Source: Candidatus Saccharimonadota bacterium
Lineage (GTDB): Bacteria; Patescibacteriota; Saccharimonadia; Saccharimonadales; UBA4665
Direction of reading: 5' to 3'
NCBI GenBank assembly: GCA_002952755.1
Contig: CP025011.1
Coordinates: 120,001 to 152,000, forward strand
Length of the DNA: 32,000 bases
Shown: positions 1 to 32,000 of the stretch, in pieces
How positions within the stretch are numbered: position 1 is the stretch's first letter
Layout: each line of letters opens with the position of its first letter
The notes under the pieces: model-generated
The model's database searches: none
What the model was told of the DNA's origin: nothing
The model's input: the letters and a program-made list of their open reading frames with translations, nothing else
Position numbers and translations under genes: made by a program

Positions 1-308
1 ATCTTGCCCAGCTTTGATTTGCCACTGGTAATTACCTGCTTGCTAAGGAGCTGAAAGTTGACACGCAGCACGTCAGTCAGGCGAACGAGCTCGCTGGCTT
101 CTACCAGTACTTCGTGATCGTTAATGACGATACCTTGCGATAGAACGTCCCGTACATCCTGGGCTACTAGGATGAGTTGTTTGCGGCTGAGACTGTCGTT
201 ACAGTAAAAGCCTTCGATCTTCAGGTTGGTTGGATTGATAATTGGCGCGATTACGGTGCCTACTTGGGTGCCAGTGCGCAGGCTTAGTAGAGGCCGATTG
301 GTGATCAT
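1..308 (-). CDS. PRC-barrel-like domain protein, N-terminal part (gene runs off the window start)
   Basis: Manual minus-strand translation from the ATG at 308-306 gives MITNRPLLSLRTGTQVGTVIAPIINPTNLKIEGFYCNDSLSRKQLILVAQDVRDVLSQGIVINDHEVLVEASELVRL... and stays open to position 1. It is absent from the ORF track because no stop lies in the window. The pattern resembles PRC-barrel modules. Confidence 0.45.
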   Translation of the reverse strand, partial: MITNRPLLSLRTGTQVGTVIAPIINPTNLKIEGFYCNDSLSRKQLILVAQDVRDVLSQGIVINDHEVLVEASELVRLTDVLRVNFQLLSKQVITSGKSKLGK

Positions 309-389
309 ACCGCTTAATTGCAACATACTTTTAGTATAGCGCGAGCGGCATTCTGCGACAAAGGCTTGTATTATCGGGGAGCTTTGCAT

Positions 390-1979
390 ATGCTCGCGAT
401 CGTGAAGCGCTTTATTGCATTTCGGCTGCTGAGTATGTTGTGTTGCACAGCGATAATTTTACTGTCGCCGCAGGCCACACATGCGGCCAATCCGCAGGGG
501 GACAATCGGAGCGGACCGGTTTTAATTACCGAATTACAAGCCGGGACTACTAGCAATGCCTCCGAGGAATTCATCGAACTCTATAATGCTTCGGGCAAAC
601 CGATAGACCTAGCCGCACAGCATTGGCGCCTGCAGTTTGCCGATTCTGCAGCAACAAGCTGGGGGAAGCCACATAGGGACATCCCGCTTGTTGGTACGCT
701 GCCAGCCAGCAGCTACGTTGTGATCGCCAGCCAGTACACTGCTAGTACCCGGTTAGTTACATATCTGCCGGATATTGCCGGGTCATGGTTTAGCGCTGGC
801 ATTGCAGCGAATGGCGGTCATGTTCGCCTAGCGTATAGCGCTGCTCGTTTAGTTGGCGGTATTTGCGCGTCTACGCTCGTTGTAGCTGATGAGTTAGAGT
901 GGAGCCAGCCCGTAGGAGGCGCACCGGCTAGGCAGTCGCTCGATGGGCGGACGGGATATCTGACTAATGCAGGTGGATTACCAGCGGGTAAAACGTTGCA
1001 ACGCGTATGGCACGGCAAAGCTTATGGCGATAGTGATAACGATCTTGCTGATTTTGTGCTCGGCACATCGACTCCGGGCGTTCGGAATAAATCGGTTACG
1101 AACGATACACTTTCGTACACCGTCACTCCCGTGATGAGTGATGCGTGCACGCCAACTCCTCCGTCCCCAGGCTCTCATCCACCTGATCCAGGATCAGGTA
1201 CACCGGTGTTACCGCCTGGTGATCAGGGGCTTGTTGCGCCGCAGCTAAGCGAGCTTTTGCCGAATCCTGCAGCGCCTGCCGCTGATGCCAACGACGAGTT
1301 TATCGAATTATATAACCCGAACAATGTCATATTTGACCTCAGTGGCTTCTCGTTGGAAACAGGCACCGCTGTCAAACATGCCTATATGTTCCCGCCGGGC
1401 ACGATCCTACCCGCGAGTGGATTTGTAGCCTTCTTCTCGCGAGTTACTAAGCTGGCACTTGCCAACAATGGTGGTCGCGCCACGCTCCTGGACCCGTTCG
1501 GTAGTGTGCTTGCTACATCCGACCCATATGGGATCGCTGCGGCAGGCCAGTCCTGGATCTTAGCCAACGGCAGCTGGCAATGGTCGTCGGCTGCGACTCC
1601 AAATGCCGCCAATGAGATTACGCCGGTATCGGCCACTTCATCTAAGAGCATGGTCGCCAACGCTCCTACCAAAAAGATTGCTGCAAAAGCGGTTATATCA
1701 CCCCGTGCTGCTGTGAAAGCTGCCAAAATAACGAAGGCAGCAGCGAAAACAAGGACTACGAAGACGCCTACGAGCCTGGCAAACACCCAGGTGACGCCGC
1801 AGACAGGTACGGGATCTACGCCGAGCGTACTTCATCCAGGGGTGCTTGCGGTAGTCGCGGTCATCGCGGTAGTATACGGTGGATATGAGTACCGTCACGA
1901 CCTGGCAAACAAGTTCTACCAGCTCCGAACAAACCGAGGCACTGGCCGAAAAAATCGGCCGGGCGCTGCAGGGCGGTGA
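390..1979 (+). CDS. Secreted, membrane-anchored protein with two lamin-tail domains (LTD)
   Basis: ORF 318..1979 has a TTG at 318. The ATG at 390 is preferred because it has a GGGGAG SD 8 nt upstream and yields a signal peptide, MLAIVKRFIAFRLLSMLCCTAIILLSPQATHA. There are two LTD-type motifs (LITELQAG..EEFIELYN and LSELLPNP..DEFIELYN) and a C-terminal TM segment, VLAVVAVIAVVYGGY. Confidence 0.75.
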   Translation: MLAIVKRFIAFRLLSMLCCTAIILLSPQATHAANPQGDNRSGPVLITELQAGTTSNASEEFIELYNASGKPIDLAAQHWRLQFADSAATSWGKPHRDIPLVGTLPASSYVVIASQYTASTRLVTYLPDIAGSWFSAGIAANGGHVRLAYSAARLVGGICASTLVVADELEWSQPVGGAPARQSLDGRTGYLTNAGGLPAGKTLQRVWHGKAYGDSDNDLADFVLGTSTPGVRNKSVTNDTLSYTVTPVMSDACTPTPPSPGSHPPDPGSGTPVLPPGDQGLVAPQLSELLPNPAAPAADANDEFIELYNPNNVIFDLSGFSLETGTAVKHAYMFPPGTILPASGFVAFFSRVTKLALANNGGRATLLDPFGSVLATSDPYGIAAAGQSWILANGSWQWSSAATPNAANEITPVSATSSKSMVANAPTKKIAAKAVISPRAAVKAAKITKAAAKTRTTKTPTSLANTQVTPQTGTGSTPSVLHPGVLAVVAVIAVVYGGYEYRHDLANKFYQLRTNRGTGRKNRPGAAGR

Positions 1980-2352
1980 GGTGATTGAGCTCGCGAGCGA
2001 CCTGGGCGGCGGCAAAACGACATTTGTCCGTGGCCTAGTGCGCGGCAGCGGCAGTGAGGACAAAGTCGCAAGCCCCACCTTCACGATTAGTAAAGTATAT
2101 GCAGCTCCTCACTTTGAGATCCATCACTTCGATTTTTATCGTCTGGTCGATCCAGGCATTATGGCTGATGAGCTTGCTGAACTGCTGGGCGATCCAAAAA
2201 TAGTTGTAATAGTGGAGTGGGCTGGTGTGGTGCACCACGTGCTGCCCAACGAACGGTTGGATATCAGTATTTCCCAAACGCCTGAAGGTGTCCGCAGGCT
2301 CACCTTTCAAGCTCCGACAGATCTGTTGTACTTAGTAGAGGCAGTACAATAA
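1885..2352 (+). CDS. tsaE: tRNA t6A37 threonylcarbamoyltransferase complex ATPase TsaE
   Basis: The protein carries a P-loop GGGKTTFVRGL plus SPTFT and HFDFYRL motifs typical of TsaE/YjeE. The track start at 1879 is GTG and the ATG is at 1885. The gene overlaps the upstream gene by about 95 nt in another frame. Confidence 0.9.
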   Translation: MSTVTTWQTSSTSSEQTEALAEKIGRALQGGEVIELASDLGGGKTTFVRGLVRGSGSEDKVASPTFTISKVYAAPHFEIHHFDFYRLVDPGIMADELAELLGDPKIVVIVEWAGVVHHVLPNERLDISISQTPEGVRRLTFQAPTDLLYLVEAVQ

Positions 2353-2744
2353 TGCTGATACTCACGCTGCGAACCGACAACCCAGAAGCCGAAATTGGCC
2401 TCTTTGAGGGCGACAAGCAGCTGAGCTATATAGTATGGGAAGCGGGCCGAGAACTATCAACCACGATGCATCAAAAAATAGAAGACATAATTCAGGCCCA
2501 AGGTAAGAGATACACTGACGTTGAGGGTATTGTGGTCTTTCAGGGTCCGGGTAGCTTTACGGGTCTGCGCATTGGTGTGACGATTGCTGATACGCTTGCC
2601 TATAGCCTCATCGTTCCTATTGTCGCTACTATGGGCGAGGACTGGATTACGGCCGGCATACAGCGTCTGCATGCTGGCGCAGATGACCGTATAGCTTTGC
2701 CGCATTATGGCGCGCCAGTACATATCACCGCGCCAAAACATTGA
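2352..2744 (+). CDS. tsaB: TsaB (YeaZ)-like protein, short 130-aa form
   Basis: It has the GPGSFTGLRIG motif. Its start overlaps the tsaE stop (TAATG). Only the N-terminal ASKHA-like half is present. Confidence 0.8.
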   Translation: MLILTLRTDNPEAEIGLFEGDKQLSYIVWEAGRELSTTMHQKIEDIIQAQGKRYTDVEGIVVFQGPGSFTGLRIGVTIADTLAYSLIVPIVATMGEDWITAGIQRLHAGADDRIALPHYGAPVHITAPKH

Positions 2745-2868
2745 GACCGGGTACGCACCTGTCTATCGATGGCGAATACCAGGCAGTTGTCCTGATTTTG
2801 ATCCGTTCGGCGGACTGAAACGAAAAAGTGATATGCCTGAGTTTGTTCAAATAGGGCAGCCTACCCCC

Positions 2869-3990
2869 TTAAGATATATCAAGCCCTTGTTTCTTCTGTA
2901 TAAGAACCTTGAATTCGCCAAGATCGCCAGGGTCGATCAGCCGCTCGGCTGTCGCTTTGGCAGCGGGCTCATGCACGAGTTGTAGGTCGAGAGCATAACC
3001 ATAGCGCAACAAGAAATCGCGCTGATACTCATAGTTTTCAGTGATCAGGTGGGCTGCGGTACCGGCACGCATAATGTCGCTAAAGTTCGCCTTGGCGGTG
3101 ATGTCGACACGCCCAGGATAGCGCAGTGCATTCCGGATGGCATAATTACGCACCTCAGGTCCTCCTTCAAAGATGGCGTACGCAGCAAAATTGTCACCAT
3201 GTGCCGCAAGTAACTCTGCCGTATTCCCATAGTCGATAGTAAGCACGAAGCCCTCGTGCAGGATACGCCCCACTTCTTCCATCCAGGCGAATAGCATCGG
3301 CTGCACAGGCATTTCGATCCCTTCTTGCATGATGTCTTCGTAGTACAATGGATCGATCTCTGGGGAGACATCAGCTTCTACTTCGACCAACGTACCGGTT
3401 TGATCGACGTCAACGTATATTTCCCGTAGCTGCCCACGGCGTTTGATGAGCCGATGGGGTGGGAAGCTGTCGCTGAGCTCGTTGGAGATGACTACACCCG
3501 TGACACTGTTGGTCGCCAAACCGGTATCTGTTGCAGATACACCGGTCCAGGAGATTTTGTAGTCTTTGAGCATTGTCTGCTGGCGTTTTTTTAGGTCTGC
3601 GCTGAGTTCGACAATAATGTAGTCAAGGGCAGCGCCAAATTCGGTAGGCTGCTCACGCTGTATCGCTGTTAGAATGTCGCGAGCCCAGGTACCATTACCC
3701 GCGCCCATTTCTATAACCGTAAAGCGCTTGGGGCGATGTAGCTCTTCCCACATGTCACGCAAGGCGCGGGCTGTGGCATTTCCGAATAGTGGGCTCAGCT
3801 CTGGACTGGTGGTGAAATCTTCGGTCTGATTGCCGATGGTTACATGACCTTTTGCGTAGTAGCCGTAATGGGGGTCGTAGAGGCATAGCCGCGTGAATTC
3901 AGCAAAGGTAAGAGGTGTGCCACGCTTGCGGATGACCGTAGCGATTTCATGCAACGCCGAGGGATGGGGCCGGGGGTGGGGCTTGCTCAT
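2869..3990 (-). CDS. SAM-dependent methyltransferase, MidA/NDUFAF7 (DUF185, COG1565)-like
   Basis: It has an FTTSPELSPLFG motif and a VIEMGAGNGTWARDIL SAM-binding loop. The track start at 4008 is TTG. The ATG at 3990 is preceded by TACAGT-N6. Confidence 0.65.
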   Translation of the reverse strand: MSKPHPRPHPSALHEIATVIRKRGTPLTFAEFTRLCLYDPHYGYYAKGHVTIGNQTEDFTTSPELSPLFGNATARALRDMWEELHRPKRFTVIEMGAGNGTWARDILTAIQREQPTEFGAALDYIIVELSADLKKRQQTMLKDYKISWTGVSATDTGLATNSVTGVVISNELSDSFPPHRLIKRRGQLREIYVDVDQTGTLVEVEADVSPEIDPLYYEDIMQEGIEMPVQPMLFAWMEEVGRILHEGFVLTIDYGNTAELLAAHGDNFAAYAIFEGGPEVRNYAIRNALRYPGRVDITAKANFSDIMRAGTAAHLITENYEYQRDFLLRYGYALDLQLVHEPAAKATAERLIDPGDLGEFKVLIQKKQGLDIS

Positions 3991-4052
3991 AGATATACTG
4001 TACAGCAAGTAGCCAGGCGTGTGCTTTTTACCAGCGCGGATATGGCAAAACG

Positions 4053-4082
4053 TTGACCGGCGGGCAATTTCTAGCGTATAGT
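4053..4082 (+). promoter_or_regulatory. Candidate sigma70-type promoter for rny (TTGACC-N18-TATAGT) with a ~135-nt leader
   Basis: Hexamers were read at 4053-4058 and 4077-4082, and no other ORF lies before 4226. Confidence 0.35.
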
Positions 4083-4225
4083 TTTACATAAGGATTTGCC
4101 TGAATCGTCTAGCATATCCCACTTCACCATTTTTAAATTTCATTCGATTTCCAGATCAGTTACCTAGAGCTAGAGAAGTGATAGCGATTGCTTTAGCACT
4201 ATCTGTACGATAGAAAGGACATGTT

Positions 4226-5740
4226 ATGGACCCAATCACCATAGTGCTCGCTGTGGCGGGCCTTGCCGTTGGCTTTGGCGCCAACACCGTTATTACGAAG
4301 CAGCGCGTCGGTTCAGCACAAGAACAAGCCGATAAAGAATTGAGTAAGGCCAAGCGCGAAGCCTCCAAGCTGGTAGAAACCGCCCGTGAGGAAGCCGGCA
4401 AATTAACCGACGAAAATCGCAAAGAAGAGCAAGCTCGACGCCGCGAACTCAAAGACCTTGAGCAGCGTTTAGTGTCCCGCGAAGAAACACTCGATAAAAA
4501 GCTAGACGAGCTCGACAAGCGCACCGAAAGACTGCGCGCGTCCGAAAGCGAAGTAGAGGGCCTAAAGGATGAAATCCGCGAAATCCGTAAAAAACAGCAA
4601 GATAAGCTCGAAAAAGTTGCTGGTCTTACGAAGGAAGATGCCGCCAGCAAGCTGATGCAAATGACCGAACGCGACATCAAGCACGACCTCACCGGCATGA
4701 TTGCCAAAATGCAGAACGAAGCCAAAGACAATGCCGAGGAGCAGGCTGGTCTGATTATCGTCACTGCCATGGAGCGTATGGCCAGCGAGGTGACCGCAGA
4801 GCGTACCGTTACCAGTGTCAAGCTTGAAGACGAAGAGATGAAGGGGCGCATCATCGGCAAAGAAGGCCGCAATATTCAGGCCCTGCAGCGCGCAACCGGC
4901 GTCGACATTATGGTCGACGACACCCCTGGCTACATCGTACTGAGCAGCTTCGATCCAGTTCGCCGTGAGACTGCCCGTCAGGCCCTTGAGATGCTCATGA
5001 AAGATGGCCGCATCCACCCCGGCCGCATCGAAGAAGTCGTCGAAAAAGCACAGAAAAATGTCGAGAAAGACATCGTGAGAGCCGGCGAAGATGCTGCCCG
5101 CGAGGTCGGCGTCATTGGCATTCCGAAGGAGATTTTGCATCTGCTTGGTGAGTTACGCTATCGCACCAGCTACGGCCAGAATGTGCTCAAGCACTCCACC
5201 GAAATGGCTCACATGGCTGGCATTATTGCCGAAGAGGTCGGTGCCAATGTGAAGGTCGCTAAATATGCCGCGCTGGTACATGATCTTGGCAAGGCACTGA
5301 CACACAAGATGGAGGGCAAGCATCATCATATCAGCGGCGAAATCCTGCGCAAATACGGCGCCCCGGAGGCGGTAGCGCTAGCGGCCGAACAGCACCACGA
5401 CGATGTCGAAGCTACCAGCACCGAGGCCTTGATCATACGGGTAGTAGATGCTATTTCTGCTTCGCGACCAGGTGCCCGCAATATCAGCGCCGAAAACTTT
5501 GTGGAACGCATGAAAGAGCTGGAGAACGTGGCTAACAGTTTCAACGGTATCGAGAAATCGTACGCCATTAGCGCTGGACGCGAAGTGCGTATCTTTGTAA
5601 AACCGCAAGCTATTGACGACTTGGCGGCTATCAAACTGGCCCGTGACATTGCCACCAAGATCGAGTCAACCATGCAATATCCTGGTACGATCAAGGTGAA
5701 TGTTATCCGCGAGACGCGCGCTATCGAATTTGCTAAATAG
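4226..5740 (+). CDS. rny: Ribonuclease Y
   Basis: It has an N-terminal TM helix, a long charged coiled-coil region, a KH domain (GRIIGKEGRNIQALQRATGVDIMVDD) and an HD domain (HSTEMAHMAGIIAEE..LVHDLGKA). The SD is GAAAGGA. Confidence 0.95.
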   Translation: MDPITIVLAVAGLAVGFGANTVITKQRVGSAQEQADKELSKAKREASKLVETAREEAGKLTDENRKEEQARRRELKDLEQRLVSREETLDKKLDELDKRTERLRASESEVEGLKDEIREIRKKQQDKLEKVAGLTKEDAASKLMQMTERDIKHDLTGMIAKMQNEAKDNAEEQAGLIIVTAMERMASEVTAERTVTSVKLEDEEMKGRIIGKEGRNIQALQRATGVDIMVDDTPGYIVLSSFDPVRRETARQALEMLMKDGRIHPGRIEEVVEKAQKNVEKDIVRAGEDAAREVGVIGIPKEILHLLGELRYRTSYGQNVLKHSTEMAHMAGIIAEEVGANVKVAKYAALVHDLGKALTHKMEGKHHHISGEILRKYGAPEAVALAAEQHHDDVEATSTEALIIRVVDAISASRPGARNISAENFVERMKELENVANSFNGIEKSYAISAGREVRIFVKPQAIDDLAAIKLARDIATKIESTMQYPGTIKVNVIRETRAIEFAK

Positions 5741-5816
5741 GCAAGGGGGTGGGCACTTTAAAAGAGTACGACGCCTATCTATTTGACTGGGATAGAACAA
5801 TTGGGATAGGGGAGCT

Positions 5817-6485
5817 ATGAAAAATGTCTTTTTATTTGGAGCGAGTACCACGCACGGGGTCGGTGGACCGCGCGGCGGCTGGGCCGATAAACTCAAGGCC
5901 GGATTGCACCGCGATTTGTATGGCGAGGACGCTGCAGGCGAATGTTGTGAAGTGTATGAATTAGGCGTCCCCGGTACGAACTCGGCAGATTTGCTTGAGC
6001 GATTTGAGTCTGAGATCCATGCCCGTTTGATCGGTCAGACCAGCCCAGAAGATACAATTATCGTTATGCAAATTGGCATGAACGACTCTAAGGCGGTGGG
6101 CACTCCTGATGGATTCGTAACCACGCCCGAAGCATTCAGCCAAACGGCGAACTATTTGTTTGATATCGCCAAGAAATGCAGCACTCACGTTGTGGCACTT
6201 GGCCTCACGCCAGTTGACGAACGAAAGGTGACACCCAAGATTAATCCATTAACCGGGAATAAGTCGTACTTCTCGAACGACCGCATCGAGGCTTTTGATG
6301 TAGCAGTGCAAGAGGTGTGTCTGGCCTCCGGGGCGACATTTGTCCCATTATTCGCGGCCGTGCCGGATACCTGGGCGGATCGGTATTTATTTACCGATGG
6401 CATTCACCCCAGCGACCAAGGGCACGAGTGGATTCGTTCCCAAGTCGAACCCGAAGTCCGCAAGGCCTTAGGGCCGCTCGCTTGA
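5817..6485 (+). CDS. SGNH/GDSL-family hydrolase
   Basis: Block I is VFLFGASTTHG, block III is GMNDS and block V is DGIHPSDQGH. An AGGGGAG SD lies upstream. Confidence 0.8.
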   Translation: MKNVFLFGASTTHGVGGPRGGWADKLKAGLHRDLYGEDAAGECCEVYELGVPGTNSADLLERFESEIHARLIGQTSPEDTIIVMQIGMNDSKAVGTPDGFVTTPEAFSQTANYLFDIAKKCSTHVVALGLTPVDERKVTPKINPLTGNKSYFSNDRIEAFDVAVQEVCLASGATFVPLFAAVPDTWADRYLFTDGIHPSDQGHEWIRSQVEPEVRKALGPLA

Positions 6486-6590
6486 TCAACTCTAAAAGAC
6501 GCACACCGTCGAGTAGAGCGTTTATATTGGCCCCCCAGGGTTCGGCTATCACTGAGTACCAAATACGTTAGATAAGTGAGCATAAGAAGC

Positions 6591-6619
6591 TTGACAGCGG
6601 CTATATATGTATATACAAT
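6591..6619 (+). promoter_or_regulatory. Near-consensus promoter TTGACA-N17-TACAAT for the vapBC operon, overlapping AT-rich palindromic sequence (GTATATAC)
   Basis: The -35 TTGACA is at 6591-6596 and the -10 TACAAT is at 6614-6619, 10 nt before the ATG at 6630. The palindrome inside the spacer is a plausible autoregulation operator. Confidence 0.55.
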
Positions 6620-6629
6620 AATAGATATT

Positions 6630-6893
6630 ATGAATACGTACACCGCTACCGTTATCAAAACCGGCAACTCGGTTGCTTTGCGCGTCCCCAAAGAGTACGC
6701 TGTTGACGCCCGTCTGGCACTTGGCGACAAGGTACTCTTGCCCTTGCCGAGCAAAAAAAAGAAACAGGATCGCGCAAAAATCGTTCGCATAGTTGCGAAG
6801 TTGCAGGAGCTTCATGCATACGCTGCTATTGAGAACCCTGTTGCCTGGCAGCACGAGCTACGTGAAGATCGTAAGCTTCCAGGCAGAGAGTAA
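6630..6893 (+). CDS. vapB: AbrB/SpoVT/MazE-fold antitoxin (VapB-like)
   Basis: MNTYTATVIKTGNSVALRVPKEY is a typical swapped-hairpin antitoxin N-terminus. The gene lies immediately upstream of the PIN toxin. The track ORF starts at 6576, but the ATG at 6630 fits the promoter better. Confidence 0.75.
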   Translation: MNTYTATVIKTGNSVALRVPKEYAVDARLALGDKVLLPLPSKKKKQDRAKIVRIVAKLQELHAYAAIENPVAWQHELREDRKLPGRE

Positions 6894-6898
6894 GCTCC

Positions 6899-7261
6899 AT
6901 GATAGTACTTGATACGAACATTTTTATCTACCTCGCTAACGGAACTCTGGATATTCAAAAGGTGAAGAATACGGATTTAGCTTTTCCGAGTATTGTTAAA
7001 GTCGAGGCGTTGGGTTATGCGCAGATTACCGTTGCCGAACAAAGCTATCTGGAAGCTTTATTCGCCGAGTGCCAGCAACTTGATCTTGAGGAGTCGATTC
7101 TCCAACGTGCTATTCGATTGCGACAACAGAAGAGAATGAGTCTGGGCGATTCCATTGTCGCCGCTTCCACCCTGGAATACGATTGCGCACTATGGACAGT
7201 AAACGAAGATGACTACGCCCATATTGAGGGATTACGCATCCACAATCCGCTAAAAGGCTAA
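6899..7261 (+). CDS. vapC: PIN-domain ribonuclease toxin VapC
   Basis: It has the MIVLDTNIFIYL N-terminus, with acidic residues and GDSIVAAS and TVNEDDY motifs typical of PIN domains. It starts 5 nt after the vapB stop. Confidence 0.85.
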   Translation: MIVLDTNIFIYLANGTLDIQKVKNTDLAFPSIVKVEALGYAQITVAEQSYLEALFAECQQLDLEESILQRAIRLRQQKRMSLGDSIVAASTLEYDCALWTVNEDDYAHIEGLRIHNPLKG

Positions 7262-7374
7262 AGCTATATGCGGGCTTGTTTCGAGATCGCAGCCTATCTC
7301 AAGATACACGGTTGTTCACTGAAAGTGATCTCGCTATCTGTAAATAAATGGCTATTGGTACTACAATACATGAC

Positions 7375-8181
7375 ATGCACATTCTGTATATCGGTGATGT
7401 CATGGGAGAGTCCGGCATGCAGGTGGTGGAGCGGCTGTTGCCGGGCTTACGCCGGGAGCATAGCCTGGATTTGGTCATCGCGCAGGCCGAAAATCTGTCA
7501 GATGGTAAAGGAATCCGACTACAAGATTTTACGCGCATGCAAGCCGCTGGGGTTAATTTCTTTACTGGCGGCAACCATACCGCCTACCGCGACGAGATTT
7601 TCCCCTATCTGAACAGCCCACAGCAGCCAATTATCCGGCCGGCAAATTACCCTAAAGGTACAGTCGGCTTGGGCTATAAATATATTGATACCCAAAAAGG
7701 CAAAGTGTTGGTAGTGAGCTTGCTGGGGCAGATTGTGGGCAAGGACGCCTCGTTGCCGCTCGATAACCCGCTTAAAGTGATCGACTCTATTTTAGAAGCT
7801 GAAAAAGATGTTCCAAGGGCGGCGACTATCGTCAATTTCCATGGTGATTTTAGTAGTGAGAAGCGTATCATCGGCTACTATCTTGATGGCCGGGCAACAC
7901 TGGTGGTGGGCGATCACTGGCACGTTCCCACGGCCGATGCCGATGTGCTGCCAAAGGGCACGGCGCACCAAACTGATGTGGGGATGTGCGGCTCGCTCGA
8001 TTCATCTCTCGGCGTGCGTTTTAGCACCCTCATTCCACGCTGGCGTGACGGCACGGTGACACGTAATATTCTGGAAACGGATGGCCGTATGCAGTTCAAC
8101 GCCTTGCTGGTAGAATCGGATGACGTGACCGGCCGGGCCCGTTCAGTAAAAGCCATTCAGCGAATTTTGCCCTCCCTGTAG
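7375..8181 (+). CDS. ymdB: YmdB-like metallophosphoesterase (TIGR00282 family)
   Basis: The sequence MHILYIGDVMG..AENLSDGKG..GGNHT..RPANYP..NFHGDFSSEK..GDHWHVPTAD..TDVGMCG matches the family. TACAAT lies 7 nt upstream of the ATG at 7375, and an alternative ATG is at 7348. Confidence 0.88.
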   Translation: MHILYIGDVMGESGMQVVERLLPGLRREHSLDLVIAQAENLSDGKGIRLQDFTRMQAAGVNFFTGGNHTAYRDEIFPYLNSPQQPIIRPANYPKGTVGLGYKYIDTQKGKVLVVSLLGQIVGKDASLPLDNPLKVIDSILEAEKDVPRAATIVNFHGDFSSEKRIIGYYLDGRATLVVGDHWHVPTADADVLPKGTAHQTDVGMCGSLDSSLGVRFSTLIPRWRDGTVTRNILETDGRMQFNALLVESDDVTGRARSVKAIQRILPSL

Positions 8182-8198
8182 CAAACATCTCTGTTATT

Positions 8199-8207
8199 TG
8201 CTATACT
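8199..8207 (+). promoter_or_regulatory. Extended -10 promoter (TGcTATACT) for tRNA-Pro
   Basis: The motif was read directly and ends 13 nt before the tRNA 5' end. Confidence 0.5.
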
Positions 8208-8220
8208 CGTCTCATCGCCA

Positions 8221-8296
8221 CGGGGTGTGGCGCAGTTGGTAGCGCGCCTGGTTTGGGACCAGGAGGTCGAAGGTTCGAGTCCTTTCACCCCGACCA
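8221..8296 (+). tRNA. tRNA-Pro (anticodon TGG), CCA encoded
   Basis: Manual cloverleaf: acceptor CGGGGTG/CACCCCG, anticodon arm CCTGG-TTTGGGA-CCAGG, T arm GAAGG-TTCGAGT-CCTTT. Confidence 0.93.
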
Positions 8297-8383
8297 ATGT
8301 GATACATGCACTATATATCTTCCACTTCGCCAAGGAACTTTGGTTATACTGTCAGCTATTTTCTTTGCACCGTGTGGCTGAAA

Positions 8384-8459
8384 CGGGGTGTGGCGCAGTT
8401 GGTAGCGCGCAGCGTTCGGGACGCTGAGGTCGAAGGTTCGAGTCCTTTCACCCCGACCA
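8384..8459 (+). tRNA. tRNA-Pro (anticodon CGG), CCA encoded
   Basis: The sequence is identical to the first tRNA-Pro except for the anticodon arm, CAGCG-TTCGGGA-CGCTG. Confidence 0.93.
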
Positions 8460-8476
8460 GATCGGTAATGTTGGAA

Positions 8477-8505
8477 CCCGCGACCTTCGGTGCCGCGGGT
8501 TTTTG
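8477..8505 (+). terminator. Rho-independent terminator after the tRNA-Pro pair
   Basis: A GC-rich stem CCCGCG(A)CC / GGTGCCGCGGG with a TTCG loop is followed by TTTTTGTT. Confidence 0.7.
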
Positions 8506-8569
8506 TTATATGCCTTTTTGTGTTTTACCTCAATTACTGCAATGTAGTGTATCTATTTAAGGACATGTT

Positions 8570-9154
8570 ATGACTGTGAATAGCGAGACGATGAAGATAA
8601 AGGCTGAAGAGCGCTCGGCAATGCTCGCTCAGCTAGCTGCCGACCAGGCCATCGAGGCTGCTGGCAAATTTTTAGGAAGGCATCGTGATTTAGTCGCTAC
8701 TGGAGTGGCGGCGATGATATTCAGCAGAGAACGTGACAGAGTTTACGATGAGACTATGACCGCCCGTATCGAGGGCAATCTCAATGATGACTATAGTCTT
8801 GCTCCAGGATTGGTGGTCTTCTTCACCCAAGCCGGCCATGACGTGCTATGCCAGGCGGCTGTGCGCGAAGCTCAAAAGGCTCCACATCTGGCGGCATACG
8901 CAGCAGCTCTACAGCCAACAGAAGATGGCACAGCTTACTGGTTGGATATGCCATTCGGTACTTATAGTATGGGTGGTGGCAGGGGTGGCTGTCGATTTTA
9001 TGGTGAAGTGGATATGGTAGAAGGTCGTGTAATAGGAGGAAGAGACCCCATAAACATGGGGTATGATGAAATTCTGCGCATAGAAGGGTATAGTGGCGAA
9101 TTTTGGCAAAATCGTAACTTTACACCGCAAGGTACACCGATAGAAAGCAGATGA
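8570..9154 (+). CDS. Hypothetical protein (194 aa)
   Basis: The ORF is long and has an AAGGA SD. I recognise no family. Confidence 0.6.
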   Translation: MTVNSETMKIKAEERSAMLAQLAADQAIEAAGKFLGRHRDLVATGVAAMIFSRERDRVYDETMTARIEGNLNDDYSLAPGLVVFFTQAGHDVLCQAAVREAQKAPHLAAYAAALQPTEDGTAYWLDMPFGTYSMGGGRGGCRFYGEVDMVEGRVIGGRDPINMGYDEILRIEGYSGEFWQNRNFTPQGTPIESR

Positions 9155-9162
9155 GAGTTTGA

Positions 9163-9194
9163 CTGCGGGGCGGCGTTAGAGCCTGCGGTTTTTT
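9163..9194 (+). terminator. Possible terminator (7-bp stem with G-U pairs plus a T6 run)
   Basis: The sequence is CTGCGGG...CCTGCGG followed by TTTTTT. Confidence 0.35.
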
Positions 9195-9269
9195 GGCGCA
9201 GCTATTCCTAGAGTGAGATGTTAGAACTCCTTACTCGAAGCTTGACGAATGACGTAGTACAATAAAGGC

Positions 9270-9896
9270 ATGTGGACCATAGCTGCGGCTTTTGTCGTGC
9301 TGTTAATTTTGATCTTTGCCGAATATTTGTCGCGGCGGGGTGTGCACTCTGAGTTGACACGAAAAATCGTGCATATGATGGTTGGGACGTTCGTGGCCTT
9401 TTGGCCATTTTTCTTAAGTTGGCGCCAGATACAGTTGATGAGTCTGGCGTTTTTGATTGTAGTTTTAGGTTCGCTCAAGCTCAATTTGTTTGAGGCTATT
9501 CATAGTGTCAAGCGGCACACGATGGGCGAAGTACTGTTTGCCTTGGTTATCGGCATGCTTGCGTTCATTGTCAGTAACAAATATGTCTTTGCGGCGGCTA
9601 TGTTGCATTTGAGCCTGGCGGATGGCTTTGCGGCGATTTTTGGTTTGGCATGGGGTGAAGGTAGCGCGTATAAAATCATGGGGCGCACTAAGAGTCTTGT
9701 GGGCAGTTTGGCTTTCTTTTTTACCTCTATGACAATAATGATCTGGTTTGCGGGGTTTAGTCACGTGTCCTACAGTGCGATTACCATCGTGTGGCTACCG
9801 CTTATCGCTACTGTGGCCGAGAACGTGTCGGGCGAAGGCACTGACAATATGGTTGTGCCGCTGTTGGTGGCACTCATGCTCAGCAGTTCCCTGTAG
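9270..9896 (+). CDS. Polytopic membrane protein of the polyprenol (dolichol/phytol) kinase / CDP-diglyceride synthase superfamily (COG0170-like)
   Basis: It has multiple TM helices, an LTRKIVHMMVG motif near the N-terminus and an LADGFAAIFGLAWG motif (GDxxAxxxG type). Confidence 0.6.
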   Translation: MWTIAAAFVVLLILIFAEYLSRRGVHSELTRKIVHMMVGTFVAFWPFFLSWRQIQLMSLAFLIVVLGSLKLNLFEAIHSVKRHTMGEVLFALVIGMLAFIVSNKYVFAAAMLHLSLADGFAAIFGLAWGEGSAYKIMGRTKSLVGSLAFFFTSMTIMIWFAGFSHVSYSAITIVWLPLIATVAENVSGEGTDNMVVPLLVALMLSSSL

Positions 9897-9922
9897 CGGG
9901 CAAGTAGATTATACTGAAGAGC

Positions 9923-10300
9923 ATGATGATTCTCGCGATGCTGTCGTGGTGGTATACCACGGGCTGGGCGCGTGTAGCGAAACGTGTTGGAATGCGGATT
10001 ACGGCGACACTCGAAACTTTTTCCGTAGGATTGCTCCTCGGTACACTATTTTCACCATTTCGCCAGATTAGTGCTGGAGCAGGGCGGGGCGGCTCGCTGG
10101 ATGTGCAGTTGAGAGCGTTTGGCGACCGACTCTTCTCGAGGGTCTTTGGCGCCCTTGTGCGTTCGCTGTTTGTACTTATCGGTTGTGTTGCCTCGCTGGT
10201 GGTTGCACTCTTCGGCTCGGTACTGCTGGTTGCTTGGCCGCTGATGCCCCTTACCCCTGTTATTGGTATTGGGTTGGCTGTAGCAGGGGTGCGCTTGTGA
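9923..10300 (+). CDS. Small membrane protein (125 aa, ~3 TM)
   Basis: It has hydrophobic segments and TATACT-N7-ATG upstream. Its TGA overlaps the GTG of the next gene (GTGA). Confidence 0.6.
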   Translation: MMILAMLSWWYTTGWARVAKRVGMRITATLETFSVGLLLGTLFSPFRQISAGAGRGGSLDVQLRAFGDRLFSRVFGALVRSLFVLIGCVASLVVALFGSVLLVAWPLMPLTPVIGIGLAVAGVRL

Positions 10301-12711
10301 ATAATCAGCCTTTTTATAACTACCGGAGCAAGCGTTCACAGCAGGCTCGTATCGCGCAGCGTCTTGGGCGAAGCCAGGTGTATCAGCTGCTTATCGCAAC
10401 TGGTCTGATACTCGCTGCAGCACCGGTAGCACTGATAATCCTGTGGCACATGCCGCTATTGTGGATCGTTGCCGGTTTTGTCGGGCCACTGTGGGTGGCG
10501 GCGGCTTGGAGTCACAGTCTACGCGAATTGCCGCCGAATCCAACTGTCCAGACAATTGACGATATGCTTGCGGTGGAGATACTCGGCGTTCTGCCGGAGA
10601 ACCACACGCCGCATCAGCTAGCCCAGATTGTGATGAATAGTGGCGGTGGCAGGTTCTTTGCGGCACGATTTGGCTTGGGCCCAGATTTCCTTAGCTCGCT
10701 TGTGAGCAACCAGCCGGGAGATAGTGTCCGGGTATGGAATGAGGCAAGCGCTCTCAGTAGCCAGTTGCACGTATCGACAATTGATGCGTCTATTCTGACT
10801 GCTGCCTTAATTCGCACCATCCCTGGTGTTGACCAGTATCTGGCCCAAGGGCGACTTGGCGCAGACGATATTGTTGCCGGTGCTGAGTGGTATAAGCATT
10901 TACAGGAAGTCATTGCCGCCTCCAAAAAACGAGGTCACGACGGCGGTATTGGCCGCGATTGGGCCTTTGGCTTCACGCCCATCCTGGAGCGATTCGGTTA
11001 TAACATCAGTATGCATATCCATACCAAAGGCGTGCTGCAGTATGATTTGCCGAGTCGCAGTGCGCTTGCTCAGCAAATGACCCATCTATTGGCACAGGGT
11101 GGCCGGCGGAATGTGGCGCTGGTTGGGGGCTTAGGAAGTGGCAAGACGTCGGTGGTACATGCGCTGGCAAAAAAACTACTCGAGGCCAACCCGAGTATTC
11201 CACGCGAGCTGCACTATCATCAGATTGTCGCGCTCGACCCTTCCACGCTTATTGCTCAGTCGCCTGGACGGGGCGAGTTGGAGTCGCTGGTGCAGCGCCT
11301 TTGCTATGAGGCGCTGCAAGCCAAGAATATTATTTTGTTCTTGGACGATGCCCAGTTATTTTTTGAAGATGGTAACGGCGCAGTAAACCTGAGCAATGTA
11401 CTGCTGCCGATCCTTGAGGGCGGCGCGCTGCGTATCATTTTAGCCATGGATGAACAGCGTTGGCTACGCATTGCCCAGGGAAATGCGGCACTCACGCAGT
11501 ACATGAACCGGTTAGTAGTGCCGCCTACCGACGAACACGAAACGATGCTCATTCTGGAAGATCAATTGCTGTTATTTGAGTACCATCAAAAAGTTACTTA
11601 CACCTACCAGGCGGTCGAAGCGGTGTATGGCTTAAGTAGCCGCTATTTGAGTGAGCAAGTGATGCCCGGTCGTGCTCTCAAGTTGCTCGAAAGTGCAGCC
11701 AACTGCTCAGAGCAGGGGCTAGTCACCCACCGATCGGTCGAGCAGGCCATTGAACAAACCCAAGGAGTTAAAGTAGGCACTGCTGATAGTGCCAGTGAGC
11801 GCCAGACATTGCTCAATCTGGAAGAATTGATCCATAAGCGTATGATCAATCAAACGCGCGCCGTGCAAGTAGTGAGTGATGCGCTGCGCCGGGCCCGGGC
11901 TGGTGTGCGCGAATCGGCGCGGCCCATTGGCACTTTTTTGTTCCTTGGCCCTACTGGTGTTGGTAAAACGGAGCTGGCTAAAAGTGTGGCAGCGGTGTTC
12001 TTTGGCGGCGAAGAGCATTTGGTACGGCTCGATCTCAATGAATATTCCACTCCCGGCGACGTTTCAAGGCTCATTGCTGACGCTGCTCAAGACCAAAACA
12101 GCCTTACTGCGCAGATCAGTCGCAACCCCTTCAGTGTGGTGTTGCTCGACGAGATCGAGAAGGCCCATCCGGCAGTGCTCAATACTTTGCTGCAGCTGCT
12201 TGACGAGGGCATCTTGCGTGATATTAACAATCGTACGGTGTCATTCCGTGACGCCGTTATCGTCGCTACGAGCAATGCCGGGGCAGATCGCATTCGCGCT
12301 CATATCGAGGCCGGTCAGGAACTTGACCAGTTTGAGGAGCAGTTTACTAATGAGCTGATTAACGCCAACGTCTTCCGGCCCGAATTTTTGAACCGTTTTG
12401 ACGAGATCGTATTGTTCCGTCCCCTTAAGCCCGAAGAATTATTGCAAGTCGTCGATCTTATTCTGCAGGGCCTCAACAAAAATTTGGCTGCTCAAAAAGT
12501 TACCGTTGCGGTTGATCAAGATGCCAGACAGCTGTTGGTGCAAGCTGGCTTCGATCCGCGTCTTGGTGCGAGGCCGATGCGCCGCATGGTACAGCGGGTG
12601 GTAGAAAACATCGTGTCCAATCAGTTGCTGAGCGGCCAGGTAGGTCCTGGCGGGCAAGTCCATATAACCGCTGGCGACGTACAGATTATGCTGCAGCGGG
12701 GCAGGCAATGA
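10297..12711 (+). CDS. Clp/Hsp100-family double AAA+ ATPase with an N-terminal two-TM anchor
   Basis: D1 Walker A is GGLGSGKTS. D2 Walker A is GPTGVGKTELAK and D2 Walker B is VVLLDEIEKAHP, followed by TSNAG and RPEFLNRFDEIV motifs. A Clp-N-like repeat is present (ILTAALIRTIPGVDQYLA). Two hydrophobic helices lie at about aa 28-70. The start is taken as the GTG at 10297 because the track start at 10183 would overlap the upstream gene by 118 nt. Confidence 0.8.
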   Translation: MNNQPFYNYRSKRSQQARIAQRLGRSQVYQLLIATGLILAAAPVALIILWHMPLLWIVAGFVGPLWVAAAWSHSLRELPPNPTVQTIDDMLAVEILGVLPENHTPHQLAQIVMNSGGGRFFAARFGLGPDFLSSLVSNQPGDSVRVWNEASALSSQLHVSTIDASILTAALIRTIPGVDQYLAQGRLGADDIVAGAEWYKHLQEVIAASKKRGHDGGIGRDWAFGFTPILERFGYNISMHIHTKGVLQYDLPSRSALAQQMTHLLAQGGRRNVALVGGLGSGKTSVVHALAKKLLEANPSIPRELHYHQIVALDPSTLIAQSPGRGELESLVQRLCYEALQAKNIILFLDDAQLFFEDGNGAVNLSNVLLPILEGGALRIILAMDEQRWLRIAQGNAALTQYMNRLVVPPTDEHETMLILEDQLLLFEYHQKVTYTYQAVEAVYGLSSRYLSEQVMPGRALKLLESAANCSEQGLVTHRSVEQAIEQTQGVKVGTADSASERQTLLNLEELIHKRMINQTRAVQVVSDALRRARAGVRESARPIGTFLFLGPTGVGKTELAKSVAAVFFGGEEHLVRLDLNEYSTPGDVSRLIADAAQDQNSLTAQISRNPFSVVLLDEIEKAHPAVLNTLLQLLDEGILRDINNRTVSFRDAVIVATSNAGADRIRAHIEAGQELDQFEEQFTNELINANVFRPEFLNRFDEIVLFRPLKPEELLQVVDLILQGLNKNLAAQKVTVAVDQDARQLLVQAGFDPRLGARPMRRMVQRVVENIVSNQLLSGQVGPGGQVHITAGDVQIMLQRGRQ

Positions 12712-13181
12712 GTGATGCGCCTGAACGTTTCAAGCTGCCTGCAACCGCCATATTGTTGCTGGTGCGGGATGATCACATCCTCCTCTGCCGCCGCAAAGAT
12801 ACCGGCTGGGAAGACGGCAAATATGGCTTTATGGCTGGGCATATCGACGGCAATGAGTCGTTCACTGCCGCTTTGTGCCGCGAAGCGAAAGAAGAATTGG
12901 GTGTTATTGTTAAACCGTCTGATGTCCGGTTTGTACACTTGCAACATCACTTGAGCAACAAAGAATATATCTATGTCTACTTTGTAGCCAGTAAGTGGGA
13001 GGGCGAGCCCAAGGTTAACGAGCCCGAGAAGTGTGATGATGTGCGCTGGTTCACATTCGACAAGTTGCCGCCGGACCTGTGGGCAACACAGCTCTCATCA
13101 TCGACAACTACCGAAAAGGTTTGCTCTATTCAGAAGACGGTTTTTAGATTCAGCTTGTATTCTGGCACTAAGCCCTCTTAG
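12708..13181 (+). CDS. Nudix hydrolase
   Basis: The Nudix box is GHIDGNESFTAALCREAKEELGV. The start overlaps the Clp gene stop (ATGA). Confidence 0.85.
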   Translation: MSDAPERFKLPATAILLLVRDDHILLCRRKDTGWEDGKYGFMAGHIDGNESFTAALCREAKEELGVIVKPSDVRFVHLQHHLSNKEYIYVYFVASKWEGEPKVNEPEKCDDVRWFTFDKLPPDLWATQLSSSTTTEKVCSIQKTVFRFSLYSGTKPS

Positions 13182-15006
13182 CATTACCGTGCGCGCGAAG
13201 AGCGTTGAAGATGACGACGACGTCAACGAGTTCCTGAATAGCGGCGCCAGCAACCGGTGGAAATTTGCCGGTAGCAAAAATGCACATTAAAGCGACGCTA
13301 AGCCCAATGCCCACCAGGATGCTCTGCTTGGCGATAGTGAGAGTGTGTTTGGCGATCGTAACTCCTTCGGCCACATGTCGCAGGTCGTCGAGCAGGATCA
13401 CCACGTCAGCCGATTCGCTCGCCGCAGCAGCGCCCCGGGCACCTAAGGCAATGCCAATATCGCTCGCTGTGAGCACTGGCGCGTCATTGACGCCGTCCCC
13501 CACAAACACCACTGGACGACGTGTGATGTGCTCGATAGCGTGAATTTTGTCGGCAGGCAGCGCATTGGCGACGACTTGCTTAATCCCGAGTTGCTTGGCA
13601 ATACGCTTGGCGGTTCGTTCGTTATCGCCGGTAACCATCATGAAGTCAGTGATGCCGGCGGTGCGGAGTATGCTGAGCGTTTTTTTGCTCTCCGGACGTA
13701 GCTCGTCGGCAAAGGTTATAACACCGGCAAGCTCGCCATCGATACCGACATATGCTGCGGTCTGGTCATGAGTGCTGGCTTGGAATGCTTTTGGCAAATC
13801 AAAATTATATTCCTCGATCAGACTCAGCCGGCCAACCATAACCTCTTGTTTGCGGCTGAGTGCCACAATGCCTCTGCCTGCCAGTTCGCGGACATTTTTG
13901 GTGGTCGACAGTTTGGCATGCTGAGCCTTCGCGTAGGCAACGATTGCCTGAGCTTGAGCGTGATTGGAGTGCTGCTCGAGGCTGGCCGCCATACCGATAA
14001 TATCGGCGCGTTTGAAGCCATGATAGGTAGTGACTTTTTCAACCTTGAGCTGACCTAGAGTGAGCGTCCCGGTTTTATCAAAAGCAAACGTACGTGCTGC
14101 TGCCAGTTGTTCCAATGCACCACCGGTCTTGACGATGATACCCTGCTTGGCGCTCCGGCTCATACCCGAGATGATGGCAATCGGCGCGGCTAAGATCAGC
14201 GGACAAGGGGTGGCGACGACAATAACTTCCAGAAAACGCAGCCCTTGGCCGCTGATTTGCCAAGCTGCAATGGCGATAGCAAACGAAATGACGGTAAAGG
14301 GTACGGCGTAGCGGTCGGCCAACCGTACGAATGGTGCCTGGGAATGCTGTGCGGAACGCACCAGTTTAATTATCTGCTGATACTGGCTATCTTCGGCAGC
14401 ACGGAGGGCTTTGGCGCTCACAACGCCGTCGAGGTTAACTGTGCCGCTGAGCAACTCGTCGCCGGCCTGCTTATCTTGAGGGAGGCTTTCGCCCGTAAGA
14501 CTCGATTCGTCAAAATTAGCTGCACCTTCTAGGATAACAGCGTCGGCGGGCACTAGCTCGCCGGCTCGGATAACCAGCGTATCGCCCGTTTTCACCTCGC
14601 TGGCCGGTATGTTCACTTCCTTGCGGCCACGGAGTACGCGGGCTTGTTGAGGTGCGCGGGCAAGCAAGGCGGTAAGCTCACGCTCGGCCCGATGTTCGGC
14701 GTAATCTTCGAGGCCGGCGCCGCCAGTGAGCATCAATACGATAACAACCGCCGCCCAGTATTGCTGAAACAACACCGAGCTGATAATCGCCGTCGCCGCC
14801 AAAATATCCACGCCGTATTTGCCATCCCGCAGATCTTGCCACATGCCCCATAGGAGGGGCATCAGCTCGGCAACAGAGGCGATTATTAAGATCAGATGCG
14901 AAGCAATACGCCAACCGGCAATCTGACAAGCTAGCGCAGCAATAGCTGAGGCAAAGGCGGTGCAAAAAAGGTAATAGTGGCGAATGAGAGCAAGTAGTTT
15001 TTTCAT
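13168..15006 (-). CDS. P1B-type heavy-metal-translocating ATPase with a TPCP transmembrane motif and no N-terminal metal-binding domain
   Basis: It has FDKTGTLT, MVTGDN and GDGVNDAP motifs, with ATPCPLILAAP in the TM helix preceding the phosphorylation site. The protein is 612 aa with no CxxC at the N-terminus. Confidence 0.88.
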   Translation of the reverse strand: MKKLLALIRHYYLFCTAFASAIAALACQIAGWRIASHLILIIASVAELMPLLWGMWQDLRDGKYGVDILAATAIISSVLFQQYWAAVVIVLMLTGGAGLEDYAEHRAERELTALLARAPQQARVLRGRKEVNIPASEVKTGDTLVIRAGELVPADAVILEGAANFDESSLTGESLPQDKQAGDELLSGTVNLDGVVSAKALRAAEDSQYQQIIKLVRSAQHSQAPFVRLADRYAVPFTVISFAIAIAAWQISGQGLRFLEVIVVATPCPLILAAPIAIISGMSRSAKQGIIVKTGGALEQLAAARTFAFDKTGTLTLGQLKVEKVTTYHGFKRADIIGMAASLEQHSNHAQAQAIVAYAKAQHAKLSTTKNVRELAGRGIVALSRKQEVMVGRLSLIEEYNFDLPKAFQASTHDQTAAYVGIDGELAGVITFADELRPESKKTLSILRTAGITDFMMVTGDNERTAKRIAKQLGIKQVVANALPADKIHAIEHITRRPVVFVGDGVNDAPVLTASDIGIALGARGAAAASESADVVILLDDLRHVAEGVTIAKHTLTIAKQSILVGIGLSVALMCIFATGKFPPVAGAAIQELVDVVVIFNALRAHGNAKRA

Positions 15007-15014
15007 TACTTAAC

Positions 15015-15023
15015 AGTATAGCA
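15015..15023 (-). promoter_or_regulatory. Extended -10 promoter (TGcTATACT) 8 nt upstream of the ATPase ATG; no SD, so likely leaderless
   Basis: The minus strand reads CTTGCTATACTGTTAAGTAATG. Confidence 0.45.
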
Positions 15024-15096
15024 AGAGAATAATCCTTTGGTGGCTGTCATCGACAGCTGAGGTTGGCGGGCGAGACGACGTGCCACCGCCAGTTAG

Positions 15097-15105
15097 TGGT
15101 ATAAT
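15097..15105 (+). promoter_or_regulatory. Extended -10 promoter (TGgTATAAT) for the 15129 gene
   Basis: The motif was read directly and is followed by an AGGAAG SD and the ATG at 15129. Confidence 0.55.
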
Positions 15106-15128
15106 TACGTTTTAGGAAGTGAGCGACA

Positions 15129-15770
15129 ATGACTACTGGGAAAGAAAAATTAGTTAACGGCGCTATAGTTGTCGCGATGGCAGCCAGTACTTTTCTGATA
15201 CATAAGGTAGTCGATCATCCGGAACGTCCTACATCTCCCAAGATGACATCAACGCCAACTCCCTCGACCAACGAAACGAGTAAGGGTACGATTGGCCGAC
15301 TGCCCACCGCCGAAGATAGGCGCGTGAAAGCCCTTGGCGTGGCTGTGTTGAGTGAATGGGGGGCTGCAGGTGTATCATCGAGTACAGGGGAGGCGCCTGA
15401 CCCTATCTTCCCTGCTGTCATGAATACTACCAAGAGCGTCAAGTTTACAACTAAGGGTGTAGATACAACATTCACTGTATACGAACGCCCGCAGCACGGC
15501 CTTCATGGCACTATTGTGCAGAGTTTTATAACAGAAGTAGATATGTTGAGCAGCACGGGGAATAAGACCTCTTTTAAGGCCGACGATAAAGATCCTTTCA
15601 ACATAACCTGGAATGGATATGAAAACGGCGGCCCAGCTATCAACGACGCACTAGATCCGAAAGACTTTGATCGGCTACTTACCGCGGCAGAATCTAGCTT
15701 TACTCCTGATATGATTCCGACACTTGGCAAGTCCGGCTTGAATCTTGTTGAGTCGTACTTAGCCGGGTAA
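15129..15770 (+). CDS. Hypothetical membrane-anchored/secreted protein (213 aa)
   Basis: It has an N-terminal TM segment (LVNGAIVVAMAASTFLI) and a Pro/Thr/Ser linker. A promoter, an SD and a terminator are all present. Confidence 0.65.
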   Translation: MTTGKEKLVNGAIVVAMAASTFLIHKVVDHPERPTSPKMTSTPTPSTNETSKGTIGRLPTAEDRRVKALGVAVLSEWGAAGVSSSTGEAPDPIFPAVMNTTKSVKFTTKGVDTTFTVYERPQHGLHGTIVQSFITEVDMLSSTGNKTSFKADDKDPFNITWNGYENGGPAINDALDPKDFDRLLTAAESSFTPDMIPTLGKSGLNLVESYLAG

Positions 15771-15819
15771 TAGTTTCTCCTATCTGCTGTCGAGCCCCGC
15801 CTAGCCCCGATGAGTACTC

Positions 15820-15850
15820 CCTCTAAACAGCGCCGTTTGGAGGCTTTTCT
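15820..15850 (+). terminator. Rho-independent terminator
   Basis: A 9-bp stem CCTCTAAAC / GTTTGGAGG (one G-U pair) with loop AGCGCC is followed by CTTTTCT. Confidence 0.55.
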
Positions 15851-15880
15851 GTAAGTGTGCTGCAAGCGTATCATAAAAGC

Positions 15881-16741
15881 ATGAGCGCCTTTATAGCACT
15901 TCGTGGCAAGCTGGTTGTGGTTGGCAAGAGTCCCGATGGAGACTCGATGCGATTTGTGGCCGGTACTCCGCAGGATTTTGCCAAGCTAGCATTCGCCCAT
16001 CGGTTGCGTATGAGTGTAGATGGCAGCGTACAACTTAGATTCGAAGCGATCGATGCGCCTGAAACGCATTACGAGCATTTGGCTCAACCACTCGGCGATC
16101 AAGCGCGTGATGCGCTGCTTAAGTTGGCCGGCTTTTCGCACATTACCTTTACAAAGGAAACGGTACAATCGGCCACGCCTCTGGAGATTCCAGCGGTGAT
16201 CGTCGCAAAGATGATCGAGGTTAATGGCCGGCCCGTGGCATATATTTTTACAGGTAGCGAGCCTAACCTTCATGACGGCCAGCCTGTTACTGCATTAGAG
16301 TCATTTCTACCCAGGTCCCTCAACATGCATATGCTCGACAACGGCCTTGCTTACCTCACGCTCTACACCTCAACCCTGCCAACACATCGTGCCATATGTG
16401 TGCAACATGCGCAGGCCGCGCGCAGCAAACGAATCGGGGTGTGGGCAAAAGACACAACCAAGCATTTTACGCTTGCAAATCAGCAATCAATTGGGCCAGC
16501 GGGCGAACTCGTCTTACCTAAGATTTTCCGTCGCTGCAGCGATTATCTTCGTGCCCAACAAGGAGGTTTTGCCGGGAATTTAGCTGAGTGGCTCATCTCG
16601 ACAAGCCAGAGCGCCCACAACGAGAACGACCTGCTAGAGCTACTGGGAAAGACGCTGCGGTTGAGCGATATCATCACCGAGCAAGGCGATACAGTGCAGG
16701 TGGCCGGTGATACGCTCGACATGATTTTCGTCGAGAAGTAA
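15881..16741 (+). CDS. Staphylococcal-nuclease (thermonuclease, SNase)-like domain protein
   Basis: The pattern DGDSMRFV...VQLRFEAIDAPET is characteristic of the SNase fold (DGDT..RL.GIDAPE). The track start at 15857 is GTG. The ATG at 15881 is preceded by TATCAT-N6. Confidence 0.6.
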   Translation: MSAFIALRGKLVVVGKSPDGDSMRFVAGTPQDFAKLAFAHRLRMSVDGSVQLRFEAIDAPETHYEHLAQPLGDQARDALLKLAGFSHITFTKETVQSATPLEIPAVIVAKMIEVNGRPVAYIFTGSEPNLHDGQPVTALESFLPRSLNMHMLDNGLAYLTLYTSTLPTHRAICVQHAQAARSKRIGVWAKDTTKHFTLANQQSIGPAGELVLPKIFRRCSDYLRAQQGGFAGNLAEWLISTSQSAHNENDLLELLGKTLRLSDIITEQGDTVQVAGDTLDMIFVEK

Positions 16742-16746
16742 AATAG

Positions 16747-17373
16747 CTAAACGTTTCGTAACATTGAAATATCGAATGGCCGATCAGTTGCCACTGTAAT
16801 TACACGCTGCCCATTTTCTATAAGTATGTCCTGGAGTTCTTTGCTTGCTTGTATACGGTGGAACGACGCCTCGAGATTTACCGGGTCGAAATGAGCCAGT
16901 TCGCCTCGCCCACTCACCCTTTCTTGCAGTAATCGCGCCTGCGCCCAATCATCGAGCGTATCTGATACTTGGCAGTAGACATGTACCATCCCGTTATGGG
17001 GGAGTCTGGCAATTGTGGCCAACTCAGGATAGCGTTGTCGCATTTTATGTTTACCTGCTTGCGCATCGGGTAAGGCCCGCAAGTAATCATGGATGAGTGT
17101 TTTATGGAGCGGGTTGGAGTCGATAATAACCGAACTGTGTAATTTTTCCAGTGAACGTGCCAGCTCATGCACTCGCCGTATTTTTTCTAGAAAGTGTTCG
17201 TCTTTTTCAATCGAGGTATCGTCGATGCCTTGGGACAATAGCTCGTTATGCCAAGTCTGGTCAGGCCATGACGCGACGTTGGTGCCGCTAAATATCACCC
17301 AATCGTCAGATTGTAGAGCCCTTGCTATCGTGCTTTTGCCTACGCCATCCGGTCCAAAGAGTGAAATGATCAT
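16747..17373 (-). CDS. P-loop NTPase, (deoxy)nucleoside/nucleotide kinase-like
   Basis: The N-terminal Walker A is MIISLFGPDGVGKSTIARAL and the size (208 aa) is kinase-like. TATACT-N7-ATG lies upstream. Confidence 0.5.
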   Translation of the reverse strand: MIISLFGPDGVGKSTIARALQSDDWVIFSGTNVASWPDQTWHNELLSQGIDDTSIEKDEHFLEKIRRVHELARSLEKLHSSVIIDSNPLHKTLIHDYLRALPDAQAGKHKMRQRYPELATIARLPHNGMVHVYCQVSDTLDDWAQARLLQERVSGRGELAHFDPVNLEASFHRIQASKELQDILIENGQRVITVATDRPFDISMLRNV

Positions 17374-17392
17374 AATCTTTAGTATAGGTCAT

Positions 17393-17422
17393 AAAAAGAC
17401 TCCCGCCATGAGGAGTCTTTTT
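17393..17422 (-). terminator. Bidirectional stem-loop terminator downstream of tRNA-His
   Basis: The sequence AAAAAGACTCC-(8 nt loop)-GGAGTCTTTTT has A and T runs on both sides. Confidence 0.65.
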
Positions 17423-17436
17423 GGAAAAGTCATTTT

Positions 17437-17514
17437 TGGGGCGAGCTATGGGTCTCGAACCCACGACCTTCGGAGCCACAACCCGACGCTCTAACCAACT
17501 GAGCTAAGCTCGCC
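17437..17514 (-). tRNA. tRNA-His (anticodon GTG) with encoded G-1 and CCA
   Basis: The reverse complement is G-GCGAGCT-TA-GCTC-AGTTGGTTA-GAGC-G-TCGGG-TTGTGGC-TCCGA-AGGTC-GTGGG-TTCGAGA-CCCAT-AGCTCGC-C-CCA. G-1 sits opposite C73, which is the His identity signature. Confidence 0.9.
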
Positions 17515-17567
17515 ATAAAATAACAGATTCACTTTACCAGTTTCAGTCTAAAAAATCCAGCTGTTAG

Positions 17568-17676
17568 TGAGGCCAGTATCCACTCGCTCCAAATAGAGCG
17601 TTACATGCAGGCTGACTTACGTCGGTCTGGCTGCACTACGCCTGACTCTATTTGGAGCGAGTGGATACTGGCCTCA
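17568..17676 (-). repeat. Hairpin element copy A: perfect 31-bp inverted arms (17568-17598 / 17646-17676) around a 47-nt core
   Basis: The arms TGAGGCCAGTATCCACTCGCTCCAAATAGAG and CTCTATTTGGAGCGAGTGGATACTGGCCTCA are exact reverse complements. The reverse complement of the core matches the copy-B core at about 41 of 48 positions. Confidence 0.85.
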
Positions 17677-17703
17677 GCTTCAGATACTGTATACTAAAAG
17701 CCT

Positions 17704-18144
17704 ATGGGCATAGCAGCACGAGCAATTATTATTGAAGGCAACAAAATCCTGGTGATGAAGCGTGTCAAGTACGGCAGTGAGTACTTTACGCTCGTTGGCG
17801 GCCGCTTGAATGAGGGCGAGAACCTCGAGCAAGCCCTGGTTCGCGAAGTGATGGAAGAGACGGGCCTACAGGTTACTGCCGCCCAACTGGTGTATGTCGA
17901 AGAACACGCCGCACCATATAATCACCAGTATATCTTCTTGTGTAACGTCGCACCGCATCAGGGTGTAGCTCTGCAAGAATATTCTGAAGAAAATATGATG
18001 AACAAGCTCGACGCCAACGTGCATGAGCCCTTGTGGGCTGAGGTGAAAGCATTCGAGAATCTGCCTTTTCGTACGCCCCAACTCCACCAAGCAATCCTCG
18101 AAGCCTTTAAAAAGGGCTTCCCGCGCGAACCGGTTAAGCTGTAG
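17704..18144 (+). CDS. Nudix hydrolase
   Basis: The Nudix box is GGRLNEGENLEQALVREVMEETGL. TATACT-N8-ATG lies upstream. Confidence 0.85.
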   Translation: MGIAARAIIIEGNKILVMKRVKYGSEYFTLVGGRLNEGENLEQALVREVMEETGLQVTAAQLVYVEEHAAPYNHQYIFLCNVAPHQGVALQEYSEENMMNKLDANVHEPLWAEVKAFENLPFRTPQLHQAILEAFKKGFPREPVKL

Positions 18145-18211
18145 GCAGTCTCGCTCAATCTAGCGCGCATCGCCATTCTTTTTGAGAGAAAAATGTAGTA
18201 TTGTTTGCTCT

Positions 18212-18886
18212 ATGTCGTTTAACCTCACTGTCGAAACCCCGCCACCTGACTCCCTGGCTGTGAATGTGCCTGCCGGTGGTTTGCATGAATATGATCAGGC
18301 TGTGCTGGAATCCGGGTACTTTTGGGCGAATGTTGCGCACCTTGCACATACATCGATGGACATGGGCACGTTTTTGCTGGCTAAAAGTATTGCTGCCGAG
18401 ATGGGGCGCACTTTATGGTTGGTATCGGATGGCGGACCAGCACCCGAGCAGAATACCGACCAGCAAAAATATATAGAAAGATTCGGTGAGCGTGACCGTC
18501 GTTGCCTCTTGGGGGTGCTGGCTGTTTCTGATGTAATGCGGCTGCTCCGCGGCTCAGACCCTGATGTTTTCCTCGGTCTGGAAGACGGGATAGGTCTTAA
18601 AAAGGCAGACATCATTGTTGATTTAGGAAATGATAGTGCCTGGTCGTCTTGTAGCGTGCACCTACCAGCTGGAGATGTCGACCAACTCCTCGGCTATCCG
18701 TTGGGCGACGTCGAAGAGCGTTGGTATGTCAACGAGAAGGGTTTGTATATTAAACGTACGCCATATGACTTGAGTGACACAATGCGATTTACCATAGAGA
18801 TGGAGGGGTACCGAGTTCCCGATGACATGCAAACCCTCTTCCCATATCTGGGCGTGCAGGCAATCGGCGAAGCGTCAAGCGAGTAG
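18212..18886 (+). CDS. Hypothetical protein (~224 aa)
   Basis: The ORF is long and I recognise no family. The track start at 18182 is possible, but the first ATG (MSFNL...) is at 18212. Confidence 0.55.
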   Translation: MSFNLTVETPPPDSLAVNVPAGGLHEYDQAVLESGYFWANVAHLAHTSMDMGTFLLAKSIAAEMGRTLWLVSDGGPAPEQNTDQQKYIERFGERDRRCLLGVLAVSDVMRLLRGSDPDVFLGLEDGIGLKKADIIVDLGNDSAWSSCSVHLPAGDVDQLLGYPLGDVEERWYVNEKGLYIKRTPYDLSDTMRFTIEMEGYRVPDDMQTLFPYLGVQAIGEASSE

Positions 18887-18946
18887 TTGTTTGACGGTAA
18901 GCATGTCGTCAACGATAGAATCTTCGAATTCGCCATAAATTATAAG

Positions 18947-18955
18947 TGATAGAAT
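18947..18955 (+). promoter_or_regulatory. Extended -10 promoter (TGaTAGAAT) 8 nt upstream of the methyltransferase ATG
   Basis: The motif was read directly and no SD is present. Confidence 0.45.
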
Positions 18956-18963
18956 TATACAAT

Positions 18964-19713
18964 ATGAAGATCGAAACTACCGCCTCTGTTGACCCTATCT
19001 TTAGCAACCCCCAACTTGCAAGTATTTACGATGCTTTTGACCCTGATCGTAGTGATATCGAACCATATGTTGCGCTGATTAAAAGCTTGGGGGTCAAAAA
19101 AGTAACTGATCTCGGATGCGGAACTGGAGTTCTGGCCCTTCAATTAGCTAAAGAGAGCCTAGACGTAGTTGGAATCGATCCCGCCAAAGCCTCAATTGAC
19201 ATTGCTAAAGCAAAGTCAAGCGCCAGTAATATCGATTGGGTGATTGGTGATTCAAAAGTACTGAATCCAGACTCGACAGATGTAGTAGTAATGACTGGCA
19301 ATGTCGCGCAAGCGATTGTAGATCCTCAAGATTGGTTACATACTATTCAGAATGTCAGGATGGCTCTTTTAGACGGCGGTTATTTTGTATTCGAAACACG
19401 CAAGCCAGAAGCCAAAGCCTGGGAAAACTGGACGAAAGAAAAATCATTCCAAAGTATCAATGTTCCTAAGGCGGGTCTTGTTGATGGTTGGGTTACGCTG
19501 ACAAAAGTAGACTTACCTCTCGTAAGTTTTTGCTGGTCATATTATTTCCATAACGATGACGAGACAATTACTTCAAATTCAACGTTGCGTTTTCGTACTC
19601 TTCAGGAAGTAAAAAATGATTTGTTGAGCAATGGTTTTAAGGTAGTGGAAGTACGAGAAGCGCCAGACCGTATGGGTAAAGAGTTTGTATTTATCGCTCA
19701 AGTTGTAAAATAA
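18964..19713 (+). CDS. Class I SAM-dependent methyltransferase
   Basis: It has the VTDLGCGTGVLALQLA motif I and a DVVVMTGN post-I region. It is lower-GC than neighbouring genes (about 35-48% on hand-counted lines). The track start at 18946 is GTG. Confidence 0.75.
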   Translation: MKIETTASVDPIFSNPQLASIYDAFDPDRSDIEPYVALIKSLGVKKVTDLGCGTGVLALQLAKESLDVVGIDPAKASIDIAKAKSSASNIDWVIGDSKVLNPDSTDVVVMTGNVAQAIVDPQDWLHTIQNVRMALLDGGYFVFETRKPEAKAWENWTKEKSFQSINVPKAGLVDGWVTLTKVDLPLVSFCWSYYFHNDDETITSNSTLRFRTLQEVKNDLLSNGFKVVEVREAPDRMGKEFVFIAQVVK

Positions 19714-19753
19714 AAATTCCCCCGTTAAAAGTGGGGTCTAGCATAAGGTGATT

Positions 19754-19830
19754 TGGTACCCCGGATAGGATTCGAACCTATGACCTTGAGCTTAGAAGTC
19801 TCCTGCTCTATCCAGCTGAGCTACCGGGGC
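19754..19830 (-). tRNA. tRNA-Arg (anticodon TCT), CCA encoded
   Basis: The reverse complement is GCCCCGG-TA-GCTC-AGCTGGATA-GAGC-A-GGAGA-CTTCTAA-GCTCA-AGGTC-ATAGG-TTCGAAT-CCTAT-CCGGGGT-A-CCA. The anticodon stem has only 3 Watson-Crick pairs. Confidence 0.8.
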
Positions 19831-19839
19831 ATAAAGCGT

Positions 19840-19848
19840 ATTGTACCA
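19840..19848 (-). promoter_or_regulatory. Extended -10 promoter (TGgTACAAT) 9 nt upstream of the tRNA-Arg 5' end
   Basis: The minus strand reads CTGGTACAATACGCTTTAT followed by GCCCCGG. Confidence 0.5.
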
Positions 19849-19998
19849 GAGTATAATCTGTGGTCATATCGGTCTTCTGTCTGGCGACGTAAGGTCCAGG
19901 TCTCCGATAGTCCGGATGTACTGACGAGACATGCGGATCTAGCGATACAAAATGGGCGCATTCGGGTTTAGTGCAATTGCAGGCAAAAAGCAGACGCA

Positions 19999-20325
19999 CT
20001 ATTTGCCTTTTTTGAGTTCCTTAAAGCCAACTAATGCAGAAGCTGATAAAACGCTCCAGAATACTATATCAGCAGCTAGACCAAGAGGATATTGTTCATG
20101 ATACGCGTTACCCTTCCATAATATAGATATGGGCTCTACTGAGTTACACAAGCTTACGGAAGGTCTTACTAAAATAATTGGGAAGGGAAGCCCTTTTTTG
20201 ACTTGATGAAGCCCGGAAACTTCACATCCCTCAAAAGATGATTGGCGATTAAAAAGCAATGTAGCAGCCGTAAGCAGGCATGCAAAAGTTAGGATACCTA
20301 AAGTAGAGAGCGATACCTTTTTCAT
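19999..20325 (-). CDS. Small membrane/secreted protein (108 aa)
   Basis: It has an MKKVSLSTLGILTFACLLTAATLL signal/TM segment and a C-terminal hydrophobic segment. An AGGGA SD lies upstream. The gene is AT-richer than the core genes. Confidence 0.5.
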   Translation of the reverse strand: MKKVSLSTLGILTFACLLTAATLLFNRQSSFEGCEVSGLHQVKKGLPFPIILVRPSVSLCNSVEPISILWKGNAYHEQYPLGLAADIVFWSVLSASALVGFKELKKGK

Positions 20326-20377
20326 AGTTAAATTCCCTACGAGCATCTCATTTGCTTATACTTGCAGAACTCAGAAG

Positions 20378-20452
20378 TGGTGCGGGTGGGGAGAGTCGAA
20401 CTCCCGTAGCCAGTTTGGAAAACTGGAGTAATGACCGTTATACCACACCCGC
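20378..20452 (-). tRNA. tRNA-Gly (anticodon TCC), CCA encoded
   Basis: The reverse complement has acceptor GCGGGTG/CACCCGC, anticodon arm CCAGT-TTTCCAA-ACTGG and T arm GGGAG-TTCGACT-CTCCC. Confidence 0.9.
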
Positions 20453-20842
20453 ATAATGAGACAAACCTCTGGTTTTTCTCATCGCGCCGCGCTTTGGCAG
20501 AGCCAAAGTCTCGGGCTGCTCTTTTCCAGAGCTTTTAGCAGACTGCACTCCCTCCAAGCTAGGAAACCGTCAGGCCAAAACAAGTTTGACCTGCCAGTTA
20601 CCTAGCTCCAGGATGCTTCCTCTTCCCCACAAAAAGCTATGCTTTTCGCGGGGACCCGTTTTGTCATCGCACCTTTTCGGCGAAGCCGAAATTGTCCGTA
20701 CCGGGCAACCGGTGCTGCTCTTTTTTCGGGCCCTTAACTCCGTAAGCCTCTCCATAAAAAACTTCGTTTTCGTGGGACTTTTGCACTAAGGGACGTTCAG
20801 GAGTTGGGGAAGAGCATGTGCGCTTATTTGAAACACTGAACA
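20453..20842 (-). ncRNA. Candidate ~390-nt structured RNA directly upstream of tRNA-Gly; possibly a divergent RNase P RNA (rnpB)
   Basis: The roughly 520-bp gap has no credible ORF. A strong promoter lies at 20849-20857. Many local hairpins are present, including a 13-bp one (CCCCGCGAAAAGC-ATA-GCTTTTTGTGGGG). Short motifs collinear with the E. coli M1 RNA as I recall it are described in the findings. The boundaries are approximate. Confidence 0.45.
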
Positions 20843-20848
20843 GGGGTG

Positions 20849-20857
20849 ATTATAGCA
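20849..20857 (-). promoter_or_regulatory. Extended -10 promoter TGcTATAAT driving the candidate ncRNA and tRNA-Gly
   Basis: The minus strand reads TTGTGGCTTTTAGCCCATGAACCTGCTATAATCACCCC. Confidence 0.6.
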
Positions 20858-21017
20858 GGTTCATGGGCTAAAAGCCACAACAAAGAAGCATAAGCGATAT
20901 ATGGTATACAATATGCTTTACAAATCTGCATCAAAGGTGTATAGTTGGCAATGAAGAATTGAGCTGTGGGTTATTCTATTGACTTAATTCCGGTTCTGGT
21001 AAACAAAGGGAGATACA

Positions 21018-21167
21018 ATGTACGGAAGAATTCTGGGCGCTAGCACTGGTGTAGGTACCGCAGCAGTTGCCACGATCCTGCCAAACACGGGCAGCAACAT
21101 GGTCATCGACGTCGCTATTTCGGTAGCTGCGGGTTTGGCCGTTTGGGGCTTTTTGTCTCGTCGTTAA
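21018..21167 (+). CDS. 49-aa micro-protein consisting essentially of an LPXTG-type sorting signal (LPNTG + hydrophobic segment + RR)
   Basis: It is too short for the ORF track and was translated manually: MYGRILGASTGVGTAAVATILPNTGSNMVIDVAISVAAGLAVWGFLSRR*. An AAGGGAG SD lies 6-7 nt upstream and an in-frame TAA at 21000-21002 blocks any upstream extension. Confidence 0.6.
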   Translation: MYGRILGASTGVGTAAVATILPNTGSNMVIDVAISVAAGLAVWGFLSRR

Positions 21168-21193
21168 TCCTTTAAAGGAACGAGAATAACGAA

Positions 21194-21412
21194 ATGACAC
21201 GGTGGTTTAGTCAGCCGTTCACACATATTAAGCGAGGGGTAACCTCGCTTTTTGTGTGTTTTATAGCGGTTTTGCCAATTCTATTATTCGGATACTGGGC
21301 TTACTCATCAGCGCAGGCTGTGGCATCACGTCACAAATCACATGCGGCGGTTGCCTCTCCTATCCAAACAGTACAGCGGATGAATACTCAAATAACGACG
21401 GTGGATTTCTGA
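21194..21412 (+). CDS. Small single-pass membrane protein (72 aa)
   Basis: It has a TM segment, LFVCFIAVLPILLFGYWAY. Its stop lies 1 nt before the glycosyltransferase ATG. Confidence 0.5.
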   Translation: MTRWFSQPFTHIKRGVTSLFVCFIAVLPILLFGYWAYSSAQAVASRHKSHAAVASPIQTVQRMNTQITTVDF

Positions 21413-21413
21413 T

Positions 21414-22562
21414 ATGTGCATTACGGAAACTGAACACGAAATAGGGAAAGTAATCCTGCGATCTGCTACGAAGAAGCGAGCCCGTAAGCCGCGCAAGCGC
21501 CGCATTATGTTGGCTTTATTGATCGCGGCCCATAACGAAGAGCTAGTGCTTGAGAACACTATTCGTTCGGCCATCAAAGCTGGTATGAACCCCAAGGATA
21601 TGTACGTCGTTGACGATAATTCGAACGATGATACCAGCAAGATTGCTAAAAGCATACTTGGCAAAGACCACGTTATCAAAGTGCGTCGCAGTGGCAAGGG
21701 TTTGGCTGTTACTAAAGCAAATAAACACTTTAAATTAAGTAAGCGCTATCGTTGGATTCATATTGCTGACGCCGACGGTGGCTTTGCAAGCAATTATTTT
21801 GCCGTCTTACGTGCGGCGTTACGTCCCGACTATGCTGCAGCCAGCGGCTTTGTGCGCAGCCTGCCGGGCGGTAATGTGGGGCAGTTCCGTGTCTTTGAAT
21901 ACACCTTTGGCCAAGAAATCCATAGGCGTTTTCAGGCCATGATGGGCGCCGTAACGGTAATTCCCGGACCCACTTCTATTTTCCGCTCAGATGTCTTCGA
22001 AAAAGTAAACTTTGCAAACCATTCGTTAACTGAGGACTTCGACGTCACGCTGCAGATTCATCGCCAGCGCCTGGGCAGGATTCAGTTTATTCCGCAGGCT
22101 ATGGCATACACCCAGGATCCACGCACCTTTGGAGACTTCACCAAGCAGGTAAGCCGCTGGAACCGCGGACTCATGCAAGGTTTTTTGACCCACCGCATTG
22201 GCCGGAAGGCGCAGCGCATTGATTTCTACCTGACATATCAGGTGCTGCAGAATATTGCCTTCTTTCTGAGCTATTTCCTCGTGCTCCCTTTCATGGCAAT
22301 TTCGCACCACTCTATAACGGTTGTAGCCGTGGCCTTCTTATATGACGTTGCTGTACTGCTCCTTTTAGTACTCCTGACGGCTATGCGTGCCGGCCGCTAC
22401 GATATTCTAAGTAACTTCCCGCAGATATATACGCTGCGTTGGGTGACGCTAGGCATATTCTTACGCTCGTTCTTCGAAGTCGTATTCTTACGCAAATTCA
22501 AAGGTCCTCAAGGCGCCTGGGACACCGAAGGCCGCCGGTACAAACAAACCGTTACGCTATAG
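21414..22562 (+). CDS. Family 2 glycosyltransferase, processive beta-glycan synthase type (PgaC/IcaA/cellulose-chitin synthase-like)
   Basis: It has LIAAHNEE, VVDDNSNDDT, ADADGG and TEDFDVT motifs and a QVSRW (QxxRW) motif, followed by C-terminal TM helices. Confidence 0.85.
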   Translation: MCITETEHEIGKVILRSATKKRARKPRKRRIMLALLIAAHNEELVLENTIRSAIKAGMNPKDMYVVDDNSNDDTSKIAKSILGKDHVIKVRRSGKGLAVTKANKHFKLSKRYRWIHIADADGGFASNYFAVLRAALRPDYAAASGFVRSLPGGNVGQFRVFEYTFGQEIHRRFQAMMGAVTVIPGPTSIFRSDVFEKVNFANHSLTEDFDVTLQIHRQRLGRIQFIPQAMAYTQDPRTFGDFTKQVSRWNRGLMQGFLTHRIGRKAQRIDFYLTYQVLQNIAFFLSYFLVLPFMAISHHSITVVAVAFLYDVAVLLLLVLLTAMRAGRYDILSNFPQIYTLRWVTLGIFLRSFFEVVFLRKFKGPQGAWDTEGRRYKQTVTL

Positions 22563-22574
22563 CCATACCATAAG

Positions 22575-22615
22575 ATCCACTCCACCAAGGACAACCCTGG
22601 GCAAAGTGGATTTTA
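22575..22615. terminator. Stem-loop between convergent genes (ATCCACT ... AGTGGAT followed by TTTT)
   Basis: The 7-bp stem has a 23-nt loop and is flanked by CCATAC/GTATGG outer pairing. It may act as a bidirectional terminator. Confidence 0.4.
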
Positions 22616-22631
22616 TAGTATGGTTTGCTTT

Positions 22632-23420
22632 TTAGAACCAGCTTTTGATGGCGGACCAGAGGGAGGTGCTGTGATCGGCGCCTGGGATATCAGTTTTGGA
22701 GGGCTTGACTGTCGGTCTGGCGGCAGGTGCAGCGGTTGTATGGGCAGGTGCAGGGCTGATTTGCTTGGCGTGGACGACCAGGCGATTGGTACTGGTGCCG
22801 ACAGGGGTGCAGGTGATGAGTGACAGCGTTGGAGTGGCGGCTTGGTTGAGCACGCTCAAGTCGTCGGGTGAGATGACCTTCGTGTCGGTAACTTGGTAGA
22901 CATAGGCGATGCCCTGGTAGTTGATCTGCAGTTGGTCGCCAACCTTAACCTTATCGAGCAGCGTAAATATCCACTTATAGTCGCCAGGCGCCCATGGTTG
23001 GCCGCTGCTGTGGCCAACGATAACGACGGTCCCGTTCTGCCCGGGCAAGGCGGTATTGCCGTAGTGGACAGTGCCGTGCCGCAGAGCAATCTGCACCTTC
23101 CACTCAACGGTAGACGGTTCGTCAAAGACGATGGGCGCATTAACGTTAATAGAAGGAACGACCAGTGAGGATGGTGCATTGGGATCGGCTTTAGGCGTGG
23201 ATGCAATCGTTGCTGAAGCGACGGGTGGATGGGGGATAATAATCGCCGCGGCGCTATTGCGCCCGGCAAAGGCATAGTGAATGCGTGCCCATATGAGCTC
23301 GCCGTTGAGCAATCCGAGTACGCCAGCCATAACGGTCACACCAATAAGAGGCGGCACGATATGCTTGCGGAACGAAAAGGGCATCTTAGGTACTTTAGGC
23401 CGTGCGGGCTTATCCGACAT
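22632..23420 (-). CDS. Sortase (transpeptidase) with an N-terminal membrane anchor
   Basis: It has a VGHS catalytic His region, an LSLITCTP (TLxTC) Cys motif and a downstream conserved Arg (NRLVVHA). The TM segment is IVPPLIGVTVMAGVLGLL. The start at 23420 (MSDKPARPK) is preferred because TATACT lies 9 nt upstream. The track start is 23483. Confidence 0.85.
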   Translation of the reverse strand: MSDKPARPKVPKMPFSFRKHIVPPLIGVTVMAGVLGLLNGELIWARIHYAFAGRNSAAAIIIPHPPVASATIASTPKADPNAPSSLVVPSINVNAPIVFDEPSTVEWKVQIALRHGTVHYGNTALPGQNGTVVIVGHSSGQPWAPGDYKWIFTLLDKVKVGDQLQINYQGIAYVYQVTDTKVISPDDLSVLNQAATPTLSLITCTPVGTSTNRLVVHAKQISPAPAHTTAAPAARPTVKPSKTDIPGADHSTSLWSAIKSWF

Positions 23421-23524
23421 ATTACGCATAGTATACATTAATATAGCTATTTTTGCAATACCTCCCTGGCGAGACAATATCACGAAACTAAATCTTGTTA
23501 TTTTTAAGGAGAGGGTTGCTTCTT

Positions 23525-23536
23525 ATAGTGGCTAAT
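23525..23536 (+). repeat. 12-bp direct repeat ATAGTGGCTAAT, left copy
   Basis: The identical 12-mer recurs at 25164-25175. The two copies bracket the lower-GC AraC and hydrolase cassette. Confidence 0.6.
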
Positions 23537-23619
23537 CTGTTAGAAATAGCTACTTGCTATATAATTCTTTAGATTAACAGATAGAGAGTTTCGCGATCTA
23601 GGTCTATACTTAGTTTAGA

Positions 23620-24375
23620 ATGCCTACAGTTAATTTTATTGAAAGTGCACCCCCAGAAGGCCTTGCTGCCTACGTAGAAGCTTTTTGGCATTGTCAGATT
23701 ACAGAAAAAGGTGCGATTCGGCTATTGCCTACAGCTTGCAGTGAACTTATGGCTTGCTACACCTCGCTTGGTAATAGAGTCGTGCTAGTTGGACCAATGT
23801 CAGTTTCACAAACCGCTCATGTTACCCCGGGTGAATTATTTGTGGGTGTCCGTTTCAGGCCTGGATGTCAAATCACACTTCAGCAGCAAGGCTATACTTC
23901 GCTAAAGGATACAAAAGTCTACGGACGTGCCACAAACTCAACTCTCGTAAACGATTTTGAGACTGACATGCAGTCTATGGCTACGCCCGAAGCAGTCAAA
24001 ATACGCTTGCAATCCTTAGTTGTAGCTCTAGTCGCTCAAAGACGTATTGTACGCGATGCAGTAATTGACGATTTCCTTTCCATGTCAGAAGCTCGTTCTG
24101 GTCACATAAAAATCAAGGACTCATTGAAAGATTTACCGATTAGTCCTCGTCAATTCAGACGCCGTTTCAAGCAGTATACAGCTTATACGCCAAAAGAGTT
24201 TCTCCGTCTGTGCAGGCAGCAACGAGCGGTCGCTGAGCTAAAAAAGACGAATGCCACCATAACTGATATAGCAGCAAAACACGGCTACGCAGATCATGCT
24301 CATTTTTCTCATGAGTTCCGCGCACTGGTAGGGATAGCGCCCATGGCGTTTGAGAAAGAGTTAACACTCAAGTAG
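23620..24375 (+). CDS. AraC/XylS-family transcriptional regulator
   Basis: It has a C-terminal HTH_18-like region (SPRQFRRRFKQYTAYTPKEFLRLCRQQRA...ITDIAAKHGYADHAHFSHEFRALVGIAP). TATACT-N9-ATG lies upstream. Confidence 0.85.
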   Translation: MPTVNFIESAPPEGLAAYVEAFWHCQITEKGAIRLLPTACSELMACYTSLGNRVVLVGPMSVSQTAHVTPGELFVGVRFRPGCQITLQQQGYTSLKDTKVYGRATNSTLVNDFETDMQSMATPEAVKIRLQSLVVALVAQRRIVRDAVIDDFLSMSEARSGHIKIKDSLKDLPISPRQFRRRFKQYTAYTPKEFLRLCRQQRAVAELKKTNATITDIAAKHGYADHAHFSHEFRALVGIAPMAFEKELTLK

Positions 24376-24457
24376 ACTGTCCATTTTTTACAAGCCAGAT
24401 CTTGGATCTTGATGTACTCTTTTTACTACATATTAAATAGAAAGTGATCTAACCCGT

Positions 24458-25036
24458 ATGGCACATATTGTACTTTTTCATTCAGCATTGGGCTTGCGAC
24501 CCGGTGTGCATAATTTTGCAGAACAACTGCAGAAGGCAGGCCATGTCGTGACCACGCCTGATTTATATGGCGGTGAAGTCTTTGAAGATTACAAAGCCGG
24601 CAACAAAAAATGGTTCTCTATGGGGATACCAGCCATAATGCAGCAAGCACAGACGATAGCGGCAGAGCTATCCGGTAATCTGGTATTTGCAGGCTTCTCC
24701 AATGGGGCAGCTATAGCCGAACTCCTAGCAGCTACACACCCTCAAGCCAAAGCGGCCTTACTTATGCATGGAGCCTTACCGCTTGACATGTTGCAAGTAG
24801 CAAAGTGGCCCAAACATGCGCCAGTGCAACTTCATTACAACAACAAAGATCCCTTCCGAAATCCTGACAATGACGCTGCTCTTAAGGAGAGTGTGCGAGC
24901 GAGCGGGGCGTCGTTTGAGGAATTCTTGTACGAAGGCCATACACATCTTTTTGCCGACCCTGACTTACCGGATTATTCTCAGGAATCTGCCGAATTGATG
25001 CTTGAGCGTGCGCTACATTTTCTTAAGCAGACGTGA
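24458..25036 (+). CDS. Dienelactone-hydrolase-like alpha/beta hydrolase
   Basis: It has a GFSNG nucleophile elbow and a GHTHLF His region. Its size (192 aa) and layout are typical of the DLH family. Confidence 0.7.
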   Translation: MAHIVLFHSALGLRPGVHNFAEQLQKAGHVVTTPDLYGGEVFEDYKAGNKKWFSMGIPAIMQQAQTIAAELSGNLVFAGFSNGAAIAELLAATHPQAKAALLMHGALPLDMLQVAKWPKHAPVQLHYNNKDPFRNPDNDAALKESVRASGASFEEFLYEGHTHLFADPDLPDYSQESAELMLERALHFLKQT

Positions 25037-25163
25037 TGTCCCCTAACGCCATAGCTAAGAGCATATACAATAATGATCTACATGATATCAATGTTTACTC
25101 TCTTGCTTGATTGTCTCTAAGAAGTTGACTGCTGTCCGGTTAAACCTGATATTGCGGCCTGTC

Positions 25164-25175
25164 ATAGTGGCTAAT
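25164..25175 (+). repeat. 12-bp direct repeat ATAGTGGCTAAT, right copy
   Basis: See 23525-23536. This copy lies 9 nt beyond the stop of the minus-strand gene 25185..26090. Confidence 0.6.
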
Positions 25176-25184
25176 AGAATGGAC

Positions 25185-26090
25185 TCAGTTTATGGTATTG
25201 TCGCCGAGTGAAGTGGTGATAATGTTTTGCCAGGGTCCGTTTGGGACGCTTGTCTGGCTAACGAAAACCCAGTCGACAGCATCGACATCTTGCAGATTAA
25301 GATAGTCACGTACAGCAGGAGAAACATCCAAGCCAGCTTTAGCGTCGAACGTATTGATTGGGTTGGCGGTCCCGAAGACGTAGACGGTGTCGTCGGTAGC
25401 ATACGGGCCGGTATCTTCCCACTGTGCATAGGCGATTCTGTCGCCGTGGCGAATAGCAATCCAGGCGTTTTTACACCAGGAGTATTTGCTGCTGCTATTT
25501 TTGAGCGGGCAATTGCTGGCGCTGCTCTTGCGCTGGCTGTTGTCGGCGATGTCGGTATACGGCAGTGCGAAATAGAAGGGGTTCTCGCGTGGGGTAAAAC
25601 CGGCGGGGTAGTAGCCGCTACGATTAGAGGGGGCATCAGGCCCCCCGTAATGAGCTTGCCACTGGCTATCCCAGGAGCTGGGTACATTCGAGATATAGGC
25701 GTTATCGGCATCGGCTGGCTCGCCTACCCAGAACCAGGTGGTGGTGATGTGTAGGTGTGAGAAGGTCGACAGCGGTGCTGGTACTAATGGTTGTAAAGTA
25801 TGCCCCGTCTGAGACGTGTCCGAGGGAGTGTGAGCCATCAATCTACTATTCTCAGCCGACCCATTGAGCGAAGAGAGGCCCGGCAAACTGGGGCCGGGGT
25901 GGGGTATGTACGTTCTGTCTTTTGTAGCTGTCAGCCCTAGCTCATCCTGTTGCATTGAAACAGAGGACAATGGCCACAAAAATGGCCCGCCGATTATTGC
26001 AGCGGCAAGCAGACACACAGCGGCAATTCCAAACCAGGAATGCCGCTGTGTGGCTTGCCCGAACCGATTGTTCTGGCGTCTGACAATCAT
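25185..26090 (-). CDS. Secreted/anchored protein with a possible double-psi beta-barrel (RlpA/expansin-like) C-terminal domain
   Basis: It has an N-terminal signal anchor (WFGIAAVCLLAAAIIGGPFLW). The C-terminal pattern AYAQWEDTGPY...GLDVSPAVRDYL resembles the DPBB motif (D.GP....DLS.aA). Its start lies 1 nt after the stop of the upstream deacetylase gene. Confidence 0.5.
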   Translation of the reverse strand: MIVRRQNNRFGQATQRHSWFGIAAVCLLAAAIIGGPFLWPLSSVSMQQDELGLTATKDRTYIPHPGPSLPGLSSLNGSAENSRLMAHTPSDTSQTGHTLQPLVPAPLSTFSHLHITTTWFWVGEPADADNAYISNVPSSWDSQWQAHYGGPDAPSNRSGYYPAGFTPRENPFYFALPYTDIADNSQRKSSASNCPLKNSSSKYSWCKNAWIAIRHGDRIAYAQWEDTGPYATDDTVYVFGTANPINTFDAKAGLDVSPAVRDYLNLQDVDAVDWVFVSQTSVPNGPWQNIITTSLGDNTIN

Positions 26091-26091
26091 C

Positions 26092-28638
26092 TTACAACTG
26101 AGGCTGGATCTCGTTCAGGGCTTGGTTGAGCGTTTCGACGGTGACGCCCGCTTGCTGCATGCTTGCTAATTCGGTATCCAGATGGGCTGGGGTAATTGAG
26201 TAGTCCTCTTGGGCGGCGGAAGGGTCTGCTTCAACGCCGTGATACACCAGCACTAGCCAGGTCTTGTCGTGCTGAGCTTGGGCGACCCACGCGGCTACCT
26301 GAGCGGGTGTGGTGCCATCTAAAATGTTTTGGACGCGGATGTTGTAGAAGTCAAAATCGCCCTTGCTGTTAAAGCCGTCGTCAGTTGAGCGGTGTGAGCG
26401 GAAGTACTTTTTGGCTTCGGTGAGCACGGTGCCATTGTATTCGCCATATGGAGTGGCGAAGTTCGCGCCTACTACACCGTCATTGCCAAACCAAGTCCGT
26501 AACTGTGCTTGGCTGTTGCCCATCTCGGCATCAATTTTGGCAACTGTCAGTGTAGGTAGGTGGGGATGGGTAACAGTATGGTCGGCAATTTCGTTGCCGT
26601 CGTTTTTAAGGGCTTGCATCATGGCCACGGTCATGTACTCGGGGTCCTGACTGGTGCTGCTGATGATGTAGAAGGTGGCCTTCATGCCGTATTTGTCGAG
26701 CAGCGGCAGAGCGTTCGTGTAATGGGTGCGCAGGCCGTCGTCAAAGGTGAGGGTGACCAGGGGGCGGTTGAATTGTGCAGGTGTGTATGGCGCAAGGCTG
26801 AAATCGTCATTTTGTACCCAGCCAACCTTGCTGACAACCTGGTAGAAGGTGATCGTTTTGGCAGTGGCAGGCGCGACAAACTGCGCTTTTACTTGGGTCC
26901 AAGCAGTCGGGCTCGCGGGCGCAGTGCCGACGTAGTAGTAGGATACGGTGCCGTCGGCGGCAGTGACCTGGGCGTCGACTTCGCTGTCAATGTTGGACTC
27001 GTACCAGTTGGTGTATTGATAGTTGGTGCCAGGGGTAACAGGTACTTCATCGAAGTACCACTTGGCATCGCCATTGGTGTAGCTGGTGATGGTAGTTTTG
27101 AGGCTGTGTGTGCCGGTATGCCCGGTGTTCTGGTAGGTGGCGCTATGGGTGTTGGTCCCCCAGCTGCCATCGTGCCAGTTGCTGGGGAGGCTATTGGTGT
27201 TCGTTTCGACCGATGGATTCGGGATGAGATTCGTTGCCGCAGGTGGGGTGACTGGTGAGTTGTTTACGGTGACTACGACAGGGGCTGAGGTGGTAGACAG
27301 GTGCGCGCCATTGGTAGCAATCGCCGTAAGCGTGTGGCTCCCGTTGGAGGCCGTCGTTGTATCCCAGTTTAGGCTATAAGGCTCGCTGGTAAGCGGGCTG
27401 CCGAGGTTAGTTCCGTCAAGCTGGAACTGAACCGAGGAGACAGCGACAGCATCGCTAGCGTGGGCGGTGATAGTCTGCGAAGCGCTCAAGGTGGCATTAT
27501 TTGCGGGGCTGGTAATATTTACGCTTGGTGCTGTCGGGTTGTTCACAGTGACACTCTCGGTGGTTGTGGCAGTTAGATTGGCACTGTTGGTGGCAACGGC
27601 GGTGAGAGTGTGAATGCCATTGGTAGTTTTCGTAGTATCCCAGGCAAATGTGTAGGGCGCAGTTGTTGCCAGCGCGGCATTCGTGCCGTCCAGCTTAAAT
27701 TGGACTGAGGTGATTCCTGTGGCATCGCTGGCGTTGGCTGTAACGGTGGTCAGGCTGTTAACAGTGCTATCTGCTGCTGGTGCCACAAAACTAATTGTAG
27801 GTGTGGTCGGAGGCGACACGTTATTTACATTCACCGTAACGTTGGTTGCAGTCGTGGTCAGATTGGCGGTATTAGTGGCAACGGCGCTGAGGGTATGCGT
27901 GCCATTGGCCACCTTAGTGCTGTCCCAGGCCGTGGCGTAAGGTGCACTTGTAACAGGCGCACCGAGGTTGGCTCCATCCAGTTTAAATTGGACTGAGCTT
28001 AGGCCTTGAGCATCGCTAGCGTTAGCCGCCACATTCACGGCCGAACCGCTCACTGTGGCATTTGCCGTAGGCGAAGTCATGGCTACAGTGGGTGCGGTCG
28101 GCGTGCTGCCTGGACCGGTTAATGAATAATCGTCAGTCGTCAGTGAGCCGTTGGCAAAGATAACATGAAAGAAGGTTAGGCTGGCCGCGTTAGCGGGAGT
28201 AGTGAAGGCGTAGCTGGTCTGCTTCCAAGTGCTGCTGCTGGCCGCATTGCCAACCCAGTAGTAGCTGGTGGTGCCGGTGGTAGTTGTCACGACGGCGTCA
28301 ACTTCGCTGGCGACAGTGCTTTTGTACCAGTCGCTAAAGGTGTAAGCGGTATTGGCGGTAACGGTAACCGGCGAAAAATACCACTTGGCATCGCCACTTG
28401 TGTAATTTGCAAGGGCCACCGTCGCACTACGTGCGCCAGTGTGGCCTGTGGTGGCGTAGGTGAAGGTGGTAGTATTGGTGCCCCAGTTGCCTTTGTTCCA
28501 GCCGGCTGGAGATGCTCCATTGGCGGTTTCAAATGATGGGTTAGCGACTAGATTGGTTGCAGCACGCGCATTGGCCAGTGGCAGTAGGCTGGCAGCAATA
28601 AGAAATAGGCCTGCCAGCAGTGATCTTACTTTTTTCAT
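26092..28638 (-). CDS. Secreted multidomain polysaccharide deacetylase: signal peptide, CBM-like module, 3 Ig-like repeats, second CBM-like module, CE4/NodB domain
   Basis: The signal peptide is MKKVRSLLAGLFLIAASLLPLANA. Two paralogous modules have the pattern NL.(A/P)NPS.ET...GDAKWYF. Three repeats have the pattern SVQF(K/Q)LDG.N...PY...WD.T...NG.HTL.A.ATN. The NodB motifs are TFDDG and HTVTHPH. Confidence 0.88.
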   Translation of the reverse strand: MKKVRSLLAGLFLIAASLLPLANARAATNLVANPSFETANGASPAGWNKGNWGTNTTTFTYATTGHTGARSATVALANYTSGDAKWYFSPVTVTANTAYTFSDWYKSTVASEVDAVVTTTTGTTSYYWVGNAASSSTWKQTSYAFTTPANAASLTFFHVIFANGSLTTDDYSLTGPGSTPTAPTVAMTSPTANATVSGSAVNVAANASDAQGLSSVQFKLDGANLGAPVTSAPYATAWDSTKVANGTHTLSAVATNTANLTTTATNVTVNVNNVSPPTTPTISFVAPAADSTVNSLTTVTANASDATGITSVQFKLDGTNAALATTAPYTFAWDTTKTTNGIHTLTAVATNSANLTATTTESVTVNNPTAPSVNITSPANNATLSASQTITAHASDAVAVSSVQFQLDGTNLGSPLTSEPYSLNWDTTTASNGSHTLTAIATNGAHLSTTSAPVVVTVNNSPVTPPAATNLIPNPSVETNTNSLPSNWHDGSWGTNTHSATYQNTGHTGTHSLKTTITSYTNGDAKWYFDEVPVTPGTNYQYTNWYESNIDSEVDAQVTAADGTVSYYYVGTAPASPTAWTQVKAQFVAPATAKTITFYQVVSKVGWVQNDDFSLAPYTPAQFNRPLVTLTFDDGLRTHYTNALPLLDKYGMKATFYIISSTSQDPEYMTVAMMQALKNDGNEIADHTVTHPHLPTLTVAKIDAEMGNSQAQLRTWFGNDGVVGANFATPYGEYNGTVLTEAKKYFRSHRSTDDGFNSKGDFDFYNIRVQNILDGTTPAQVAAWVAQAQHDKTWLVLVYHGVEADPSAAQEDYSITPAHLDTELASMQQAGVTVETLNQALNEIQPQL
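27259..28101 (-). repeat. Three tandem ~93-codon Ig-like domain repeats inside the deacetylase gene
   Basis: Protein-level repeats at aa ~180-273, 274-367 and 368-460 were read from the translation. Confidence 0.8.
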
Positions 28639-28758
28639 AGATAGTTCCTCACCTTAGTCCCACTCTTAAGTAATACAGTATAATTACATAGAACTACTTT
28701 ATGGTCTATAAGTCAACTCTATTTTATATGAAACATAAGTTGCATGGGCTTACAGGCA

Positions 28759-28858
28759 CCCCCTGCCACCTATATGCAGCAGAGTCAGGCGTAGTGCAAC
28801 CAGACCGACTTTAGTCGGCCTGCGTGAAAACGCTCTGCTGCATATAGGTGGCAGGGGG
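28759..28858 (+). repeat. Hairpin element copy B: perfect 26-bp inverted arms (28759-28784 / 28833-28858) around a 48-nt core
   Basis: The arms CCCCCTGCCACCTATATGCAGCAGAG and CTCTGCTGCATATAGGTGGCAGGGGG are exact reverse complements. The core is TCAGGCGTAGTGCAACCAGACCGACTTTAGTCGGCCTGCGTGAAAACG. Confidence 0.85.
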
Positions 28859-28910
28859 CCCTTCGCTACCCCTCTTGCGCCACGATCCAGAAAGGTTACT
28901 ATACGTATAT

Positions 28911-30374
28911 ATGAATAACTTCGTCTTTTTATTGTCCCACTATCCGCTGGGGCATGCCTTTGGAGCGCGCTACGAGTTGCCTATCCCCTTGGTATTGTTC
29001 GTACTTGGAGGCGGTGCTGTCGTGCTGCTATCTTTTTTGCTCGTGGTACGGCAAAAGGTTGCTCCGGCCTCTGCTGCCGAGTATCCTGACACAACACATG
29101 TGCGAGGTATACAGGGTTTTTGGGCTGCTTTGAGCCTTTTGGTTCTTACAGCGTGTATTACTGTGGGTATAGCGGGCAGCCAGGAGGCTGCAGAGAATAT
29201 TGTGCCAACGTTATTTTGGCTGATTATATGGATTGCCGTGCCGCTTTCAGCCGGTATTGTAGGTGACTGGACACAAGTAGTTAACCCTTTTGCCATTGTG
29301 GCAAAACTTACCGATAACAGGGCACTCCGTAAACGTGCGCTTCTTCGGGAAGCATCGCTTGCCTGGCCGGTTCGCGTGGGTTGGTGGCCGGCTGTTGCTG
29401 TTTTTTTCATACTGGCATGCGGCGAACTGATTTATAACCAGACGGTCACACGGCCAGTAGTTATTGGCGCAGGACTCTTGATTTATTTTGTACTGAGTGC
29501 TTTTGCCGGTCTGGTCTATGGCAAACAGTGGCTGGAGTGCGGCGAAGTGTTTACGGTGCTATTTGCAACGTGGGGGCGGCTAGGTTTTTTCCGTTTTGGC
29601 GCTCCGGGACGCCGAGGTTTTGCGGGTGGGTTGCAGGTGCCTTTTGAGGCTAGCGTCAGTCGCGTTACGTTTGTGTTGCTGCTCTTAGTAAGCGTGGGTT
29701 TCGACGGCCTACTTTCTACACCGCTGTGGAGCCGCATGCAGCATCACTTGCCGAACGGTCTGGCAGTGGGGACGACGGCTTATCTATTGCTGGCAACACT
29801 TATTTTTGCAGCCTTGGCATTCGTCTTTTGGGCAGTATTTAGCTTACTGGCCCTGGCAGTAAGCAAAGTGGGCGTACACAAGCTGGGTGCCACACCCGCA
29901 CTGGCGGGATTACTGCCGTCGCTGGTGCCAATCTCCTTTGGCTACTTGCTGGCGCATAATCTGGAATATTTAGTGCTCAATGGTCAGCTTTTATTTCCGC
30001 TTATCGGTAATCCCGTAGGCAAAGAAAGCTGGCCAATCCATCTGCCACACCCCTTCAATGACAGTTTCGAGCCAAACCGGCACCTGCTGCCCAGCTCTTT
30101 TTATTGGTATGCCTCGGTGATTGTTATTGTGATTGTGCACATTGTGGCTGTCGTATTGGCGCATCGTTACCTGGGTAGAGCCACTAAGAATGAAGAGCAA
30201 GCGCGGCGGTCGGAATATCCGTGGATTGTGGCAATGGTGGCCTATACGATGTTCAGCTTATGGCTCCTGGCTCAGCCGTTAGTCAAAGAAAAGGCGGACG
30301 AAACGGGCATCGCGCCAACCCGTCAAACTGTGGCTGTTGCCCAAACTAATGCGGTGATTACAGTAGATTATTAG
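28911..30374 (+). CDS. Large polytopic membrane protein (487 aa, ~12 TM), unknown function
   Basis: Hydrophobic segments run throughout the protein. The track start at 28848 (GTG) lies inside the right arm of hairpin copy B, so the ATG at 28911 (MNNFVFLLSHYPLGH..., with TACTAT 8 nt upstream) is preferred. Confidence 0.7.
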   Translation: MNNFVFLLSHYPLGHAFGARYELPIPLVLFVLGGGAVVLLSFLLVVRQKVAPASAAEYPDTTHVRGIQGFWAALSLLVLTACITVGIAGSQEAAENIVPTLFWLIIWIAVPLSAGIVGDWTQVVNPFAIVAKLTDNRALRKRALLREASLAWPVRVGWWPAVAVFFILACGELIYNQTVTRPVVIGAGLLIYFVLSAFAGLVYGKQWLECGEVFTVLFATWGRLGFFRFGAPGRRGFAGGLQVPFEASVSRVTFVLLLLVSVGFDGLLSTPLWSRMQHHLPNGLAVGTTAYLLLATLIFAALAFVFWAVFSLLALAVSKVGVHKLGATPALAGLLPSLVPISFGYLLAHNLEYLVLNGQLLFPLIGNPVGKESWPIHLPHPFNDSFEPNRHLLPSSFYWYASVIVIVIVHIVAVVLAHRYLGRATKNEEQARRSEYPWIVAMVAYTMFSLWLLAQPLVKEKADETGIAPTRQTVAVAQTNAVITVDY

Positions 30375-30377
30375 CAT

Positions 30378-31160
30378 ATGAAACGACATTTTTCGGCGGG
30401 TATGACTCTACTGCTGGCCGGGTTGTCCGTTATAACGGTAGCAAGTTTCAGCCATGCGACCGTTCCCTTGTACGATGGAGTTAATTTCCCCGATGAGCCA
30501 TATCGCTATGTGAAATCGCCGGCAGCGCAAAAACAGAGTACTCCAGCGCCTACTACCATCTCTAAGGTATATCAACTCAACCGGCCGGTATATGGTGTGT
30601 ATATTAATAGCGTAGAACTGGGGCCGCAGATATATGTCTATATCGACCGGAGCGCGCTGATTATTCCTAAGGGCGCAACCGAGTTTACTTTAAGCGCCGA
30701 ACCATTGGCGCCAACGGATCAGCCGGGCGGCGGTCCTATTGCCGGGAATGTATATAAGATACTGGCAGCGACCGAAAATGGTGCGCTCGTGATCGCAAAC
30801 CAGCATACCACCGCGCAGCACACAATCGACTTACGTTTGCCACAAGGGTATCCGGCGACAGGTCAGATGGTTTTTAGGCCGGCAGGCGGTCAATGGCACG
30901 CGTTACCTACCTCACGCATTGGTACGGATATTTATGAGGCCAATCTGAGCGCCTTTGGTGAGTATGCGCTTAGTATTCCCAATCAAAAGTCAGTTACAGC
31001 CACCAGGCGCAAAATGCTTCCTTATGGTTTGATTATTTTTTGTGGGATGTTTGTGGTGGCGATGACAGCAATCTTGCTCATCATCCGTACATCGGAGCGC
31101 AAAAAAAGTCCGTTAACTATCGAAGAAAAGAAAAACAAAACTCGGGGCAGAGATGCCTGA
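30378..31160 (+). CDS. Secreted protein with a C-terminal TM anchor (260 aa), unknown function
   Basis: The signal peptide is MKRHFSAGMTLLLAGLSVITVASFSHA and the C-terminal TM segment is LPYGLIIFCGMFVVAMTAILLII, followed by a Lys-rich tail. The gene starts 3 nt after the upstream stop. Confidence 0.7.
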   Translation: MKRHFSAGMTLLLAGLSVITVASFSHATVPLYDGVNFPDEPYRYVKSPAAQKQSTPAPTTISKVYQLNRPVYGVYINSVELGPQIYVYIDRSALIIPKGATEFTLSAEPLAPTDQPGGGPIAGNVYKILAATENGALVIANQHTTAQHTIDLRLPQGYPATGQMVFRPAGGQWHALPTSRIGTDIYEANLSAFGEYALSIPNQKSVTATRRKMLPYGLIIFCGMFVVAMTAILLIIRTSERKKSPLTIEEKKNKTRGRDA

Positions 31161-31749
31161 GGTAGCGACACGGCAGAACGGGGCAAAAGACCTACCGTTA
31201 CGTGCGGTGGTGCTATACGCCGGATTTACGGCTGCAATTGGCTTACGGGTAGCATTGGGCGGGCATGACATCGCGCAGTCAGCATCGGCGGGCTTGGTTT
31301 TTGCAGCAAGCCTGGTATCGCTGGGGGTAGTGACAGTTAGGCCGCACTTTATAGCCAGCTGGCGTACGGTGCTTACGGGACTCCTGGGCGGACTTTTTCT
31401 CTTACTCCCGGCTATCATTTTGTGGGCATGGATTGGAAACGCACATCCGCCGCTGGGCAATTATCCATGGTGGGCGAGTGTCGTGACGCTTGTGGCCCTA
31501 GCCGAAGAGTATTTCCTTCGCGGTGTATGCTACGAAGTCATTAGTTCCTGGAAAGGCGAACTAACAGCGATTATAGTAACCGCCCTTGCTTTCGCAGCCC
31601 TGCATGTTCCTCTATATGGATGGCAGGCGGCACCGTTGGACCTCGCTGTTGGCTTATGGTTTGGTGCACTGCGTATGGCTAGCGGTACTTGGCTGGCGCC
31701 GGGTATTGCGCATACCCTTGCCGACCTGGCAGCGTGGTTCCTGCGCTAG
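31153..31749 (+). CDS. CPBP-family intramembrane glutamic endopeptidase (CAAX protease/Abi-like)
   Basis: It has an AEEYFLRG (EExxxR) motif, an FAALHVPLY (FxxxH) motif and a late HTLADL motif. It overlaps the upstream gene by 8 nt. Confidence 0.8.
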   Translation: MPEVATRQNGAKDLPLRAVVLYAGFTAAIGLRVALGGHDIAQSASAGLVFAASLVSLGVVTVRPHFIASWRTVLTGLLGGLFLLLPAIILWAWIGNAHPPLGNYPWWASVVTLVALAEEYFLRGVCYEVISSWKGELTAIIVTALAFAALHVPLYGWQAAPLDLAVGLWFGALRMASGTWLAPGIAHTLADLAAWFLR

Positions 31750-32000
31750 CTACATCTCGTTGAAGATGGTGATATGGGCGCCAAGCGAGTTGAGCCGTTC
31801 GGCAATTGCCTCATATCCACGGTTAATGGTGTACACATTACGCAGTGTTGATATGCCATCGGCGGCGAGCATGCCGATGAGTAGTAGGCTAGCGGGGCGC
31901 AGAGCAGGCGGGCACACCACATTAGCCTTGCTGAATTTAGTGGGACCTTGAATATACAGGCGGTGCGGGTCGGCCAACTCCACTTGCATGCCCACCTTGG
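31750..32000 (-). CDS. murA: UDP-N-acetylglucosamine 1-carboxyvinyltransferase, C-terminal part (gene continues past the window end)
   Basis: The C-terminal sequence ...PPALRPASLLLIGMLAADGISTLRNVYTINRGYEAIAERLNSLGAHITIFNEM* matches the conserved MurA C-terminus (IDRGYE...L..LGA.I). Its stop codon abuts the CPBP gene stop. Confidence 0.85.
   Translation of the reverse strand, partial: KVGMQVELADPHRLYIQGPTKFSKANVVCPPALRPASLLLIGMLAADGISTLRNVYTINRGYEAIAERLNSLGAHITIFNEM

Follow-up and report, generated by a model that had tools for sequence, protein, structure and literature searches.

We analysed a 32,000-nt stretch of a Saccharimonadales-like genome (the window) and found two hairpins of about 100 bp that share an asymmetric centre of 47 or 48 nt and are closed by flawless arms of 26-31 bp that are unrelated between the two copies. 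These hairpins represent a genuine and unusual low-copy, lineage-restricted palindromic element, which is unmatched in the libraries searched and whose conservation pattern is opposite to that of MITEs, REPs and attC sites. Our preferred reading, to which we assign a probability of roughly 0.4, is that the element is a dispersed DNA repeat of about 56 bp, young and confined to its lineage, whose stem has been lengthened into unique flanking sequence by fold-back or template-switch synthesis. Behind this stand two copies seen in full, a third that is implied by assembly data, and a single empty site in a distant relative, a thin evidence base. The closest relatives of the proteins encoded in the window are MAG proteins labelled Candidatus Saccharimonadales or Patescibacteria, and the nearest of them are just 69-77% identical.

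A shared core between unrelated, perfectly paired arms

The first hairpin, copy A, spans positions 17568-17676. Its left arm (31 nt, 17568-17598) is the exact reverse complement of its right arm (31 nt, 17646-17676), and the outer part of the right arm lies over the -35 position of the NUDIX gene promoter. Between the arms, which like those of the second hairpin carry no strand assignment, is a 47-nt core (17599-17645). The original prediction of two exact 31-bp arms holds with 100% complementarity. The second hairpin, copy B, spans 28759-28858 and consists of a 26-nt left arm (28759-28784), a 48-nt core on the plus strand (28785-28832) and a 26-nt right arm (28833-28858) that is the exact reverse complement of the left one and is also present in Logan contigs L023 and L024. 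All arm pairs of the two copies (57/57) are Watson-Crick, with neither a G·U pair nor a mismatch. No other inverted repeat in the window rivals these two, the next best being 16-24 nt long with 71-83% complementarity, and by our own estimate about 1e-9 perfect inverted repeats of at least 26 nt within 200 nt are expected by chance in 32 kb.

When the core of copy A is read on the minus strand, it is homologous to the plus-strand core of copy B. Pattern matching and alignment of the cores show identity at 41 of 48 positions (85%), compared with 26.2 ± 2.3 and a maximum of 34 in 2000 shuffles. The original prediction had put this match at about 41 of 48 positions in opposite orientation and had named an alignment no better than shuffled controls as one outcome that would speak against it; the opposite was found. 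A 24-nt core pattern occurs exactly twice in the window (0.00 expected), and blocks of 14 and 10 nt are intact between the two cores. Each core also contains a 9-bp apical helix, placed from the folds and the pair table. In copy A this helix (CAGGCTGAC / GTCGGTCTG, with a TTAC loop; 17608-17629) is assigned to the plus strand, where it has two G·U/U·G pairs that become A·C/C·A mismatches on the minus strand. In copy B (28801-28822, 4-nt loop) it is assigned to the minus strand, in whose reading it has one G·U. A single difference between the cores falls within the apical helix (C·G in copy B, U·G in copy A) and the rest fall in loops. Both hairpins are predicted to fold very stably, with RNA folding energies of -69 to -78 kcal/mol (z -10 to -14) and DNA folding energies of -40 to -48 kcal/mol.

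The arms behave differently from the cores. Aligned from the junction with the core, they share AGAG/CTCT, and beyond it 7 of 22 positions are equal, a random level that was reached by 53% of shuffles; the claim that the arms have nothing but this junction in common is thus borne out. Because the cores are 85% identical yet the arms agree only at the random level, the arms do not derive from one ancestral element.

We noted minor resemblances in the arms and cores. Both left arms have the tetramer CCAC in register with each other, at a distance of 16-19 nt from AGAG (17580-17583 and 28766-28769); an in-register run of four is weakly unusual (about 0.05), and we treat it as chance. A 14-nt stretch of the copy A right arm, TATTTGGAGCGAGT (17649-17662, 14 of the 31 arm nucleotides), exactly matches window positions 5833-5846, which are codons 6-10 of a GDSL-lipase gene (ATG at 5817). 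By our own estimate, the probability of any such 14-nt arm match in the window is about 0.007. We considered the arms as guides or antisense sequences and rejected this idea, as the GDSL-lipase 14-mer, the sole match longer than 11 nt, is probably due to chance. Inspection of the core by eye for ribozyme motifs (hammerhead, twister, hatchet), C/D box, k-turn and loop E revealed none that was consistent in both copies.

Distribution and genomic context of the element

Searches of sequence collections returned no known family; a match to a described repeat or RNA family was another outcome that the original prediction had held to be damaging. With Rfam 15 at gathering thresholds, no family was found at the hairpins, and the only passes in the window were five tRNAs. 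In E-value mode, copy B matched generic long-hairpin miRNA models only (best score 34 against a 140-bit threshold) and copy A gave one chance-level lncRNA match (9.5 against 37 bits, E = 6.3). Exact scans with 18-23 specified core bases covered viral contigs for both the left and the right core, and species genomes and JGI metagenomes for the left core. The viral contigs contained no true match. The left core gave 16 matches among 185,579 species (one genome each), all coding or chance matches with no adjacent core or hairpin and about as many as chance predicts, and one chance match in the JGI metagenome contigs. The complete copy B hairpin, used as a blastn query, had no match in the phage and plasmid collections, and literature searches found no described equivalent of the element.

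We also built a covariance model, R1, from the two copies (33 pairs), as the original prediction had proposed. Run over the window, its flanks and about 57 kb from five relatives, it recovered both copies and a truncated copy-B fragment at the start of L023, and no diverged copy in any of these sequences. The element is either restricted to its lineage or too fast-evolving for the probes used. We favour restriction, since the two copies keep the 14- and 10-nt blocks intact; in a young or restricted family, the divergence of the arms would not reflect slow covariation.

For copy B, an empty site is available. In P0002 (69% amino acid identity; Logan contig L026), the closest relative found for the 487-aa gene beside copy B, the upstream intergenic region keeps both ends of the copy-B region (AGTCAA.T.TATTTTATAT... 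and GGTTAYTATA..TATATATG). This orthologous region has no hairpin and is about 81 nt shorter than the copy-B region, a shortfall nearer to the core plus one arm (74 nt) than to the entire hairpin (100 nt). Retaining the right arm in the alignment gives a slight gain that 47 of 500 shuffled arms match or exceed, and retaining the left arm gives none, with an outgroup as distant as 69% amino acid identity. The comparison of orthologous regions suggested in the original prediction therefore reveals the absence of the hairpin and gives no clear preference for either arm as ancestral flank. At copy A, the three closest NUDIX relatives do not share the tRNA-His/NUDIX arrangement and so offer no empty site to compare. 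Separately, contig L029, from a relative with 77% identity, carries two short-spacer palindromes around a small gene, one at 10238-10276 (16-nt perfect arms, 7-nt loop) and one at 10454-10497 (21-nt arms at 95%, 2-nt loop), both unrelated in sequence to the element.

Gene positions confirm that both copies lie between divergently transcribed genes. Copy A is flanked by tRNA-His (17437-17513, minus strand) and the NUDIX gene (ATG at 17704, plus strand), and copy B by an 848-aa Big_7/polysaccharide-deacetylase gene (ATG at 28638, minus strand) and the 487-aa membrane-protein gene (ATG at 28911, 28911-30374, plus strand). The distance to the downstream same-sense gene is similar in the two copies (52-54 nt). 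Of the 52-53 nt given originally, the value of 52 nt stands for copy B and we obtain 54 nt for copy A, or 53 nt when, as had been done, the 5' end of tRNA-His is placed at its genome-encoded G-1 (17514). Among the called genes of about 50 kb (the window and its flanks), there is no transposase, recombinase, reverse transcriptase or HUH nuclease.

The motif TATACT(GT) recurs 7-8 nt 5' of ATG codons, both in the window and at a relative's NUDIX gene, and looks like the -10 element of leaderless promoters; the putative -10 of the NUDIX promoter is the TATACT at 17690-17695. If these motifs are leaderless promoters, each hairpin apparently sits in the gap between two divergent core promoters, and on the A(+)/B(-) strand neither hairpin would be within the mRNA of its neighbour. 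Near-symmetric -10 motifs occur on the other strand, TACAGT at copy A and TATAAT at copy B, and we conjecture that they could fire toward the hairpins in the direction that the original prediction called core-sense. A promoter scan of both loci found no convincing promoter belonging to the hairpins themselves, its sole consensus match lying within the beginning of the NUDIX gene, downstream of copy A. A terminator scan found none at either locus, and the flanks have no adjacent T runs.

The near-palindromic sequence ATACTGT/ACAGTAT recurs in the window at 3995, 8346, 15013, 17684 and 28675, and in L030 at 5621-5626. It includes TATACT 7-8 nt before ATG codons or about 30 nt before a tRNA, and in this organism resembles the -10 of promoters that are leaderless and may work in both directions. 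No Pfam domain is present in the 487-aa polytopic membrane protein (28911-30374). Its homologues, 55-63% identical, are found in Saccharimonadales/Patescibacteria MAGs and in Actinomycetota (Frankiales, Pseudonocardiales and an Acidothermaceae isolate), a spread that could stem from exchange between the lineages of episymbionts and their hosts, or from mis-binning of MAGs.

Origin of the arms

In the reading that we prefer, the inherited unit would be AGAG, the asymmetric 47-48-nt core with its own 9-bp hairpin, and CTCT, and the long arms would not be co-inherited with it. The 4-bp closing stem and the internal 9-bp hairpin would bring the flanks together and so provide a plausible seed for a switch. 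At each locus, fold-back DNA synthesis (intrastrand template switching) could then lengthen the short native stem outward, whether at insertion, in repair or through a later replication error. If 22-27 nt of unique flank were copied, inverted, to the other side of the core, one event would suffice to give a flawless palindrome specific to that locus. The element would act as a selfish or structural DNA repeat rather than an RNA gene, tolerated in what is presumably an untranscribed gap between divergent promoters. Inverted-copy events are reportedly the subject of the Ripley/Lovett models of quasipalindrome correction.

Several observations argue for such copying. The absence of G·U pairs counts in its favour because selection at the RNA level would tolerate wobble, whereas copying makes none. 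We retain local copying of one flank because homologous centres, unrelated arms and flawless pairing together weigh against other origins. The original prediction had offered two inferences, a structured RNA or cruciform and a small core whose insertion creates an inverted duplication of flanking DNA. The second fits better, owing to the 57 Watson-Crick pairs in 57, the random similarity of the arms despite the 85% identity of the cores, and the absence of the element from relatives and collections; the RNA form of the first is weakened, and neither is proven. Template switching is described as making perfectly paired whole hairpins in one event of replication or repair that copies nearby sequence inverted over tens of bp (PMC10710096), and fold-back priming at breaks is likewise documented as making inverted duplications (PMC10622511). 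The described template-switch events are sporadic and have no recurrent conserved loop, whereas here the same centre of about 56 bp occurs at two, and probably at least three, loci.

A further step, which we consider doubtful, is that the ~56-bp core is itself mobile or recurrent and that its integration, or the ensuing repair, makes an inverted copy of 22-27 nt of adjacent target, leaving an inverted target duplication as its footprint. To our knowledge, no described prokaryotic element family leaves an inverted rather than a direct target duplication. Against the fold-back reading as a whole, we count that there are two complete copies and a third that is implied by graph behaviour, that no agent of mobility is found in the window or flanks, and that the reading does not account for the like spacing of 52-54 nt. 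In addition, the wobble-compatible helix substitution and the confinement of the other changes to loops hint at a structural constraint that a purely selfish footprint would not need.

If the arms are truly made from local flank around a recurrent core, the element would be a natural sequence that seeds fold-back or template-switch synthesis, which has been proposed as a one-step route to perfect hairpins and thus to raw material for regulatory RNAs, cruciforms and fragile sites. It would also define a class of repeats whose conservation is the reverse of that in MITEs, REPs and attC sites. If the element is an ordinary low-copy repeat or sRNA instead, its impact would be local to the lineage.

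Among the alternatives, a structured non-coding RNA survives best, although we regard it as unlikely. The long perfect duplex would then serve only as a stalk, such as a stem processed by RNase III, from which a conserved apical module of about 48 nt is presented or released. The stable fold and the conserved core agree with this, as do the lone helix substitution, which is wobble-compatible on the A(+)/B(-) strand, and the symmetric -10-like motifs (TACAGT, TATAAT) that could fire toward the hairpins in the other orientation. These two strand signals conflict, since the strand favoured by wobble differs from the one that a plausible upstream -10 would transcribe; the only informative apical-helix substitution thus points to the strand opposite to core-sense, which weakens the RNA reading. 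On the strand favoured by wobble, the putative TATACT promoters lie between hairpin and gene, placing the hairpin outside those mRNAs. The RNA reading is weakened further by the position of the hairpins between two divergent core promoters and by the lack of an evident promoter or terminator, as well as of any Rfam match. Long-term selection on pairing would also be expected to show G·U pairs and occasional mismatches, of which the arms have none, and would need an old, widespread family, and none was found; a functional RNA would not usually be missing from every relative and collection searched. The RNase III processing stalks of rRNAs and sRNAs are similar in that a long duplex of free sequence surrounds a conserved RNA, but they have G·U pairs, bulges, clear promoters and conservation among relatives, none of which is seen here. 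Neither locus has the GC-rich stem followed by a U/T run of an intrinsic terminator, and the flanking genes are divergent.

A functional DNA element appears somewhat less probable still. Here a cruciform or protein site would sense or absorb negative supercoiling between divergent promoters, or insulate them, and only arm pairing and core sequence would matter. Both copies lie between divergent genes, 8-90 nt from the inferred promoter elements, and a structure formed by both DNA strands needs strict Watson-Crick symmetry, which is what the arms show. The core is quasi-palindromic, and its 4-nt central loop could nucleate extrusion, but the asymmetric 16 x 10-nt internal loop would make extrusion costly. 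Moreover, there are two cases only, the element is not conserved at the orthologous site of the relative, and no candidate binding protein was identified.

An ordinary non-autonomous transposon (MITE or foldback element) seems about as improbable as a functional DNA element. The arms would be its own terminal inverted repeats, with copies A and B belonging to different subfamilies, or the core would have entered pre-existing palindromes. Like such elements, the hairpins are small, non-coding, intergenic, multi-copy, palindromic and patchy across relatives, that is, lineage-restricted. MITEs, however, combine a freer interior with terminal inverted repeats that are conserved and with direct duplications of the target site, whereas here the interior is conserved and the arms are locus-specific (7/22 positions equal outside AGAG). 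Unrelated terminal repeats would have to surround an 85% identical interior, while the ends of an ordinary transposon are as alike as its interior. Copy B has no target-site duplication (flanks ...CAGGCAC and CCCTTCG...), and the flanks of copy A contain a weak possible direct repeat (GCTGTTAG / GCTTCAG). No transposase is nearby, and pre-existing perfect palindromes of 52-62 bp are implausible; none occurs elsewhere in the approximately 50 kb.

Two other families of hairpin-forming DNA differ from the element in a similar way. REP/BIME sequences (GTAG- or CGTC-tagged; PMC3733652) are also extragenic palindromes, and the core here happens to contain GTAG. But REPs are imperfect palindromes of 20-40 bp with a stem conserved genome-wide and a high copy number, in contrast to the perfect, unique 26-31-bp arms and the low density of two copies in about 50 kb, where the called genes include no RAYT-like Y1/HUH transposase. 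Integron attC sites likewise form DNA hairpins in which pairing outweighs sequence over part of the site. Yet they have conserved ends (R/L boxes), a variable centre and imperfect pairing with extrahelical bases, and lie in cassette arrays beside an integrase; the element is the opposite throughout, with variable ends, a conserved centre, bulge-free arms and neither integrase nor cassette array.

We consider it very improbable that the hairpins are mini-invertons, in which recombination between the arms flips the core and switches something between two divergent genes. Inverted repeats do surround an asymmetric stretch that separates divergent genes, and copies A and B have opposite orientations with respect to the plus strand. 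Were copy B present in both orientations, however, k=31 contigs would break at about 28829-28833, and two runs read through to 28807 in a single orientation. There is also no recombinase gene nearby, an invertible segment of 47 bp would be very short, and the core contains no conserved promoter.

Independent assemblies and evidence for a further copy

Using exact-protein look-up, we retrieved Logan assemblies of SRR34954208, SRR34954209 and SRR34954210 and of the unrelated run SRR9952756. The contigs of these four SRA runs (two accession series) are identical to the window wherever they overlap it. At copy A, L020 and L021 end at 17597, and L018 and L019 begin at 17647. A de Bruijn graph with k=31, built from about 50 kb (the window with 9.6 kb to its left and 8.4 kb to its right), predicts breaks exactly at 17597/17647 and at the duplicated tRNA-Pro genes, as in the real contigs; the copy A breaks arise because such a graph must break on a 31-bp inverted repeat. 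The hairpins are genuine and not an assembly artefact. An origin of the hairpins in assembly or library preparation, for instance from a hairpin adapter or a fold-back chimera, is the least probable alternative of all: the copy A arm length equals a common k-mer size (31), but the arms and some of the core are present in independent assemblies of four runs from two accession series, the cores differ at 7 positions and so are not a synthetic adapter, and the sequence runs on into different genes on each side.

At copy B, the k=31 graph predicts no break, since the 26-nt arms are shorter than k. However, L023 and L024, contigs of two unrelated runs, each begin within the copy B core at 28807. 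The k-mer just left of this start (28806-28836) is made up of CTCT and the 27 core nucleotides before it, and arm-specific sequence follows from the very next base. The contig starts therefore point to another sequence in the sample that has the core and CTCT and differs right beside them, and the simplest source implied by this graph behaviour is a further copy with a B-type core and junction and a different arm. This graph-based reasoning is the sole evidence for more than two copies. The further copies foreseen in the original prediction are thus implied by the assembly graph (at least one), whereas neither pattern matching nor the covariance model found a third copy in the approximately 50 kb covered (the window, 9.6 kb to its left and 8.4 kb to its right). 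In short-read assemblies of small Patescibacteria-type genomes, elements of this kind cause breaks whose positions can be predicted.

Other repeats in the window affect assemblies as well. The two tRNA-Pro genes (TGG and CGG anticodons; 8221-8296 and 8384-8459) lie 88 nt apart and have common k-mers of at least 31 nt, and the pair breaks short-read assemblies as hairpin A does. L018 ends at 27076, within the Big_7-repeat region of the 848-aa surface protein gene (26092-28638). Since the window-only k=31 graph has no break at this position, a near-identical Big_7 repeat probably exists elsewhere in the genome or sample.

What the first reader, a model, noticed from the sequence alone, without database searches (positions are those of the whole stretch)
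20453..20857. A ~390-nt ORF-free, hairpin-rich transcription unit fused to tRNA-Gly, possibly a divergent RNase P RNA
Seen directly: a roughly 520-bp stretch in an otherwise tightly packed window has only two implausible 61-67 aa ORFs. On the minus strand an extended -10 promoter TGCTATAAT (20857-20849) precedes about 390 nt that runs straight into tRNA-Gly at 20452. The predicted RNA contains many stable local helices: GTTCAG/CTGAAC, CCCTTA/TAAGGG, AAAAC-GAA-GTTTT, ACCGG-TTGC-CCGGT, TTTCGGC-TTC-GCCGAAA, the 13-bp CCCCGCGAAAAGC-ATA-GCTTTTTGTGGGG, CTTTGGC-TCT-GCCAAAG and ATGAGAAAAACC-AGA-GGTTTGTCTCAT. It also has a 10-nt long-range complement, CTCTTCCCCA/TGGGGAAGAG. Compared with the E. coli M1 RNA sequence as I remember it, there are collinear short matches. 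AAAGTCC lies at about nt 63, against the CR-I sequence GGAAAGUCC at about nt 63. AGAGCAGCACCG matches AGAGAGCAAACCG. GAAAAGGTGCG matches GAAAGGGUGCG. GCTAGGTAAC matches GCUGGUAAC. GGCAGGTCAAACT matches GGCACGGUAAACU. CCCGAGACTTT matches CCCGGCUUA. AAAGTC and GACTTT could pair as a short P4. Against this assignment, I could not build P1/P2, the P4 helix would be only 6 bp, and the local hairpins do not reproduce P13/P14. The element is therefore either a reduced or divergent rnpB or a different large structured RNA or tRNA leader.
Basis: partly seen in the sequence, partly recalled or inferred. Interest (0 to 1): 0.6.

Follow-up and report, generated by a model that had tools for sequence, protein, structure and literature searches.

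The report
Stacked hairpin repeats in tRNA leader
The folded 390-base stretch in front of tRNA-Gly is not an RNase P RNA but a pile-up of four copies of two small, uncatalogued hairpin repeat elements of Saccharibacteria, one of which lands with single-base precision at the ends of tRNA genes.

Summary
The promoter, hairpins and lack of a credible ORF are real (fold z -5.1). The RNase P idea fails. A canonical rnpB (243 bits) lies elsewhere in the genome, the region has no Rfam hit, and its likeness to rnpB is at shuffle level.

The leader is a mosaic of two Saccharimonadales hairpin repeats: a decayed B hairpin, a truncated long A copy, a B copy and a complete short A copy. Of 22 orthologous tRNA-Gly leaders, 21 carry no module. 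Only the closest relative has a similar stack, with the same core order.

Family A covaries, occurs 0-27 times per genome and sometimes duplicates its target; this scan found it before on other DNA and in this genome. Family B was not retrieved from earlier notes. All 40 B copies inspected abut a tRNA or tmRNA end, either just before +1 (sense) or right after CCA (antisense), without target duplication, and they fold best on their own strand either way.

Most likely these are non-autonomous elements moved as single-stranded DNA hairpins and tolerated because RNase P removes the leader. The enzyme is unknown and transcription was not tested.

The parts
20839..20857 (-). Promoter of tRNA-Gly: extended -10 TGCTATAAT (20857-20849) and the CCTGTT motif around the expected start (about 20841)
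   Evidence: same motif 17-23 nt upstream of tRNA-Gly(TCC) in G010, G014, G018; start site inferred
20779..20838 (-). Unassigned 5' segment, not more folded than chance, not shared with G021
20747..20778 (-).
   Evidence: aligns to the B hairpin of G038 with 3 gaps and 3 mismatches over 35 columns; a TCCCACGAAAAC hairpin sits at the same place in G021; HMM score weak, 6-8 bits
20658..20726 (-). Family A, long (branched) variant; 5' stem only, 3' hairpin missing
   Evidence: HMM built without the window, 34.7 bits, E 3e-10; complete copy at the orthologous place in G021
20541..20657 (-). Family B element: CCCCGC/GTGGGG hairpin (20653-20625), purine linker, long stem with ACTTGTT loop; terminal TGAC motif decayed to AGTC (20544-20541)
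   Evidence: HMMs built without the window, 93.8 and 57.1 bits; consensus structure with 16 of 44 pairs showing double changes
20528..20540 (-). Short linker that can pair with the 5' end of the following A copy
20456..20527 (-). Family A, short variant, complete: GGAAAAGAGCAGC, variable hairpin, GCGATGAG, 3' hairpin ending TCTCAT
   Evidence: HMM built without the window, 66.5 bits; covariation across 54 copies; absent at this place in G021
20378..20452 (-). tRNA-Gly(TCC) with encoded CCA, 3 nt after the last hairpin
   Evidence: acceptor stem stays paired in the full precursor, pair probabilities 0.96-0.98

Best explanation
The stretch is the 5' leader of pre-tRNA-Gly, inflated from about 10-20 nt to about 390 nt by successive insertion of two small non-coding hairpin elements (A and B) between promoter and tRNA. 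SHOWN: the modular make-up; empty leaders in most relatives; a related stack in the closest relative; dispersed copies of both families; B's base-precise junction with tRNA ends and lack of target duplication; long flanking direct repeats at some A copies. INFERRED order: a core of decayed B hairpin, long A and B was present in the ancestor of G000 and G021 with B abutting +1; the G000 line then gained a short A between B and +1, lost the 3' hairpin of long A, and let B's end motif decay. INFERRED mechanism (about 0.5): the elements move as folded single-stranded DNA recognised in trans by an unidentified nuclease or transposase. B is joined 3' of a short CC(N) motif at tRNA-gene ends, as IS200/IS605 and REP elements are joined next to short targets; A uses a staggered cut that duplicates the target. 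INFERRED tolerance: each module folds on itself, the acceptor stem stays free, and the genome's ordinary RNase P cuts the leader off, so the stack is close to neutral.
For: HMMs built without the window cover about 255 of 390 nt at 35-94 bits, plus a weak 32-nt module. 21 of 22 orthologous tRNA-Gly(TCC) loci have no module. G021, closest by rnpB (91%), has the core in the same order (score 225 against 121 +/- 9) with different extra modules. A: 0-27 copies per genome, none found in 27 of 60 relatives; only in this order among 150 phylum genomes; about a third of 112 copies in sense tRNA leaders against 3 antisense, and 14 with 11-50 nt direct repeats against 1/300 background; 95.7% of cells paired, 158 double changes. 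B: 40/40 copies at tRNA or tmRNA termini, 22 sense at +1 and 18 antisense at CCA (counted by eye where the script's pattern failed); direct repeats at background length, better fold on the element strand in 32/34 including all 15 antisense copies, covarying pair beside a tandem GA motif in 29/34. The A 3' loop is C-GNA-G in 56/107 against 0/116 rnpB loops, a loop type known from very stable DNA hairpins (PMC13037366, PMC3201870). B hairpins sit at the internal junction of A in four other loci.
Against: No mobilising enzyme found: no A or B copy near 12 Y1 transposase genes, weak co-occurrence (Fisher p 0.09, not phylogenetically independent), complete genome G032 has 8 A copies and no Y1 hit, no reverse transcriptase in G000, one A copy within 1.5 kb of 25 GIY-YIG loci. 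No target duplication flanks the window's modules. A's strong bias for sense orientation in tRNA, rRNA and ribosomal-protein units could reflect an RNA-level host function. About 60 nt at the 5' end is unassigned. The B model carries a few tRNA-start columns, which biases towards tRNA-adjacent hits; but the 7 near-complete B copies first found with a tRNA-free query were all tRNA-adjacent too. Copies share ancestry, so loop and pair counts are not independent. No expression data.
Confidence: 0.8

Rival explanations
1. The modules are host-maintained RNA signals (5' stabilising or processing hairpins, or protein-binding sites) placed in highly expressed transcripts, and the stack tunes tRNA-Gly maturation.
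For: A is almost always sense in tRNA leaders and rRNA and ends 3-16 nt before +1; G-U pairs outnumber A-C mismatches 19 to 7; a stack persists in two species.
Against: No A copy found in 27 of 60 relatives and no module in 21 of 22 orthologous leaders; B copies antisense to the tRNA still fold best on the non-transcribed strand; modules here are truncated or decayed.
Confidence: 0.13
2. One large functional ncRNA of a new kind (GOLLD- or ROOL-like) co-transcribed with tRNA-Gly, with long-range helices.
For: z -5.1; the G021 leader has nearly the same length (-10 to +1: 398 against 402 nt) and folds well (z -7.7).
Against: The two leaders reach that length with different modules; long-range helices are not shared; B and short A pair almost only within themselves; no phage record matches and plasmids give only a chance 23-mer.
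Confidence: 0.04
3. Circularly permuted group I intron core, with the 10-nt complement as P3 and AAAGTCC/GAGACTTT as P7 (my own early idea).
For: The order and the bulged A of the two pairings fit a permuted P3/P7 pseudoknot by eye.
Against: GAGACTTT is the variable hairpin arm of short A: 0 of 7 other copies carrying it have AAAGTC upstream; neither pairing exists in G021; probabilities 0.05 and 1e-6; no RF00028 match in the genome or region.
Confidence: 0.02
4. Reduced or divergent second RNase P RNA.
For: Short collinear word matches; divergent RNase P RNAs do occur in CPR genomes (PMC8172020).
Against: Canonical rnpB present at 243 bits; no RF00010 or RF00011 signal here; shuffle-level similarity; four of the six matches lie in confidently assigned repeat modules and one in the decayed hairpin.
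Confidence: 0.01

Closest known systems
REP / BIME elements with TnpA-REP (RAYT) (PMC8266576)
   Same: Short non-coding hairpins with a conserved stem irregularity, dispersed between genes, assembled into mosaics, strand-asymmetric, patchy copy number.
   Different: 70-125 nt two-hairpin units rather than 20-50 nt palindromes; no 5' GTAG (GTAG forms a loop in A); few copies; no adjacent Y1 gene found; strong preference for tRNA and rRNA sites.
IS200/IS605 elements such as IS608, and their non-autonomous derivatives (PMC5934647)
   Same: B is oriented and hairpin-rich, and is joined precisely next to a short motif (CCN on the opposite strand in 31 of 38 junctions), without target duplication.
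   Different: No transposase gene; guide-target pairing not shown; targets are nearly all tRNA-gene ends in Saccharimonadales. A duplicates 11-50 nt, which this family is not known to do (own knowledge).
Rickettsia palindromic elements, RPE (PMC1779305)
   Same: Interspersed 100-150 bp hairpin repeats with lineage-specific proliferation in a small-genome bacterium, mobiliser unknown.
   Different: No sequence relation tested; RPEs are abundant inside protein genes, whereas these favour tRNA leaders, rRNA and operon spacers.
Bacterial RNase P RNA, class A/B (RF00010, RF00011)
   Same: Similar length; a few 7-13 nt word matches.
   Different: No model match, no P1/P2 closure, no P4, not conserved in relatives; the true gene is elsewhere.
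23S rRNA intervening sequences
   Same: A copies sit inside 23S rRNA genes as self-closing stems (L004, L009, L126, L147).
   Different: The same unit occurs at many non-rRNA sites; excision untested.

Membership tests
RNase P RNA (RF00010/RF00011) | Covariance-model match | tested here: not met
   No match at E up to 10
RNase P RNA (RF00010/RF00011) | P4 pseudoknot joining CR-I and CR-V; P1 closing the ends | tested here: not met
   Proposed helix probability about 1e-6, not in G021; ends do not pair
RNase P RNA (RF00010/RF00011) | Single essential gene conserved in relatives | tested here: not met
   rnpB is elsewhere and conserved; this leader is empty in 21/22 orthologues
RNase P RNA (RF00010/RF00011) | Cleaves pre-tRNA leaders | not testable with these tools
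   needs an in vitro assay
REP/BIME with TnpA-REP | Dispersed extragenic hairpin repeats forming mosaics | tested here: met
REP/BIME with TnpA-REP | 20-50 nt palindrome preceded by a conserved tetranucleotide (mostly GTAG) | tested here: not met
   Units are 70-125 nt with two hairpins; no 5' GTAG
REP/BIME with TnpA-REP | Cognate Y1 gene flanked by the repeats | tested here: not met
   0 of 12 Y1 loci carry A or B; only 12 of 38 hits were fetched
IS200/IS605-type non-autonomous element (module B) | Oriented insertion 3' of a short fixed target, no duplication | tested here: inconclusive
   No duplication; junction motif CCA 18, CCT 6, CCG 6, CCC 1 of 38, but tRNA ends supply these letters anyway
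IS200/IS605-type non-autonomous element (module B) | Subterminal hairpins working on one strand | tested here: met
   Better fold on the element strand in 32/34, independent of transcription direction
IS200/IS605-type non-autonomous element (module B) | Guide tetranucleotide pairing with the cleavage site; TnpA-dependent excision | not tested
   No autonomous partner known to test against
Group I intron (permuted) | Conserved P3/P7 core with G-binding site | tested here: not met
tmRNA, SRP, 6S and other Rfam families | Rfam match | tested here: not met
   No hit here or on B/A modules in 11 related loci; tmRNA lies at G000:302776-303165

The most novel reading that the evidence does not exclude
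Family B is an undescribed class of gene-less mobile element that an unknown enzyme inserts with single-base precision at either end of tRNA (and tmRNA) genes, on either strand, without damaging them, by recognising the folded single-stranded gene end. Related units occur in Clostridia-like contigs and a prophage, so the system may be widespread.
Probability: 0.4. Interest if true: 0.65.

Novelty: new variant of a known kind. Interest (0 to 1): 0.42.

Why it matters
The locus itself is a near-neutral pile of repeats and should not be annotated as rnpB or as a new large RNA. It matters as evidence that even 1-Mb Saccharibacteria genomes carry uncatalogued structured repeats that collect in tRNA leaders, rRNA and ribosomal-protein operons and can mimic large RNA genes. 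The base-precise, two-orientation targeting of tRNA-gene ends by family B points to an unidentified insertion enzyme with an unusual safe-harbour specificity, which can be tested once a partner is found.

Tried and rejected
RNase P, tmRNA, group I intron and all other Rfam families. Permuted group I core. Coding potential of four short ORFs. Phage, plasmid and IMG/VR homologues: none for A or for the whole leader; two IMG/VR pattern hits for B, of which L302 has the same match coordinates and contig length as L223 and L303 was not examined. Candidate mobilisers: Y1 TnpA, reverse transcriptase, GIY-YIG; none linked. A K-turn reading of the tandem GA motif: by eye no conserved bulge or C-stem, so only a tandem GA flanked by pairs. 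A hammerhead or group II domain V reading of A: by eye the core residues are missing. Target duplications around the window's modules: none. The simple promoter scan did not report this promoter. The metagenome scan for B was mostly chance hits, 9 contigs with real copies. Literature searches found no description of either family; the library lacks most subscription journals.

Full report
Setting. The window lies at 120001-152000 of a single-contig 1.45-Mb genome. Its shared repeat is found almost only in Saccharibacteria/Saccharimonadales records, so the genome very likely belongs to that order (inference).

Observation. The promoter-like TGCTATAAT (20857-20849), the tRNA-Gly(TCC) at 20452-20378 and all named hairpins are present. 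The minus strand folds at z -5.11. The short ORFs have no family match and no ribosome-binding site. The long-range features are not beyond chance: the 10-nt complement is matched or beaten by 33 of 500 shuffles and has ensemble probability 0.05; the 6-bp 'P4' has probability about 1e-6; the first 120 nt has z -0.08.

Not RNase P. A full-length class A rnpB (243 bits, E 4e-80) lies at G000:1303374-1303747, and the protein subunit gene at 3433-3756. Rfam gives nothing for the leader at E up to 10. Alignment of the leader to two real rnpB genes scores at shuffle level (64/300 and 192/300), whereas the two rnpB genes score 427 against each other. tmRNA is also elsewhere. Divergent RNase P RNAs exist in CPR but were still found by lowering model thresholds (PMC8172020).

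What it is. BLAST against 60 relatives hit the leader in separate pieces, many of them multi-copy. Profiles built without the window resolve it, 5' to 3', into a decayed hairpin (20778-20747, weak), a long variant of family A lacking its 3' hairpin (20724-20658, 34.7 bits), a family B element (20657-20544, 93.8 bits) and a complete short A (20528-20454, 66.5 bits) ending 3 nt before the tRNA. About 60 nt at the 5' end stays unassigned.

Orthologous sites. Of 22 other genomes with a tRNA-Gly(TCC) match, 21 have no module upstream, and several show the same -10 plus CTGTT motif 17-35 nt before +1. The exception, G021, is the closest relative by rnpB identity (91%) and has the same neighbouring genes. 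It carries a roughly 386-nt stack with the same core order but a complete long A, extra 5' modules, no short A, and B joined directly to the tRNA. The similar total length is therefore reached with different parts. Inferred history: core stack in the common ancestor; later, in this lineage, gain of short A between B and +1, loss of about 20 nt from long A, and decay of B's TGAC end to AGTC.

Family A. About 70-90 nt: purine linker, a tandem GA motif at the base of a variable stem, and a 3' hairpin. Across 54 copies 95.7% of cells pair and 158 show double changes, above all shuffles and slid controls (the flanking motifs are invariant partly because they were the search pattern). Copy number is 0-27 per genome, four model hits in this genome, and it was found only in this order among 150 phylum genomes. 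Of 112 pattern-selected copies (rough automatic classes, a few mis-calls), about 35 are sense tRNA leaders, 3 are antisense near tRNAs, several lie in or before rRNAs, and many lie between genes that look translation-related. tRNA leaders make up only about 1% of non-ORF DNA here. Fourteen copies have 11-50 nt flanking direct repeats against 1 in 300 controls; two copies in this genome have 21- and 11-nt repeats. The scan had reported this family several times; my tests agree.

Family B. About 125 nt: a first hairpin, purine linker, tandem GA with a covarying neighbour pair (A-T 13, G-C 11, G-T 5 of 34), a long stem often capped by ACTTGTT, and a GACG end. The model hit 23 of 149 order genomes and 5 of 22 genus genomes. 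All 40 copies inspected abut a tRNA or tmRNA terminus: 22 sense, mostly with one base between GACG and +1, before at least nine tRNA types; 18 antisense, mostly with GACG directly against the complement of CCA. There is no target duplication, and the element strand folds better in 32 of 34, including all 15 antisense copies tested, where it is not the transcribed strand. The model contains a few tRNA-start columns, but the first seven near-complete copies came from a tRNA-free query and were all tRNA-adjacent. Related units occur in Clostridia-like contigs and a prophage-like contig (assignment by eye), mostly away from tRNAs. B hairpins are nested at A's internal junction in four other loci, the same arrangement as the long A/B join here.

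Mechanism. The strand asymmetry of B regardless of transcription, and the C-GNA-G triloop of A (56/107, against 0/116 in rnpB, whose loops are GNRA-type in 47), suggest that the fold is selected in single-stranded DNA. GNA loops form very stable DNA hairpins, and RNA versions of such mini-hairpins are weaker (PMC3201870, PMC13037366). B works like IS200/IS605 or REP elements, which move as single-stranded hairpins and are joined next to short targets (PMC5934647, PMC8266576); this is likeness, not membership. No enzyme was linked: Y1 transposases do not flank the modules and co-occur only weakly, there is no reverse transcriptase, and GIY-YIG genes are not associated. tRNA-primed reverse transcription could explain the antisense class but not the sense class. 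In the full precursor the modules near the tRNA pair within themselves and the acceptor stem stays formed, so ordinary RNase P processing should remove the leader (inference). A host role for A at the RNA level is not excluded, given its sense bias.

Verdict. A real feature with a wrong first label. It is a mosaic of uncatalogued hairpin repeats, a new variant of bacterial interspersed mosaic elements. Family A is already known to this scan; the tRNA-end precision of family B is the part most worth following. Expression could not be tested. Interest 0.42.

Noticed in passing
G000:C1:302776-303165 (L033): tmRNA found by RF00023 (59.7 bits) but missed by ARAGORN.
   Followed up: no
G000:C1:769912-769988, 775022-775108, 89777-89852: Three more family A copies: between ribosomal-protein genes (read by eye as rplC/rplD, 21-nt direct repeat covering the ribosome-binding site and start; and rplX/rplE) and upstream of a dnaK-like gene beside a CIRCE-like repeat (11-nt direct repeat).
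   Followed up: partly
L004, L009 (two copies), L126, L147; L133, L142, L153: Family A inside 23S rRNA genes and just before 16S and 5S rRNA genes, always sense.
   Followed up: partly
L347, L348, L350, L353, L368, L384: tRNA-Gly genes are repeatedly hit by family B at their CCA end in antisense orientation in six other genomes.
   Followed up: partly
L362:1500-1622: A decayed family B copy abuts what reads as the 3' end of tmRNA in antisense orientation (identified by eye).
   Followed up: no
L345, L351, L353: Family B joined to a partial copy of a tRNA 3' end; in L345 and L353 the intact tRNA lies 74-147 nt further on.
   Followed up: no
L185 (G003), tRNA-Gly leader: A short syntenic leader ends in GACGT directly before +1, like B's right end; possibly the relic of a deleted B.
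   Followed up: no
L030, L089, L310, L316, L308: Family A interrupted at its internal junction by a B hairpin (four loci) or by an unrelated insert of about 85 nt (L308).
   Followed up: partly
L201, L204, L207, L223/L302, L232, L242, L260, L264: Family B-like units in Clostridia-like contigs, two in phage-like context; no Rfam match in the four tested.
   Followed up: partly
window 20839-20857 and many tRNA promoters: A CCTGTT/CTCTGTT motif recurs just after the -10 box, and often upstream of it, in Saccharimonadales tRNA promoters.
   Followed up: no
G000:C1:642082-643188 (L291): Two tandem Y1 (IS200-type) transposase genes, not flanked by A or B.
   Followed up: partly
window 21018-22562 and 22632-23483: Small LPNTG peptide gene, family 2 glycosyltransferase and sortase next to the leader; the peptide and glycosyltransferase region is syntenic in G021, the peptide region in G003.
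   Followed up: no

Follow-up and report, generated by a model that had tools for sequence, protein, structure and literature searches.

Canonical LPXTG surface proteins (TIGR01167, with PF04203 sortases) carry a signal peptide and a passenger in addition to an LPxTG motif, a hydrophobic segment and a basic tail. Smaller surface peptides are known from Streptomyces, where the chaplins, hydrophobic and in some cases sortase-anchored, occur with class E sortases and with CslA/GlxA, whose cellulose-synthase-like GT2 polymer takes part in attachment; chaplins nevertheless have signal peptides and a chaplin domain of ~40 residues, only the long chaplins bear LAxTG, and no peptide-sortase-GT2 cassette is formed. 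The IcaADBC and PgaABCD systems for PNAG combine a processive GT2 enzyme and a PF01522 de-N-acetylase, which modifies the polymer after export, with the small TM proteins IcaD and PgaD but use neither sortase nor LPXTG peptide, and we know of no covalent anchoring of PNAG. Processing and polysaccharide synthesis come together in PEP-CTERM/exosortase (EpsH) systems, where a tripartite C-terminal signal is associated with exopolysaccharide loci containing glycosyltransferases and PF01522 deacetylases (Haft et al. 2006, PMC1569441).

Here we analyse a micro-ORF in a 32,000-nucleotide stretch of DNA from a Candidatus Saccharimonadota bacterium, hereafter the window. Its product shares with canonical LPXTG proteins the motif, the hydrophobic segment, the basic tail and a nearby canonical sortase, but has neither signal peptide nor passenger, with 20 residues before the motif. 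It differs further in that the genes for substrate and sortase form a fixed pair within a cluster for glycan synthesis, that its TM segment and tail are conserved in sequence, and that the sortase scores below all class-specific cutoffs. The PNAG models TIGR03937 and TIGR03938 find matches at the locus. It resembles PEP-CTERM systems in the motif-TM-basic cluster signal and in a processing enzyme embedded among polysaccharide genes; the motif, however, is LPxTG instead of PEP, the enzyme is a sortase (a beta-barrel cysteine transpeptidase) instead of a polytopic exosortase, and a single tiny substrate per locus, in a monoderm-like Patescibacteria host, stands in place of many. The PEP-CTERM model did not match the micro-peptide, MYXO-CTERM reached merely E = 0.12, and no exosortase occurred among the called neighbours of the module loci.

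Literature on Saccharibacteria/CPR sortases, LPXTG proteins, leaderless substrates and PNAG yielded no published description of the peptide family or of the module. A 2026 'Pam pilus' preprint concerns a donor-strand-exchange system and is unrelated.

The micro-ORF and its peptide family

The micro-ORF (21018-21167, + strand) is a real gene, recognised by its TIGR01167 match, by purifying selection and by family membership. It starts at an ATG at 21018, ends with a TAA at 21165-21167 (49 codons plus the stop) and encodes MYGRILGASTGVGTAAVATILPNTGSNMVIDVAISVAAGLAVWGFLSRR; an in-frame TAA at 21000-21002 bars upstream extension. These features are as the earlier note gave them, and the Shine-Dalgarno sequence that it named, AAGGGAG, is likewise present (21006-21012), although the spacer to the ATG measures 5 nt and not 6-7 nt. 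On the + strand, the peptide divides into an N-part (M1-I20, 21018-21077), the LPNTG motif (residues 21-25, 21078-21092), a hydrophobic segment (S26-S47, 21093-21158) and a C-terminal RR tail (21159-21164), with ...VATILPNTGSNM... around the predicted cleavage site.

This arrangement had been read as a sortase sorting signal, with a profile search for the anchor as the proposed check. TIGR01167 (LPXTG_anchor) bears the reading out, scoring 19.5 bits against a curated cutoff of 15.9, so that the micro-ORF is taken as a gene and not a chance ORF; the other anchor model, Pfam PF00746 (Gram_pos_anchor), gave no match at E <= 0.1. A six-frame pattern scan of the window and of every fetched locus found no further LPXTG-type sorting signals.

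Expression signals accompany the gene. A sigma-70-like promoter (TTTACA, 17 nt, TATAGT; 20917-20945, + strand; 10/12 matches) lies ~72 nt 5' of the micro-ORF, from which it is separated by a leader (20946-21017, + strand) that includes the Shine-Dalgarno sequence. At 21 of 24 loci a comparable promoter, with at least 10/12 matches, was located 36-116 nt 5' of the homolog; the recurring context is CTTTACAA...TGTATAAT, and an SD-like site precedes the peptide gene at all 24. A riboswitch or other structured leader was ruled out, since Rfam returned nothing at gathering score in the window and nothing at E <= 1 within 20880-21200, and the leader folds with a z-score of -0.06.

The peptide belongs to a Patescibacteria-wide family of mini-LPXTG peptides with at least 78 distinct members, mostly 50-65 aa long. 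Among 1.84 billion proteins, 72 representative clusters belong to it, of which 71 have lengths of 32-92 aa. The micro-ORF protein is already in the predicted-protein collection; most family members are nameless or 'hypothetical protein' in public sources, while NCBI gives one homolog the name 'LPXTG cell wall anchor domain-containing protein'.

The LPxTG segment is the best conserved, with values of 0.93 (subfamily 1) and 0.95 (subfamily 2). Across 58 diverse members P22 never varies, and L21, T24 and G25 each reach 90% conservation or more, while LPNTG itself is found in 44 of the 78 peptides, the remainder having mostly LPxTG. The TM core AxAVAAGLxxWGxLY (0.69) and the subfamily-2 cytoplasmic tail ARLVAKKAYKA (0.70) are conserved beyond the needs of stop-transfer, which hints at a role for the C-terminal fragment or the uncleaved peptide. 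The N-part (17-38 residues, median 21, in 78 peptides) retains an N-terminal MYG and its composition across the family; its sequence is variable within a repertoire limited to A, G, V, T and L, the first four of which account for 66% of its residues. It contains no Pfam domain, and a folded, wall-displayed passenger is not recognisable in it. A sortase-assembled pilin was considered and rejected, as there is no conserved lysine, 39 of 78 N-parts are without K or R, and 20 residues are too few for an Ig-like fold.

Might the micro-ORF be the remnant of a decayed surface-protein gene, as the earlier note had allowed, or a chance ORF? Its very short length and the missing PF00746 match could suggest so, as could the truncated deacetylase beside it, by which local gene decay has occurred in this genome. 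We nevertheless consider this highly improbable. At every homolog locus examined, a stop codon in frame precedes the start by a few codons and the format of 49-58 codons is kept, and the peptide has at least 78 relatives in this miniature form. Moreover, pN is lower than pS in 45/45 pairwise comparisons (pS being saturated, at 0.56-0.87), so neither the lack of conservation nor the noncoding substitution pattern that had been named as grounds for abandoning the gene was found. The SD, the promoter and the synteny are conserved as well, and TIGR01167 scores above its cutoff. Upstream stops, a conserved mini format and purifying selection together refute the degraded surface-protein gene.

A sortase and glycan-synthesis module

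The peptide gene comes first in a conserved Patescibacteria module that comprises the peptide, a membrane-anchored PF01522 deacetylase, a processive GT2 and a sortase. Linkage was counted over fetched loci with enough sequence: GT2 is present in 24/24 such contexts, and of 17 contexts found via the peptide 15 have a sortase no more than 3 kb away. Among 22 subfamily-1 loci the deacetylase gene directly follows that of the peptide in 20, the remaining two having a TM-only stub at this position. In the reverse direction, three sortase homologs (46-51% identity) were chosen regardless of any peptide, and in 3/3 a 53-aa family member heads the neighbouring operon. The synteny with GT2 and sortase genes that the earlier note had wished to see examined is thus conserved. 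The four functions stay together although the peptides fall into three subfamilies and the sortases and GT2 enzymes into two lineages each, the GT2 lineages being only 22-24% identical.

Exceptions exist. Locus L027 has no sortase within 6 kb by a purpose-built sortase profile and is a genuine exception, the contig P0023 has none near its peptide (both were searched over 6-10 kb), and L031 is without a PF01522 gene within 6 kb. Near the module sortases we found no second LPXTG-type ORF, and no conserved sensor kinase was seen in the module neighbourhood. Beyond what the earlier note had covered are the Patescibacteria-wide extent of the family, the nature of the deacetylase stub, the usual presence of a deacetylase in the module and the existence of two sortase lineages.

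The membrane-anchored sortase of the window (22632-23483, - strand) is convergent with the peptide-GT2 operon and lies 1465 nt downstream of the micro-ORF, in agreement with the ~1.4 kb on the opposite strand previously noted. Its start is probably M34 at 23384, yielding 250 aa, the form found in the database. PF04203 scores 90.9 bits and TIGR01076 69.8 bits (cutoff 39.35). The best PDB sequence match is A. oris SrtC2 (8t28, 1.3e-17, with no lid segment aligned), to whose catalytic His, Cys and Arg the motifs GHSSG, LITCTP and TNR align. The AF2 model (pLDDT 85.9) has a sortase fold, and Foldseek matched it to 126 PDB chains at E <= 0.001, the best 50 of the 126 all being sortases; C. perfringens SrtD (4d70, 6.9e-12) came first, barely ahead of class C. 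Judged by the conserved His, Cys and Arg residues and by the predicted fold, the enzyme is catalytically competent.

Class-specific profiles remained below their cutoffs, whether for class C (NF033745, 70.4 bits vs 160), class D (NF033746, 65.6 vs 165; NF058671, 68.2 vs 140) or class E, and some homologs are labelled 'class D sortase' at NCBI. Sortases are enriched in CPR/Patescibacteria generally (PMC6744442). The peptide subfamilies pair with different sortase lineages, those of subfamilies 2 and 3 being ~190 aa long. An aromatic insertion after the catalytic His (GHSSGQxWAPGDYK), considered as a shared acceptor site, is missing from these ~190-aa enzymes, is therefore not family-wide, and was rejected in that role.

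The two operon partners described previously, a 72-aa TM protein and a processive GT2, were found as claimed. The 72-aa single-TM ORF (21194-21412, + strand), whose stop abuts the GT2 start, aligns to the first ~46 residues of the relatives' deacetylases (44-47% identity, E 1e-8 to 1e-12); by this sequence match it is the kept N-terminal TM anchor of a ~300-aa PF01522 deacetylase that is full-length in relatives. An analogous 56-aa stub replaces the deacetylase at locus L023, so that the adjacent deacetylase is without its catalytic domain both there and in the window.

The GT2 glycan synthase (21414-22562, + strand, 382 aa) has the DD, DAD, TED and QVSRW motifs of the processive type, which read VVDDNS, IADADG, LTEDFD and KQVSRWNRG in translation. 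It passes the Pfam cutoffs of PF13641, PF13632 and PF00535 and matches BcsA at 3e-7. Its best specific NCBIfam model is PgaC_IcaA (TIGR03937), at 86 bits far below the cutoff of 422.3, which does not place it among the equivalogs. Weaker matches include XrtG- and XrtP-associated glycosyltransferases, and weak NodC and NodB matches appear among the NCBIfam results. Its 2-3 TM helices all lie towards the C-terminus, with none at the N-terminus; an N-terminal TM is present in the GT2 of subfamily 2 and absent in that of subfamily 1.

Farther downstream, a 301-aa protein with one N-terminal TM (25185-26090, - strand) shows conserved synteny with the module among subfamily-1 loci. Its homologs (47-65% identity) adjoin the cluster in L001, L009, L013, L014 and L026, and it has no match in Pfam or the PDB. 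Beside it is a secreted 848-aa polysaccharide deacetylase (26092-28638, - strand) with CBM_4_9, three Big_7 (4.4e-52) and PF01522 (Polysacc_deac_1, 6.1e-27) domains, whose homologs are adjacent in most subfamily-1 loci; no other deacetylase near the module is intact in the window. A 508-aa ORF at 28848-30374 was tried as an HTH-MurA-like neighbour and dropped, having no Pfam match; a MurA-like homolog lies at the window edge (31753-31998, - strand). The module adjoins murA- and murB-type cell-wall genes in many relatives, and a GH18 chitinase in locus L001.

IcaD and PgaD, together with C-pep sensing, are precedents for functional small membrane peptides, and we weighed the idea, in our view quite unlikely, that the uncleaved peptide or its C-terminal fragment is a subunit or regulator of GT2, as IcaD and PgaD are, or a signal in the manner of streptococcal C-pep. 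Cleavage by the sortase would then be a switch instead of an anchoring step, which we find equally hard to credit. Such a role would suit the strongly conserved TM core and subfamily-2 tail, as well as a subfamily-1 GT2 without the N-terminal TM of its subfamily-2 counterpart. The deacetylase TM anchor, moreover, has survived as an unbroken reading frame in two cases where the catalytic domain was lost, apparently independently, which shows small TM partners to be of importance to the operon. A pure TM-subunit model, however, leaves the conserved MYG and the N-part composition unexplained, and the position of LPxTG as the most conserved element argues that processing is central to function. 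The want of a conserved sensor kinase nearby also speaks against it. The earlier note had further proposed a glycan acceptor or primer and a sortase regulator or decoy; linkage to the GT2 gene is conserved, and the micro-peptide may conceivably have one of these roles.

Membrane topology of the peptide

In 76 of the 78 peptides the C-tail carries a net positive charge. A consistently positive n-region is missing from the N-part: its net charge is +1 in 31 peptides, 0 in 29 and -1 or lower in 17, and thus zero or negative in 46/78. Hydrophobicity is concentrated in the C-part, with a best 15-residue KD window of 2.37 compared with 1.49 for the N-part, whose mean KD is 0.91. Cysteines in the N-part are paired, numbering 0 in 67 peptides, 2 in 10 (P0017 and P0026 among these natural variants) and 1 in a single peptide, a pairing reached by 0/200,000 permutations. 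CPR bacteria carry extracytoplasmic disulfide machinery (PMC6744442).

The positive tail, the lack of consistent N-part charge and the paired cysteines favour a leaderless peptide that would sit N-out and C-in. As the earlier note had remarked that no signal peptidase site is obvious, and as no cleavable Sec signal peptide can be read from the sequence, with merely 20 residues before LPNTG, this predicted signature offers an answer as to how the peptide might do without one. The N-part is about one membrane span long, an observation that makes the N-out topology less secure.

Phage coat proteins provide an architectural parallel. Pf3 coat and M13 procoat represent small membrane proteins of ~45-50 residues in which a short N-tail, uncharged or acidic, lies outside and is followed by a single TM and a basic cytoplasmic C-tail; Pf3 coat does without a signal peptide. 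The architecture, charge bias and paired cysteines of the micro-peptide would fit such a plan. Both are inserted by YidC; unlike the micro-peptide they are phage coat proteins and not sortase substrates, and they share no sequence kinship with it.

A hairpin is a different arrangement, and one to which we assign a low probability: the N-part would be a weak span, both ends would be cytoplasmic, and the LPNTGSN loop would lie outside, as in M13 procoat. By analogy with Braun's lipoprotein, the wall or a polymer might then be covalently tied to a membrane-embedded 24-residue peptide, which we likewise think improbable. N-part lengths that cluster near one span (median 21), an A, G, V, T and L composition reminiscent of h-regions and TM segments, and a K or R at positions 4-6 in about half of the members agree with this arrangement, which would also account for the absence of both a passenger and a separate signal peptide. 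AF2 does draw a helix-loop-helix (helix 2-19, loop 20-27, helix 28-48), but with a pLDDT of 64.6 and only 4 sequences the model is unreliable, and it is unusable for deciding topology. The N-part is, moreover, poorly hydrophobic next to the real TM (best window 1.49 vs 2.37), its charge is net negative in 17/78 peptides and neutral in 29, and the pattern of 0 or 2 cysteines is a signature of exported disulfide-bonded segments and not of TM helices.

Proposed function and what it implies

We estimate a probability of about 0.55 that the micro-ORF encodes a leaderless, passenger-less, dedicated minimal donor substrate of the neighbouring sortase, acting within the module. A sortase-attached mini-peptide had been among the possibilities raised by the earlier note, and LPxTG conservation (0.93), together with sortase linkage in both search directions, makes it the best-supported of them. 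That canonical sortase substrates have a signal peptide and a passenger, and the micro-peptide neither, is an observation that sits uneasily with this explanation.

According to this donor-substrate reading, the 49-residue peptide would be abundant, given the consensus signals that suggest a strong promoter and SD of its own. It would enter the membrane without a signal peptide, perhaps via YidC in the manner of Pf3 coat, placing the N-part outside and the basic tail inside, a mode suggested by its charge, hydrophobicity and paired cysteines. The sortase, held by its N-terminal TM with the catalytic domain outside, would then cut between Thr24 and Gly25, retaining MYGRILGASTGVGTAAVATILPNT as a thioacyl intermediate and releasing the C-terminal fragment GSNMVIDVAISVAAGLAVWGFLSRR. 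Such cleavage would follow established sortase chemistry, for which motif, catalytic triad and fold are present here.

The 24-residue Gly/Ala/Val/Thr-rich peptide would subsequently be passed to an envelope amine. Gene linkage is consistent with a peptidoglycan or lipid II stem peptide as the likeliest acceptor; it is precedent alone, that of all characterised housekeeping sortases, which favours it. Linkage also suggests that the peptide may act jointly with a GlcNAc-type polymer, synthesised by the GT2 and de-N-acetylated in part by the deacetylase; bound to the wall, the peptide might for instance dock or organise this polymer.

A bolder possibility, which we regard as unlikely, is that the acyl intermediate is resolved not by peptidoglycan but by the C2 amine of a glucosamine, freed by the deacetylase on the GT2 polymer. 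The idea borrows the logic of Nod-factor synthesis, in which the GT2 NodC builds a GlcNAc chain, the PF01522 enzyme NodB exposes an amine on it, and NodA attaches an acyl group there. By this analogy, and with little confidence, the sortase might be cast in NodA's place and the peptide in the fatty acid's. NodA is a cytoplasmic N-acyltransferase that uses acyl-ACP, whereas the enzyme here would be an extracytoplasmic sortase with a hypothetical peptide acyl donor. The product, itself a doubtful prospect, would amount to a second 'peptido-glycan', a genetically encoded polymer of the cell surface, or, with the peptide as a hairpin, a polymer tethered to a membrane-embedded peptide.

Ligation to a glycan would explain why four functions are conserved together despite divergent subfamilies and lineages, and it places canonical chemistry in each enzyme, the nucleophile alone being new. 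The deacetylase, the sortase and the N-part of the peptide are all predicted to lie on the outer membrane face, where the polymer emerges. S. aureus SrtA reportedly ligates LPXTG peptides to amino-sugars in vitro, as is said to have been described by Samantaray et al. in JACS in 2008, but we know of no natural sortase that uses a sugar amine. Peptidoglycan anchoring, moreover, is equally compatible with the gene linkage. The adjacent deacetylase is a TM stub here and at L023, although the 848-aa deacetylase is nearby here, and L031 is without any PF01522 gene within 6 kb. The identity of the polymer is putative, the PgaC_IcaA score being 86 bits vs a cutoff of 422.

The preferred reading, a dedicated donor substrate, breaks two textbook rules for sortase substrates, as the peptide has no signal peptide and no passenger, and annotation should accordingly accept a broader range of such substrates. 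For CPR/Patescibacteria, the locus offers a concrete, minimal and conserved predicted sortase-substrate pair, whose 49-residue substrate is small enough for chemical synthesis. The association of peptide, sortase and GT2 points to an undescribed way of making cell surface. If the acceptor were a deacetylated glycan, the conjugate of peptide and polysaccharide would represent a class of its own, and the reaction would be new to natural sortases. Read conservatively, it is a candidate surface-structure module in hosts whose episymbiotic lifestyle depends on the envelope.

A selected micro-gene with a sorting signal

The 49-codon frame of the earlier note could be read directly from the sequence: it opens with the ATG at 21018, closes with a TAA at 21165-21167, cannot be extended upstream past an in-frame TAA at 21000-21002, and encodes MYGRILGASTGVGTAAVATILPNTGSNMVIDVAISVAAGLAVWGFLSRR. 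The Shine-Dalgarno sequence AAGGGAG is present as claimed (21006-21012), but its spacer is 5 nt rather than 6-7 nt. The LPXTG-anchor assignment held for one of two models, with TIGR01167 (NCBIfam LPXTG_anchor) matching residues 21-49 at 19.5 bits (curated cutoff 15.9) and Pfam PF00746 giving no match at E <= 0.1. Scanned by pattern in all six frames, neither the window nor any of the retrieved loci yielded a further LPXTG-type sorting signal. Just upstream of the promoter region lie three minus-strand tRNA genes, for His-GTG (17437-17513), Arg-TCT (19754-19830) and Gly-TCC (20378-20452), and amid them a 115-aa ORF (19999-20346) for which no family match was found.

Among 5.8 billion proteins, a word-indexed search recovered three relatives of 52-58 aa, one of which, from a Patescibacteria MAG, is named 'LPXTG cell wall anchor domain-containing protein' by NCBI. 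Searching 1.84 billion cluster representatives with a four-sequence profile yielded 72 matches at E <= 0.001, all but one (71/72) 32-92 aa long and most 50-65 aa, and ten sampled family members carried either no name or 'hypothetical protein'. Another 18 loci came from scans of genomes (7) and metagenomes (11), the genome loci all deriving from Saccharibacteria or other Patescibacteria MAGs, evident mislabels aside. Judged by sequence, the peptide is encoded by a real gene of a large and mostly unnamed family.

An SD-like site precedes the peptide start in 24/24 loci, a sigma-70-like promoter (at least 10/12 matches) lies 36-116 nt upstream of the gene in 21/24, and a stop closes the frame a few codons before the start in all 10 loci examined first. 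Among ten orthologs, pN was lower than pS in 45/45 pairs (Nei-Gojobori; pN 0.14-0.49, against a saturated pS of 0.56-0.87), so that a decayed remnant or chance ORF can be excluded on the substitution pattern; the origin from a degraded surface-protein gene that had been offered earlier is also excluded by the upstream stops, the family size and the SD and promoter signals. The micro-gene is conserved, under selection and well signalled, and carries a canonical sorting signal.

Across 78 distinct peptides, the segment ahead of the motif (N-part) spans 17-38 residues (median 21), starts with M-Y in 54/78, usually as MYG and often followed by (V/I)LGA(S/T)T, and continues with about ten residues of variable sequence and restricted composition (A 18.5%, G 17.6%, V 16.1%, T 13.8%). 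The M-Y(-G) at the extreme N-terminus (21018-21026 in the window; Tyr2 in 54/78) is kept in all subfamilies, and the next ~12 residues vary freely. The LPxTG motif, with P invariant and L, T and G at least 90% conserved, reads LPNTG in 44/78, and the C-terminal end consists of a TM segment and a basic tail. At least three subfamilies can be distinguished: subfamily 1, which includes the window peptide and has the TM core AxAVAAGLxxWGxLY; subfamily 2, ending in ARLVAKKAYKA; and a third represented by protein P0030.

Sortase, glycan synthase and deacetylase around the peptide gene

The neighbours reported earlier were borne out by sequence and domain matches: a 72-aa TM ORF (21194-21412) and a GT2 (21414-22562) on the plus strand, and a sortase (22632-23483) on the minus strand, opposite to the peptide gene. 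Their synteny is also conserved. Among non-redundant contexts with sufficient sequence, 24/24 had a GT2, and in 15/17 peptide-first contexts a sortase lay within 3 kb (the exceptions being locus L027 and the P0023 contig). In the reverse direction, for three homologs of the window sortase (46-51% identity) on previously unseen long contigs, a 53-aa family member headed a deacetylase-GT2 operon adjoining the sortase in 3/3. The GT2 is constant and the deacetylase usual.

Gene order in subfamily 1 runs from the peptide to a PF01522 deacetylase (~300 aa, with a single N-terminal TM), a ~380-aa GT2 and a convergent 250-283-aa sortase, usually accompanied by a secreted Big_7/CBM/deacetylase protein of 750-850 aa and a TM protein of ~300 aa without known function. 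Subfamily 2 has all genes on a single strand ((515-590-aa deacetylase), peptide, ~190-aa sortase, ~426-aa GT2), and in subfamily 3 the peptide is followed by a 206-aa sortase, with the GT2 at 3 kb distance. The two sortase lineages are only ~25% identical and the two GT2 lineages 22-24%, a divergence implying that the association is old and not one recent gene block.

Several further features of these loci were recorded. The ~300-aa companion (25185-26090 in the window; homologs in L001, L009, L013, L014 and L026) combines a single N-terminal TM with a C-terminal domain of ~190 aa that is well conserved, and matched nothing in Pfam, NCBIfam or PDB. An AraC-family regulator (23620-24375) and a dienelactone-hydrolase-family protein (24458-25036) separate the sortase from the conserved 301-aa and 848-aa genes; as neither occurs in L001 or the other relatives, the two appear to have been inserted into the module in this lineage. 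In many loci the module adjoins an HTH-MurA-like gene, SHMT, MurB or a Mur ligase; the first, a ~507-aa HTH and EPSP_synthase-family fusion often with the others nearby and in itself unusual, occurs in L001, L015, L028, L032-L037 and the window (31753-31998, minus strand), where it runs past the right edge. Locus L009 carries two deacetylase-GT2-sortase modules (1-2189 and 8001-11161) ~6 kb apart; the second has a peptide gene, and the upstream end of the first is lost at the locus boundary. Patescibacteria-type sortases also occur in MAGs labelled Nevskiaceae, Bacillota, Limnocylindrales and Methylomirabilota (L009, DATLCF010000001.1; P0077; P0137; P0173, in L036), with the entire module at 45-63% identity in L009 and L036; the labels probably result from taxonomic misassignment or faulty binning.

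The sortase matches PF04203 at 90.9 bits and TIGR01076 above cutoff, and falls below the cutoffs of the class-specific models (C, 70.4/160; D, 65.6/165; E, 54.3/160). Its AF2 model (pLDDT 85.9) comprises one N-terminal helix and a sortase barrel, and its structural matches include C. perfringens SrtD (6.9e-12) and class C sortases (~1e-10). Its catalytic His, Cys and Arg can be aligned with those of A. oris SrtC2 and are invariant in 49 homologs. This catalytically intact sortase is linked to the peptide gene whichever of the two a search starts from. Immediately behind the catalytic His, subfamily 1 sortases carry an invariant aromatic-rich insertion, GHSSGQxWAPGDYK (residues ~125-137 of the 250-aa form in sortase alignment A4), absent in class C/D structures and in the ~190-aa subfamily 2/3 sortases, which might shape the acceptor site.

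Its DD, DAD, TED and QVSRW motifs and C-terminal TM helices mark the GT2 as a processive beta-glycan synthase. The best specific model, PgaC/IcaA, scores 86 bits, far under its cutoff, and BcsA was the only solved relative found by sequence. The constant PF01522 partners, together with a GH18 gene in L001, suggest a GlcNAc-based polymer. An N-terminal TM helix is absent in the subfamily 1 GT2 (~380 aa, window 21414-22562) and present in that of subfamily 2 (~426 aa, L015 6838-8112).

The window's 72-aa ORF corresponds to the first ~46 residues (TM anchor) of the deacetylase found in relatives; in the window the catalytic domain is missing. Locus L023, whose peptide is 51% identical to the window's, has its own 56-aa TM-only ORF at the same position (about 368-535), so that the domain was apparently lost twice independently; as in both cases an intact anchor ORF still adjoins the start of the GT2, the anchor itself may be functional, possibly as a partner of the GT2 comparable to IcaD/PgaD. 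In subfamily 1 the deacetylase or stub gene stops 1-2 nt before the GT2 start (21412/21414), suggesting translational coupling. Inside the 72-aa ORF, between peptide gene and GT2, lies a terminator-like hairpin (21230-21259; AAGCGAGGGGTAACCTCGCTT then TTTGTGTGTT). It could limit read-through and so leave the peptide more abundant than the enzymes, or it may arise incidentally from the conserved stretch coding for IKRGxTSLFVC.

Topology and a possible surface structure

The tail is net positive in 76/78 peptides, the N-part carries a net charge of +1 in 31, 0 in 29 and below zero in 17, and the best 15-residue hydropathy window averages 1.49 in the N-part versus 2.37 in the C-part (hydrophobic segment and tail). 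N-part cysteines number zero in 67 peptides, two in 10 and one in 1, a pairing matched by 0/200,000 permutations in a test that ignores relatedness among the sequences. An even cysteine number marks exported segments where extracytoplasmic disulfide machinery exists. Such machinery is present in CPR bacteria (PMC6744442). We therefore favour leaderless insertion of the Pf3-coat type, which would place the N-terminus outside and the C-terminus inside. The main rival on topology, a membrane-embedded hairpin tether with both ends inside, is possible, the N-part being about one span long and the AF2 peptide model, though unreliable, being helix-loop-helix; the paired cysteines argue for the N-out arrangement. 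The two-cysteine N-parts (P0005, P0017, P0026, P0040, P0047, P0054, P0057, P0061, P0062, P0067) space the pair by 3-9 residues, with the first cysteine often in place of the conserved Ser of LGAS(T), a position that might be a modification site because a Ser, Thr or Cys nucleophile occupies it.

The sortase would cleave T24|G25 and transfer the resulting 24-residue peptide onto an amine of the envelope, probably, going by precedent, that of a peptidoglycan stem peptide. The main rival chemistry, in which the peptide would be joined directly to glucosamine amines on the deacetylated polymer by analogy with the NodC/NodB/NodA logic, appears unlikely. Within subfamily 1 (n = 59), conservation falls from 0.93 in the LPxTG motif through 0.69 in the TM core, 0.52 in the first ten residues and 0.36 in the remaining N-part to 0.33 in the tail, which reaches 0.70 in subfamily 2. 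In a third account the functional part is the conserved TM segment and tail, which might serve as a subunit comparable to IcaD/PgaD or as a signal resembling C-pep.

Part of the module's logic recurs in Streptomyces chaplins with CslA and in the Ica and Pga machinery. The peptide has the sorting signal of canonical LPXTG substrates, but lacks the signal peptide and passenger that define them. The closest concept is the EPS-linked sorting of PEP-CTERM/exosortase (Haft; PMC1569441), although motif and enzyme differ there. Our literature search found no account of the peptide family or module; that a categorically new peptide-glycan ligation is hidden in it seems improbable. On our reading the peptide is probably a minimal sortase substrate that lacks a leader and is built into a module for glycan synthesis. 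Its constant association with a polymer synthase and a de-N-acetylase suggests that peptide and polymer would form one surface structure.

Follow-up and report, generated by a model that had tools for sequence, protein, structure and literature searches.

The 32,000-nt window analysed here (the whole stretch of DNA, numbered from its first letter) carries two copies of a hairpin element of about 100 bp in which a conserved centre is enclosed by perfect arms that are specific to each copy and unrelated to one another, and this combination is the main oddity of the element. We read it, with a probability of roughly 45%, as a lineage-restricted, non-autonomous dispersed hairpin repeat in which the conserved unit is the centre of ~56 nt. 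Two copies, here called A and B, were seen directly in ~49 kb of a genome of ~1.45 Mb, and a third is indicated by breaks in short-read assemblies.

Copy B, which the earlier note had singled out, is a non-coding element of 100 bp (28759-28858). Its left arm (28759-28784, 26 nt) is 100% complementary to its right arm (28833-28858, 26 nt), and the two enclose an asymmetric core of 48 nt (28785-28832) that lies on the plus strand in what we term the 'F' orientation. The earlier description of perfect 26-bp arms around a 48-nt core is accurate in every respect, including the core sequence as first quoted. Copy A, also non-coding, measures 109 bp (17568-17676), with a left arm of 31 nt (17568-17598) that is 100% complementary to the right arm (17646-17676, 31 nt) and a core of 47 nt (17599-17645) whose F orientation is on the minus strand. 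The core of B matches that of A in inverted orientation over 49 nt at 88% identity (blastn E 1.5e-10), so the opposite orientation of the two cores noted previously is real. Aligned in the same orientation, the centres of A and B have a mean column identity of 94% (alignment A3) and differ by six substitutions and one 1-nt indel.

The sole part common to the two copies is the unit made up of AGAG, the core, and CTCT, which is 56 nt long in B (28781-28836, plus strand) and 55 nt in A (17595-17649, minus strand) and scores 88 and 84 bits, respectively, with a covariance model of the centre (R1). Beyond these innermost 4 bp (AGAG/CTCT) the arms of A and B are unrelated, each pair being 100% self-complementary, with no unpaired base, over 31 bp in A and 26 bp in B, and the outer ends of the elements are CCCCC/GGGGG and TGAGG/CCTCA. 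A TTGCAC-17-CATATA arrangement is found in copy B and is missing from copy A. The copies are solitary and 11 kb apart, and no direct repeats flank them, the adjoining sequences being CTGTTAG/GCTTCAG for A and CAGGCA/CCCTTC for B.

A 25-nt motif from the core was observed twice, compared with 0 matches in 100 shuffles, and the fold z-scores of the elements are -10 to -14, their perfect arms giving very stable folds. The resemblance is far beyond chance, and we agree with the proposal that this is an independent repeated hairpin element. Searched for perfect hairpins whose arms reach 14 nt or more, the ~49 kb of the genome yielded A and B only, and a scan with arms of at least 12 nt in ~68 kb from relatives detected no perfect hairpins with arms longer than 16 bp. 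Neither the ~49 kb of the genome nor the ~68 kb from relatives contains an unoccupied perfect palindrome with arms of at least 17 bp, which indicates that the arms come with the core.

Both centres are predicted to adopt the same inner fold on one strand (minus in B, plus in A). It is a helix of 9 bp, CAGGCYGAC/GUCGGUCUG, closed by a 4-nt loop and flanked by short closing pairs and the AGAG/CTCT stem, reading CAGGCCGAC-UAAA-GUCGGUCUG in B (28801-28822) and CAGGCUGAC-UUAC-GUCGGUCUG in A (17608-17629). One G.U pair occurs in the inner helix of B and two in that of A, corresponding to A.C mismatches on the other strand. The better-conserved inner helix lies on the strand opposite to the one on which the mini-hairpin had previously been drawn. 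Of the seven positions at which the centres differ, six are in unpaired columns; the remaining one, a stem change from C to U, keeps a G.U pair. This agrees with the weak support for selection on structure that had been suggested. A hypergeometric estimate for this placement of the differences gives P ~0.01-0.03, with a structure derived from the same two sequences, and the inner helix shows no compensatory double changes between the two copies. Since the substitutions gather in unpaired positions and the G.U pairs are confined to one strand, there is a hint that the single-stranded form, be it RNA or DNA, matters for the element. Selection of this kind is not needed by a purely neutral element and so counts against a neutral dispersed repeat; a single-strand DNA transposition intermediate would nonetheless account for the strand-specific inner hairpin.

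Contigs assembled from short reads of three to four separate runs agree with the window at 100% identity (0 mismatches) and independently confirm both arms of A together with the right arm of B and 26 nt of the B core (28807-28832, present in contigs L060, L061, and L062). Contigs L093 and L094 end at 17597 and contigs L058 and L059 start at 17647, positions that are the inner ends of the A arms, where an assembly with k=31 should break on a perfect inverted repeat of 31 nt. Constructed from the window and nothing else, a k=31 graph predicts ends at 8292, 8430, 17597, and 17647. Contig ends at 8292 and 8430 mark a pair of tandem tRNA-Pro genes (TGG and CGG; 8221-8296 and 8384-8459), 91% identical and 163 nt apart, which also break short-read assemblies. 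On the right side of B, contigs start at 28807 in two independent runs, this being the position of the first 31-mer that reaches 28837, the first arm-specific base past CTCT. The graph of the window alone has no branch at 28807, and a further copy elsewhere in the genome is therefore implied. Judging from these contig break points, a third copy is likely, with another arm attached to an identical 30-nt half of the core (GACTTTAGTCGGCCTGCGTGAAAACGCTCT); a polymorphism at 28806 in both runs would also give such a break and is less likely. The right end of contig L058, at 27076, is not predicted by the k=31 graph of the window alone, and at least 30 nt around 27047-27076 probably recur at another genomic site, such as a paralogous gene with Ig domains.

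Both copies are intergenic and occupy short spacers between divergently oriented genes, so both spacers are divergent promoter regions. Copy A lies between a tRNA-His gene (17437-17513, minus strand) and a NUDIX gene starting at 17704 on the plus strand. To the left of copy B is a gene for a polysaccharide deacetylase with three Ig-like repeats (26092-28638, minus strand), and to its right a three-gene operon on the plus strand (28911-31749) that encodes a 487-aa membrane protein, a 260-aa protein, and a CPBP/Rce1-like protease. Copy B does precede this membrane/CPBP operon, as had been noted, and the same gene order is found in relatives. The three-gene unit (28911-31749; L088 10001-12828; L089 10001-12779) is widespread in Saccharimonadales-like and some actinobacterial metagenome bins. 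Its polytopic membrane protein of ~480 aa belongs to no Pfam family and has the invariant motifs HAFGxRYELPIP, LAGLLPSL.PISFGYLLAHN, and EYPW, and its protein of ~260 aa likewise has no Pfam hit. In the deacetylase gene, three DNA repeats (27413-28026) with a period of 273/288 nt, 70-79% identical to one another, encode the three Big_7 Ig-like domains. Just past the right end of the window, a 508-aa protein (L060 2944-4470, minus strand) combines an N-terminal HTH domain (XRE-type) with an EPSP-synthase domain, an unusual fusion. No transposase, reverse transcriptase, recombinase, or Y1_Tnp was detected among the called genes in ~49 kb.

Consensus scans revealed neither a promoter nor a terminator inside the element at either copy. 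A promoter-like TTGCGC-16-TACTAT arrangement (28875-28902, plus strand) begins 16 nt past copy B and ends 8 nt before the ATG at 28911; it was read directly from the sequence and is below the threshold of the consensus scan, and its layout is conserved in relative L090 as TTGCAC-16-TATTAT. The NUDIX gene has a -10-like hexamer, TATACT (17690-17695, plus strand), 13 nt past copy A and 8 nt before its ATG at 17704, and in relatives L091 and L092, too, a GTATACT precedes the NUDIX ATG by 6-8 nt. These -10-like hexamers (TATACT, TACTAT, and TATTAT) end 6-9 nt before the ATG, without a Shine-Dalgarno sequence (17690-17703, 28897-28910, and L090 105-117). Because they lie at the same distances from the ATG in relatives, the arrangement suggests that the membrane-protein and NUDIX genes are leaderless, both here and in relatives. 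The ATG of the deacetylase gene, on the other hand, is preceded by AAGGTGAGG.

The mechanical longest open reading frame over the first gene of the operon begins at a GTG at 28848, which is within the right arm of B, and the end of copy B is 52 nt from the ATG at 28911, both as previously noted. The GTG is not the start codon. The public protein P0001 (487 aa) is 100% identical to the product of ATG 28911, and gene calls on the short-read contigs also start there. In an alignment of eight homologues (A1), the proteins begin 10-14 residues before the invariant HAFGxRYELPIP, like the version starting at ATG 28911, and the 21-aa extension from GTG 28848 has no counterpart. The right arm of B is non-coding because the true start is ATG 28911, and translation from 28848, which would have made the arm coding, is contradicted by the homologues and public gene calls alike. 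A mis-called start, as the earlier note put it, therefore applies to the mechanical frame alone, real gene calls being at 28911; nor does annotation hide the element inside a coding sequence, since P0001 already starts at this position. Translated frames of the core, compared with proteins for spurious ORFs over other copies, gave 728 word candidates, none with E <= 10.

The element appears to be restricted to a narrow lineage. Source names of the homologues include Candidatus Saccharimonadales and Patescibacteria, which points to a Saccharibacteria-like bacterium as the probable host. The closest relative found, L090, has 69% amino acid identity in the membrane protein. In its orthologous spacer L090 keeps both a left block, shared with 28711-28746 at ~75% identity (alignment A2) and ending in the window 12 nt left of element B, and a right block (TTGCAC-16-TATTAT-...-ATG). 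The ~44 nt that separate these blocks in L090 are unrelated in sequence and contain no hairpin and no palindrome. Neither hairpin nor core was detected in L088, L089, L091, or L092 by hairpin scan and covariance model, and R1 applied to 128 kb, including the ~68 kb from relatives, recovered A, B, and a contig-edge fragment of B only. The NUDIX genes of relatives have no upstream tRNA-His, so synteny at copy A provides no empty site there.

In exact-match scans, an 18-mer from the core produced one chance hit (Shewanella) among 185,579 species genomes, a 17-mer produced 22 hits in JGI metagenome contigs, and a 14-mer produced 56 hits in IMG/VR, the contexts of the last two sets being all unrelated; the inner-hairpin pattern had 0 hits in IMG/VR, and each of these collections is apparently without the source genome. 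The element had no blastn match in plasmid and phage collections. Rfam models at the gathering threshold identified only tRNAs in the whole window, and a permissive search with the element and with each core alone returned microRNA-hairpin noise or nothing (34 bits against a gathering threshold of 140 bits).

Among known systems the element most invites comparison with REP and REPIN sequences, which it resembles in being ~100 nt long, extragenic, dispersed, and without coding capacity or direct target duplication, and in being predicted to form a long hairpin in single-stranded DNA or RNA. The core even has a GTAG tetranucleotide, as known from the REP consensus, 5' of its inner hairpin, and REP hairpins, like the inner helix, tolerate G.T-type mismatches on one strand. 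REPINs have tens to hundreds of copies, whereas two are known here in ~49 kb, or three with the inferred one, and no RAYT (Y1 transposase) gene, which in REP systems is single-copy and flanked by REPs, is present among the called genes in ~49 kb. In REPINs the two inverted ends are highly conserved and the spacer less so (PMC3116915); here the pattern is reversed, with a conserved centre and unrelated arms.

Miniature inverted-repeat transposable elements (MITEs) such as Correia, ERIC, and RPE are small, non-autonomous, hairpin-forming intergenic repeats often found near promoters, with terminal inverted repeats conserved throughout a family and direct target-site duplications. The copies here measure 100 and 109 bp and are non-coding, two being present in ~49 kb and a further one being implied by contig break points. 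Only 4 bp (AGAG/CTCT) of the arms are common to the copies, these are internal, and there is no direct duplication. The attC sites of integrons are imperfect palindromes that vary in sequence from site to site and are recognised by their folded single-strand structure; they have conserved outer R''/R' boxes (RYYYAAC/GTTRRRY) and extrahelical bases, and stand in cassette arrays next to an integrase. We rejected this identity on the basis of perfect arms, unconserved outer ends, a conserved centre, solitary copies, and no integrase among the neighbours. Retron non-coding RNAs have a1/a2 inverted repeats around msr and msd directly upstream of a reverse transcriptase gene, and were rejected as the neighbours are tRNA-His, NUDIX, deacetylase, and the membrane/CPBP operon, with no reverse transcriptase; a centre of 48 nt is also too short for msr plus msd. 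The stable stem-loop recalls intrinsic terminators and microRNA-like precursors, and the weak Rfam hits were all to generic microRNA hairpin models, with scores far under the gathering thresholds. According to two reports, template switching homogenises the arms of inverted repeats and extends the identity between them (PMC8604942, PMC3820800). Acting on quasi-palindromes irrespective of their sequence, it would yield arms that are perfectly complementary, locus-specific, and variable in length. Template switching is, however, a mutational process and not a family, and by itself leaves a shared centre of 56 nt at several loci unexplained.

Reading the element as a dispersed repeat, we infer that the long arms of A and B have no common ancestor and were built at each locus at the DNA level, given that they are unrelated, perfect, and unequal in length, that direct repeats are absent, that the putative third copy diverges after CTCT, and that no unoccupied palindromes were found. 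The centre of ~56 nt would land in an intergenic spacer, moved perhaps by a single-strand DNA transposase of the kind that mobilises REP and REPIN sequences, which is one candidate. The nascent strand would fold back, seeded by AGAG/CTCT and the inner hairpin, and the polymerase would copy 22-27 nt of one flank in inverted form by an intrastrand template switch. Switches of this type are known to extend and homogenise quasi-palindromes, and one acting here would leave perfect arms that differ in sequence and length between copies, without direct target duplication. Against this reading, we know of no described mobile element that makes inverted target duplications of 22-27 bp. The element probably has no dedicated host function and would survive only where its insertion is tolerated, in this case in the short divergent-promoter spacers of a compact genome.

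It is possible, if doubtful, that the element is instead a structured small RNA family or an RNA-level cis element with a conserved centre and a variable perfect stem. It would be transcribed from the inner-helix strand (minus in B, plus in A), its centre forming a loop bound by a protein or ribonuclease and its stem of 26-31 bp serving as a double-stranded RNA substrate (e.g., of RNase III) or as a variable guide-like segment. The sharing of the inner fold on one strand only, with G.U pairs, is consistent with such an RNA, as is the placement of all but one of the seven differences in unpaired positions, with the only stem change wobble-compatible; there are no compensatory double changes with n=2, and the structure was drawn from the same sequences. 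The inner-helix strand points toward a neighbour at both loci, NUDIX 27 nt past A and the deacetylase 120 nt past B, but no promoter-like site is present upstream, no terminator downstream, and no conserved promoter in the core. Part of the left arm of A, ACTCGCTCCAAATA (17582-17595), is an exact 14-nt antisense of 5833-5846, which covers codons 6-10 (the FGAS motif region) of a GDSL-lipase ORF (5817-6485), and 1 of 500 shuffled arms equals this match; it could be due to chance, or could be a hint to the origin of the arm or to a pairing partner. No target match of this quality exists for the arm of B, where 135 of 500 shuffles do equally well. Rfam gives generic hairpin noise only, functional RNAs seldom have mismatch-free stems of 26-31 bp, and the family is missing from every sampled relative. 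A cis element acting as DNA between divergent promoters, either a cruciform serving as insulator or supercoil sink or a protein site on the centre that modulates the flanking promoters, we consider unlikely. Such a role would fit the position of both copies between divergently oriented genes, 16 nt upstream of TTGCGC in B and 13 nt upstream of the NUDIX TATACT in A, as well as the very stable folds given by the perfect arms. In the shared F orientation, moreover, the elements end at similar points, B 52 nt short of ATG 28911 and A 54 nt short of the 5' end of tRNA-His, although with two copies the common spacing may be coincidence. Relatives run the same promoters without the hairpin, and the element is therefore not an ancestral regulatory part. 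The tRNA-His, NUDIX, deacetylase, and membrane/CPBP genes are functionally unrelated, which argues against a shared regulon, and protein-binding palindromes normally conserve their arms and not their centre.

The copy-specific arms and the lack of direct target duplications could also be accounted for if the centre were mobile and specifically targeted the midpoint of long perfect palindromes already present in the genome, in which case the arms would be old host sequence. This is very unlikely: the ~49 kb of the genome and ~68 kb from relatives hold no unoccupied palindrome of the requisite length (arms of at least 17 bp), the orthologous spacer of L090 is without a palindrome, and AGAG/CTCT would have to pre-exist at the centre of every target. 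A terminator, an invertible promoter switch, a chance hairpin, and an assembly artefact, even taken together, have a negligible claim. In their favour, the element is a strong intergenic hairpin, and inverted repeats enclose its core as they do the segment of an inverton. The stems of 26 and 31 bp, with loops of 48 and 47 nt and no T-run within 2 nt of the stem, do not fit an intrinsic terminator, in which a short G+C-rich stem with a small loop is directly followed by a T-run, nor does the location at the starts of divergent genes in place of the 3' end of a transcription unit. The elements had been described as not ordinary terminators, and no terminator-like site was found at either copy; the accompanying statement that no T-run follows them holds for B on either strand and fails on the minus strand of A, where a T6 follows after 12 nt. 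This T6 run (17544-17555, minus strand) is located between copy A and the promoter region of tRNA-His, at too great a distance from the stem for a canonical terminator. An inverton would have both orientations of the segment coexisting in a population. Contigs of two independent runs contradict this, entering the core from the right arm in one orientation only, as does the break at 28807, which is 26 nt inside the core and not at the arm/core junction (28833); an invertible segment of 48 bp would also be very short. A chance hairpin was rejected because 0 of 100-200 shuffles reach the observed values, and an assembly artefact because contigs of three to four sequencing runs match A in both arms and B in its right half with 0 mismatches.

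It is by their conserved ends that dispersed hairpin repeats of bacteria (REP/REPIN and MITEs) are recognised, and the usual repeat finders would overlook a family in which the centre is conserved and the perfect arms differ from locus to locus. In practice, assemblies of short reads break precisely at the arms or cores of these elements. The elements also adjoin promoters in a genome that is very compact, so that start-codon calls and promoter predictions can be misled by them. We think it improbable that the element is something new in kind, whether an inverted-duplicating mobile element or a family of 'programmable' hairpins. If true, the former would be an undescribed mobile element of the candidate phyla radiation, whose centre of ~56 nt spreads with an inverted rather than a direct target duplication of 22-27 bp. 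In the latter, the conserved loop would be a handle for a protein and the perfect stem a locus- or target-specific sequence, with the 14-nt antisense match of arm A to the lipase gene as a first hint. Should the pattern prove to be genome-wide, it would point to either a route to long perfect palindromes at insertion sites or a hairpin with a variable, possibly informational stem.
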